Of a DNA stretch of 64,000 nucleotides, positions 1 through 64,000 are shown piece by piece. The notes beneath the pieces are model-generated. The model did not search any database. It saw only the letters and a program-made list of their open reading frames with translations, and was not told the origin of the DNA. The stretch comes from Marsupella aquatica (lineage: Eukaryota; Plantae; Marchantiophyta). The stretch is taken from NCBI GenBank assembly GCA_973895155.1, contig OZ316891.1, positions 28,587,145 to 28,651,144 on the forward strand, read 5' to 3'. The position numbers were made by a program, and so were the translations under genes. Every line of letters starts with the position of its first letter. Within the stretch, counting starts at the first letter, position 1.

Positions 1-2181
1 CACCGAATGAAATGAGGTAACTCTGTCTTCTTTTGATCCATTCCATCAATACAGATGCCCAAATATTTCTCCGGACTCTTGTAACATTTGCTCCGGTGCT
101 TTGCTAACTTCTCCCTCTCGACTGCTTGTGCCTTCCGATGCTCGTTTAGCAATGTTGAGAATTTTCCTACAATAATAAAAATGTTTAGGACAAAACATGA
201 TAACCGCAATGTTGAACCCTGACAACCATAAATTTATCGGGTTCAGTATTCAAACACGAGACCGTAATAATAAACCCTGACAACAATAGATTTATCGGGT
301 TCAGTATTCAAACACAAGACCGTAATGAAAAACTGTGACAGCGATAAATTTATCAGGTTCAGTATTCAAGCTATTCAAACGATATATTCACTCACATGGC
401 CAAAGAAGAAGCACATGAATACTCAACCCGATAAAATTATCGGGAGTAACACACAGGTTTAGAAACTTACTCTTTTCTGCTTCGAGTGTTGCCTTGTCAT
501 GGAGTGCTTTGAATTCAGTACACGAGGCGCAGGTGGAGAAACGGCTCCTTTTGGGGATGCGCACGCGAGGAAACTCCTTGTTCCAAATGCGAACAAACCA
601 CGAATATGTCATGCCTTGTTCTTGGCGCATTAGAGTTTCGGACTGGAAGGCATCAAAAACTTATGTTTTTGTCCAATTGTCAGGTAAATGAAAGATATCC
701 TTGTTGGGGAGACTCTCGACATTTGTGGAAAAAAAATCATTCAGCCATTGGACGAGACCAAGATGTGCGGGTGATTTTTCTCGACAAATTGTACCGATCT
801 GTATCCGAGAAAACATGTTCTGCGAGATTTTTTGGAGACGATTATTTCCTAGTGAAAATAATTTCTTAAAACCACTCCGACAAAAGGATCTACCGCTAAC
901 TGAGTAACCACTTGCACCAGCATGCCCACCCTTCACACATCCTCTTAGAAGGACGTTCTTCTCTGGGTAGGATAGCCCATAGTAATAAGTGCGTTGTTTC
1001 ATCACGGCTAGCAGACCCAAATTCCTCAGACAGTAATTATCATAACACGAATACTTATGAATTTCTCTCATTTTGTTTCTATTCAATTCGTCATTTATCA
1101 CATTGTCTTTCCTAGTAATTCGGTCCCTATCTTTTTTACTAGGCTCATTTGACTTCTCTATAGCCTGAAATCCGTTCATAACATTGGCATTTTCGGGTCC
1201 TTCAGGTGCCTCGTGAATAGATGCATCACTCTCTGCTGAGCTACCATCCTCTATAGATCTCCTTGACGCATTTAGAGGGGCACTGAATAGACGACTATAA
1301 CTATTCTCTTCGACAGCTCCTTCTAAACATTCAGACACAACTTGTGCTATTATATCGGATTCTCTATCTCCTTCCTCATCTTCGTCCTCCGATGCACTCG
1401 ACTCATCTGAAAACACAATTGGACTCCGTGGCTCTCTATACATAACCCGAATGCCACTAAGACCTCTCCTCGATACTTGGAGCCTGGAACCAATGACAGT
1501 CCGCCCTTGAGAACTTGGAGATTCTGGATTCGCACGTGCAGTCCCAACGATTCCGTGAGCTGCTGGAAAATTGAGCACTTGTTCACCACAATTCCCACGG
1601 ACCATTCGAGAAAGGGCCGAGTCTGGACTTCACAGTCCGATTCCCTCGCTTGCTCGCACATCCAGTCCAGGCAATGCAAAGACCGATCGCCGTATCGGTC
1701 TTTGTATTTCTGTGTCCCAATCCTCACCCGGAGACTGAAAGATCTGTCGTTGAACTTGTGTTGAATGTGGCGACTTGAACGCCGACTGAGATACGCGTAT
1801 CAGTCGCCGGATACCCTCTCCATAACCCGGGATGGATGGCCTGAAGCGACGTCTCAGACCTAAACCTGGGATTGAAAGTTTCTCATTTCTTGGCGATGGA
1901 ACGCTCAAGAGACGACGCTTCTCAGGTTTACTAGGCGACACATAGTAAGCACTAGGCTCAGGACCAGAACTTGCATCAGAATCTGAGTCAGAGATTTTGG
2001 GCACTATTTGCTGTGAGAGAGGTAGAGCTTTAAGTATGCAACTTGGCAAACAGCGAGCGACAAGATTAGGAGAGGATTCAACTGAACTGGAAGGTGAATC
2101 TGTGTCTGATTGAGACATGGCTATCCGAGACACTATGGGGCTTTGCATTCCTCCCGCAATCAGGGAAAACGAAAGGCTCAA
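1..2181 (-). pseudogene. Sola-like (DGMDQ-type) DNA transposase, disrupted, runs off the window start
   Basis: ORFs 1630-2181, 661-1605 and 388-630 share one frame, separated by single stops. Motifs RVRIPKRSRFSTCASC (CxxC) and, after an intron (~168-470), GICIDGMDQKKTELPHF at 1-60. Superfamily assignment is from recalled motifs only. Confidence 0.6.
210..445. repeat. ~59-bp intronic tandem repeat (about 3 units) with GATAAATTTATC-type palindromic core
   Basis: Units like accctgacaaccataaatttatcgggttcagtattcaaacac recur at ~216, ~274, ~332; the core occurs again at ~430. Confidence 0.8.
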
Positions 2182-2406
2182 CGGACAGAATGTTGCTCCA
2201 AGAACACAACTCCCAAAACTCTACTCTCGATAATGACGCCAAAAACTTATCGGCGGTGGCCCTTTTATAGTGTCTGTTGAGGGGTTGGCCCACATGTCCA
2301 CTTTTGATTGGCTGTCACCCTAAACGAAAAAATAGCAGAAAAGGGTATATTTTCTTGGATTTCTAATTTCATTCTCACATGTGCATCGTGGCAAAATTAT
2401 ATAGTT

Positions 2407-2700
2407 TTGAAATTGAAGCGATAAATTTATCTGATGTTGGTATTGCAAAAGTGGTTCCTTCATATGGAAGTTGCAATTTGAAATTGAAGCGATAAATTTA
2501 TCTGATGTTGGTATTGCAAAAGTGGTTCCTTCATATGAAAGTTGCAATTTGAAATTGAAGCGATAAATTTATCTGATGTTGGTATTGCAAAAGTGGTTCC
2601 TTCATATGGAAGTTACAATTTTGAAATTGAAGCGATAAATTTATCTGATGTTGGTATTGCGAAGAGTTTTCTTCATATGGATAGGAATTTTGAAATTTAA
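2407..2700. repeat. 71-bp tandem repeat, about 4 units
   Basis: ttgaaattgaagcgataaatttatctgatgttggtattgc... starts at 2407, 2478, 2549, 2621; contains the perfect palindrome GATAAATTTATC. Confidence 0.9.
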
Positions 2701-3317
2701 CCGATGAACCGAAGGATCTTAGTATTGTCGACTAGTATTTTTGTCGCCCGTAGTTTTTGCGATAATTTTATCGGACTGCGCATTGCTGTTGAAAGAATGG
2801 CATGTTGACTATGGTCACTTGCGGAGGTAACTGGTCAATTGCGGAGGTAACTGCAAGGTAAGTTTGACGAACCGTGCAGTAATTCTTATCGACTGTGATG
2901 TAAAATATTTTTGGTAAATACCCAAAAACTGAGAAAACTGAGATTGGGTCAGAGCTTTCGTGGCTCAAATCCGGAGTGCGATACAATTATCGCACTTGGC
3001 TCGAAACATGGATATGGATTTATAGATAAGACCTTTCATATATCTTCGGAGAGCGTGAATATGAGGTTGAGGAGAAAGTTTTTCGGATCTAATTGTTCCT
3101 TGATAATATGAATGTTTGTTAGCATGAATTTCATTGGTTTTGATCATTATTAAATTTGTTGTTTCAATCCGAACTCCGATACGAATTACATTATTTCCCC
3201 AAAAACGTGTTTTTGATGAAAAAAACTGCCGATTTCGCGAGATTCAGCGGAAAATGAAAATACACTTCTCGTTTAGAGGAAATAGTTCTCGTTCGGTCCA
3301 AAATCGTGTTTTAAGCA

Positions 3318-4951
3318 TGTATTGCAAGCTATTCCTATCTATCATATGATGTTCCTCAAAAGCTCCAACTCTTTGGCTAAGACTTTGGTGGCTCTCTGCC
3401 ATGATTTCCTTTGGGGATATAATGAGAATGGTGGACGGAAAATTCCCCTGGTAGCGTGGAAGACGATGGCGCGGCCTAAGGTGGACGGTGGCCTTGGGTT
3501 TAAGGACTTTTGCAGTCACTCTGACGCTTTACTCTGTCAATGGTTCACCCGTGCTCTGGATTTGCAAGTCTCTGAATGGGCTAGGATTTTGGGGGAAAAT
3601 TTGAGATTGGCAAAATGGAGGAATGCTAAGCGCATCAGGAGAAATAGATACTCTCTCTCTGATCGACTATTGCTCTGTTACCCTCGTTCTTTTGGCTATC
3701 TCTTTTACACGGGTAGTTTGTGGAAGGCTTGGGAGTCTCTTCAGCTGCACCTTATACTCTCACCGGGCGGTTCTGGCGTGGCATGCTGGTGGAGCGTGGA
3801 GGATGTTGTGAGATGCCTGGAAGGTTTTCAGCACCTACAGGATGACATGATTTGCTCCATTATCAAGATGTGCGGGAGGATTGGAGTAAGGACGATGTCA
3901 GATTTAAATGGTTCTCATGACTCAGTTGTTCGAACCTTTTCTACTAAAATTGCAAGAATACGTGGTGCTGACACTGCAACGAGAGAGCTTTGTTTAGCAT
4001 TCGTGGACAAAATCAAAGGTACTGTGGATTGCTTTGGAGATCTCCAAGCTCGTGCCGCCCAATGGTGTTGGTCTGACAAACGTGAATGGCTGAAGAACTT
4101 CACCCTGTCCAATGCACGTATGTATCAGCTGATTCGACCCAAAGGCTCTAATTCTCTTAGGCTCAACAGGATTTGGAGCATTTCCTTTTCTGACCTCGAA
4201 TGGAACAAATTCTGGAATGCTCTATGGTCATCTGATTTACCGTTAAAAGGCCGCTTATTCCTTTGGAGAATAGTTGCTCAAGGGTTATTCACTGGAACAC
4301 GAGCTAGAAGGATTGGTAAAGGAGATGGAAACTGCCTACTGTGCACCAATGTTCTTGAAACAATTCCTCATCTTTTCTTCACATGTCCCTTCGCTAAAGA
4401 GGTGCTGGCAGCTGGCTGGGTGGACTTTTCCGGGAGCCACTTCTTGGAGACATTTGAATTTATTCTCTGTCTTGGAAGCCACTGGATGCACCAAATTTGA
4501 GAGAACCATTCGGGTCTTTGTGGTTTACCACGTGCTGTGGTCTCTCTAGCTGGCACGGAATGAGCAACTTTTTAATCGTGTCAACAGTAGAAGATTTAAT
4601 CTGAATCTACTCCTTTCAGATATGTTAGACTCCTTGCATGGCCTTTGTGAAGCCTCGGGTCCCAATAGTAAACATACTAGATTACTGCGAGTCAAAGAAT
4701 TAGTCCGTCAGGAACATCTTAGGTGGGTTACTCGTCCAGACGCATGGCTTTTTAGTTGAAGCAATACCTGTTTATGCATTCTACTTTAGTTGGATAGGAA
4801 CACTTCTTTGTGCCTTTGCACTTAGGTGCTCTTTATGGCCTCACCGGGGTCTCACTATGCTGCCCACACTTATGTTGCCCTGTTGGGTCCCCCTTCCCGT
4901 GGGTTTTCGCGGGTTTCTTTAAAAAAAAATTTAAAAAGAAAAGAAAAAAAA
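3318..4951 (+). mobile_element. 5'-truncated LINE (L1-like) retrotransposon: ORF2 C-terminus with zf-RVT, 3' UTR and A-rich tail
   Basis: ORF 3322-4500 has FLWG...LVAWKTMARPKVDGGLGFKD and LFLWR...CLLC...ETIPHLFFTCPFA (RT-associated zinc finger). Frameshifted continuation to ~4759; A-rich tail 4921-4951 abuts the truncated transposase. No TSD found; left boundary approximate. Confidence 0.88.
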
Positions 4952-6900
4952 GATGGCCATTTTGGAGAATCCTCCCCCCCAAATGCCTTCCGAAGATTGG
5001 TACCATAACCTGTGGGAAACCTCATCGACCCAATATGTCTGCGAAACTCAATGCGCTCTGCCCTTGTCAAAACCCAAGGAGGATGGATGCTAGGGGGAGC
5101 ACCAGGGGGGTCCAAAGATGGCCAAAAACCCAAAAGACCATGCATCCCCATCTCCTCACAACTTTCTCTCCAATTGTTATTTTTCTCCCCATATAGATGG
5201 CGAATCAATGATTTCCCCACATTCCCCTCAATGTGCATAGGGTCTAACAAGTGATTAATGGGCATATCTGACCAATATGGCAATTGTGACAATGCAGACA
5301 AACGGGTCATGCCACATCGGAATAATGGTAATGGATCACTCGGATCCTTAACTCTCCCCCATACCTCTCTCCAATATGCTGGATCCTTCCGCTGAGGTTG
5401 AGGACGAATATCAGGTTGGCCCTCATAAGTATCATAAAGGAATGGATCACTCCTCCAAGGATGGTCTGGCATGGTGGAAGATATTTAGTATGACCAATGT
5501 AAACAATTTTTTGCAGAGTACTTGACTTGGGCCTGGCCACCCCCTCCAAATCGGGTCCACATGTAGAGCAAGCTCGATAGCCTGATGTTTGCCATCCAGA
5601 AACATATCCAAACCCTGCCCAGTGCATAGAAAACACATTCATAAAATAAGGTTCATCAAGGCAAAAATCTACATAATTGCAATTAAATGCAAGGTTTAGG
5701 TACTAGAGGAAATAAGGGTTTACCATACCTGGTAAATCATGCATGGTCCACATAAGGATGGCCTTTAGAGTAAATGCGCGGGATAAACCTCCTGTGTTGT
5801 GACGTCCATCATAACAATCCACTCCTCTCCACAGTTGTATCAACTCATCAATCAATGGCTGCAAGTACACATCAATCTTTTTAACCTGCTTAGGACCCGG
5901 AATAATCATGGAGAGTAGTAGGTGACCTTTCTTCATGGCCATCCAAGGAGGGATGTTGTAGTTTGTCAACACTACTGGCCACACCAAATATGGTTTGGCT
6001 TTTCCTGCCAATGCAAAAGGGCTGATACCGTCTGCCGCCAAGCCTAGTCGAACATGTCGTGGGTCAATTTTGAACTCTCCCCATCTATCCTCTACAAATC
6101 AATTGGCAGGAGAATCAACCATCATCCGCATGGCACTAGAGGGTACAACCATATCAGAACAATTTTGTGAGTGCCATACCATCATCTCAGCCAACTCTGC
6201 ACATCGGAATTGATGTTGCAATCGAGGGATAAGAGGAAAGTACCTCATAACCTTTTGCGGTACCTTCCCCGTCAACATGTCATCACGGTACCGTGGCTTC
6301 TGACATTTAGGACATGTAGTCGCGTTTTCATGCTCACCCCTAAAAAGAATGCAATCATCCACACATGCATGTATCACCTCATACTTCAGGCCAATGGACT
6401 TCAACACCTGTTTAGCCTCTTTCCAAGAGGCTGGCATTGCGTTGCCTACTGGCAAAATACGATCATGTAAGGTACAAAAAACATCATCCAAAAGTAGATT
6501 GCTTGCCCCATGTCTTTGCTGCAAGTTGAGCAACAACATTATTGATGAGAGCCGAGATAACCTACTCCCCTCGAATATGCGAGTACGGGCATGACATTGC
6601 GCCTCCTCCCATTGCTTGTCTTGGGACCCCCTAGAAGGATGTGGATGACTAGTCCTTTCATGGGTTGAACCAATGTCCTCCAAACCAATGTCATCATGAT
6701 CATCATAGAATTGGTCCATGAGCTCATCCATGGCCCTCTCCTCATCAAGATGGTCTTGGATAGGATCATCACCATCATGTTGTACCCCATCCTCTTGCCT
6801 AAGTTGCGGTTCATGCCCACGGTTGGCCACCATGGCCTCAACAAGGTGTTGTCGCATAGCTCGTGATATTACCCCAATATCAGGCGTTACATATTGATTC
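4952..6900 (-). pseudogene. CACTA/En-Spm Tnp2 (Transposase_21-type) transposase, disrupted and truncated by the LINE
   Basis: Fragments 6099-6857, 5703-6041, 5307-5642, 4870-5472 contain IHACVDDCILFRG..CPKC, RYFPLIPRL, LAADGISPF, YNIPPW, IPGPK..IDVYLQPLIDEL, WTMHDLPG, LDPMHIEGNV; stops and frameshifts present. Confidence 0.92.
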
Positions 6901-7026
6901 TATCATACAACATCAATTAATTAATCTCATCAACACATGCACTGCTGAACAATATCATTCTCATGTAAACATGTAAAATAAACTGACATATCTATATACA
7001 TGTACGTATGTAAGTCCAAGAAACTA

Positions 7027-7982
7027 TCATGGACGACAACGCAAGGAAAGTTTTGGTGCATCCCACTCATACTCACACAATAACTCCTCACCAGCTCTAA
7101 TGGTCCTTACAGCTACTGTCATGATATGGTCATCCATATGTTTCACAAAATATGGATGTCTAGGTGGACCAACATTTGAATCCACTCTACATTAGCCTCC
7201 AAACCTCTATCTCTACCTGTGGTACTATTGATGTACCCTGCTAAATTACCGTTCCGAATAGGGTCACCATCAATCATCCGGCAATGCCACGGCCTAGTGA
7301 AGACCTCATCCGGGTCTGAGTCCATCCTCAATGCATACACCCCCCAACTTGGGTGTTGACGCAACAAAATATTCCAACTCTTAGAGTTATATACAGCCCC
7401 AATGTAAGGAAAGAGGTGTTCTCCATCATAACCACGTGTCCATGGCTTTGGAGGGACCGCAATATCCTCCAAAGCAAAAAGACCATATCCTATATCAGGA
7501 CCAATAGAGGATGCCTTCACTATCCAAGGGCGACCCCATATCTGAACTGGTTCATCTGTAGGAATAAAATCTGGAAATTTGAAGAGACTTGGAGAAAAGT
7601 CCTTCAAAACTTCGGCAGCCCTACCAGTGAGATAGGATAGTCCAAACCTGCCCTCAATGCAAATATAATCTACATTGCCGGCTGGTCGATCACTAGTACC
7701 TAACACCTCCTCTCGACTGTGTACATGGTCCAGTGGTCCATACTGCCGTCTACGTCTACGAGATCGTGGTCGTGTACGTAGGACCCTAGTAGTCACAACC
7801 TCGGGCCGAGAGACCGGTTCCCCCTCTACATGCTCATGTGTGGGCACAGGAGTGGGGATAGGAGCAGGTGGGCTAAGAGGCATCTGGGCAGGAGGAACTG
7901 CAAGCAACTCCCTGGCCCTTGCTAGAAACCCTTCCAACCACACAGCTTCAGGAACCAAAGGAGCTGGGGGCCTACGAGGCAC
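7027..7982 (-). pseudogene. SET-domain protein (lysine methyltransferase-like) exon, one frameshift
   Basis: VKASSIGPDIGYGLFALEDI, PYIGAVY, YALRMD..IDGDPIRNGNLAGYINS..ANVEW in ORF 7143-7982; another frame (7140-7027) reads HIMTVAVRTIRAGEELLCEYEW, the canonical SET C-terminal motif. Confidence 0.85.
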
Positions 7983-8118
7983 CTATTTCAACACACGTAC
8001 AATGGTTTTACACAAATCAATAAATTAAGTAGTGGGATGTAAATGCAAGATAATTAAGCAATACCCTAAATTGGAATGCATATATGGAATGAATAGGGGA
8101 CATAAACATATCTGTACC

Positions 8119-8349
8119 TGGCTAGGAAAATACCCTGGCATATCACCCTCGTGGCGGCCATAGTTCTCGATGTGCTAACAAGTCTCCCACGCATGTCGAA
8201 CCACAAGTCCCTTACATCTCACACACCAGCAAGGTATGGGTCCTAGTGGAGCACGAGGACGATCTGGAGGAGGGGGTGGAGGAACCTCCCCCTCAGACGA
8301 GCTCGTGTCTGAGTCTGAATCTGACGTGGAACTATCAGAAGTAGACATC
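8119..8349 (-). pseudogene. Upstream exon with transposase-associated Cys/His motif
   Basis: IPCWCVRCKG...ETC*HIENYGRHEG parallels YCPCVNCKG...LHLIKHGR at the N-terminus of the 23093-25024 transposase; ends at a CAG|GT donor near 8118. Confidence 0.6.
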
Positions 8350-9201
8350 TGCATGCAGGAAGTACACTCATTCATGTAAGCTGCATAAAAGAAGACAAGT
8401 GTTGGAGTATCAAAATAGAATTAATTAATGCATGAGATACAAGAGTCCTGTTGTACCTCAATGATACTCGCGCTTTGCCAGCCTACTATGTCGTATTTTC
8501 TACACACAAGGTGTGGGACATCCAAAATCTCTGCATATATGGAGCATTTTGCTAATGAGCATACATAATGTGTAAGTGCGAAAGAGTGTAGGAAGAACAC
8601 ACCACATACAAAATGCCAACATACAAAAGTGTAAATGATGCGGCTCGTGAAGCGGGGACATCATACCTCCTGGATGCGCGGTCTCACACTATGCATAGTG
8701 CATTGTCCAAAACAAAACCTACCTACCCCCTCACAAACATCAAACCACCCCTCCAAACGCAAGGTACTGTGCATCAAATCCAACACAACCATTAGCCTAA
8801 TATATGGAGGTTGAACCTTATCCTAGCTAAGAAAAGGTGTAACCTTATCCTAGTAAACCCCATAACCCTAAACCCATAAACCCCTCGAAAGAAATGATCC
8901 AAATAGCTTTCACCCAGAAATGGTTTGTACAAAAACTTCTTGTAGTATTTTGTCTATCATATATCATAGTATTGAGTTTCGATCACCACAACCATCCCTA
9001 AACTTGCAAGAGGACATCATACCTCCTGGATGCACGTAACACTATCGTGACATGTCTTATCTCTGAAATGTTTTTGATAGCGTTGGGCGCTATTAATGAA
9101 AGGAATCACAAGTCAGACCCGTTCGGAGTTATTTTTACTTTTATTTCAACAAAGCTTGTTCAATTGATGTGCATTTTAATAGCGCCAGGCGCTATTTCTC
9201 T

Positions 9202-9455
9202 GACTTACGTCCCCACTTTACATGTCAACTCAGAGAGCCTCTCCCACTTATGTCCCCACTTTACATGTCATCTTGGAGAGCCTCTCCGACTTACGTCCCC
9301 ACTTTACATGTCAACTCGGAGAGCCTCTTCGACTTACGTCCCCACTTTACATGTCATCTCGGAGAGCCTCTCCGACTTACATCCCCACTTTACATGTCAT
9401 CTCGGAGAGCCTCTCCGACTTAAGTCCCCACTTTACATGTCAGAGTGGAGAGCTT
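9202..9455. repeat. 43-bp tandem array (about 6 units) containing the CTCGGAGAGCCTCTCCGA palindrome, between the divergent genes
   Basis: Units start at 9202, 9245, 9288, 9331, 9374, 9417. Confidence 0.92.
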
Positions 9456-10074
9456 ATCTGACATGGGGGCGTGACATATCTTGGAGACAATCTGGAACTT
9501 GAGACTGGCCTGACATGTCGTGCAAGTACTGAATATTTTTTGGAATTAAATCCAGTCATTCAACGATCATACTCATTAATACCAAGGAATGATAGGAAAT
9601 CTTATCTGGTCTGGAATCAATCGTACCAAGGACATTATGGCGTGAAGGGGTAGTAATAATGAAAGCATCTGTATAGGTACTTCAGTGTTGCGACTCTAAC
9701 ATGAGTCAAATCTAGGCATTCATCATTATCAGAGTACGACAACATATAAGCCAATAAACTGCTAACATGTCAACTTCCTCCCGTGGCCCCTACCACTTGT
9801 AATCAATGAGTGGTCCCATAGATCTCCCGTTGCTTGGATGGGACTCAACCTGCGTGACGGCGATAGTGAAGTCAGTTGTGATGCCCCTAGATCTTCCGTT
9901 GCCTAATAATGATGATGACTACTTTGGTGAGTCCCCGCCGTCTCTCGCCTTTCCTCATTTGAAAGGCGAGCAATTGAGGCCGAGCGAGTGCGAGTGCGGA
10001 TGCAATTTACCTCATATTTCTTGGAGAGCGTAAGTTGCTTTGTGATCTTTCCCTCTCCGCGCTCTGTGTGCTAT

Positions 10075-10465
10075 GAGCTGTGAGCTGTGGTGGTGCGAGT
10101 GCTGGAAGCAGTGCGATTGTGAGTGCGGTGCGATTGAGTGCGATTGTGAGTGCGAGTAGTTGTGCGGTGCGATTGAGTGCTGTGCAAGTGGTGCGATTGA
10201 GCTTGTTGCGACTGAGTTGTGGTGGTGCGAGTGCTGGAAGCGGTGCGATTGAGTGCGGTGAGCTGTGGCAGTCGAGTGCGAGTGCTGTGCGAGTGGTGCG
10301 ATTGAGTGTTGTGCCACTGCCAGTGATTGAGCTTGCTGCAACTGAGCTGTGGTGGTGCGAGTGCTGGAAGCGGTGTGATTGAGTGCGGTGAGCTGTGGCG
10401 GTGCGAGTGCGAGTGCTGTGCGAGCGGTGCGATTGAGCTTGCTGCGACTGAGCTGTGGGTGGTGC
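10075..10465. repeat. GT-rich degenerate short repeat tract (gtgcgattga / gtgcgagtgc) just upstream of the ParB-like ATG
   Basis: Repeated 10-30-mers directly visible; explains the three overlapping low-complexity minus-strand ORFs. Confidence 0.8.
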
Positions 10466-10517
10466 AAGTGTTGTGCAAGTTGCGCTCGTGCAATTCAGTA
10501 GGTGGTGAGATTTGAAA

Positions 10518-11191
10518 ATGATAGGGAAGAGGAAGCAACCCACTCCCTCTCCTTCATCGTCTGGTCGGCAGACCAGATCAAAGACAATAGAGAGCACCGC
10601 CAGTGGTCGGGAAACTCACACAGTGAAGAAGCTAGAGCCGAAGGTTCTGAACTTTGAAAATGTGTCTGCTGAACGTCTGAACAAAGGTGCATTCGAAGGG
10701 ATTGTTGGGGAGTACTTGCTTTCATTTGGAGCTGAACCAAGTGGGAAGCCCAGAGAGCCACCTCGGATTCCACTATGTCGTTTGATGACAATGGAGGCAG
10801 TTCGGACTCTCCAACAGAGCTCCATTCTGAAGATGAAGAAGGACTTCGTGAAGAATGGGTATGTGGACAAGTTTTTGGAATTCCACATATCAGAGACCAA
10901 TGCGCATAACGCCACCCACTCCATGTCTGAATTTTCCGCGGATTGGGACCCTCTATGGGAACAAGCTAACGCAAAATTTGAGATGGAGTGTGATGAGTAC
11001 GAGGAGTTTCACGTTTTGAAGGGTAAGATGTTTTGGGTGTTTGATGGAAATCATCGCCTGAATGCATGGAGACAAGTGGCTGAAGAGTATCCTGACGAGC
11101 AGAAGTACCACCCTTGCGTGAGATTCTCTCTTCTACAGCCTGGAAAACAAGAATTCAGGAAGATTGAGCAGGCAATGCACGGCCTCAACAC
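10518..11191 (+). CDS. Exon 1: ParB/Sulfiredoxin-like N-terminal domain
   Basis: IPLCRLMTMEAVRTLQQSSILKMKKDFVKNGY (box I-like) and FWVFDGNHRLNAWR (DGxHR / GxxRxxA signature); donor GTAAGT at 11192. Confidence 0.75.
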
Positions 11192-13365
11192 GTAAGTTTC
11201 CGCCCCCTTGGTTTTTGGTTGTTCTTGCATTTGTTGTTTTTTTGCACCCACATAGGCAATCCTATCTCAGAGAGGCTCTCCGAGATAGATACATACACAC
11301 ATACAATGTTTGGCTCTCAAAATGCTATCTTGGAGAGGCTCTCCAAGATAAACCTTCCCTTCTCGGAGAGCCTCTCCGAGATATCAATGCCTTCTTGGAG
11401 AGCGATGCCTTCTCAGAGAGCCTCTCCGAGATGTCCATGCCTTCTCGGAGAGCATCTCCAAGAGAGATGTAATTTTCAGGTATGAAGCCTTTGACGCCAA
11501 CATTTGTCGCTTCTTTATGCAGGATAAGCGCAAGCGTTGTGCAGACATCTTGGTTGACCGATGCAGACAGGGTGAAGAAGCTGTTGGAGGAGTATCAGAC
11601 ATTGCTTCATCCGGATGGTTATGCTAGATTCTTAGCAGCAAGAAGCCATGGGCATGGAAAGACATGGTATAGCAAGTGCATGACAAAGGATGCTGCTGTG
11701 TACATCATGTCGTGGAATAATATTGAAGACGGGAGGATTCGTCTTGCAAAGGAGATGGCAGCCGATGCTGCAATTGGCCATGCCTGGAGTTTGGATAAGT
11801 TCCAGAAGGAAACCGCACTCATGACGAGTGAAGCTTGTAGGTCTTGGGAGGGCAAAATGCAGAAGTTTGCTCAGATTGTCAATCCAGCAAATGGAGAGGA
11901 GTTTCTGGAGATTGCCGAGGAGCTGCACCAGTTGCAGAGTAAACAGAAAGATCGGCCACAAGTGCAAGTGGGGTTGGATCGAGTTAAATTGTTTGCAAGT
12001 GCGGTGATGCCTGCTGAGTGTCGAAACAAGTTACTCCGCATTCATTTCTCAACCGCGGAGGAGAAGAAGCGACACCACCATCCAGATGTATATGGTGATT
12101 CAACAGTGAGAGCTTGGTTGCTAGTGTGGTCAATGTGGTGTTACATTGCCCATGTTGGCAGTTTGATAATGTCAGAGTTTGCCGAGAGTGCATATGATTC
12201 TGGTGAGTGGCAGAACTTCAATGGAAGCAAAGACGAGTTTGTTGAGTTTCACAACAAGATGTACAAGCAATTTGTACAGACTCGGTCCTATGAGGAGGGC
12301 AGGAAGATGTGGAATCCAACAAAGCAAAGCAAAGATGTGTGGAGGAAGCGTGCAAAGAGGTGTGTGGTCAGATATTTACTTCATCAGGAGAGCATTGGAG
12401 CCTCTACTTTCAAAGTGTTACCAAGTGCTCTGACTGCATGGATGACGGAGAAAGGCCCGTTGTCAATGTATCCAACAGATGGGCTGAAGCCAGCAGCAAG
12501 AGTCTTTTCAGACTGGGAGAGACAAAATTGTCCATGGTTCACGGAGTTCAATGATTGGAATGAGTTCATTACGCCCGAAGAGAAGGAAGCTGCCAACCTC
12601 CTAAAGGAGGGGAAACTACCAGACAACCTTTTTGCACCTTCAAAGTTGGGAGATCTTGAGCTGTCGACAAAGGCTGCATTGGACTTGGAGGCCATTTTGC
12701 CTCTTGGAGAGCCAGAGTATGATGGGAAGAAGGTTCGGGGGAAGAAAGAAAAGGAATCAGAAGACACCACCTCAAAACAAGGCACTCTTGGTAAGGTTTA
12801 CACCCTAGCTTGCATTGTACATCTGACATATGTTTGAGAGCCTCTCCGAGATAGTATCATTGTAAAATGATAACTAAACTCCTTACTTTGTTCTGTAGAA
12901 AAAAGTAAAGAAAAGTTTGGAACCCCAGGGTCTACCTCAAGCAAACATCGTCCGATGGATGAGAAGATGGAGCCAAGAAAGACCGGGGACAATGGAGAGG
13001 AGGATGAGAAAGCGGTGAGTGGGGACAATGGAGAGGAGGATGAGAAAGCGGCGAGTGGGGACAATGGAGAGGAGGATGGGATGGCCACCGGGGACAATGC
13101 AGAGGGCCATGAGGAGGAGGAGGAGCCTGACCTTTCAACCCCAAGCGGGACCCCGAGTGGGACCCCAAGCAAACCACAAATCTCTGGTAAGCCAACCAGT
13201 CGGCCAAAGAAGAAAGCCGACAAGAGGATAGACGAACCCACAAAGAAGCCAGTTTCAACAGAAGCCCCATAAATTCCGGAGGATGATCTTTGCAAAATTC
13301 TTGGAGTACCTCGGCCCTCTCATGCTATTACATCTGCCCTGCGATTTTGCCATGCAAAAGAGCAT

Positions 13366-15195
13366 ATGACCTTACTAGAGTGTTCTTCTTGGCTGAAGGA
13401 CAAATATCAGCCAACCACGGGAAAGTTGCCTCTCCCTCCATTCATGAGGGAATTCCGGGACTGGTGTAAGAAATTGAAGTTGGCTGGCTTGCGAAAACAA
13501 GGTTGGATAGTTGATGGTGTACCTAAGGGCCATGGTTGTGATATGATCTTTGTTCAGCTAGGGACAGATTATCGCATAGCGCAAGCTGAAAATAATGTTC
13601 CGGTGTGGAATAGATTTCGGCTCAGTGACCTAGAAGTGGCGACGACATTGGCAGACTCTCTACTCACAAACGACGGTTTCCTGTGCATTGTGCACAGTGG
13701 TTCATTTGCCCACACAGGCTCAATCTTTGAGTACCTTCACATTGACTGGGCTGAGAAGTTGGATCACATTGACTCATTCACCATTTGGAATGACACACCT
13801 TGCTACATGGCGTCAAGCAAAAAAGCTGTAAGTTCACTTCAATTTTGGCATTTCAATAGAAGTAATCTCGGAGAGGCTCTCCGAGATAGTTGAAAAATGT
13901 GTCCGCAATTACGATGTCGGACACCCTCTCCCTTATGGGTAACATTGATCTCGGAGAGGCTCTCTGAGATAGGTAGGATCCATCTTGGAGAGCCTCTCTG
14001 AGATAGGTAGCATGGATCTCGGAGAGCCTCTCTGAGATAGGTAGGATCCATCTCGGAGAGCCTCTCTGAGATAGGTAGGATCCATCTCGGAGAGCCTCTC
14101 TGAGTTAGGTAGCATGGATCTCGGAGAGCCTCTCTGAGATAGGTAGGATCCATCTCGGAGAGCCTCTCTGAGTTAGGTAGCATGGATCACGGAGAGCCTC
14201 TCTGAGTTAGGTAGCATGGATCTCAGAGAGCCTCTCTGAGATAGGTAGGATCCATCTCGGAGAGCCTCTCTGAGATAGGTAGCATGGATCTCGGAGAGCC
14301 TCTCTGAGATAGGTAGGATCCATCTCGGAGAGCCTCTCTGAGATAGGTAGCATGGATCTAGGAGAGCCTCTCTGAGATAGGTAGGATCTCGGAGAGCCTA
14401 TCTGAGATAGGTAGCATGGATCTCAGAGAGCCTCTTTGAGATAGGTAGGATCCATCTTGGAGAGCCTCTCTGAGATAGGTAGCATGGATCTCGGAGAGCC
14501 TCTCTGAGATAGGTAGGATCCATCTCGGAGAGCCTCTCTAAGATCGGTAGCATGGATCTCGGAGAGCCTCTCTGAGATAGGTAGGATTTTTAGGGTTTAG
14601 AGAGGTAGGACCGATGTCGGATTAGTTTAGCAATTAGTGTTGCTAGTGTTGCTAACAAGTGCAAATCTATTTTGCATGATGTGACAAGCTCAATATCTGC
14701 ATTTGGATATATTCGCCATGAAGGGTACAAAGGTGACCCTCCCAAAGGTACATATGAAGCCAATTACTGGTGATTTGTGCCTAGGAAAGAGCAATGCTCT
14801 ATCCAATTTTACAAAGGAAGATGATGCAATGAGAGACGAATTGGCCGGAACCTTATCGCCTGCAACCTTGCAATGCATCATAGAGCACATCACCAGTCCC
14901 GGCGATATCATATTTTCTTGGAATGTCCACTTTGGTGCTATCTACAAAGCTGCCAATAATTGTGGGCGACTAGTATTTGGGATGGAAGCGCATGACTACT
15001 TTGGTGAGTCAGCAGCTTCGGTGGTGTCAAAACTCCTTTCAACACAGCAGGGCAATCAGACCAAGGCGGAGGGCAAGGAGAGTAAGAAGGAGGAGGCCAA
15101 GGAGACTAAGAAGCCTGAAGGGCGGAAGAAGCTTGTCCTTGAGTCTGATTCAGAGGAGGATGCCGCAGAAGGCAAGGGTGGGAATGCTCAGGATT
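13366..15195 (+). CDS. Beta-class N4/N6 DNA methyltransferase-like fold, split by the repeat-filled intron 13828-14687; catalytic motifs degenerate
   Basis: CDMIFVQLGTDY (position of DLIFTDPPY), DSLLTNDGFLCIV (RxLKPGGxxxI), then SPATLQCIIEHITSPGDIIFSWNVHFGAIYKAANNCGRLVFGMEAHDYF matching KPxxLxxxIxxxSxPGDxVLDPFxGSGTTxxAAxxxGRxxIGxE. Confidence 0.7.
13948..14578. repeat. Intronic 34-bp tandem array, 19 units of the 23-bp palindrome with two alternating 11-bp linkers
   Basis: atctcggagagcctctctgagat recurs every 34 bp (one 30-bp unit); linkers aggtaggatcc and aggtagcatgg mostly alternate; one extra copy at 13865. Confidence 0.95.
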
Positions 15196-15814
15196 GTGAG
15201 TAAACGTTGAATCCAAGAACCCATTTGTTGTTAGTTTGCAATTTACATTGTGCCATGGTGAGGATAAATAAAAATGTGAAGTTCCACATTATTATGGTAT
15301 TACCTTAAACTGTCTACTTAACCAATAGGCAGTTCACTACAGGAACATCGAGTCCGAACAATGGCACACATCGGACAAGGACAAAGTCCGTGAAGCATGG
15401 GAGGAAGCATCAAAAACTTTCTCTCCAGAAAGATTTTGCCTTCCAACTTACGCAAAAGGGATTGTTGATTCATGCCCCTTCAAACAGCTCAAGGGTGTAG
15501 CTGAGAAGTACACAAAGAGGCAAAAATCAAGATTTGTAGATGATAGAGCAGTAGAGGTAGACTACAATGAAAGTGAGAGTGTCAGCAGTGATAGTGATAA
15601 GATAGCTCACCCTTCTTTTGTGACCTATAGCTCAGATGAAGATGATGCCTAATGCCATGCTGTTCAATCCTATGCAGCACGTGGTGGGAATACCCAGATA
15701 CCTGGGTTATTTGCTGAAGTAGTCTGCTCTCAAGACTTTTCCGACATAGTATCCACATGTCTATCCAAAAAGCTCCCAGACAAGGAAGTACTATTCAACT
15801 TTGTAGATTACAAG

Positions 15815-16438
15815 TTGACCAGGGCGTCAATGAGATGCTTGTCTGAAGGAAGAATAGGAGCTCAATGGCTACATTCACATATCATCGATGCATACTTGGC
15901 CTTGTTGCAGTTTAGGGGGAGATCAAGAGGCTATCCAAAGTGTGCATTTTTCATCACAGCATTCTACACGTTGCTCTCAACGCCCGTATACTGTTTTGCC
16001 AATGTTGCTCGATGGACCAAAACAGAAAACATATTTGATTATGACGGGATATTGGTCCCTATCCACCAGGCAAACAGGGAGCATTGGGTGTTGGCAGTGA
16101 TTGATTTAACTGGAAAAGAGGTGTTGTTCCTAGATTCTCTTTGGGAGAAATCAGGAAACTTTTGGGAGGCTCGAAATGAGTATCTCATGTATACTCTAAC
16201 AAGGTATGTCGAGGATGAAGCAAGTCAAAGAGGCATGCCCTCACCAGATGCAAACAACTGGCCTAGAACTTTAGTGTCAGGCCTTCCATCACAAGAAGAT
16301 AGTGTAAATTGTGGGGTATTTATCCTTAACTATGCAGAGCGCATAGGTCGAGATGCTCCTATGGATTTTGATGGCAGCCATGTAGGAAACTTGTGAAAGA
16401 AGATTATTTATGACCTGTGCACATATCAGATAACATAA
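15815..16438 (+). CDS. Ulp1/SENP (peptidase C48) SUMO protease domain
   Basis: WLHSHIIDAYL, FFITAFY, VPIH..REHWVLAVID, FLDSL, QEDSVNCGVFIL: His-Asp-Cys triad and oxyanion Gln intact. TGA at 16394 interrupts L(R)KKIIYDL. Confidence 0.92.
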
Positions 16439-16680
16439 TAAAGTAGTGGCCAACAGGGGTTAGCTTTAGAGAAGGTAGCAATGATGAAGTGTTGCTGTGT
16501 ACACATTATAATATATATGAAAAGTGAATGTGATGTGTATCACTTGCAAATTTTTTGTATTTGTATGTCAGAGAGGCTCTTTGAGATGGTCTTAGAAATG
16601 GAATGGGAAAGTCAATGATGGTCTGCAAAGTGACTTGGTATCTCGGAGAGGCTCTCCGAGATGGTCAACAAAAAGACTTG

Positions 16681-17420
16681 CACTAGTAGAAAACAATGTA
16701 TTTTATGACCGAAACAATGACTATTAATCAGGTCTTTTTAACAAAACAATGACGCAATTGTTTTCGTCTTTCCAGACACGTCACAACGGACATTTTGGTC
16801 ACGGTCTTTTTGGACAAATGACGCTAAAAACATGTGGTCATTTCATACTATCCTAAATGACCGTTTTTATGATATGGTCATAAATGTTGAACGGTCCAAA
16901 ATGACGACACAAATCACCATCGACGGTCAATTGCCGTTGACCGTCGATGGTCCCCGTACCCAATCACACAATGACACGTGGCAATAAAAAAACAAATAAC
17001 ATTGGTCATTTTGGACTTGTCCAAAATGACGTACATTATATAACAAATCAAATAGTGACACATGGTTCAAAGAGGATTCACCATTTGGCAATATATTTGG
17101 GTCATTTTGGACGTGTCCAAAATGACTACAGTATAAACAAGTCATATTGAGACACGTGGTTCAATTGGGAGAAGACACGTAAAGATACACATTAGTCATT
17201 AATGACATGTCTTGAATGACATAAAGTGAGTCATAGTGGACTTGTTTATAATGACCATGAGAAAGGTCATTGTATATGTCATTCTTTGAATCATTTAGTC
17301 TATGTCTTTAATGACCAGAGTTGAGTCATATTGGTCACAAAGATAGTTGTGAATAATGACCATTACATCAGTCATTCTAGCCAGTCATTTAATCATTCAA
17401 GCCAGTCATTCAGACGAAGT
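16681..17420. repeat. CACTA subterminal region dense in (A)ATGAC/GTCAT motifs
   Basis: Dozens of ATGAC/GTCAT in both orientations; same motif density at 34480-35445 and 42265-43150. Confidence 0.8.
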
Positions 17421-17764
17421 ATTCAATGATTTGGAGAAATTCAAATTTAAGTGATCATGATAGATAAAACTTGATGTCAATCAAAAATCATACATTACAA
17501 AACCATTCAATAGAGTTGCTAAATGAAAACTTAAAGAAACATTCGATATATATCACAAATCCAATTGATATTCATACAAGATACCTTCATAAGTCTCATG
17601 GTAAATATTGAACTCAATGCAAATTTATGAAACAAAATTACATTGACATCAATAATATTAGATTGTCAATTGTTACAACCTGACATACCAATCACTCTGC
17701 ATGTTTATAGAAAAACAGAGTTGTCATTCTATCATGTCTATTGTTTCTTGATAGAGTGCTATTT

Positions 17765-20600
17765 CTATTGCTTCTTAAGCAATCTAGAGTTCCATAGGGC
17801 ATTCATCCCTTTCACATCAGATAATTTAGACTGGTTCTCCCCTGAATTGGCAAATGGCAATGCCACATCTACAAACACTTCAATCACACGCACTCGCAAG
17901 AAAGGGCTTTCAAAATCTGCACAATGAAACTTATCTTCTCCTGGCAGCCCTGTCACCTCACCTTCTGCCACTATCATGGAATTGTCCACAACGCTCTTCA
18001 TCTTCACCAAATCTCCTCTTGCAAACTGTGAACAACACATTTTGTTAAAAATGCAATAAACAGAAATTGAAAGATAGAAGAACACTCAAATCAAACACAC
18101 ATTTACCTTTGCAACGGGGTTAGGAGACTGCATTGGTTTCTTCTGTGCAGGTGATGCATTTGCTGAGGATCCTTTCTTCCTTTTCTTCTTTCCCTTTCTA
18201 GTTGATGGAGTGTCATCCTGTTCACTTGGAATGGGAGTTTCTTTTGGCAACTCAGATGATTCTGGGGTTACATCTGGTGTCAACTGAGTCGACTTATCCT
18301 CTGGCAACTGAAAGGCATCTGAAATGGCTTCTTTGGGCAACTTAGATGGCAAAAGGTTCACTTCCAATTCAGTTTGCTTTAGAGTACTGTTAGCTGTGTC
18401 AGTTGGTCTTCCCTGCGACACAGGAGGCTCCCCTAAAGATGCTGTCATAAAACACACACAAAAGAAATGCATAAACAAACATGTATACACCAGCAACATA
18501 TAATCACACTAAAAACATGCAAGAACATTATAAACATGCAATGACATATACACATCACAATAATTACATTGAATGGACAGTGTATACATGATAGAGAATT
18601 TTACCTTCATTATCGCCTGAAAAAGTAAGAGATCGCTTTCTACTACCTTGTTTGGTAGTTGTAGTCAACTTACTGTGACTAGGCACAACTGTTGGAACTT
18701 GTGCATTACTGGGGTGATGTGCCATCCATGTAGTCATCATGTTTGTCAACTCCCTCACAGTGCCTTTCAACTCAGCGACATCCAATTTCACAGCCCCAAT
18801 GGCAGTGATCTCTTCTTTTGAATGTGGGGTCTGTAAATGAACCACAAACCAACACAACAGTCTCACTGTCAAACTTACAAACGACACAACACTGGCTCTG
18901 TCAAATGGAGAATGATGTACAAATCAAATTGGTATGACAATACTCACAGCTGATCCATGTCTGTTTCCTTGCCCCAGTAAGCTAGCACTTTTACCCTCCC
19001 CACTTGCCAATGATGGGCTCACCTTTGCTCCCACAAAACTACCAGTCTGACCTTCTGCACTTGCCAATGATGGGCTCATTGTCACCTTTGGCAATGAACC
19101 CTGACTACCATGGTTTTCTTTCAGGTCAGATATACCTGGGCTTGATCCTCTCTTCTGCTTCTGTTCAAACACACAATGAATGAGAAATCATAGAGTTTGT
19201 TTTCATCAAGATTCACAAACAAGACATAATTGATAGTGAAAATGATAGACAATTTACCATTCTCTTTGCTGCTGCAGCATGCCCTCCCCTTCCAAAGTGA
19301 GAGGTATCTTGCACTCGTGCTCTTTTATCAGTCATCTGTTTACTCAAAGATATCAATGTTGGACTGGTAAAATGAGATACCAAAGCTGCCCATTTCTTTG
19401 GATCAACACCAGATGGCCCAGGTTTGGTTGGATCCTCATTGCAAACTTTCTTCCAATAAACATGCATTTTATGGCGCTCTCTCTTCAATATGCCACGACA
19501 ATGACTCTGGAATTTGGTGTTAATAAATTCCCCACCCACATACTCCCACTCAGCTGCCATGTTATTCCACACTGTGGTTGTATGAACTTGTGGATGATCA
19601 GTCCATTTTGGCTTTGATACATCAAAGACTCTGAGTACGTTGCCACGAAGTTCCTCCAGCCAGTATTGTTTGTTGCCATCAGAATCATCAATATCATTGT
19701 CATAAATCTGCATTTCACAGACAATGTCAGATCATAACTCTGGAATTTATGCAGAGTCCAGGTTTTATACACACAACAACAGAGAGGATCAGATTTGTCT
19801 AAATCTACAAACAAGTACAATACTCACTTTAATGTGTTTGGGCACCTCTCCGCAATCCCTTCGTTGTTTGGCAGTATTATCAAACTGCTTCTTAGCATGC
19901 CTTCGTTCCCTGCGCATCTCAGAGGCCCCTCCTGCAATGCACACACATGCATTCAATCAAAAAATATGTACATGATTGAAAAGTTGAGCAAATGTACTTG
20001 CATATGCATGACGAGCAGATTGTGTATTACCTGAAGATCCTCTGGAATGTAGTACATCAGATTGACCTGATCTACCTTCAGATGCTGATGGAACCACTAA
20101 ACAAACACACAACACCAAAGCACTTCAATTAATTTCATTTCAAAGTAGAATATCAACTTCCAAACACACCTGAAAAGTAGAACAGTACAATCCACTCACT
20201 TTCATATAAGAGTCCAGTGTCTGGGTCTTTCCAACATCTCACTAGCCCACCTCCACCAGGCCCAGTCTTCTTAGGACCACGATTTTGTTTCTGTACCTAC
20301 ATCATGGACAACGTAAGCATATCAACATATAATTTGAAAAAGGGACAAGGATCCCTTCCTATTAGGATGATGAAGTTCAAGCATTACCTGTTGTGCACTC
20401 TCTGGTTCTGACCCTCCAATGTCAGAATCCTCAGTGTCATACTCAGAAGGAGAACCATAGCCATCATCACCAAACTCTGCCATGTTCACCTTGGTAACTT
20501 CTGATAGTCTAGAGCTCCTCCTCTTTGGCAATGTTTCAGTTGAAGTACCTTTCACCAAAGCAGGCTTTCCTCTCTCTCGTTGTACATGTGTGGTTGGGCC
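17765..20600 (-). CDS. Multi-exon TnpA/Ptta-like second CACTA gene (copy 1); exon limits approximate
   Basis: ORF pieces 19213-19713 (PGPSGVDPKKWAALVSHF..SHFGRGG) and 17765-18085 (IVAEGEV..FHCAD..RVRVIEV..LPF) resemble the En/Spm Ptta and Tnp1 C-terminal domains; GT-AG bounded exons downstream of the transposase. Confidence 0.72.
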
Positions 20601-21030
20601 TCTAAGGAACAAAGCAATCATCAACATACACCAATGCAGATCAAACATACATGCAAAATGAATCTACAACACCGTAACACTAGTACTTATGTACAGGATC
20701 CATACTAGTATGAGACCAATCTGGAATATGAAAACAGAACATGAACCTGACAACTCCATCTACTGAATCAAATTTGCAATAGACATATCAACACACACAT
20801 CAGCTTGCAGTCTGGCCCCAGTCCTAGATCACGCATAATTCTGACATTATGCTCTATGTTCCGATTTCGGGCCTCCTCATAAGGATTCACAGAATGTGAC
20901 AACCCTTGCAATCTTCCTTTCACAGGCTGCATTCACCAACTGCACAAATGGGTAAACCATTAGTCTGATTTCATAAATAGTCCATACATGTAGTCCATCT
21001 ATGGACTTCACACACCTAGCTAAAACCTAT

Positions 21031-24000
21031 TCACTGCTTAGGCCTGCCCTTTCTTGCAGATCCCTCTGCATCTCTGCCTCGTTTGGGACCAGTACTTGGT
21101 CCTGGATTTTCTCTGGACCTACATGCCTTAGCCAATTCGATGTGTAATTTGGCATTGTTTTCCATTGTAGCATGGAAATCAACGTCTGTGTAATCACCTA
21201 ACACCCTTGTGGACCTGGATTCTTTGTGGAGGATTGTTCTCCATGCTATCCCCTTCTCATTGGGGTGGAAGAAAACCTGCTCCACTTGCTTTGGGAAAAC
21301 GTAATCCATTTTCTTGGACACACCCAGTTCTCTATGGAAATTCACCTGGCAAAGACCAGACTTGGTATACCTCATACTGGCTGAGGATTTAGGAGTCCAT
21401 GATGGATCTGCCCATTTCCCTTTGAAAAGAATCACCTCTTTCCTCAAGCTGCCATAATTCAGTACCAAGATATCTGTCAAGGCCCCTACATACTGTACAG
21501 ATTCTTCTATGGTTGCACCAGACCTGTCCACTCGCTTCTCAGTGAATGTAGAAGCCATCCCAGAATCAAAAGTGCTGAAAGCACCAGAATCACAATCACT
21601 CAAACACCCCAAGGATGGAATAGTCCTCCAATGGTGCCCATAGGCTCTACATGCCCTATACAGTCGTGCCTTCAAACTAGGTGGTGTGGAGTATGCAGAT
21701 AGTAATGACCGCTCAGACTCTTTCTCAAAATTATGGGTATTGACTAATGTTTGAAACCATTCCCTGAAAGGTGGCAATTCTTGGCAGTCTACAGGAAATT
21801 CCACTGGTTTTCTTCGATTGGCAGGCTTCCTCATCCACTCCTTCCGGAAATCCACTCTTCGTTTGGTAACAGTCTCATTGGTAGCATCATATATCCTGCA
21901 TGGCAACAACAACACTGAAGACATTAGTGCACGATCCACCATGAATATACAAACACAATGGGGCAACATAATTATGATCCATATGCCTAAGGATAGGAGA
22001 GTTTCTAGGGTTTATGTACCTGTACCATGGAGCCACTGTCTCTTCATTCTCTAATATATAATGATGCATGGCCATCATTTCAGACCAATCCAAAGTTATC
22101 GCCTTTGCAGCCCCTTCCAAAACAATGCCTGCAACGCCAGCATCCTCCTCCAACTCCCAGGTTCGTTTTCCCTCTCCCTTTGCATCAATCATGTATTCAG
22201 AAAGAAATCCCAAAGACTCATCTAATACATAGCCTTCAGCCATAGAAGCCTCTGGACGTGCCTTGTTTCGTACATAACCCTTCAATACCTTCAGGTTCCT
22301 CTCTATTGGGTACATCCATCTGCCTGTAACTGGGCCACACAAGTCTAATTCCTCCACTAGGTGAATCATTAAATGGGTCATGACATCAAAGAAGCTTGGT
22401 GGAAAATGGATTTCCAAAATGCAGAGAGTGAATGCAACATCCATCATCAAATTCTCATACATTGAAGGGTCCCACACCTTCGTACAGATCTGGCGATAGA
22501 TATTGCTCACCCCAGCTATGGCCAAGCGAACCCCTTCATCAAGTAATCCCATTGTTGCCAGAGGGAGAATCTGTTGCATGAGTTGGTGGAAATCATGTGA
22601 TTTCAACCCAGAGAGTTTCTTGGATTTTGTAACACACTTTGCCAAAGAACTTGAAAAACCAGTGGGCCCTTTCAAGGTCAATAAAACCTCCAAGAACCTT
22701 GTTCTTTCCTTCTTGCTCAGGCAATATGGGGCTGGGGGCATCAACAATTTGTCATCCTTACGCTTGGGAGCTGGATTGGGTACAAGCCATAGGTGTTGGC
22801 GCACCTGTAAGAGCTTCATGTCTTCTCTCACAGAAGGAGTGTCCTTGGTCCCAATGATAGTGTGCACAATGTTGTGTGCAAGATTCTTCTCACAGTGCAT
22901 GGGATCTAGACAATGGTTAATGAGTAGTTTCTGCAGTGGACACACAATTCAGAAATTAGGGCATTGAATACAACTTTTGGCATCACTGGGCAGTAGTTTG
23001 TGCAGTGGACACAATTCAGAAATTAGTGCATTGAATACAACAATTACAAAATCTGGGCTACAGGAAGTATATGAAGAGAATATATTTCAAAGTCATATGA
23101 AGAGATTGCAGAAATTCATTGTAGTAGTATGGAGTCTTACATTCCAATAGGGCAACTTGTACAGACCAGTAGCCCTCTTCACTCCATGCACCTTTATGGG
23201 GCATTTCTCATCCTCAACCTTGGTTCCTCCCTTCTTCAAATATTCTGTTGTCTCGTCTCCCCACTTCTTTCTATCAGAGCTTGTCATTCTACACGGTGCA
23301 GGTCGACTCTCAATTGCACCATCAAAGTATTGTGCACTATCTGGTCTACGAAAAAGATGCCTTGCTGCTAACCATCGACGGTGGCCACTGTACTCTAATT
23401 TCTGCAAGTGCTTAGAACCACGTGCCACACATTCTGGCCCACAGATGACACATCCTTTGTATCCAGAGTGTTGTTGTCCAGATATTAAACCATATGCAGG
23501 GTAATCATTGATTGTCCACAATAGCACAGCCCTAAGGTTGAAGTGTTGAGACAATCCTGGGCGTGGCAATTTGTCAAAGCAGGGCACTCCTTTCTTCCAC
23601 AACAGCTCCAACTCCTCATAGAATGGGCCCAATATTATGTCTAGTTGTTCCTCTGTTACTGAATCAGGTCCTGGAATCAGCATAGCTAGCATGACAAAGA
23701 ACTTCTTGGTGGTAAGCCAAGGAGGTAAATTGTAATTCAACAACAGTATTGGCCAGGTAGACCAAGCTGTGGAATTATTCCCAAAGGGATTCACCCCATC
23801 AAGTGCCAACCCAAATCGCACATTCCTTGGTTCAGCTGCAAATTCCCGATCAATATTTGTATCCACATGCTTCCAAGCCTTTGAATCTGCTGCGTGCCGA
23901 ACCATGTTGTCTGTGCTTCTATTCTCATGATGCCAAGTCATGAGTTTAGATGTACCAGCAGTGGCATACAATCTCTTCAACCTGGGAATTATAGGGAAAT

Positions 24001-25024
24001 ACCGCACTACCTTCCTTGCCTGTAATGAATTCCCCACTCTCTTCATCTTGGGCTGCTGACACATTGAACAGTTTTCTAACTTGGCATTCTCACCCCTAAA
24101 GAGCATACAACCTTTCTCACAGACAGGGATTCTCTCATAATCCAAGCCAAGCTTTCTCAATAGCTGCTTTGCAGCATATAAGTTCTTGGGCAGATTATGC
24201 TCTGTAGGCATACCATGCTCCCCCATCAAAGACAACAATGCATTCACTCCTTTGTTTGAGAATCCATGGCCATGACAGATGTTCAGCAGAAGCAACATGA
24301 ATGACACAACATCTATTTTGCTGCCTGGGAACAAAGGTTGCATTGCTGCATCTAAAGATAACTGTGCAGGATCAGTCTCCACAGGAGTTTTGGAGGTTTC
24401 AAGGGGGTTTACAGGATGGGCACCTCCTTCACTCTCATCATCCCCAAGTACAAAATCCAAGTCAAAACGGTCCTGATCATCTAGCTCATGCTCAGGGGAT
24501 TCTTCACTGGTTCTCAGCAACGTTTCTTCCAGTAGAGCCCTGATATGTTCTTCGACATCTATAGTTGGATGTTCTTGAACATCCACAGTTGGATACTCTG
24601 GAACATCCACAGTTGGATACTCTGGAACATCTACAAATAAATGTTCTTCAACATCTACAGTTGGCTGTTGTGCACAGGTTGCCTGCTGAAGGTTTGCTAC
24701 CCTCAATGCCTCAGGGCCATGTTGTGACATGTAGTCAGCACCCCACTCTTCATCAGAAGAGTCCTGTCCCTCTCCCACCCACACTTGACATGCAGGGTAC
24801 CGACCATGTTTAATAAGGTGCAGTCTAGCAGTATTCCGATTAGTCCTATAATTCCCTTTGCAGTTCACACAAGGGCAGTACATCTTATGGTCCCCACTCT
24901 TGTGGCAGGCCTTCTGTTCTCGAACCCACAAAGCATCATCACGATGTTGTACTCTAGCTGGATGGAAGAGCGGCAACTTTGGAGTTCTACCCACACCTAA
25001 CGTATTCTGTGGCAATTGTGCCAT
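21031..25024 (-). CDS. CACTA TnpD/Tnp2 transposase, 3 exons (Transposase_21 + DUF4218 + DUF4216-like), apparently intact
   Basis: ORFs 23093-25024 (CPCVNC, LALDGVNPF, YNLPPW, WTINDYPAYG), 21887-22945 (LDPMHCEKN, GLKSHDFH, FPPSFFDVMTHL, RWMYPIER) and 21031-21969 (YVGALTDI, LFKGKW, YVFPKQVEQVFF). Confidence 0.95.
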
Positions 25025-25624
25025 GCTAGCTTGATTGAAATTGTATTCAAACTATGATTTTCAAACTGAATCAGAGTGACATGCATACAAAATTGGGCCT
25101 ACCGTCACAGTTGTACAACCGATGCCAACCACAGTCCAATTGCTCAAACCCACAGAGCCCAGTTTCTCAAATCCACTGTAGTAGGGCACCTTCTCCTTCT
25201 TGCATACAAATAGAGCATCACATACAGTGTCATCAGAATGATACTATGAACGTAAATCTCTGTGCCTTCATCATTTCCAGTATTTGTTTGCCTATTAGGA
25301 ATGTGAGCAGACAGGTCTGGAATAAGTAACGTTTGTGACACCAGTGACAAATTTACAAGTGAAGTTTAGACATCAATATGGAGGAAAGTCACACTCAAAG
25401 CACATGCTTGAAAATCGGAATCCTACCCTGGAAAAGATAATAAAGTTGATTTCTCAAAATTAATTGCCTCAATCCGCAATGCACTGTCGTAGAGTGTGTA
25501 TACATGAGGAGTTCATCAAACTGCATATAAATAGTCCACATGTTTTAGCACTCTGAAAATTGTTTAAGTCCACGTGAAACCATCAAAAAGCTCTATCTCA
25601 AGTTTGTGTTCCATCCAGCCTCAA

Positions 25625-26284
25625 TCAAATCCAAGATATGTGGCTCCTAGCAGGAGTGCCTAGTGTAGGGTCAATGTCATGGTCAGGACAGTAAAACATC
25701 CCCTTCTTGGGCTGCCCATGCGCTGAGTGATCCCAAATTGTTCGATCATGGGCAAATCCCCTCTGTTGGATAAACAGCAGGCAGTCCTTGTGCCATGCCT
25801 TAGGACACCTCATGCACTGAACAAAAAAGCCATTAGCCCCATCATTGGGCCCCTGTCCACAAGTAAGACAAATATGGAGTCCACATGATGCTGTGCCAGG
25901 AACCAAACACTGCCGACAGTAAAACCGGGCACAGAGAGAGTCTGGACATTTTCTTACCTCTTCACCAATTTTTCCAGACACATGGCACTTAAAGCAAGAA
26001 TGTTCCTCATTCTTGCAATCAACACAAAGCCATTCTCCAACATGGCCATCAGCGAGGGATATAGTTGGGCATAGCCATTGTTGACCCAAAGGACAGGAAA
26101 CATTCTTATGGAAATGTTGGTGGCAAGGCCCATCACAAACAATGAGATCCCCTCCCTCATCACAAATCGCACATACATGTGGACTATTCTGGTTAATCTC
26201 AATGTCTGAATATAAGGACAATTGAGGTGCTTGAGAGGATTCACCTCTGCAACGATTCATGGCCTTCTGCTTATTGCAAGCCAT
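25625..26284 (-). CDS. Stand-alone EDM2-like multi-PHD finger protein (~220 aa), intact
   Basis: CAICDEGGDLIVCDGPCHQHFH..WLCVDC..HSCFKC..VRKC..CARFYC..CGLHICLTC..QCMRCPKAWHKDCL and C-terminal FYCPDHDIDPTLGTPARSHI, matching the recalled EDM2 PHD cassette (LIYCxxHEIDxxLxTPxRDH). Confidence 0.85.
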   Translation of the reverse strand: MACNKQKAMNRCRGESSQAPQLSLYSDIEINQNSPHVCAICDEGGDLIVCDGPCHQHFHKNVSCPLGQQWLCPTISLADGHVGEWLCVDCKNEEHSCFKCHVSGKIGEEVRKCPDSLCARFYCRQCLVPGTASCGLHICLTCGQGPNDGANGFFVQCMRCPKAWHKDCLLFIQQRGFAHDRTIWDHSAHGQPKKGMFYCPDHDIDPTLGTPARSHISWI

Positions 26285-29200
26285 GGTCCTGCACACTCAG
26301 ACCCTACATCAGATTGTGAAACAAGAAGGAATAACAGGGTGCAGCATGACACAAAAGAATGAGGGTGCAGCATAAAATATGACATGTAACCACAAGGGTG
26401 CAGCATAAACCAATGCTTTATAGATGGCAAAGCATTTAGGACTGAGCAGCGCAAATAACCTTGGCCTATGATTGGAAGCAATCACAAATATTGCAACCTG
26501 TATGCCTTCGCTTGCTGTACAGCAGTGCTCACTCACCCTGCCTTTTTAAAATCTGTAAGGGCAACACAGAACAAATAGCAATTGAGTTTCAGCAAAGCAT
26601 TCATTTGGCTCTCAAGTTTTAAAATGGACAAAGCAAACACAACAATGTGCACAACAATGCACAGAGAGCAACAAAACTCCAGCAAACTGGGACTCAGGCA
26701 AGAGATACGAATTTTAGCAGCGAAATCAAATCAAGATTCGGACCTGTGAGTTCAACATGCAGTGCTCACTCACCCTGCCCTTTTTTAAATCTGTAAAAAT
26801 CAAGTTTTATTGTGTGCCTTCTACATCTTAAGCTACTGCACACATCTGTTACAGAACCATAAGTTGCTTTACTCTCAACAAGCTGCTGGTCCACCCACTT
26901 TTTCAAAAGCTGCACCGTACTCTATCTTCGTGCACAAATGACTATACCGGGCTGCTGTCAGAGACCCTTACGAAGAATTTAAAATTGACCAAGCTGAGTT
27001 TAGTTTAGTTTCGTCCAGTTTGCAGACCAAAGGAAATCATGTGGCTGTATTCATGGAGTTGTATTCATTGCTGTGTATGGATGTTGTGTGAACATTAGAC
27101 AATTAGCTGTAAATTACCATAGTTGAAGAGCAAGGCTTGTACAAAAGCCACTAAGGAATTCTCTGAGGTGGCACAGCAGTTGGCAAACCACACACAAAAC
27201 TCTGAAACTTTTTGGCGACAAAATTCTACAGAGTCGCTGCTGGAATCAAGTGAGGATTCACCATACATGCCTGCACTTCTCTTCAGTAAAAAAAAGAGAA
27301 AAGAAAAGGCTATGATACAGAGGGATGTCAAAAGAAGAGTAAGGAAACCAAATTTTCATTGAGGAACATAGACAGACTAAGGAAAACATCATACAATGGA
27401 AAACTAAGGACTACATTGTAATAATAAGAGATCAAGCTCACCTTGCACCACAAAGATTGTCACGACTCACCTCGCAGTTCCTCGCAGCTTAGGTCCAGGA
27501 TGACATTTCAATATGGAGGAAAGGAGTTTACTCATTTAAAACAGAGAAGGAGTGGCATCTACAGGGACTTTGGCAGCACACTGAAAAGGTTGGCGATACA
27601 TCAGGTTATCTTTCTAGGTTGACACTGCCAATAGAATTTTGAACACAACAAACACAACAAACACTGCCAGATATAGAATTTTGAACACAAGGGTATGGCA
27701 TCCTGATTTGCCTAACTCAATCAACTTAATAGCATATTTTTATGTTCAATTAGGCAGCACTAAATAGAACAGCCTTTCACGCAGTCAGAATAATTGGCAA
27801 TAATTGCCAGACGACAACAAGACAACAAACTGAACTGAACATAGCAGACAAATCCAACAAGTAGCAATCAGAAATCAACAGCAGACAGACAGAGGACAAC
27901 TCGGTCAGAACTCGGGCACTTGATTTAGTTGTGGTAAATAGCCGTTCAAGTTCTGGACAAGCAAGAGCAATACGTGAGCAGACTCCAGAAAAATCATCTC
28001 TTGAGATTGAGGAGAAAGGCATTCCCCAGCCAGCTTACCTATGTCTTGAAAAATGTATCGGACATCGTGGATGCTGCCTCAGCTGCTGGCCGCAAGGGAA
28101 GATTTTGCCAAAACAAACAATAAAGCTCGAAGATAGTTAAATTTCTTAGGTCATTCTAAATGGGGACTGAATTAGCAATTAGAACCAGTAAACCCTGATC
28201 TTGGGCAAGCAGAGAGAGAAGACTCTGCGCCTAATACTTATGTCTACCCGAATTTTACTGGGACATATGAGCATTGGGATGGCATTGCAAAGCAGAATTT
28301 TGTAGCAGTGGAAGGAATCAACATAGATAGCAGTGGAAGGCCGCAGTGGAGCTAGCATGGGACAGGGAAGGAAATGCAGGCACTTGTGATGCAAAGGCTA
28401 TAGAGGGCGAGAAGGTGGACAACCAAACTCAACAAACTCAAAGAACATGTAGCAAATGGCAATAGAATTGAAGATCAGAGAACCTGAGTGGGCAAAAAAT
28501 TGATATAGATTGTAATGGGCAATAAAGAAGCTCAACCGGGAGACTAGCAGTAGTGGAGACAGTTCCGTCTTAAATGGAAAAGGAGAGATATATACAATAA
28601 AGAGAGACGTCCTTTAAAGTAGAAATTGTCTGAAAAGTAAGTGCAGATAAGTGCATGCAACAGGAGCGGTCACATACAAATTGAGCAATCCTCTCAAGGC
28701 TACAGAGGGCGAGAAGGTGGACAACCAAACTCAGCAAACTCAAAGAACAAGTAGTAAATGGCAATAGAATAGAAGATCAGAGAACATGTAGCGAATGGAG
28801 AGGGATAGATAGAGAAAAAACATAAGCAGAGAGCTCTGACACACAGCAACACAGGTCCCAACACAACACATTGCAGGTCCCAGGCTGGGGTGGAGCCGGA
28901 AGTGGAGAGCACAGAGCAACCAGGCAAATCACAGCATGGGCGCCAATGGGAATAAGGTCAATACCTTTGAGGCGGAAGCTAGCAGGCCTCAACTTGCAGG
29001 TAGCAGCTTGTGCTATGCTGCCTTCCGCAAGTAGCTTGCACTCTCAGCTTCCGCAATGAGTCGCCCTCTCCCCTTTCGCAAGCAGCTGCTCGATCTCTCC
29101 CCTTCCGCAAGCAGCTTGCCTTCTCCCCATCCGCAATCAGGTCACCTCTCCCCTTCCGCAAGCAGCTCGCACCCACTTAAAGAAACAAATGTTGAGACCA

Positions 29201-30849
29201 AACAAACAACCGGCTCCCTTCCGCAAACTCCACAACCTCTTCAAGAAGCTATCATCGACCTTCCGCAGCAAGAATCATTTCCTCCCTGCTTTCACTGCCT
29301 CCACGAGCTTCCATAGCAATCGCCTTCCATGATGATCGGGGCCCCAGTGCGCAAATGCCTTCCGCATCCACCTTGCGCAGCTTGTTGCCGATCGTAGCTC
29401 CTCACCCACAGCTCGTGACCCGCAGCTTGTCGCTCGACTGTTTCTGATTGTGTCCGGCTCTTCCTTCTGCAGCTCTTCCCTTCCGCACCTCCAACCTCAC
29501 GCAACTCCTCCCCTCCCGCAACTCCAACCTGTGCTCCTGGGGCAACTCCAACCTGTGCGAAGAGTGTTGCAGCTCCTCCCCTCCCGCAACTCCACCCTGT
29601 GCTAGTCTAGCAAATGTGCTCGGAAGAGTGTCGAAGCTTGGTGGAGGCAATGCACAACGCTGCGCAACCCTAAGCCCTTGCAATGTGCACACAAGGCATG
29701 CCAAGAAAAGAGCACATCGAGCATTGCCCTCTCCGTCGATGTTTTTTCAGGAAAAAGGGCTCCTGTTGGTACGCGAGAACACTTGAGGAGGAAAAACCTA
29801 AAGCTGGATGCCTAAACCCCGTAAAAGTAAGGTATTTCTCCAGATGGGGATGGTGGATATTGTACGTGGGTCATGAATTAGGTTCTATTCTGACAATCTC
29901 TCATATGTCTGGACCCCCCATAAGGCCCTAGGGAAGTTGAGACTAGGTTAATAACAATGTAAACCACCCCCCCCCTCGCCCCCATAAGGCCCTAGGGAAA
30001 TACCGACTATATAGGGTAATAACAAGGTCCGGACGCCCCCATAAGGTCCTAAGTAGGGAAGGCAAGGTTAATAACTTATAATGTCGCAACCCCCCCATAA
30101 GGTCATGGCTGTTTGTGTAGGTGCCAACAAGAATGTTAAGGACCAATGTTATATATAAAAAATCATGCCCGCGATATAAAAGGTCCTTTTGGACCAAGGG
30201 AAGACTACATATGAGGCTATGTTGTCTAAGAGTTTTTGAGAGCATTACACCAAAGCATTAACAAGTGAGCCTTCCCATGACTATATGACCTCCAATATGC
30301 CAACATTAATGGCTTCCAATATGACAGCGTGAGTGACCCCACGTTTAGTCCTCAGATTGAAGCACCATTTAATTCACAAATGATCCAATGAACTCCCTTG
30401 TACCTCCAAAGAGAACCCCCCAATAGCCTTTGTAAAGACCACATTTCCAGTCATTTGGTACTTCTGACCTCTAGTATGACAACCAAGATTACCCTAATTT
30501 GAGGTGTTTTCATTAATGACACACCATGAGGGACCTCTCTAATGACCACATATGCAGTCAATTGCTCCAAATGACCTCCAACTGACTACCAAAATGACCC
30601 TTATTGTAGTCATTGACATTAATGACACACATTATGTGAAAATGACCCAATGAAGAGTATACTACCTCTCGGAGTGCCCCTTTACAATTCCTTTGGAATT
30701 TAATAGAATATATCCAAAATCCAAATATCGGCACAAACATGACATAGTTATATAGAAGGACATAGTCTTCCACTAGTATTGCACTATATACCTCTTGGAG
30801 AGACAAAAACAATTTTTGTATGCATGCCTTAGGATGGTATGCATGCATG

Positions 30850-33800
30850 GTGACACTTTTGGCAAATCACTCCAAAGTTGTATGACTTGGGAGTGATTTC
30901 CCCAAGGTTGCATCATCCCTTAAGTAATTGCAAAAACATGGCTCCAAAGTGCTCATGGTGCAACTAGTGGTTGGAGAATAGTGGGTATAGTACCCCGCAC
31001 CTTGTGGAGAGGTTGCCACCTTCATGTAGAGCCCCATGGCACACTAGGGCCACCTTAAGCTCCTAGACCCAAAAGGGTCATTTCTGATGGTCCGTAATGA
31101 CACCATGAGGGACCTCTATAATGACCCCATATGGAGTCATTTGGCACAAATGACTTCCAAAAGGACTGCCAAAATGACCCTTACTGCAGTCTTTGGCATT
31201 AATGACACACTATTCCTCCAAAATGACCCAATGAAGATTACAACACCTACTCACAATGCCCCGACACTATTCATATGCAAAATGGAGTATTCCCCATCCA
31301 AACACCGGCACAAACATGACACAATTACATCACAAGATGACAACCTTCCATTGGTGTTGCGCTACTTCTTGGAGAGACAAAAAATGGCTCCATTTGCGCT
31401 TGGATACGGTGGTATGCATCCATGGTGACACTTTTGGCAAATCACTCCAAAGTTGTATGACTTGGGAGTGATTTCCCCAAGGTGCATCATGCCTTAAGTA
31501 AATGCAAAAACATGTGTCCAAAATGTTCATGGCACAACTAGTGGTTGGACGATGATGAGTATAGTGTCCCGCACCTAGTGGAGGGGGTTCTCACCTCTAT
31601 GTAGGGCCCCATGGCACTCTAGGGCCCACCTCCAGCCCCCAGCCCCAAACTGGTCATTTGTGCTTCTGCTTAATGATTGCACAAGGGACCCCTCAAATGA
31701 CCACAAATCCAGTCATTTGACTTATGTGACAGCCCATATGACAGATTTAATGACCCTACTTGTAGTCATTGGTATTTATGACACCAATTTTTTCAGAAAT
31801 GACTCAATGAAGATTACACTACCTTCTTGAGTGCCCCATCACTATTCATTTAATAGAATATTCCCCATCCAAACACCGGCACAAACATGACACAATTACA
31901 TGGAAGGACAACAGCCTTGCACTACTTCTTGCAGAGACAAAAAAAATGGCTTCATTTCCTTTAGATAGGATGGTATGCATCAATGGTGACACTTTTGGCA
32001 AATCACTCCAAAGTCGTACGACTTGGGAGTGATTTCCCCAAGATTATATCATCCCTTAAGTAAACACAAAAACATGGCTCCAAACTGCTAATGGTGCAAC
32101 TAGTGGTTGGAGAATAGTAATTATAGTATTTGACACCTAGTGAAGGGGTTGCGAGCTCTATGTGGTGCCACATGGCACTCTAGGGCCCACCTCCAGCCCT
32201 TAGCTCCAAATTGGTCATTCATGCTTGTCTTCAATGACTGCACTAGAGACCCCTCAAATGACAACAAGTCCAGTCATTTGAATTATATGACATCCCATAT
32301 GACCAATTCAATGACCCTACTTGTGGTCATTGGCACTTATGACATGACTTTGTTAAAAAATGACCCAAAGAAGGTCCTAGTACCGCCAGAGAGAGCCCGC
32401 TCTACATTCCTTGCAAAAATGGAATAATCGTATACCTTTAAACATCAGACACATCATAGAGGGAAGCACCACTGCCACACCCATTCCATTGGTGTTGCGC
32501 TACCTCTTGGAGAGACAAAAAAGGGCTTCATTTGCGTTTGGAACAGTGGTATGCATCCATGGTGACACTTTTGGCAAATCACTCCAAAGTCATACGACTT
32601 GGGAGTGATTTCCCCAAAGGTGCATCATGCCTTAAGTAAATGCAAAAACATGTGTCCAAGGTGTTTATGTCACAACTAGTGGTTGGACAATGATGAGTAT
32701 AGTGTCCCGCACGTAGTGGAGGGGTTCTCACCTCTATGTGGGGCCACATGGCACTCTAGGGCCCACCTCCAGCCCCTAGCCCCAAACTGGTCATTTGTGC
32801 TTTTCCTTAATGACTGCATAAGGGACCCCTCAAATGACCACAAATCCAGTCATTAGACTGATATGACTCTCCATATGACAGTTCTAATGACCTTGCTTTT
32901 AGTCATTGATATTTATGACGGTCCATTGCTCACATATGACCCAATAAAGGCCCTAGTACCTCCAAAGAGAGCCCGCTTTAGATTCCTTGCAAGGTTGGAA
33001 TATTCCTCTTCCCTAAACCCACACCCACACCATACATGGAAGCACGACTCCCCTGCCCATTCCATTGGTGCAACACCACCTCTTGGACAACCCAAAAACA
33101 ACTTTTATTTGCCTTTGTATGTGATGGTGTGCATGCATGGCAACACTTTTGGCAAATCACTCCAAAGTCGTACGACTTGGGAGTGATTTCCCCAAAGGTG
33201 CATCATGCCTTAAGGAAACACAAAAACATGTGTCCAAAGTGTTTATGTCACAACTAGTGGTTGGACAATGATGAGTATAGTGTCCCGCACCTCGTGGAGG
33301 GGTTCTCACCTCTATGTGGGGCCCCATGGCACTCTAGGGCGCACCTCCAGCCCCTAGCCCCAAAATGGTCATTTGTGCTTTTCCTTAATGACTGCATGAG
33401 GGACCCCTCAAATGACAATATTCAGGTCATTCCGCTTATATGACATCCAATGTGACCATTTTAATGACCTTTCTTGTAGTAATTGGCATTTATGACGGGC
33501 CATTGCTCACATATGACCCAATAAAGGCCCTAGTACCTCCAAAGAGAGCCAGCTTTAGATTCCTTGCAAGGTTGGAATATTCCCAAACCCTAATCCCGCA
33601 GCCACACCATGCTAAGAAGCACGACTCCCCTGCCCATTCCATTCGTGCAGTACTACCTCTTGGAGAACCAAAAAACAGGTTTTATTTGCCTTTGGATGTG
33701 ATGGTATACATCCATGGTTGCACTTTTGGCAAATCACTCCAAAGTCGTACGACTTGGGAGTGATTTCCCCAAAGGTGCATCATGCCTTAAGGAAACACAA

Positions 33801-34490
33801 AAACATGTGCCCAAAGTGTTTATGTCGCAACTAGTGGTTGGACAATGATGAGTATAGTGTCCCGCACCTAGTGGAGGGGTTCTCACCTCTATGTGGGGCC
33901 CATGGCACTCTAGGGCCCACCTCAAGCCCCTAGCCCCAAAATGGTCATTTGTGCTTTTCCTTAATGACTACATAAGGGACCCCTCAAATGACCACAAATC
34001 CAGTCATTAGACTGATATGACTCTCCATATGACAATTTTAATGACCCTACTTTTAGTCATTGGCATTTATGACGGGCCATTGCTCACATATGACCCAATA
34101 AAGGCCCTAGTACCTCCAAAGAGAGCTAGCTTTAGATTCCTTGCAAGGTTGGAATATTCCTCTTCCCTAAACCTGCACCCACACCATACTGAGAAGCATG
34201 ACTCCCCTGCCCATTCCATTGGGGCAGCACTACCTCTTGGAGAACCAAAAAACAACTTTTATTTGCCTTTGGATGTGATGGTATGCATGCATTTATTTGC
34301 AAATTAAAATATTCCCCGTCCAAACACCGGCACAAACATGACACAATTACAACAAAGCATGACAACCTTCCATTGGTATTGCCCTACTTCTTGGAGAGAC
34401 AAAAAGGTTTCATTTGCCCCATGGATACGATAGTATGCGCGCATCCATATATGATGACACTTCTGGAAAATCACTCCAAAGGTGTATGAC
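30850..34490. repeat. ~578-bp internal tandem array, 6-7 units (CACTA copy 1)
   Basis: cacttttggcaaatcactccaaag recurs at ~30854, 31430, 31990, 32565, 33145, 33721, with a degenerate copy at ~34458. Confidence 0.92.
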
Positions 34491-34573
34491 TCTACAATTA
34501 TGATAGGTGTCTGGAATGACTATTGAGTATTTTAATCTTCATATCTCTTGGGTTCTTTAATGACTCTATAAGT

Positions 34574-35080
34574 AGTCATTTATGTAATAAGTCCATAATG
34601 ACTGTATGTTATTGTAAACATTGATATATCCTGATTTTTAGATTGCCCTATATTTAGTCATTTATGCGACAAGTCCATAATGACAGTATGTTGTTGAAAA
34701 CACCGATATATCCTAATTTCAAGATTGACTGTGGAGTTAGTCATTTATGAGAGAAGTCCATAATGACGGTATGTTCTTGTAAACACTGATATGTCCTAAT
34801 TTCAAGATTGACCCTAGAGTTAGTCATTTATGGCAGAAGTCCATAATGACAATATGTTGTTGTAAACACTGATATATTCTCATTTTCAGATTGACCCTAA
34901 ATTTTGTCATTTATGAGAGAAGTCCATAATGACGGTATGTTCTTGTAAACACTAATATGTCCTAATTTCAAGATTGACCCTAGAGTTAGTCATTTATGGC
35001 AGAAGTCCATAATGACAATATGTTGTTGTAAACACTGATATATTCTCATTTTCAGATTGACCCTAAATTTTGTCATTTAA
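34574..35080. repeat. 83-bp subterminal tandem repeat, about 6 units
   Basis: gtcatttatg..aagtccataatgac units at 34574, 34656, 34739, 34822, 34905, 34988. Confidence 0.88.
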
Positions 35081-35471
35081 CACCGTTGGTTAAAATGACG
35101 ATAATACATTTTTTGTCATTTATCACCGTTGTCCAAAATGATGCAAATAGATTTTTGGTCATTTCAGTCATTGTCCAGAGTGACTATAATGTTGCTAAAC
35201 ACTGATTTATCATTGTTGTTATTAATTGTGTCATTTAAGACATGTGTCTAAATTGACCATTTAGGGAAATTGGGTCATTTTGGTCGCATCAGTCATTATA
35301 GACATTATACAAAATGACGAAAAAATTAACATTTTGTCATTTCAGTCTATTGGTCATTGTGGACAGTCATTCCCCCGTCATTCTTTTTGTGTCATTAAAA
35401 CTTTTGGTCATTTATTCATCTCTGTCATTGGGTGATTGGTCATAAAGGGCCCTGTTTTCTTCTAGTGTTGG

Positions 35472-35757
35472 TATCTCGGAGGGGCTCTCCGAGATGGCAA
35501 TGGAGTGACTTGGTATGTCGAAGAGGCTCTCTGACATGGTGAGCAAACAAACTACCATGTCTCCAACATACTCCTGGAAGTGTGTTGGGATCTCGGAGAG
35601 CCTCTCCGAGATTGCCAAAAACAATTGTTGCCATCTCGGAGAGGTCTCCGAGATTGCCAAAAAAATGGTAGGGATCTCGGAGAGCTCTCCGAGATTGCCA
35701 AAAAAACTGTCGCCATCTCGGAGAGGTCTCCGAGATTAGAGAAAAAAAAGGGGGGTG
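35472..35757. repeat. Subterminal cluster of the 23-bp palindrome and candidate terminus of the host element
   Basis: About 6 copies of atctcggagag..ctccgagat, then gaaaaaaaaggggggtg. Confidence 0.75.
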
Positions 35758-35786
35758 ACTGATATCAGTGACTGATAACTGATGGA

Positions 35787-36659
35787 TTACCTCCCCTCAA
35801 TAGAGGTGTTGGCCGGTTGAACCGGATTCCCTCCTAAAGTTAACTTACGGCGCTTGGGAGGTTCAACAACTTGTACCTCTGCTTCCTCTTCTGTGTCCTC
35901 TACCTTAACAATCTCTGGATCTGGGACTCCATAAAGGACATAACTGTTCTTTGTCCCCAAAAGATTCTTCTCTTGTTTGAACAGGACTCCTGCTTGGGCA
36001 TACAAATGAATCACGTAGGAAGACAAGGGGGTGGCCGATTTCCCATTGAGATTAGTTGCCAGCTTCTGTATCACATCATACAGGATGGTAGCCCAAGAAA
36101 TAGTCTTCCCCTTGTAGAGGGCAGCAATGATAGTGCTCCCTACTCTCTGGATGACTCATTTTGGTTTCTCTGGGTATAACAGGGGAACCAGGAAAGCCAA
36201 TACCCTTCTCAAGTCTCCATCTATGCACTGATTAACACTCCATCCTTCTTTCTCGTCCATCTTTCCTGCAAAGTAATCTATGGTGAGGTTCTCTCCTCGG
36301 GGAAGTAGACCAGAGCCATCTGTGCGCACTTGGTAAGCTTTGCCAATAGCCTCTTTGGTCCAAAGCTTAGGTTGGGCTCTGATGGTATTAGAAAACTCAC
36401 TTGGGGCTTCTCCAGTGAGTATCTCTCAGATAACATCTTCACTCTGCCATGCCCAGGTCATCAGAAGTAGGTTGTGGCATCCCATCCTCTCTAGATCAAT
36501 CCGCAACCTCTCCTTCTCTTCTGGTCCGGTTGGTAGTACAGGTCTTAGAGGCTTCAAAGCAATAGGTAAATCCTTCCTCTTAGACCGTCGAACCTCGCTC
36601 TTGACAGGGGTAGTGTCCGCCTTCGCCTTCTCAGCAGATTGGGGTCTCTGGTTCCTCAT
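35787..36659 (-). pseudogene. Extra (env-position) ORF downstream of Gypsy pol, with stops
   Basis: ORFs 36426-36659 and 35787-36074 lie in one frame bridged by coding-like sequence (IRAQPKLWTKEAI..GWSVNQC..VLAFLVPLLYPEKP); same strand as, and 3' of, the integrase. Confidence 0.6.
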
Positions 36660-37047
36660 GGTGGCTCAACCGGTTTTCGTTAAGGTGAAATCCGGTTCAG
36701 AGCGGAAGCCGGTTCAACCTGTTTTGGTCTCAGATTCGGCTACAGGCTGATCCAAGACTTATGGTTTAATGGTTAAGCCGCTCCTTGCATTGAGATCCTC
36801 CGGTGGAATGGACCGGACTTAGATCATTAGGGAAACCGGTTCCATGGGTTGGGGAGGTTAAAACGGCTTTCTTTTGTCGAACCGGCCATCTCAACCAAGC
36901 AACTTTTCCGGTTAGCACCTTAAAGTGCTCATAGGAGGCTAACAGGTCTAAAAGGTCATAAGAGTTAGTGTTTCCAAGGGTTAAAATTTTAAAATTCCCC
37001 TTATTTCTTCTTTTACCAAATAAACATCATCTCACATAGCCCCCTCC

Positions 37048-37477
37048 TCAAATGGTGCTGCGCCCTCGCAAACCATCATCTATAGGTAGGAAATATTTCT
37101 TCACCCGGGAACCATTAACTCGAGTAGAATGTTCTTGCCCGTCAAGGTCCGCTAGTTGTAAGGATCCATTAGAGAAGATATACTTTACTTGGTATGGTCC
37201 AAGCCACCTTGTATGTAGTTTGCCCGAAAAGACAAAATATCTGTTGTCATATAATAAAACATAATCCTCTTCCACAATCTTTACTGGATTCATCTTCCGA
37301 TCAAAGCGAGAAGCACGTTGTTGTTGTTGCCTTTGAGTTTCTAAAAGAGAGAAATGTCTATCTTCTTCTAATTTTTCCAAATCTTCTAATCTACTTATTT
37401 GACTATCCTCAACGGGAAGACGGTCAGAAATATCAATTCGTGCTGTGGGTATTTCAAATTCTATGGGGACCACAGTA
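37048..37477 (-). pseudogene. Ty3/Gypsy (Athila/Tat-like) integrase C-terminus, cut by the insertion at 37478
   Basis: VPIEFEIP..RLEDLEKLEEDR..VLLYDNR..GKLHTRWLGPYQV..NGSLQL..RVNGSRVKKY (GPY/F module). Confidence 0.9.
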
Positions 37478-40190
37478 TGTGGTGCGTCCCATGGCTCCCT
37501 AAACCCAAGAAACCCCCCAGCTCAAGCCGATTCCCACAGGTTTTGCGCTTGGCGAGGCCATTTCCGCGGCTTAGCGGCATGGGATGCTGCTAACCTCCTT
37601 CTACTATTACTATTAGCCTTTCACACACATATACTGGACAGATCCTTCATCGGGTCATGAGATACGTAGCCGGCCTAATCTAGGCCTTCCCTTGTCTTCC
37701 TCTCCTTCTGGTTAGGTATGTTTGGATTCTGCCGCCGGAATGATCCCCAATAGGCTTGGTTAAGCCGCTAAGACCTCTCTCAGCTCGACACATCCAACTC
37801 TCACTCCCTTGCTTACTTTCCTTCCTTCTGGTTGATGTGGGCACTCTTCACACAAGTTAATGCGACACACAAATAGCAAAATGACTCCTTCTGACTGAGT
37901 CATACCATGCACTTGCCATACAAACAGTACATCTCATACACAAGCTCTACGAACTAAGCCGTGAGGCCAACTCTATTCAGCTCTTAGGCATGAGGAAACA
38001 TGAATATACACAAGGTCACGGTATGACTAACCGAGAGCTTCTCTTACTACTTGATCCCAGCCCGGCTGGTGCAAACTAAAAACTTGCTAAAGAAGAGGCC
38101 CTGAGCTCCCCGCTGCCCAGGTACTTATCCTGGTAGTGGATCCGCCTAATTCTTTGCAGCGTAAGCCTAACCTACCTAACAGTAATCTACCTGCCCGAAT
38201 CTACCTATGTACAGCAAGGCAGGAGCACAAGTGTTGCTCCTTCCAGTGGAACCGCAATTCCACTAAGCTAAGTGTCAGGGCCGCCTCCTGGTCCTGATCC
38301 TAATCCTAAACTTGGAGATCAGCGCCCGCCCTGCCTACTCACGCCTCCTACCTCCACGTCCACCCTTCCTAAAAGGAACAGCGCCCTTGCACCGTCACGA
38401 CACCGGTGGTGGATCCTCAATGGACGCCCCCAATGCTTCCTCCGCAACCACTGCCGTTGGTCCATCCTCTAACAGATTACCTGCCTCTGACCGAGTCAAC
38501 TTTTCATCGGCCTGACTGGGCCCACCCTCGGCTTCGGCATCGGCTCGGGAATCATTCTCGGCTACGGCCTCAGCCTCGGCTTCAGCCACTGTCTCCCCGA
38601 CCTGCTCAAGAGGTGGATCTGGGATACCGGCCTCATTACTGAGTAGTTTGGTTTGGGCCGCGCCATCCCCACCTTTGGTGATAGCGGAATCTATTGCCGT
38701 GTTCATGCCGGAGGTTGGTGCCGGTTTGAGTACGGCTTGAGGGGTCGAATAACCTCCGGACCCCAAAGGTTTCCGCTTCTTCTTCTTCACTATCGCCACA
38801 GCCTGTTCCTTCCCTTTGCCGCCAACGTCCGGCACCGGGCCGTGTGTCACGGCTGGTCCTTCGGTAATTACCACCCCTGGTAACTGGTTTGCCCCAATAG
38901 GAGATGGACCTGATGCAGCTAAGCATTTAAATACTGCGGCTTGTTTCTTCAGCCGCTCAGTTTGGTTGTCGGCCCGCCGCTGTAGGTTCTCCATCTTCCT
39001 TGTGATTTCCTCCAACTCCTCCTGGGTCTTATCCAGGTCCTTACGTGCCTTCTCCAGCTCGTTTTTGGCTTCCTCCAATTCCCTGTGGGCTTCCTCCAAT
39101 TCCTTCTTGGTGGTAGCCCTCTCCTCCTGGATTGCTCTTAGCTCCTTGTCGAGCTCCGCTACGACCTCAGACTCCATGTTTTTCATCTTGGCATAAGTCT
39201 GGTCGAGCTGGGCGTCCTTCTCCCGCAGGTCAGCCTTGAAGCTGGCCGTCAGGGACGCAAGCTCCTGCTGTAGCGCAATAATCCCTTGATAGGATTTCCC
39301 TAACTCGGCCTCCTTCTGCTCAAGGGCTCTGCGGATGACCTCGAGCTCTCCCTTCAGCGCCCTCTCCCTTCTCTGAGTCTCCGCCGTGACCCAGTTGTTG
39401 ACTGCTATATGGGCCTCCTCTGCGTTTCTCAGCTCCTTCTTCCATTTCTCCCTGTCCTTGATTGCGTCGGCCAATTCTCCCTGGGTCTGAGTCAGTTTAT
39501 CCTTGATAATCTGATTATCAGCCTGCGCGGTGTCCAACTGCCCCTGCATGATGTTTAGCTCATGCCGCTTAATCCATAGTTCATCTTGGGCTTTCTTGGC
39601 CGCCCTTAGATCTTCAATCTCGGCTTCCATCCTCCTAAGCCGCCGGATGACCTCATCCTTCTTGCTTCTCTCTAAAGCCACCGCTTCTTCTAATTGGTGC
39701 TTCTCCAACTGCTCCCTATGGAAAAAGGGTCCTACCTCCAACTCCTCCCCAAAGATGCCGAGCGCAAGTTCCCCACACATCTCACCATACTCCATGGCTC
39801 TATTCTTAGCGTAGGTGGAGTAAGTAGAAGTGATCGGCATCGCCCATCGCGGCCTCTGCTCCCAAGCCGTCTTGCGGATCTCTTCAATCGTGGCTAGAGG
39901 TTTGCTTCCTTTTTCGGCTAGCCGCCTGATGTCCTCCGGCCAATCTCCTCGTGGCAAATCCTTTTCCCTAGCCAGGGCTGCCTCCTCTTCCTGCCTGATT
40001 CGCTCCTGAAATTCCTGCGCCGTCTGTTTTATGCCGTCAAAGCTCGGGGGAGCAACATCTGGTGGGGGAGACTCGGGGCTACTCTGCTGGTTGGGGTCCC
40101 CTCGAACTACCCTTGGAAGTGTGGGGATAAACCGGCCACAAGTCCTTACTCCTGGAACGTGATGGTCCGACCCATAGCCGGAGTTATCAT
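37478..40190. mobile_element. Partial copy A of the 4.66-kb TG...CA LTR-like element
   Basis: Starts TGTGGTGCGTCCCATGGCTCCC exactly as at 48070 and is colinear with 48070-50756; ends at the fold-back junction. Confidence 0.9.
38395..40190 (-). CDS. C-terminal half (long coiled coil + acidic tail) of the LTR-encoded protein, copy A, 5'-truncated
   Basis: ORF 38395-39957 (520 aa) is a close paralogue of 48991-50520. Confidence 0.8.
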
Positions 40191-41981
40191 GGCTATGGGT
40201 CGGACCATCACGTTCCAGGAGTAAGGACCTGTGGCCGGTTTATCCCCACACTTCCAAGGGTAGTACGAGGGGACCCCAACCAGCAGAGTAGCCCTGAGTC
40301 TCCCCCACCAGATGTTGCTCCCCCGAGCTTTGACGGCATAAACCAGACGGCGCAAGAATTTCAGGAGCGAATCAGGCAGGCAGAGGAGGCAGCCCTAGCT
40401 AGAGAAAAGGATTTGCCAGGAGGAGATTGGCCGGAGGACATCAAGCGGCTAGCCAAAAAAGGAAGCAAACCTCTAGCCACGATTGAAGAGATCCGCAAGA
40501 CGGCTTGGGAGCAGAGGCCGCGGTGGATGATGCCGATGACTTCTACTTCCTCCACCTATGCTAAAGACAGAGCCATGAAGTACGGAGAGATGTGTGGAGA
40601 ACTGGCGCTCAACATATTTGGGGAGGAGTTGGAGCAGGGACCCTTTTTCCAGAGGGAGATGTTGGAGAAGCGCCAATTAGAAGAAGCGGTGGCCTTGGAA
40701 AGAAGCAAGAAGGACGAGGTCATCCGTCGGCTTAGGGAAAGGGAGGCCAAAATCAAGGACCTGAGGGTGGCCAAGAAAGCCCAAGATGAGCTGCGGATTA
40801 AGCGGCATGAGCTAAATATCATGCAGGGCCAGTTGGATACCGCACAATCTAATAATCGGATGATCGAGAATCTACTAACGCGGACCCAAGGAGAATTGGC
40901 CGACGCAATCAAGGACAGGGAGAAATGGAAGAAGGAGCTGAGGAATGCAGAGGAGGCCCACATAACATCCAACAACCGGGCCATGGCGGAGACCCAAAGA
41001 AAGGAATGGGCGTTGAAGGGGGAGCTCGAGAAAATCCGCGGAGCCCTTGAGCAGAAGGAGGCCGAGTTAGGGAAATCCTATCAAGGGATTATGGCGCTGC
41101 AGCAGGAGCTTGCATCCCTGACGGCCAGCTTCAAGGCCGACCTACGGGAGAAGGACGAGATGCTCGATCAGACTTACGCCAAGATGAACCAGATGGAGTC
41201 TGTCATCATTGCAGAGCTCGACAAGGAGCTAAGAGCAACCCGGGAGGAGAGGGCTACCTTGAAGAAAGAACTGGAGGAAGCCCACAGGGAACGGGAGGAA
41301 GCCCAGAAGGAACTAGAGGAGGCGTGCAAGGACCTGGATGAGACCCAGGAGGAGTTGGAGGAAATCACGAGGAAGATGGAGAACCTACAGCGGCGGGCCG
41401 ACAACCAAACAGAGCGGCTGAAGAAACAAGCCGCAGTATTTAAGTGCTTGTCTTCATCAGGCCCAACTCCAATTGGGGCAACCAAGTTACCAGGAGTGGT
41501 ACTGGCCGAAGAACAAGCCGCCCCACCTGCACCAGTGACGGAAGTAAGTGGGAAGGGGAAGGGACCAGCTGCCGAACCAGAAAAGAAGAAGAAGCGGAAA
41601 CCTTCAGGGTCAAGGAGTAATACGACTCCACTGGCTGTGGTGACCAAGGAGGTAGACCCAGCACCAACCTCCGGCATGAACACGGCAATAGATCCCGCTA
41701 TCACCAAAGGTGGGGATGGCGCGGCCCAAGCCGAACTACTCAATAATGAGGCCGGTATCCCAGATCCGCCTCTTGAGCAGGCCGGGGAGACCATAGCCGA
41801 GGCTGAGGCCGTAGCCAAGAATGATTCCCAAGCCGACGCCGATGCTGATGGTAGACCCAGTCAGGCCGATGGAGAGTTGACTCAGTCAAGGGCAGGTAAT
41901 CTGTCAGAGAACGAACCTACGACAGTGGCTGAGGAGGAAGCGTTGGGGGCGTCCATTGAGGATCCACAACAGGTGTCGTGA
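40191..41981 (+). CDS. C-terminal half of the LTR-encoded coiled-coil protein, copy B, 5'-truncated
   Basis: ORF 40413-41981 (522 aa), paralogue of copies A and C. Confidence 0.8.
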   Translation, partial: GYGSDHHVPGVRTCGRFIPTLPRVVRGDPNQQSSPESPPPDVAPPSFDGINQTAQEFQERIRQAEEAALAREKDLPGGDWPEDIKRLAKKGSKPLATIEEIRKTAWEQRPRWMMPMTSTSSTYAKDRAMKYGEMCGELALNIFGEELEQGPFFQREMLEKRQLEEAVALERSKKDEVIRRLREREAKIKDLRVAKKAQDELRIKRHELNIMQGQLDTAQSNNRMIENLLTRTQGELADAIKDREKWKKELRNAEEAHITSNNRAMAETQRKEWALKGELEKIRGALEQKEAELGKSYQGIMALQQELASLTASFKADLREKDEMLDQTYAKMNQMESVIIAELDKELRATREERATLKKELEEAHREREEAQKELEEACKDLDETQEELEEITRKMENLQRRADNQTERLKKQAAVFKCLSSSGPTPIGATKLPGVVLAEEQAAPPAPVTEVSGKGKGPAAEPEKKKKRKPSGSRSNTTPLAVVTKEVDPAPTSGMNTAIDPAITKGGDGAAQAELLNNEAGIPDPPLEQAGETIAEAEAVAKNDSQADADADGRPSQADGELTQSRAGNLSENEPTTVAEEEALGASIEDPQQVS

Positions 41982-42243
41982 CGGTGCAAGGGCGCCGTTC
42001 CTTTTAGGAAGGGCAGACGTGGAGGTAGGAGGCGTGAGTGGGTAGGGCGAGCGCTGATCTCCAAGTTTAGGATTAGGATCAGGACCAGGAGGCGGCCCTG
42101 ACACTTAGCTTAGTGGGATTGCGGTTCCACTGGCTGGAGCAACACTTGTGCTCCTGCCTCGCTGTACAGTTAGGTAGATTACAGGTAGGATAGATTAAGC
42201 TTACGCAGCGAAGTTCTAAACAGATCCACTGCCAGGATAAATA
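40191..42243. mobile_element. Partial copy B of the same LTR-like element, inverted; interrupted by CACTA copy 2
   Basis: Reverse-complement homologue of ~38121-40179; ends gatccactgccaggataaata immediately before CACTA at 42244. Confidence 0.9.
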
Positions 42244-42634
42244 CACTAGAAGAAAATAGGGCCCTTTATGACCAATCACCCAATGACGGAGATGAATAAA
42301 TGACCAAAATTTCTAATGACACAAAAAGAATGACAAGAGAATGACTGTCCAAAATGACCAATAGACTGAAATGACAAAATGTTAACTTTTGCGTCATTTT
42401 GTATAATGTTTGTAATGACTGATGCGACCAAAATGACCCAATTTCCCAAAATGGTCAATTTAGACACATGTCTTAAATGACGCAATTAATAACAACAATG
42501 ATAAATCAATGTTTAGCACCATTATAGTCACTCTGGACAATGATTGAAATGACCAAAAATTTATTTGGGTCATTTTGGTCAACGGTGATAAATGACAAAA
42601 AATGTATTTCCGTCATTTTAATCAACGGTGTTAA

Positions 42635-43065
42635 ATGACAAAACATAGGGTCAATCTGAAAATGAGAATATATCAGTGTTTATAATAGCATACTGTCATT
42701 ATGGACTTCTTTCATAAATGACTAACTCTAGGGTCAATCTTGAAATTAGGACATATCAATGTTTACAATAGCATACCGTCATTATGGACTTCTTTCATAA
42801 ATGACTAACTCTAGGGTCAATCTTGAAATTAGGACATATCAGTATTTACAAGAACATACTGTCATTAATATGGACTTCTCTCATAAATGACTAACTCCAT
42901 AGTCAATACTGAAACTAGGATATATCAGTGTTGACAACAACATACTGTCATTATGGACTTGTCGCATAAATGACTAAATATAGGGTCAATCTAAAAATCA
43001 TGATATATCAATGTTTACAATAACATACAGTCATTATGGACTTATTGCATAAATGACTACTTATA
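42635..43065. repeat. 83-bp subterminal tandem repeat (copy 2), about 5 units
   Basis: Reverse complement of the 34574-35080 units. Confidence 0.8.
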
Positions 43066-43159
43066 GAGTCATTAAAGAACCCAAGAGATATGAAGATTAA
43101 AATACTCAGTAGTTATTCCATACATCGATCATAATTGTAGAGTCATTGATATAGTTGAT

Positions 43160-46100
43160 AACCCTTCCACTAAATGCGGGACACAATACTCATCATTGTC
43201 CTCCCACTGGTTGCGGCATTAGCAATTTGAACACATGTCTTGCATTTACTTAAGGCGTGATGCACCTAGCTTTGGGGAAATCACTCTCAAGTCATACACC
43301 TTTGGAGTGATTTGCCAGAAGTGTTACCATATATAGATGCATACTATCGTATCCAAAGGCAAATGAAGTCTTTTTGTCTCTCCAAGAAGTAGGGCAATAC
43401 CAATGGAAGTTTGTCATCCTTTGTTGTAATTGTGTCATGTTTGTGCCAATGTTTGGATGGGCAATATTTTAATTTGCAAATGAATAGTGATGGGGCATTC
43501 AAGGAGCTAGTGTAATCTTTATTGGGTCATTTCTAAAAACATTTGCATCACAAATACCAATGACTACAAGTAGGGTCATTAAATTTGTCATATGGACTGT
43601 CATATAAGTCAAGTGACTAGACTTGTGGTCATTTGTGTGGTCCCTCATGCAGTCATTAAACACAAGCACTAATGACCAGTTTGGGGCTAGGGGTTGGAGG
43701 TGGGCCCTAGAGTGCGATGGGGCCCCACATAGAGGTGAGAACCCCTCCACTGGGTGCGGGACACTATACTCATCATTGTCCAACCACTAGTTGCGACGTA
43801 AGCACTTTGGACACATGTTTTGGCATTTACTTAAGGCATGATGCACCTTTGGGGAAATCACTCCCAAGTCGTATGACTTTGGAGTGATTTGCCAAAAGTG
43901 TCACCGTGCATGCATACCATCACATCCAAAGGCAAATAAAACTTGTTTTTTGGTTCTCCAAGAGGTGGTGTTGCACCAATGGAATGGGCAGCGGAGTCGT
44001 GCTTCTCAGTATGGTGTGGGTGCGGGTTTAGGGAAGAGGAATATTCCAACCTTGCAAGGAATCTAAAGTTGGCTCTCTTTGGAGATACTAGGGCCTTTAT
44101 TGGGTCATATGTGAGCAATGGCCCGTCATAAATACCAATGACTACAAGTAGGGTCATTAAATTTGTCATATGGACTGTCATATAAGTCAAGTGACTGGAC
44201 TTGTGGTCATTTGTGTGGTCCCTCATGCAGTCATTAAACACAAGCACTAATGACCAGTTTGGGGCTAGGGGCTAGAGGTGGGCCCTAGAGTGCGATGGGG
44301 CCCCACATAGAGGTGAGAACCCCTCCACTGGGTGCGGGACACTATACTCATCATTGTCCAACCACTAGTTGCAACATAAGCACTTTGGACACATGTTTTG
44401 GCGTTTACTTAAGGCATGATGCACCTTTGGGGAAATCACTCCCAAGTCATATGACTTTGGAGTGATTTGCCAAAAGTGCGTCCATGCATGCACACCATCA
44501 CATCCAAAGGCAAATAAAACTTGTTTTTTGGTTCTCCAAGAGGTGGTGCTGCACCAATGGAATGGGCAGGGGAGTCGTGCTTCTCAGTATGGTGTGGGTG
44601 TGGGTTTAGGGAAGAGGAATATTCCAACCTTGCAAGGAATCTAAAGTTGGCTCTCTTTGGAGATACTAGGGCCTTTATTGGGTCATATGTGAGCAATGGC
44701 CCGTCATAAATACCAATGACTACAAGTAGGGTCATTAAATTTGTCACATGGACTGTCATATAAGTCAAGTGACTGGACTTGTGGTCATTTGTGTGGTCCC
44801 TCATGCAGTCATTAAACACAAGCACTAATGACCAGTTTGGGGCTAGGGGCTGGAGGTGGGCACTAGAGTGCGATTGGGCCCCACATAGAGGTGAGAACCC
44901 CTCCACTGGGTGCGGGACACTATACTCATCATTGTCCAACCATTAGTTGCAACATAAGCACTTTGGACACATGTTTTGGCGTTTACTTAAGGCATGATGC
45001 ACCTTTGGGGAAATCACTCCCAAGTCATATGACTTTGGAGTGATTTGCCAAAAGTGTGTCCATGCATGCACACCATCACATCCAAAGGCAAATAAAACTT
45101 GTTTTTTGGTTCTCCAAGAGGTGGTGCTGCACCAATGGAATGGGCAGGGGAGTCGTGCTTCTCAGTATGGTGTGGGTGCGGGTTTAGGGAAGAGGAATAT
45201 TCCAACCTTGCAAGGAATCTAAAGTTGGCTCTCTTTGGAGATACTAGGGCCTTTATTGGGTCATATGTGAGCAATGGCCCGTCATAAATACCAATGACTA
45301 CAAGTAGGGTCATTAAATTTGTCACATGGACTGTCATATAAGTCAAGTGACTGGACTTGTGGTCATTTGTGTGGTCCCTCATGCAGTCATTAAACACAAG
45401 CACTAATGACCAGTTTGGGGCTAGGGGCTGAAGGTGGGCCCTAGAGTGCGATGGGGCCCCACATAGAGGTGAGAACCCCTCCACTGGGTGCGGGACACTA
45501 TAATACTCATCATTGTCCAACCACTAGTTGCAACATAAACACTTTGGACACATGTTTTGGTGTTTACTTAAGGCATGATGCACCTTTGGGGAAATCACTC
45601 CCAAGTCATATGACTTTGGAGTGATTTGCCAAAAGTGTGTTCCATGCATGCACACCATCACATCCAAAGGCAAATAAAACTTGTTTTTTGGTTCTCCAAG
45701 AGGTGGTGCTGCACCAATGGAATGGGCAGGGGAATTGTGCTTCTCAGTATGGTGTGGGTGCGGGTTTAGGGAAGAGGAATATTCCAACCTTGCAATTGCG
45801 GGTTCTCTTTGGAGGTACTAGGGCCTTTATTGGGTCATATGTGACCAATGACTTGTCATAAATGCCAATGACCAAAAGTCAAGTCATTAAAACTGTCATA
45901 TGGGAAGTCATATAAGTCAAGTGACTAGACTTGTGGTCATTTGTGTGGCCCTTCATGCAGTCATTAAACAGAAGCACAAATGACAAGTTTGGGGCTAGGG
46001 GCTGAAGGTGGGCCCTAGAGTCCCATGTGGCCCCACATAGAGCTCGCAACCCCTCCACTATGTGCAAAATACTATATTTACTATTCTCCAACCACTAGTT

Positions 46101-46810
46101 GCACCATTAGCACCGTACCTCATGTGAGTTTTTGCGTTTACTTAAGGGATGATGCAACATTGGGGAAATCACTCCCAAGTCATACAACTTTGGAGTGATT
46201 TGCCAAAAGCACCAACATGGATCATGAATATCTTATGTTCCTAAGGCAAATGGAGCCATTTGTTTAGTTCCTCAACGAGGTAGTGCAACACCAATGGGAT
46301 GGGCATGGTAGTGGTGCTTCCCTCTACGGTGGACATGTGTGTTGGTTAAAGGAATAGGAATATTCCTATTTTACAAGAAATCTAAAGCGGCCTCTTTCTT
46401 GACGTACTAGGACCTTCATTGGGTCATTTTTTAACAAAGTCGTGTCATAATTGCCAATGACTACAAGCAGGGTCATTGAATTGGTCATATGGGATGTCAT
46501 ATAAGGCAAATGACTGGACTTTGAGTCATTTGAGATGTCCCTAGTGCAGTCATTGGAGACAAGCATGAATGACCAATTTGGGGCTAAGGGTTGGAGGCGG
46601 GCCCTAGAGTGCCATGTGGCCCCACATAGAGCTCGCAACCCCTCTACTAGGTGCAAAATACTATATTTACCATTCTCCAACCACTAGTTGCACCAGTAGC
46701 ACTTTGGAGCTGTGTTTTGCATTTACTTTAGGCACAATGTAACTTTGGGGAAATCACTCCCAAGTCATACAACTTTGGAGTGATTTGCCAAAAGTGTCAC
46801 GTACCCTGCA
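43160..46810. repeat. ~578-bp internal tandem array, 6-7 units (CACTA copy 2)
   Basis: gggaaatcactcccaagtc at ~43276, 43852, 44430, 45008, 45589, 46163, 46748. Confidence 0.92.
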
Positions 46811-48069
46811 TGCATACTGTCCTATCCAAACGGCAAACAAAAATTGTTTTTGTCTCTCCAAGAGATATATAATGCAATACTAGTGGAAGACTATGTCCTT
46901 CTATATAACTATGTCATGTTTGTGCCGATATTTGGATTTGGATATATTCTATTAAATTCCAAATGAATTGTAAGGGGGCATTCCGAGAGGTAATGTACTC
47001 TTCATTGGGTCATTTTCACATAATGGTGTGTCATTAATGCCAATGACTACATATAGGGTCATTTTTATAGTCATATTTGTGGTCATTAGACAGGTCCCTC
47101 ATGGTGTGTCATTAATGAAAACACCTCAAATTAGGGTCATTTTGGTTGTCATACTACAGGTAAGAAGTTCCAAATGATTGGAAATGTGGTCCTTACAAAG
47201 GCTATTGGGGGGTTCTCTTTGGAGGTACAAGGGAGTTCATTGGGTCATTTGTGAATTAAATAGTGCTTCAATATGAATGACTAAAAGTGGGGTCACTCAC
47301 GCTGTCATCTTGGAGCCATTAATGTTGGCATATTGGAGGTCATATAGTCATGGTGAGACTAATAAGGTAGTCCAAAATTGTGTTCATGCATATGGTCCTT
47401 TTTGCAGACATAACCTATCACCCAAAAAACATGGCCGGTACATAGTTAATTACACTAATGTAATCCACAACACCCTCACCTCCCATTAAGGAGGTTTAAA
47501 TGAGGGGCGGGTTATGGGCACCTACACAAACAGCCATGACCTTATGGGGGTGTCGCGACATTATGAGCTATTGACCTTCAGTGCCTTCCCTAGGGCCTTA
47601 TGGGGGCGTCCCGACCTTGTTATTAACTTATTTAGTTGGTATTATCTATGGGCCTTATGGGGGGGTTTTGTTACATTGTTATTAACTAGTCTCAAAAAAT
47701 AACCCTAATTAATGACCCACAATATCCACCATCCCCATCCAACAAAATACCTTACCTTTACGGGGTTTAGGGGTCCAGCAATTAGGTTTATCCCGCTCAA
47801 GTGGTCTTGCGTACCAACAGGAGCCCTTTTTCCTCAACAAACATCGAGAGGGCAACGCGATATGTGCTTATGTCTTGGCATGCCTTTGTGTGCACATTGC
47901 AAGGGCTTAGGGCTGCGCAGCTTTGTGCTCCATTCCACCAAGCGCAGGGAATGAAGGCGAGCACATTTGCCCTGGGAGCATAGGTGGGATTTGCGGGAGG
48001 GGATGAGCTGCGACACTCTTCCGAGCACATTTGCCCCGGGAGCACAGATTGGAGTTGCGGGAGGGAAGG

Positions 48070-51000
48070 TGTGGTGCGTCCCATGGCTCCCTAAACCCAA
48101 GAAACCCCCCAGCTCAAGCCGATTCCCGCAGGTTTCGTGCTTGGCGAGGCCGTTTCCGCGGCTTAGCGGCATGGGACGCTGCTAACCTTCTACTACTACT
48201 ATTAACATTTTACACACATATACTGGACAGATCCTTCATCGGGTCATGAGATACGTAGCCGGCCTAATATAGGCCTTCCCCTGTCTTCCCCTGTCTTCCC
48301 CTCCGTCTTGTTAGGTATGTTTGGATTCCGCCGCCGGAATGATCCCCAATAGGCTTGGTTAAGCCGCTAAGACCTCTCTCAGCTCGACACATCCAACTCT
48401 CACTCCCCTGCTTACTTTCCTTCCTTCTGTTGATGTGGGCACTCTTCACACAAGTTAATGCGACACACAAATAGCAAAATGACTCATTCTGACTGAGTCA
48501 TACCATGCACTTGCCATACAAACAGTACATCTCATACACAAGTTCTGCGAACTAAGCCGTGAGGCCAACTCTATTCAGCTCTTAGGCATGAGGAAACATG
48601 AATATACACAAGGGTCACTGTATGACTAACCGAGAGCTTCTCGTACTACTTGATCCCAGCCCGGCTGGTGCAAACTAAAAACTTGCTAAAGAAGAGGCCC
48701 TGAGCTCCCCGCTGCCCAGGTACTTATCCTGGTAGTGGATCCGCCATTCTTTGCATCGTAAGCCTAATCTACTTAACAGTAATCTACTTGCCCGAATCTA
48801 CCTATGTACAGCAAGGCAGGAGCACAAGTGTTGCTCCTACCAGTGGGACCGCAATCCCACTAAGCTAAGTGTCAGGGCCGCTCCTGGTTCTGATCCTAAT
48901 CCTAAACGTGGAGATCCGTGCCCGCCCTGCCCACTCACGCCTCCTCCCTCCACGTCCGCCCTCCCTAAAAGGAACGGCGCCCTTGCACCGTCACGACACC
49001 GGTGGTGGATCCTCAATGGATGCCCCCAACACTTCCTCCTCAGCCACTGCCGTTGGCCCGCCTACTGACAGATTACCTGCCCTTGACCGAGTCAACTCTC
49101 CATCGGCCTGACTGGGTCCACCTTCGGCTTCAGCCTCGACACCGGCCTCGGCAATACCCACGGCTTCGGCTTCAGCCACTCCCACGGCTTCGGCTTCAGC
49201 CACTCCCACGGCTTCGGCTTCCCCTTCCCCTAGGGTAGTTGGATCCTTAGCCGTGACCCTGTCTGGGGTCGGTGCTGGGTCTACCTCCTTGATCACCACG
49301 GCCTGTGAAGTCGTATTACTCCTTGACCCTGAAGGTTTCCGCTTCTTCTTCGTTGGTGGCTCGGCAGCTGGTCCCTTCCCCTTCCCACTTACTTCCGGCA
49401 CTGGTGCAGGTGGCGCGGCTTGTCCTTCGGCAATTACCACCCCTGGTAACTGGTTTGTCCCAACAGGAGATGGACCTGCTGCAGCTAAGCATTTAAATAC
49501 TGCGGCTTGTTTCTTCAGCCGCTCTGTTTGGTTGTCGGCCCGCCGCTGTAGGTTCTCCATCTTCCTCGTGATTTCCTCCAACTCCTCTTGGGTTTCATCC
49601 AGGTCCTTACGTGCCCCCTCCAGCTCGTTTTTGGCCTCCTCCTGCTCCCTGTGGGCTTCCTCCAATTCCTTCTTCAAGGTAGCCTTCTCCTCCTGGGTTG
49701 CTCTTAGCTCCTTGTCGAGCTCTGCAATGATGACAGACTCCATCTGGTTCATCTTGGCGTAAGTCTGTTCGAGCATCTCGTCCTTCTCCCTTAGGTCGGC
49801 CTTGAAGCTGGCCGTCAGGGACGCAAGCTCCTGCTGCAGCGCCATAATCCCTTGATAGGATTTCCCTAACTCGACCTCCTTCTGCTCAAGGGCTCCGCGG
49901 ATTTTCTCGAGCTCCCCTTTCAACGCCCATTCCTTTCTTTGGGTCTCCGCCATGGCCCGGCTGTTGGCTGTTATGTGGGCCTCCTCTGTATTCTTCAGCT
50001 CTTGCTTCCACTTTTCCCTTTCTTTGATCGTGTCGGCCAACTCTTCCTGCGTCTGAGTCAGTTTATCCTTGATATTCTGATTATCAGCCTGCGCGGCGTC
50101 CAACTACCCCTGCATGATGTTCAGCTCATGTCGTTTAATCCGCAGTTCATCTTGGGCTTTCTTGGCCGCCCTTAGATCTTCAATCTCGGCTTCCATCCTC
50201 CTAAGCCGCCGAATGACCTCGTCCTTCTTGCTTCTCTCTAAAGCCACCGCTTCTTCTAATTGGTGCTTCTCCAACTGCTCCCTATGGAAAAAGGGTCCTA
50301 CCTCCAACTCCTCTCCAAAGATGCCGAGCGCAAGTTCCCCACACATCTCACCATACTCTATGGCTCTATTCTTAGCGTAGGTGGAGTAAGTAGAAGTGAT
50401 CGGCATCGCCCATCGTGGCCTCTGCTCCCAAGCCGTCCTGCGGATCTCTTCAATCGTGGCTAGAGGTTTGCTTCCTTTTTCGGCTAGCCGCCTGATGTCC
50501 TCCGGCCAATCTCCTCCTGGTAAATCCTTTTCCTTAGCCAGGGCGGCCTCTTCCTCCTGCTTGATTCGCTCCTGAAATTCCTGCACCGTCTGTTTTATGC
50601 CGTCGAAGCTCGGGGGAGCAACATCTGGTGGGGGAGACTCAGGGCTACTCTGCTGGTTGGGGTCCCCTCGCACTACCCTTGGAAGTGTGGGGACAAACCG
50701 GCCACAGGTCCTTACTCCTGGAACGTGATGGTCCGACCCGTAGCCGGAATTATCATGGCTGCAGTCCTCCACTGCCTCCTCTACCTCTTGGACGTCCGGC
50801 TTCTCCCTCTCCTCTTCGTTGGTAGGAGCTTCAGGCAATTCTGCCTCAGATTCGGAGCTTGAGGTTCCCACGTACATTCGAACACCTGACTTGGATTCCG
50901 GCCTGATTCTCTCCTTGTCTCCAGCAAAGGGGTTTTCTCTTGTGAGCCGGTGTAGGCCTACCTCTGTAGTAGTGTCCTGCATTGTTGCCGTTGCCGTTGT

Positions 51001-52729
51001 TTTTGCCGATGCCGATCTCTTTTCTTTCTCCAGTAGTTTCAGCAGACTCTGCATGCCTGGTTGTTGCATCGGCAAGTCTTCCTTCCTGGGCCTAAACACC
51101 TGCTCGATCGTAGGACTAACAGGTGGTTGAGGCTTCTCAGCCAACGGCCTCGGCGTTGGAGCTTCCTCGGGTGCCCTTACCTGTAGGGGAAGTACCGGGG
51201 CAAAAGTCTGACCTCTGGCATACCGGCACAACAGCGGCATGTGATAGCCAAGCCGCGACACGCTCCCCATGCCGATTACCTGCTGCTCCTCCTTTAAGAT
51301 CTTCTTCAATTGGTTGAGGAGGTACCCGTTGTAGTCCCGGCTTGGGTCTGGCCTTTCTGCCAGATAGACCTGTGCCTTGCCGATCTCTGCCCTCGGCAAG
51401 TTACAATGCATGGTCACCCGCAAGAAGTCGATCATCTCTCCTATGTGCGGGTTGGTGCAGGTGTTCCGGAAGAAGCCATTCTTCGTTGATGGCCCGGGGA
51501 ACGACCGGAACTCCTTGTCAGGCAAGGTCTTCCTGGTATCAACTTTGGTCTTATTGCCCATCGGCAAGCCAAACACTTCGGCAATCACCTTGGGAGTAAG
51601 ATAGAAATCCTTCCCATATATCCTCGTGCAATTGGTCTCGGGTTCCCATGACCCCACGAATTCTAATAGGTCTGACTCCGGTACTTCCGGCTTCAGCCAT
51701 GGTAATCTTACAAAGGCCTCCAAGCCGGATCCGGCCATGAAGCCTTGGTACTTCTTGGTCTGCATGGCCGTAAAGCATGCATCCTCCTCCCGTGCAAAAT
51801 GTAGTTGCACCTCCACCGGTAGGGTTGCCGCCCAGCCCTTCCAGGTGTCATCCCTGGTTGGAATGGCCTTGATGGGATCGACCTCCTCCTCTTCGGCTTC
51901 TCCCTGCCTCCTGCTCTGCTGCTCGGCTGGCTTCTTTGGTGCCGCCGACCTCGTTCTTTTTGCCGGGGTGGCTTCATCGTTGACGGCTCCCTTCCTCTTC
52001 ATCTCTGCTGCCGTGGAGGTTTCTCCTAGCACCGTTGCCCGGGTCCACCTTTCCGTGCTACCCTTTAATTCCCAGTGTATGTCGTTGCAGTTCTTGATGG
52101 CCTCTCGGATGCCGACGACGCTGTCTTTGCAAAACAGAAGATCGTCGAGTTGATTGGAAGTAGGCGTCCACAGGAACTCGTCCTTGATGAGTTCGCCTCC
52201 TAAGAAAGCCGTCTTCTGCAGCTCCCACAATCGAGCGAGCTCCTGCCGTTCTCGAGCTGCCCTTTCTGGCTCCTCGTCCTCGTAAGTCTTGATGTACTCA
52301 GTTGCCCGTTCGAACAGGCATCCCCAGAAATGTGCCGCTTGATTGACGTTGCTCATACCCTCCTTAGGTTGATCGTCGGTATCTACTCTCTCCCCGAGTG
52401 CTTGCCTAAGCAGCTGACAGTAGTTGGCCTCCCGTAGTCGTCTGCCTAGTTTGTGCTCGCAAATGAGCCACCATCTCCTGCAAGCGCTCCTTACCCCTCT
52501 CCTCTGCCGGTCCTTCTTCCCGTTGATCCTTCCTAGCCGCCGACGCTTAACGCGCCCTAACCCTAATCGGGTTTTCACCCTCAGCCTTACCTCCGGCCTC
52601 TGCCCGGGTTCCATGGTTGCCCCTAATTGTTTATATTTTCCTTGTTTTGTCACTATACTAAGGTGTTCCTAGGGTGCCTTCCTGCTTTACCCACTTAACC
52701 GGCCGAGTGATTCCTGTCTAGGCATCACA
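48070..52729. mobile_element. Intact 4,660-bp solo-LTR-like element (copy C) inserted in CACTA copy 2
   Basis: Termini TGTGGTGC...GCATCACA (imperfect inverted repeat, TG...CA); 5-bp TSD GAAGG at 48065-48069 and 52730-52734; absent from CACTA copy 1. Confidence 0.93.
48991..52653 (-). pseudogene. ~1,100-1,220-aa protein inside the LTR-like element: plant retroelement extra-ORF-like domain + long coiled coil; one premature stop
   Basis: ORFs 50104-52653 and 48991-50103 are in frame; TAG at 50104-50106 is CAG in copies A and B. Domain GLEAFVRLPW..LLEFV..IYGKDFYLTPKVIAEVFGLP. Likely start ATG at 52614 or 52356. Confidence 0.8.
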
Positions 52730-55477
52730 GAAGGGAAGGCATTCGCGCGTTGGTCTCACCATTTAGACCTGCAGGAGCACAGGTTGGAGTTGCGGGAGGG
52801 GAGGAGTTTTGACACTCTTCCGAGCACATGTTTGAGTTGCAGGAGGGAAGGGAAGGCATTCGCGCGTTGGGGACCCCTATCATTGTGGAAGGCAAAAACA
52901 GTGGAAGCTCGTGGATCGGAGGCAGTGACAGCAACCTGTCTCACTGTTCGTGAAGGAGCTGTGGCAGCTACGGGAGGTATTACATCGGGAGCTGCGGAGC
53001 TGTTGGAGGAGTTGCAGAGCTGCGGGAGGAGCTTCGGAGCTGCGGGAGGAGCTACGGGAGCTGCAAGAGGTTACATCAGGGAGGAGTTGCAGCAGCGCTG
53101 GTCGGTGAGGAGCTGTTGGTCGGTCAAGAGCTACAAAGAGGTATGACCTTATTCCCATTGGCGCCCATGTTGTGATTTGCCTGGTTGCTCTGTGCTCTCC
53201 ACTTCCGGCTCCACCCCAGCCTGGGACTTGCAATGTGCTGTGTTGGGACCTGTGTTGCTGTGTGCCAGAGCTCTCTGCTTATATTTTTTCTCTATCTATC
53301 CCTCTCCATTTGCTACATGTTCTCTGATCTTCTATTCTATTGCCATTCGCTACATGTTCTTTGAGTTTGTTGAGTTTCAATTGGTTGTCCACCTTCTCGC
53401 CCTCTGTAGCCTATTGCATCACAAGTGCCTGCATTTCCTTCCCTGTCCCATGCTGGCTCCACTGCGACCTTCCATTAACTATCAGAGACCTAAGAAATTT
53501 AACTATCTTCAAGCTTTATTGTTTGTTTTGGCAAAATCTTCCCAAACCTGAACGGCTGCCTGCACTGCCCGCGAAAGCCTTTCGTCCTCCAAAACCCCAT
53601 GCCTCCGTAGCTGAGCGCTCCACTGATCATGCTTCTGACAAAGTATCAAGACTTGGGCTTTGAATGACTCCACCTCAGCTTTATCGTTTGTTTTGGCAAA
53701 ATCTTCTTGATTGTAATCAGGCAGCGGAGATCGCAGACAGATCCAATTGCTAAGAAATGGTTTTTTCTCTCTCTGTTTCTTAGCTTTCTCCTATTTACCA
53801 CAACTAAATCAAGTGCCCGAGTTTTGACCGAGTTGTCCTCTGTCTGTCTGCTGTTGATTTCTGATTGCTACTTGCCGTATTAGTCTACTATTGAGTGCAG
53901 TTTGTTTTGTCTGCTATGTTCAGCTCAGTTTGTTGTCTTGTTGTCGTCTGGCAATTATTGCCAATTATTCTGACTGCGTGAAAGGCTGTTCTATTTAGTG
54001 CTGCCTAATTGAACATAAAAATATGCTATTAAGTTGATTGAGTTTAGGCAAATCTGGATGCCGTACCCTTGTGTTCAAAATTCTATATCTGGCAGTGTTT
54101 GCTGTGTTTGTTGTGTTCAAAATTCTATTGGCAGTGTCTGACCTAGAAAGATAACCTGATGTATCGCGAACCTTTTGAGTGTGCTCCCAAAGTCCCTGTA
54201 GATGCCACTCCTTCTCTGTTTTAAATGAGTAAACTCCTTTCCTCCATATTGAAATGTCATCCTGGACCTAAGCTGCGAGGAACTGCGAGGTGACTCGTGA
54301 CAATCTCTGTGGTGCAAGGTGAGCTTGATCTCTTATTATTACAATGTAGTCCTTATTTTTCCATTGTATGATGTTTTCCTTAGTCTGTCTGTGTTCCTCA
54401 ATCAATTGGTTTCCTTACTCTTCTTTTGACATCCCTTTGTATCATAGCCCTTTTCTTTTCTCTTTTTTTTATTGAAGAGAAGTGCAGGCATGTATGGTGA
54501 ATCCTCACTGGATTCCGGCAACGACTCTGTAGAATTCTGTTGCCAAAAAGTTTCAGAGTTTTGTGTATGGTTTGCCAACTGCTGTGCCACCTCAGAGAAT
54601 TCCTCAGTGGCTTTTGTACAAGCCTTGCTCTTCAACTATGGTAATTTACAGCTAACTGTCTGACGTTCACACAACATCCATACACAGCAATGAATACAAC
54701 TCCATGAATACAGCCACATTATTTCCTTTGGTCTGCAAACTAGACGAAACTAAACTAAAATCAGCTTGGTCAATTTTAAATTCTTTGTAAGGGTCTCTGA
54801 CAGCAGCCCGGTAATGCCGCGACTGCACGAAGATAGAGTACGGTGCAGCTTTTGAAAAAGTGGGTGGACCAGCAGCTAGCTTGTTGAGAGTAAAGCAACT
54901 TATGGTTCTGTAACAGATGTGTGCAGCAGCTTAAGATGTAGAAGGCACGCAATAAAACTTGGTTTTTACAGATTTAAAAAAGGGCAGGGTGAGTGAGCAC
55001 TGCATGTTGAACTTACAGGTCCGAATTATCTTGATTTGATTTTGCTGCTAAAATTCGTGTCTCTTGCCTGAGTCCCAGTTTGCTGGAGTTTTGTTGCTCT
55101 CTGTGCTTTGTTGTGCACATCGTTGTGTTTGTTTATCCATTTTAAAACCTGAGACCCAAATGAATGCTTTGCTGAAACTCAATTGCTATTTGTTCTGTGT
55201 TGCCCTTACAGATTTTAAAAAGGCAGGGTGAGTGAGCACTGCTGTACAGCAAGCGAAGGCATACAGGTTGCAATATTTGTGATTGCTTCCAATCATAGGC
55301 CAAGGTTAGGGCTCTGCTCAGCCCTAAATGCTTTGCCATCCATAAAGCATTGGTTTATGCTGCACCCTTGTGGTTACATGTCATATTTTATGCTGCACCC
55401 TCATTCCTTTGTGTTATGCTGCACCCTGTTATTCCTTCGTGTTTCACAATCTGATGTAGGTCTGAGTGTGCAGGACC

Positions 55478-56137
55478 ATGGCTCGCAATAAGCAAAAGGC
55501 CATGAATCGTTGCAGAGGTGAATCCTCTCAAGCACCTCAATTGTCCTTATATTCAGACATTGAGATTAACCAGAATAGTCCACATGTATGTGCGATTTGT
55601 GATGAGGGAGGGGATCTCATTGTTTGTGATGGGCCTTGCCACCGACATTTCCATAAGAATGTTTCATGTCCTTTGGGTCAGCAATGGCTATGCCCAACTA
55701 TATCCCTGGCTGATGGCCATGTTGGAGAATGGCTTTGTGTTGATTGCAAGAATGATGAACATTCTTGCTTTAAGTGTCATGTGTCTGGAAAAATTGGTGA
55801 AGAGGTAAGAAAATGTCCAAACCCTCTCTGTGCCTGGTTTTACTGTCGGCAGTGTTTGGTTCCTAGCACAGCATCATGTGGACTCCATATTTGTCTTACT
55901 TGTGGACAGGGGCCCAATGATGGGGCTAATGGCTTTTTGGTTCAGTGCATGAGGTGTCCTAAGGCATGGCACAAGGACTGCTTGCTGTTTATCCAGCAGA
56001 GGGGATTTGCCCATGATTGAACAATTTGGGATCACTCAGCGCATGGGCAGCCCAAGAAGGGGATGTTTTACTGTCCTGACCATGACATTGACCCTACACT
56101 AGGCACTCCTGCTAGGAGCCACATATCTTGGATTTGA
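55478..56137 (+). pseudogene. EDM2-like PHD gene, copy 2, premature stop
   Basis: Near-identical to 25625-26284; CGA>TGA at 56018-56020. Confidence 0.85.
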
Positions 56138-56734
56138 TTGAGGCTGGATCGAACACAAACTTGAGATAGAGCTTTTTGATGGTTTCACGTGGACTTAAAC
56201 AATTTTCAGAGTGCTAAAACATGTGGACTATTTATATGCAGTTTGATGAACTCCTCATGTATACACACTCTACGACAGTGCATTGCGGATTGAGGCAATT
56301 AATTTTGAGAAATCAACTTTATTATCTTTTCCAGGGTAGGATTCTGATTTTCAAGCATGTACTTTGAGTGTGACTTTCCTCCATATTGATGTCTAAACTT
56401 CACTTGTAAATTTGTCACTGGTGTCACAAACGTTACTTATTCCAGACCTGTCTGCTCACATTCCTAATAGGCAAACAAATACTGGAAATGATGAAGGCAC
56501 AGAGATTTACGTTCATAGTATCATTCTGATGACACTGTATGTGATGCTCTATTTGTATGCAAGGAGAAGGTGCCCTACTACAGTGGATTTGAGAAACTGG
56601 GCTCTGTGGGTTTGAGCAATTGGACTGTGGTTGGCATCGGTTATACAACTGTGACGGTAGGCCCAATTTTGTATGCATGTCACTCTGATTCAGTTTGAAA
56701 ATCATAGTTTGAATACAATTTCAATCAAGCTAGC

Positions 56735-59700
56735 ATGGCACAATTGCCACAGAATACGTTAGGTGTGGGTAGAACTCCAAAGTTGCCGCTCTTCCATCCA
56801 GCTAGAGTACAACATCGTGATGATGCTTTGTGGGTTCGAGAACAGAAGGCCTGCCACAAGAGTGGGGACCATAAGATGTACTGCCCTTGTGTGAACTGCA
56901 AAGGGAATTATAGGACTAATCGGAATACTGCTAGACTGCACCTTATTAAACATGGTCGGTACCCTGCATGTCGAGTGTGGGTGGGAGAGGGACAGGACTC
57001 TTCTGATGAAGAGTGGGGTGCTGACTACATGTCACAACATGGCCCTGAGGCATTGAGGGTAGCAAACCTTCAGCAGGCAACCTGTGCACAACAGCCAACT
57101 ATAGATGTTGAAGAACATTTATTTGTAGATATTCCAGAGTATCCAACTGTGGATGTTCCAGAGTATCCAACTGTGGATGTTCAAGAACATCCAACTATAG
57201 ATGTCGAAGAACATATCAGGGCTCTACTGGAAGAAACGTTGTTGAGAACCAGTGAAGAATCCCCTGAGCATGAGCTAGATGATCAGGACCGTTTTGACTT
57301 GGATTTTGTACTTGGGGATGATGAGAGTGAAGGAGGTGCCCATCCTGTAAACCCCCTTGAAACCTCCAAAACTCCTATGGAGACTGATCCTGCACAGTTA
57401 TCTTTAGATGCAGCAATGCAACCTTTGTTCCCAGGCAGCAAAATAGATGTTGTGTCATTCATGTTGCTTCTGCTGAACATCTGTCATGGCCATGGATTCT
57501 CAAACAAAGGAGTGAATGCATTGTTGTCTTTGATGGGGGAGCATGGTATGCCTACAGAGCATAATCTGCCCAAGAACTTATATGCTGCAAAGCAGCTATT
57601 GAGAAAGCTTGGCTTGGATTATGAGAGAATCCCTGTCTGTGAGAAAGGTTGTATGCTCTTTAGGGGTGAGAATGCCAAGTTAGAAAACTGTTCAGTGTGT
57701 CAGCAGCCCAAGATGAAGAGAGTGGGGAATTCATTACAGGCAAGGAAGGTAGTGCGGTATTTCCCTATAATTCCCAGGTTGAAGAGATTGTATGCCACTA
57801 CTGGTACATCTAAACTCATGACTTGGCATCATGAGAATAGAAGCACAGACAACATGGTTCGGCACGCAGCAGATTCAAAGGCTTGGAAGCATGTGGATAC
57901 AAATATTGATCGGGAATTTGCAGCTGAACCAAGGAATGTGCGATTTGGGTTGGCACTTGATGGGGTGAATCCCTTTGGGAATAATTCCACAGCTTGGTCT
58001 ACCTGGCCAATACTGTTGTTGAATTACAATTTACCTCCTTGGCTTACCACCAAGAAGTTCTTTGTCATGCTAGCTATGCTGATTCCAGGACCTGATTCAG
58101 TAACAGAGGAACAACTAGACATAATATTGGGCCCATTCTATGAGGAGTTGGAGCTGTTGTGGAAGAAAGGAGTGCCCTGCTTTGACAAATTGCCACGCCC
58201 AGGATTGTCTCAACACTTCAACCTTAGGGCTGTGCTATTGTGGACAATCAATGATTACCCTGCATATGGTTTAATATCTGGACAACAACACTCTGGATAC
58301 AAAGGATGTGTCATCTGTGGGCCAGAATGTGTGGCACGTGGTTCTAAGCACTTGCAGAAATTAGAGTACAGTGGCCACCGTCGATGGTTAGCAGCAAGGC
58401 ATCTTTTTCGTAGACCAGATAGTGCACAATACTTTGATGGTGCAATTGAGAGTCGACCTGCACCGTGTAGAATGACAAGCTCTGATAGAAAGAAGTGGGG
58501 AGACGAGACAACAGAATATTTGAAGAAGGGAGGAACCAAGGTTGAGGATGAGAAATGCCCCATAAAGGTGCATGGAGTGAAGAGGGCTACTGGTCTGTAC
58601 AAGTTGCCCTATTGGAATGTAAGACTCCATACTACTACAATGAATTTCTGCAATCTCTTCATATGACTTTGAAATATATTCTCTTCATATACTTCCTGTA
58701 GCCCAGATTTTGTAATTGTTGTATTCAATGCACTAATTTCTGAATTGTGTCCACTGCACAAACTACTGCCCAGTGATGCCAAAAGTTGTATTCAATGCCC
58801 TAATTTCTGAATTGTGTGTTCACTGCAGAAACTACTCATTAACCATTGTCTAGATCCCATGCACTGTGAGAAGAATCTTGCACACAACATTGTGCACACT
58901 ATCATTGGGACCAAGGACACTCCTTCTGTGAGAGAAGACATGAAGCTCTTACAGGTGCACCAACACCTATGGCTTGTACCCAATCCAGCTCCCAAGCGTA
59001 AGGATGACAAATTGTTGATGCCCCCAGCCCCATATGGCCTGAGCAAGAAGGAAAGAACAAGGTTCTTGGAGGTTTTATTGACCTTGAAAGGGCCCACTGG
59101 TTTTTCAAGTTCTTTGGCAAAGTGTGTTACAAAATCCAAGAAACTCTCTGGGTTGAAATCACATGATTTCCACCAACTCATGCAACAGATTCTCCCCCTG
59201 GCAACAATGGGATTACTTGATGAAGGGGTTCGCTTGGCCATAGCTGGGGTGAGCAATATCTATCGCCAGATCTGTACGAAGGTGTGGGACCCTTCAATGT
59301 ATGAGAATTTGATGATGGATGTTGCATTCACTCTCTGCATTTTGGAAATCCATTTTCCACCAAGCTTCTTTGATGTCATGACCCATTTAATGATTCACCT
59401 AGTGGAGGAATTAGACTTGTGTGGCCCAGTTACAGGCAGATGGATGTACCCAATAGAGAGGAACCTGAAGGTATTGAAGGGTTATGTACGAAACAAGGCA
59501 CGTCCAGAGGCTTCTATGGCTGAAGGCTATGTATTAGATGAGTCTTTGGGATTTCTTTCTGAATACATGATTGATGCAAAGGGAGAGGGAAAACGAACCT
59601 GGGAGTTGGAGGAGGATGCTGGCGTTGCAGGCATTGTTTTGGAAGGGGCTGCAAAGGCGATAACTTTGGATTGGTCTGAAATGATGCCATGCATCATTAT

Positions 59701-60727
59701 ATATTAGAGAATGAAGAGACAGTGGCTCCATGGTACAGGTACATAAACCCTAGAAACTCTCCTATCCTTAGGCATATGGATCATAATTATGTTGCCCCAT
59801 TGTGTTTGTATATTCATGGTGGATCGTGCACTAATGTCTTCAGTGTTGTTGTTGCCATGCAGGATATATGATGCTACCAATGAGACTGTTACCAAACGAA
59901 GAGTGGATTTCTGGAAGGAGTGGATGAGGAAGCCTGCCAATCGAAGAAAACCAGTGGAATTTCCCGTAGACTGCCAAGAATTGCCACCTTTCAGGGAATG
60001 GTTTCAAACATTAGTCAATACCCATAATTTTGAGAAAGAGTCTGAGCGGTCATTACTATCTGCATACTCCACACCACCTAGTTTGAAGGCACGATTGTAT
60101 AGGGCATGTAGAGCCTATGGGCACCATTGGAGGACTATTCCATCCTTGGGGTGTTTGAGTGATTGTGATTCTGGTGCTTTCAGCACTTTTGATTCTGGGA
60201 TGGCTTCTACATTCACTGAGAAGCGAGTGGACAGGTCTGGTGCAACCATAGAAGAATCTGTACAGTATGTAGGGGCCTTGACAGATATCTTGGTACTGAA
60301 TTATGGCAGCTTGAGGAAAGAGGTGATTCTTTTCAAAGGGAAATGGGCAGATCCATCATGGACTCCTAAATCCTCAGCCAGTATGAGGTATACCAAGTCT
60401 GGTCTTTGGCAGGTGAATTTCCATAGAGAACTGGGTGTGTCCAAGAAAATGGATTACGTTTTCCCAAAGCAAGTGGAGCAGGTTTTCTTCCACCCCAATG
60501 AGAAGGGGATAGCATGGAGAACAATCCTCCACAAAGAATCCAGGTCCACAAGGGTGTTAGGTGATTACACAGACGTTGATTTCCATGCTACAATGGAAAA
60601 CAATGCCAAATTACACATCGAATTGGCTAAGGCATGTAGGTCCAGAGAAAATCCAGGACCAAGTACTGGTCCCAAACGAGGCAGAGATGTAGAGGGATCT
60701 GCAAGAAAGGGCAGGCCTAAGCAGTGA
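56735..60727 (+). pseudogene. CACTA TnpD/Tnp2 transposase, copy 2, 1-bp frameshift near 59686
   Basis: ORFs 56735-58666, 58814-59707/59689-59871, 59789-60727; atgatgccatg versus atgatggccatg in copy 1. Confidence 0.92.
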
Positions 60728-61156
60728 ATAGGTTTTAGCTAGGTGTGTGAAGTCCATAGATGGACTACATGTATGGACTATTTATGAAATCAGACTAATG
60801 GTTTACCCATTTGTGCAGTTGGTGAATGCAGCCTGTGAAAGGAAGATTGCAAGGGTTGTCACATTCTGTGAATCCTTATGAGGAGGCCCGAAATCGGAAC
60901 ATAGAGCATAATGTCAGAATTATGCGTGATCTAGGACTGGGGCCAGACTGCAAGCTGATGTGTGTGTTGATATGTCTATTGCAAATTTGATTCAGTAGAT
61001 GGAGTTGTCAGGTTCATGTTCTGTTTTCATATTCCAGATTGGTCTCATACTAGTATGGATCCTGTACATAAGTACTAGTGTTACGGTGTTGTAGATTCAT
61101 TTTGCATGTATGTTTGATCTGCATTGGTGTATGTTGATGATTGCTTTGTTCCTTAG

Positions 61157-63993
61157 AGGCCCAACCACACATGTACAACGAGAGAGAGGAAAGCCTGCTT
61201 TGGTGAAAGGTACTTCAACTGAAACATTGCCAAAGAGGAGGAGCTCTAGACTATCAGAAGTTACCAAGGTGAACATGGCAGAGTTTGGTGATGATGGCTA
61301 TGGTTCTCCTTCTGAGTATGACACTGAGGATTCTGACATTGGAGGGTCAAAACCAGAGAGTGCACAACAGGTAATGCTTGAACTTCATCATCCTAATAGG
61401 AAGGGATCCTTGTCCCTTTTTCAAATTATATGTTGATATGCTTACGTTGTCCATGATGTAGGTACAGAAACAAAATCGTGGTCCTAAGAAGACTGGGCCT
61501 GGTGGAGGTGGGCTAGTGAGATGTTGGAAAGACCCAGACACTGGACTCTTATATGAAAGTGAGTGGATTGTACTGTTCTACTTTTCAGGTGTGTTTGGAA
61601 GTTGATATTCTACTTTGAAATGAAATTAATTGAAGTGCTTTGGTGTTGTGTGTTTGTTTAGTGGTTCCATCAGCATCTGAAGGCAGATCAGGTCAATCTG
61701 ATGTACTACATTCCAGAGGATCTTCAGGTAATACACAATCTGCTCGTCATGCATATGCAAGTACATTTGCTCAACTTTTCAATCATGTACATATTTTTTG
61801 ATTGAATGCATGTGTGTGCATTGCAGGAGGGGCCTCTGAGATGCGCAGGGAACGAAGGCATGCTAAGAAGCAGTTTGATAATACTGCCAAACAACGAAGG
61901 GATTGCGGAGAGGTGCCCAAACACATTAAAGTGAGTATTGTACTTGTTTGTAGATTTAGACAAATCTGATCCTCTCTGTTGTTGTGTGTATAAAACCTGG
62001 ACTCTGCATAAATTCCAGAGTTATGATCTGACATTGTCTGTGAAATGCAGATTTATGACAATGATATTGATGATTCTGATGGCAACAAACAATACTGGCT
62101 GGAGGAACTTCGTGGCAACGTACTCAGAGTCTTTGATGTATCAAAGCCAAAATGGACTGATCATCCACAAGTTCATACAACCACAGTGTGGAATAACATG
62201 GCAGCTGAGTGGGAGTATGTGGGTGGGGAATTTATTAACACCAAATTCCAGAGTCATTGTCGTGGCATATTGAAGAGAGAGCGCCATAAAATGCATGTTT
62301 ATTGGAAGAAAGTTTGCAATGAGGATCCAACCAAACCTGGGCCATCTGGTGTTGATCCAAAGAAATGGGCAGCTTTGGTATCTCATTTTACCAGTCCAGC
62401 ATTGATATCTTTGAGTAAACAGATGACTGATAAAAGAGCACGAGTGCAAGATACCTCTCACTTTGGAAGGGGAGGGCATGCTGCAGCAGCAAAGAGAATG
62501 GTAAATTGTCTATCATTTTCACTATCAATTATGTCTTGTTTGTGAATCTTGATGAAAACAAACTCTATGATTTCTCATTCATTGTGTGTTTGAACAGAAG
62601 CAGAAGAGAGGATCAAGCCCAGGTATATCTGACCTGAAAGAAAACCATGGTAGTCAGGGTTCATTGCCAAAGGTGACAATGAGCCCATCATTGGCAAGTG
62701 CAGAAGGTCAGACTGGTAGTTTTGTGGGAGCAAAGGTGAGCCCATCATTGGCAAGTGGGGAGGGTAAAAGTGCTAGCTTACTGGGGCAAGGAAATAGACA
62801 TGGATCAGCTGTGAGTATTGTCATACCAATTTGATTTGTACATCATTCTCCATTTGACAGAGCCAATGTTGTGTCGTTTGTAAGTTTGACAGTGAGACTG
62901 TTGTGTTGGTTTGTGGTTCATTTACAGACCCCACATTCAAAAGAAGAGATCACTGCCATTGGGGCTGTGATATTGGATGTCGCTGAGTTGAAAGGCACTG
63001 TGAGGGAGTTGACAAACATGATGACTACATGGATGGCACATCACCCCAGTAATGCACAAGTTCCAACAGTTGTGCCTAGTCACAGTAAGTTGACTACAAC
63101 TACCAAACAAGGTAGTAGAAAGCGATCTCTTACTTTTTCAGGCGATAATGAAGGTAAAATTCTCTATCATGTATACACTGTCCATTCAATGTAATTATTG
63201 TGATGTGTATATGTCATTGCATGTTTATAATGTTCTTGCATGTTTTTAGTGTGATTATATGTTGCTGGTGTATACATGTTTGTTTATGCATTTCTTTTGT
63301 GTGTGTTTTATGACAGCATCTTTAGGGGAGCCTCCTGTGTCGCAGGGAAGACCAACTGACACAGCTAACAGTACTCTAAAGCAAACTGAATTGGAAGTGA
63401 ACCTTTTGCCATCTAAGTTGCCCAAAGAAGCCATTTCAGATGCCTTTCAGTTGCCAGAGGATAAGTCGACTCAGTTGACACCAGATGTAACCCCAGAATC
63501 ATCTGAGTTGCCAAAAGAAACTCCCATTCCAAGTGAACAGGATGACACTCCATCAACTAGAAAGGGAAAGAAGAAAAGGAAGAAAGGATCCTCAGCAAAT
63601 GCATCACCTGCACAGAAGAAACCAATGCAGTCTCCTAACCCCGTTGCAAAGGTAAATGTGTGTTTGATTTGAGTGTTCTTCTATCTTTCAATTTCTGTTT
63701 ATTGCATTTTTAACAAAATGTGTTGTTCACAGTTTGCAAGAGGAGATTTGGTGAAGATGAAGAGCGTTGTGGACAATTCCATGATAGTGGCAGAAGGTGA
63801 GGTGACAGGGCTGCCAGGAGAAGATAAGTTTCATTGTGCAGATTTTGAAAGCCCTTTCTTGCGAGTGCGTGTGATTGAAGTGTTTGTAGATGTGGCATTG
63901 CCATTTGCCAATTCAGGGGAGAACCAGTCTAAATTATCTGATGTGAAAGGGATGAATGCCCTATGGAACTCTAGATTGCTTAAGAAGCAATAG
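61157..63993 (+). CDS. Multi-exon TnpA/Ptta-like gene, copy 2
   Basis: Mirror of 17765-20600 with almost identical translations. Confidence 0.72.
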
Positions 63994-64000
63994 AAATAGC

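Follow-up and report, generated by a model that had tools for sequence, protein, structure and literature searches.

ParB-methyltransferase accessory genes are known from algal transposons, and Ulp1 domains from plant CACTA elements. In Ectocarpus, the element Sola1-1_Ec32 carries, opposite its transposase, a gene for a 1,104-amino-acid protein with a ParB-like and an N4C/N6A methyltransferase domain, which the account of this element in PMC12477816 proposes to bind and modify its own element. In the Plavaka elements (EnSpm/CACTA) of Bostrychia, as the sections on them describe, PAG2 joins an N6 methylase to a SET domain, PAG3 joins a ParB-like domain to a 2OG oxygenase, and inverted-repeat arrays adjoin PAG3 (bioRxiv 10.1101/2025.02.11.637652). 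The CACTA-ULP elements of grapevine and rice carry an Ulp1/C48 domain, as outlined in PMC2528002, and VANC of the Arabidopsis VANDAL elements binds tandem motifs in the introns and non-coding regions of its element, as outlined in PMC5735166.

The locus described here lies in a window of 64 kb (the whole stretch of DNA that was analysed, 64,000 nucleotides), which contains the following features:

4870..6899, minus strand: Tnp2-type (CACTA/EnSpm) transposase, broken and oriented away from the ParB gene (Transposase_21, E 1.7e-38 at 5706-6098)
7030..8345, minus strand: SET-domain-like gene with a frameshift, lying between the Tnp2 transposase and the ParB gene
9197..9442, unstranded: upstream 43-bp tandem array with four palindrome copies
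10518..11191, plus strand: exon 1, disordered basic N-terminus, then predicted ParB/Srx-like domain (AF2 model, VIA, Foldseek, motifs)
11264..11464, unstranded: five palindrome copies in intron 1
11523..12790, plus strand: exon 2, conserved region of ~420 amino acids, mostly helical (relatives, P0103 model)
12830..12852, unstranded: one palindrome copy in intron 2
12899..13827, plus strand: exon 3, encoding an acidic linker (36-bp repeat) and the N-terminal half of the methyltransferase-like domain, interrupted by premature TAA 13270
13865..14584, unstranded: 20 palindrome copies in intron 3, of which a 34-bp tandem array holds 19
14688..15195, plus strand: exon 4, C-terminal half of the methyltransferase-like domain, with a CAA acceptor ahead (Riccia-only profile, motifs)
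15333..15652, plus strand: exon 5, whose conserved terminal tail reads LPxYA ... FVDD ... SSDEDDA and ends at TAA 15650 (C-termini profile, alignment)
15678..16438, plus strand: Ulp1/C48 protease frame, preceded by candidate acceptor 15677 and likely an exon of its own (Pfam, SENP2 match, acceptor and phase analysis)
16565..16662, unstranded: two palindrome copies downstream of Ulp1, where the array is interrupted by the nested element
16681..35467, minus strand: nested CACTA element within the palindrome array, separate from the gene (CACTAG termini, TTG target duplication)
35468..35757, unstranded: palindrome array resuming past the nested element, with three 23-bp copies and three 22-bp variants

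Likened by its published description, Sola1-1_Ec32 unites both domains in a protein of about this length, encoded antisense to a transposase as here; this locus differs in belonging to a land plant, in its Tnp2/CACTA-type neighbour, in lacking the catalytic motif and in the Ulp1 exon downstream. The ParB-like/amino-methyltransferase-like fusion put forward in the preliminary description is upheld as a prediction, but the pairing itself was already present in the Ectocarpus element. With the Bostrychia Plavaka elements, as far as they are described, the window shares a probable EnSpm-type context, parts resembling ParB, PF01555 and SET, and tandem inverted repeats next to the ParB gene, but the parts are shuffled: here the ParB-like and methyltransferase domains are fused, the SET part is separate and broken, an Ulp1 domain occurs and no oxygenase was observed. 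The CACTA-ULP elements likewise place Ulp1/C48 in a plant CACTA context, as is likely here; in the published outline it accompanies Tnp2, and in the window it follows the ParB-methyltransferase gene, with the transposase on the other strand. Our literature search found neither a land-plant ParB-methyltransferase transposon gene nor a form joined to Ulp1, although the Ectocarpus and Bostrychia supplements may list some; the land-plant form appears to be new, and is represented here by a dead copy.

A spliced gene of a multi-copy family, in a broken copy

In silico splicing of exons 10518-11191, 11523-12790, 12899-13827, 14688-15195 and 15333-16438 yields a frame of 1,494 codons, close to the ~1,490 claimed beforehand, with three stops inside it, at codons 772 (TAA 13270), 1233 (TAA 15650) and 1481 (TGA 16394). 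The splice sites had been called frame-preserving. The frame is indeed kept at every junction and all four donors are GT, but only three of the four acceptors are AG, that of intron 3 being CAA (14685-14687), which had gone unflagged. Junction 13827/14688 is independently supported by a Riccia-only protein profile matching both flanking frames among 1,999 window frames (positions 5-153 to the 13273 frame, E 4e-13; positions 156-255 to the 14685 frame, E 1.5e-11), and a Calypogeia protein bridges junction 11191/11523 with 56% identity (model aa 171-331). For junctions 12790/12899 and 15195/15333 the basis is limited to the splice signals, the reading frame and the total spacing.

All 28 matches in one homologue search were Riccia sorocarpa proteins; the matches of this and a further search, which include dozens of fragmentary paralogues, lie on scaffolds of eight different lengths. 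A chance match, P0070, was excluded from the alignments. None of the homologue matches traced to source came from algae. Within the 64-kb window, self-BLAST revealed no second copy of the exons, none of five window ORFs had an exact match in the protein collection, and a metagenome scan reduced 75 pattern matches to one locus of 1,053 nt, too short for linkage. The window gene is spliced and belongs to a multi-copy plant family, of which it is a broken member.

A Tnp2 transposase lies 3.6 kb upstream of the ParB gene in divergent orientation. The Riccia paralogues and this transposase sustain the preliminary interpretation as regards a multi-copy family with Tnp2 beside it. The transposase is likely the host element's own, and the ParB-methyltransferase gene is likely cargo of a jumping element. 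Between the two, Pfam SET matched 7030-7191 with E 0.0014 and 19.5 bits, under the cut-off of 22.4; N-terminal motifs spotted by eye in the same gene are presumably SET-like, and a single-sequence PDB search with this frame returned nothing significant. The nested element has its own transposase (Transposase_21, E 3.7e-66 at 23096-25051). A candidate right end of the host element lies near 35757, but neither termini nor a target duplication were found for this element, nor a left partner for that end in the window, so the gene is linked to Tnp2 by position. This leaves some room for a repeat-associated host family scattered among unrelated elements and outside any transposon, which we regard as very unlikely given the dozens of fragmentary Riccia paralogues across scaffolds, the nearby divergent Tnp2 and the algal precedent.

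Exon 1 is predicted to adopt a ParB/Srx fold

An AF2 model of exon 1 (aa 47-224) reached a pLDDT of 83 and matched KorB, PadC, Srx and ParB with modest scores. The best VIA match was KorB (Z 6.7, rmsd 3.1, 92 aligned), and 12 of the 13 VIA rows are proteins that we take, from row titles and known family membership, to be of ParB/Srx type. Foldseek likewise placed Srx, ParB and Noc in its top rows, at a best E of 0.023 and with none at E<=0.001. A GxxR-type nucleotide-binding motif followed by a distal Asn is the hallmark of the ParB/Srx superfamily, and both are present: DGNHR at 11043-11057 and MHGLN at 11175-11189 in the window, DGNHR in 21 of 25 ungapped rows and MHNLN in 26 of 28 among 43 homologues. 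Pfam ParBc matched neither exon 1 at E<=1 nor the homologues, and single-sequence PDB searches with exon 1 or homologue P0077 gave nothing significant. Together, the model matches and the DGNHR motif bear out the ParB/Srx DGNHR domain recognized earlier, and exon 1 is predicted to carry this fold.

The predicted domain shares its N-terminal fold and GxxR-type motif with KorB, ParB/Spo0J, Noc, PadC and sulfiredoxin, and palindromic sites lie nearby. It departs from the superfamily in its long helical middle region and in the apparent lack of a helix-turn-helix: none was identified behind the ParB-like domain, where helices of the P0103 model gave only weak, short helical matches. In ParB partition proteins, a central helix-turn-helix reads the parS palindrome, and the protein binds CTP and closes as a clamp. 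Exon 2 has 74 relatives at E<=0.001 and is helical in the P0103 model; it matched no Pfam family, and all its Atlas matches scored <0.9. Searching exon 2 against longer proteins yielded none among 4,671 candidates in a weak search that also missed the Riccia proteins.

A predicted methyltransferase fold, likely non-catalytic

The evidence for the methyltransferase fold comes from a model of the Riccia homologue P0103, to whose family the window pieces are tied by the Riccia-only profile. Residues 790-1070 of P0103 matched MboIIA, M.BceJIV and CcrM (Z 17, rmsd 3.3-3.4, 208-220 aligned), Foldseek with the same model retrieved CcrM at E 4.4e-9, and the family profile matched M1.HpyAVI at E 1.5e-4. 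The model shows the permuted Rossmann fold with motif IV ahead of motif I, so that fold and motif order are predicted to be those of CcrM, M.MboIIA, M.BceJIV, M.PvuII, M1.HpyAVI and rotifer N4CMT. A phage tblastn search with P0078 returned 48 weak records; among the 15 listed, the best E was 0.01 and 14 were annotated as DNA methyltransferases, which is consistent with this assignment and names no donor. The beta-class amino-methyltransferase fold claimed from the sequence is thus predicted on the modelled homologue. Expected Pfam matches fared unevenly: Peptidase_C48 appeared (E 3.4e-23), but ParBc and N6_N4_Mtase matched no window piece at E<=1.

Unlike the beta-class amino-methyltransferases, to which it is 12-17% identical, the domain lacks [DNS]PP[YFW] and has an altered motif I. 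The catalytic [DNS]PP[YFW] occurs in none of 113 homologous proteins and is missing in each of the 26 aligned homologues as well as in the window copy. There the presumed motif IV position, placed by where the strand of P0103 ends (aa 862) and by the usual motif spacing rather than by residue-level structural alignment, reads QLGT (13555-13566). The FxGxG SAM-binding motif I is likewise absent from the window, which has SWNVHFG at 14916-14936; Riccia rows are DFAGGWG-like, a partial match. The Calypogeia protein P0004 has SVGT at the motif IV position, so the motif loss is older than the decay of the window copy. From these motifs, the fold is likely non-catalytic.

We also considered that the domain may be an active, rebuilt 4mC/6mA writer marking its own element, as has been proposed for the algal proteins. 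The entire beta-class fold is retained in the P0103 model, 23 of 26 aligned homologue rows have D-x-P-[TSI] at motif IV, Pfam N6_N4_Mtase reaches 26.2 bits in homologues against a cut-off of 26.7, and working 4mC enzymes exist in Marchantia (bioRxiv 10.1101/2021.02.12.428880). Riccia proteins keep acid and proline at motif IV together with a glycine-rich motif I, DFxGxWG-like in 11 of 12 rows, which makes residual activity conceivable there. An active writer is nonetheless unlikely: no row of the 26 has the aromatic residue that closes motif IV, the window has QLGT and SWNVHFG, and Calypogeia P0004 has SVGT.

A probable natural stop ahead of the Ulp1 frame

The Ulp1 frame matched Pfam Peptidase_C48 (83.1 bits against a cut-off of 20.7) and SENP2 (E 1.3e-24), with an Atlas score of 0.95. 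His 16082, Asp 16133, Gln 16292 and Cys 16310 align with SENP1/2, confirming the intact triad noted earlier, and a premature TGA at 16394 falls 14 codons ahead of the likely end. An Ulp1 homologue search at an overly strict cut-off of 1e-20 retained none of 217 candidates.

The preliminary description had placed Ulp1 in the same frame by read-through of TAA 15650. A profile of seven Riccia C-termini, hand-picked for likeness to the window tail, ranked the exon-5 tail frame first among 1,999 window frames (E 4e-4; next 4.3). These paralogues, several of which close with SSDEE, stop 17-32 residues past an F[VI]D[DE]-like motif, and the window's SSDEDDA-stop comes 39 residues past the same motif. 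Since the window sequence just ahead of TAA 15650 matches the motif with which the paralogues terminate, this TAA is probably the natural stop. Among 11 proteins that pass the last methyltransferase motif, four end in the tail, six at an exon-4-like acidic end and one is incomplete. None of the 113 homologous proteins carries an Ulp1 match, most of them being fragments or automated models from a branch ~26% identical.

A constitutive three-part protein, in which TAA 15650 arose from CAA by mutation and the tail continues into Ulp1, is consistent with the tail and Ulp1 sharing a frame, with the single C-to-T step that separates TAA from CAA here as for the other three lesions, and with the absence of an AT-rich 3' untranslated stretch past 15652 (AT 55%, against 63% past 16438); at ~26% identity to the Riccia proteins, the window lineage could also differ. 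The seven matching termini, the lack of Ulp1 in any homologue and a good acceptor directly behind the TAA make such a protein, and with it the read-through claim, improbable.

The acceptor in question is the CAG at 15677, preceded by a branch-like CTAAT at a distance of 25 nt; across both strands (128 kb), 21 sites fit this pattern. The criteria were picked after seeing the site and recover one of the gene's three AG acceptors. Phase-1 donors at 15196 and 15573 joined to it give open frames of 1,380 and 1,460 codons, respectively, including stop codons. The first in-frame ATG of the Ulp1 frame, at 15830, falls within the SENP1/2-aligned stretch. With no usable ATG and a good in-phase acceptor, an alternatively spliced fusion is conceivable, and we give close to an even chance to the Ulp1 frame being a further exon joined in some transcripts by a putative splice to 15677.

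Somewhat less probable, but a serious contender, is that Ulp1 is separate cargo, either an independent gene whose first exon went unseen or a captured exon that never became joined to the ParB gene. The element would then carry the ParB-methyltransferase, the SET-like and the Ulp1 gene next to one another, like algal EnSpm cassettes. No homologue among 113 is fused, 10 of the 11 proteins past the last motif end in the tail or acidic ends, five grapevine CACTA families have ULP domains in the outline of PMC2528002, and the Bostrychia elements are described with three separate accessory genes (bioRxiv 10.1101/2025.02.11.637652). Against a separate gene, only ~80 nt separate TAA 15650 from the point where resemblance to SENP begins, no in-frame ATG precedes 15830, and the ATGs nearest the two GT[AG]AG donors in 15200-15650 are out of phase for acceptor 15677.

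Palindrome arrays suggest a self-targeting role

A 23-bp palindrome occurs in 35 copies in the 64 kb, 32 of them within 9270-16662; none lies in coding exons, and none appeared in 30 shuffles. Copies are non-independent, as 19 form one tandem array. The palindrome copies, the frameshifted SET-like gene and the nested CACTA insertion all go unmentioned in the preliminary description. The arrays could instead be transposase or TnpA-type subterminal sites. They strengthen the self-targeting accessory role suggested from the sequence, which remains the likeliest function in our assessment. VANC is a works-like analogy, with target repeats in introns like the window palindromes; as outlined in its source, it belongs to a Mutator-type element and has demonstrated anti-silencing activity, whereas the role of the window protein is predicted and the likeness is one of mode of action.

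We somewhat favour the view that this is a transposon accessory gene, of a CACTA/EnSpm element, and that its product, predicted to join a ParB-like domain to a likely non-catalytic methyltransferase fold, would act as a palindrome-binding dimer against host silencing. The main product would stop at TAA 15650, at 1,232 amino acids. Its DGNHR and MHNLN motifs may form a nucleotide pocket gating dimer loading on the palindrome, as ParB loads on parS; the methyltransferase fold would grip or shield DNA or act as a scaffold, without writing 4mC/6mA; and the dimer, bound to palindromes in the element's own introns and flanks, would keep it open against silencing. In some transcripts, a putative isoform spliced to 15677 may bring a deSUMOylase to the element. 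The fullest version of this scheme is doubtful: a land-plant CACTA element with a parS/ParB-like self-address and a nucleotide-gated clamp, in which splicing would switch between a dead-methyltransferase payload and an Ulp1-tipped one that strips SUMO from silencing factors.

Implications

The locus extends the class of proposed algal ParB-methyltransferase accessory genes to land plants, and loss of the catalytic motif suggests a move from mark-writing to binding or scaffolding. As a concrete candidate target, the 23-bp palindrome makes the self-binding idea directly testable. If the Ulp1 isoform does not exist, the locus is one more dead copy of its family; if it does, targeted delivery would explain why so many transposons carry SUMO proteases.

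Structure and decay of the gene

Splicing of the five exons of the ParB-like and amino-methyltransferase-like gene (10518–11191, 11523–12790, 12899–13827, 14688–15195 and 15333–16438) bore out the single frame drawn in the preliminary description: 1,494 codons with three internal stops (TAA 13270, TAA 15650 and TGA 16394). Every donor of the gene is GT. The intron-3 acceptor reads CAA instead of CAG, and one transition separates this acceptor, stop 13270 and stop 16394 each from working sequence. Together with a CpG observed/expected ratio of 0.36–0.57 in this DNA, these single-transition lesions mark the window copy, as judged from its sequence, as dead. Junction 1 is spanned by a Calypogeia protein (56% identity), and the third junction is fixed by a profile that was built for the C-terminal domain from Riccia proteins alone and that covers two window frames at abutting profile positions (5–153 and 156–255). 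Degenerate GT-rich repeats (10081–10479; units of 12 to 130 bp) lie directly upstream of the start codon.

Exon 2 had 74 relatives among 1.84 billion representatives searched; of the 20 whose sources were looked up, those with an organism name came from Riccia sorocarpa or Calypogeia fissa. Residues 57–1102 of the spliced protein are colinear with the Riccia homologue P0077 (26% identity), which as a query returned 28 proteins, 28/28 from Riccia.

Predicted domains

ParBc, N6_N4_Mtase and Peptidase_C48 had been expected; of these three, Pfam recognized only Peptidase_C48 (E = 3.4e-23) when run on 18 window frames, and no piece of the gene matched a family of the ParB or methyltransferase kind. 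When the exon-1 domain was folded with 33 homologues (pLDDT 83), the model resembled sulfiredoxin, ParB, Noc, KorB and PadC: 12 of 13 VIA rows at Z of at least 2 were ParB/Srx-type (best Z 6.7; types assigned by title and family), and the best Foldseek E value was 0.023, with zero rows at 0.001 or better. DGNHR is conserved in 21/25 and MHNLN in 26/28 ungapped homologue rows; the best-conserved residues map to ParB's nucleotide-binding site. The 420-residue middle region is predicted to be helical and matched no Pfam family. A model of the Riccia homologue P0103 has a C-terminal beta-class amino-methyltransferase fold (Z 17; Foldseek E = 4.4e-9), but motif IV is D-x-P-[TSI] in 23/26 homologue rows and the catalytic [DNS]PP[YFW] in 0/26; in the window copy these positions read QLGT (motif IV) and SWNVHFG (motif I). 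The modelled domain therefore looks like an amino-methyltransferase yet lacks the catalytic motif.

Relationship of the Ulp1 frame to the gene

Seven Riccia proteins, chosen by hand for resemblance to the window tail, have C-terminal tails resembling LPxYA ... F[VI]D[DE] ... SSDEE. Of 1,999 window frames, 15329–15649 scored best against their profile (E = 4e-4; runner-up, 4.3), and the window tail closes likewise, with SSDEDDA and then TAA 15650, which is therefore probably a natural stop. Of 11 proteins that pass the last methyltransferase motif, four end in the tail and six in an exon-4-like acidic end; one is cut short. The Ulp1 domain is present, but its proposed fusion in the same frame through 15650 found no support: read-through of this stop is unlikely, given that the Riccia tails stop at the corresponding place, and none of the 113 fetched homologues, mostly fragments, matched the Ulp1 frame (best E 0.69).

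SENP similarity starts around 80 nt past TAA 15650, and the first in-frame ATG of the Ulp1 frame (15678–16438), at 15830, lies within the domain. A candidate acceptor, CAG 15677, is preceded by a pyrimidine tract and by a CTAAT branch-like site that overlaps the stop. In 128 kb there are 21 sites with this strict pattern (0.004 or so expected per 80 nt in one phase), by criteria picked post hoc for 15677 that miss two of the gene's three AG acceptors. The candidate shares phase 1 with donors 12791, 15196 and 15573, and splicing from 15196 or 15573 would give a frame of 1,380 or 1,460 codons, open except for two premature stops. We tentatively favour alternative splicing to 15677 as the link to Ulp1. 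That Ulp1 is instead separate or passenger cargo is a serious second possibility, consistent with its absence from the same, largely fragmentary homologue set.

Palindrome arrays and the putative host element

The 23-bp palindrome ATCTCGGAGAG[C/G]CTCTCCGAGAT has 35 copies in the window at up to four mismatches, with none in coding exons and none in 30 shuffles.

Features around the gene
3286–4500, + strand: zf-RVT frame (E = 1.5e-15), 3' end of a non-LTR retroelement, adjoining the breakpoint of the left Tnp2 gene
Upstream of the gene, divergent: broken Tnp2 transposase
7030–8345, − strand: SET-domain-like gene, divergent, upstream; frameshift near 7190; weak Pfam SET match (E = 0.0014)
Palindrome copies: upstream 4, intron 1 5, intron 2 1, intron 3 20, downstream 2, 35473–35612 3
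16681–35467: nested CACTA element (CACTAG ends, TTG duplication, 18.8 kb), filling a gap in the palindrome series
35739–35757: purine run ending GGGGGGTG, directly past the last palindrome; may be where the putative host element has its right end

The transposase and the ParB gene lie on either side of the SET-like gene. No partner for the candidate right end was found within the window.

Elsewhere, two long frames at 661–2220 (− strand) look by eye like another transposon-type protein; the first has no Pfam family. The nested element carries Tnp2 (21000–25051) and an NSD-type PHD-finger frame (25625–26296; E = 4e-7), and its interior (17758–27941) recurs inverted at 53791–64000 (98.6% identity over 10.2 kb). 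With 30275–34103/43517–47353 and 38121–42244, this inverted copy makes the window's right side resemble a large imperfect palindrome. Arrays of ~580-bp units occupy 30500–34300 in the nested element and 43150–46900 in its mirror copy, and long coiled-coil frames at 38395–41981 and 48991–52668 comprise three related copies with retroelement-like flanks.

Proposed function and related systems

The protein is most likely, by analogy, a self-addressed chromatin factor. The palindromic site would suit a dimer as binder; the methyltransferase fold, devoid of its catalytic motif, may attach to or shield DNA or provide a scaffold; and the Ulp1 exon may contribute a deSUMOylase. Alongside arrays, divergent layout and folds that are shown or predicted, we infer binding, clamp action and anti-silencing.

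In Ectocarpus, the transposon Sola1-1_Ec32 has an accessory gene, opposite its transposase, whose 1,104-residue product combines ParB-like and N4C/N6A methyltransferase domains (PMC12477816). Bostrychia Plavaka/EnSpm elements are described as carrying methylase–SET and ParB–oxygenase genes, with inverted-repeat arrays next to the ParB gene (bioRxiv 10.1101/2025.02.11.637652); the window's SET-like gene recalls the SET part of these algal Plavaka cassettes. Five grapevine CACTA families have ULP domains (PMC2528002), and the introns of VANDAL elements contain tandemly repeated motifs to which VANC proteins bind (PMC5735166). ParB–HTH fusions in Dam-type enzymes of chlorophytes and chytrids belong to a different clade (Iyer et al. 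2016, PMC4738411), and active 4mC enzymes are reported in Marchantia (bioRxiv 10.1101/2021.02.12.428880). The literature searched yielded neither a land-plant ParB–methyltransferase transposon gene nor an Ulp1-joined form. The preliminary observations largely stand and their interpretation does so in part: the locus holds a new land-plant variant, now a dead copy, of accessory genes already known from transposons, with a possible Ulp1 isoform, and it offers a testable candidate binding site in the palindrome.
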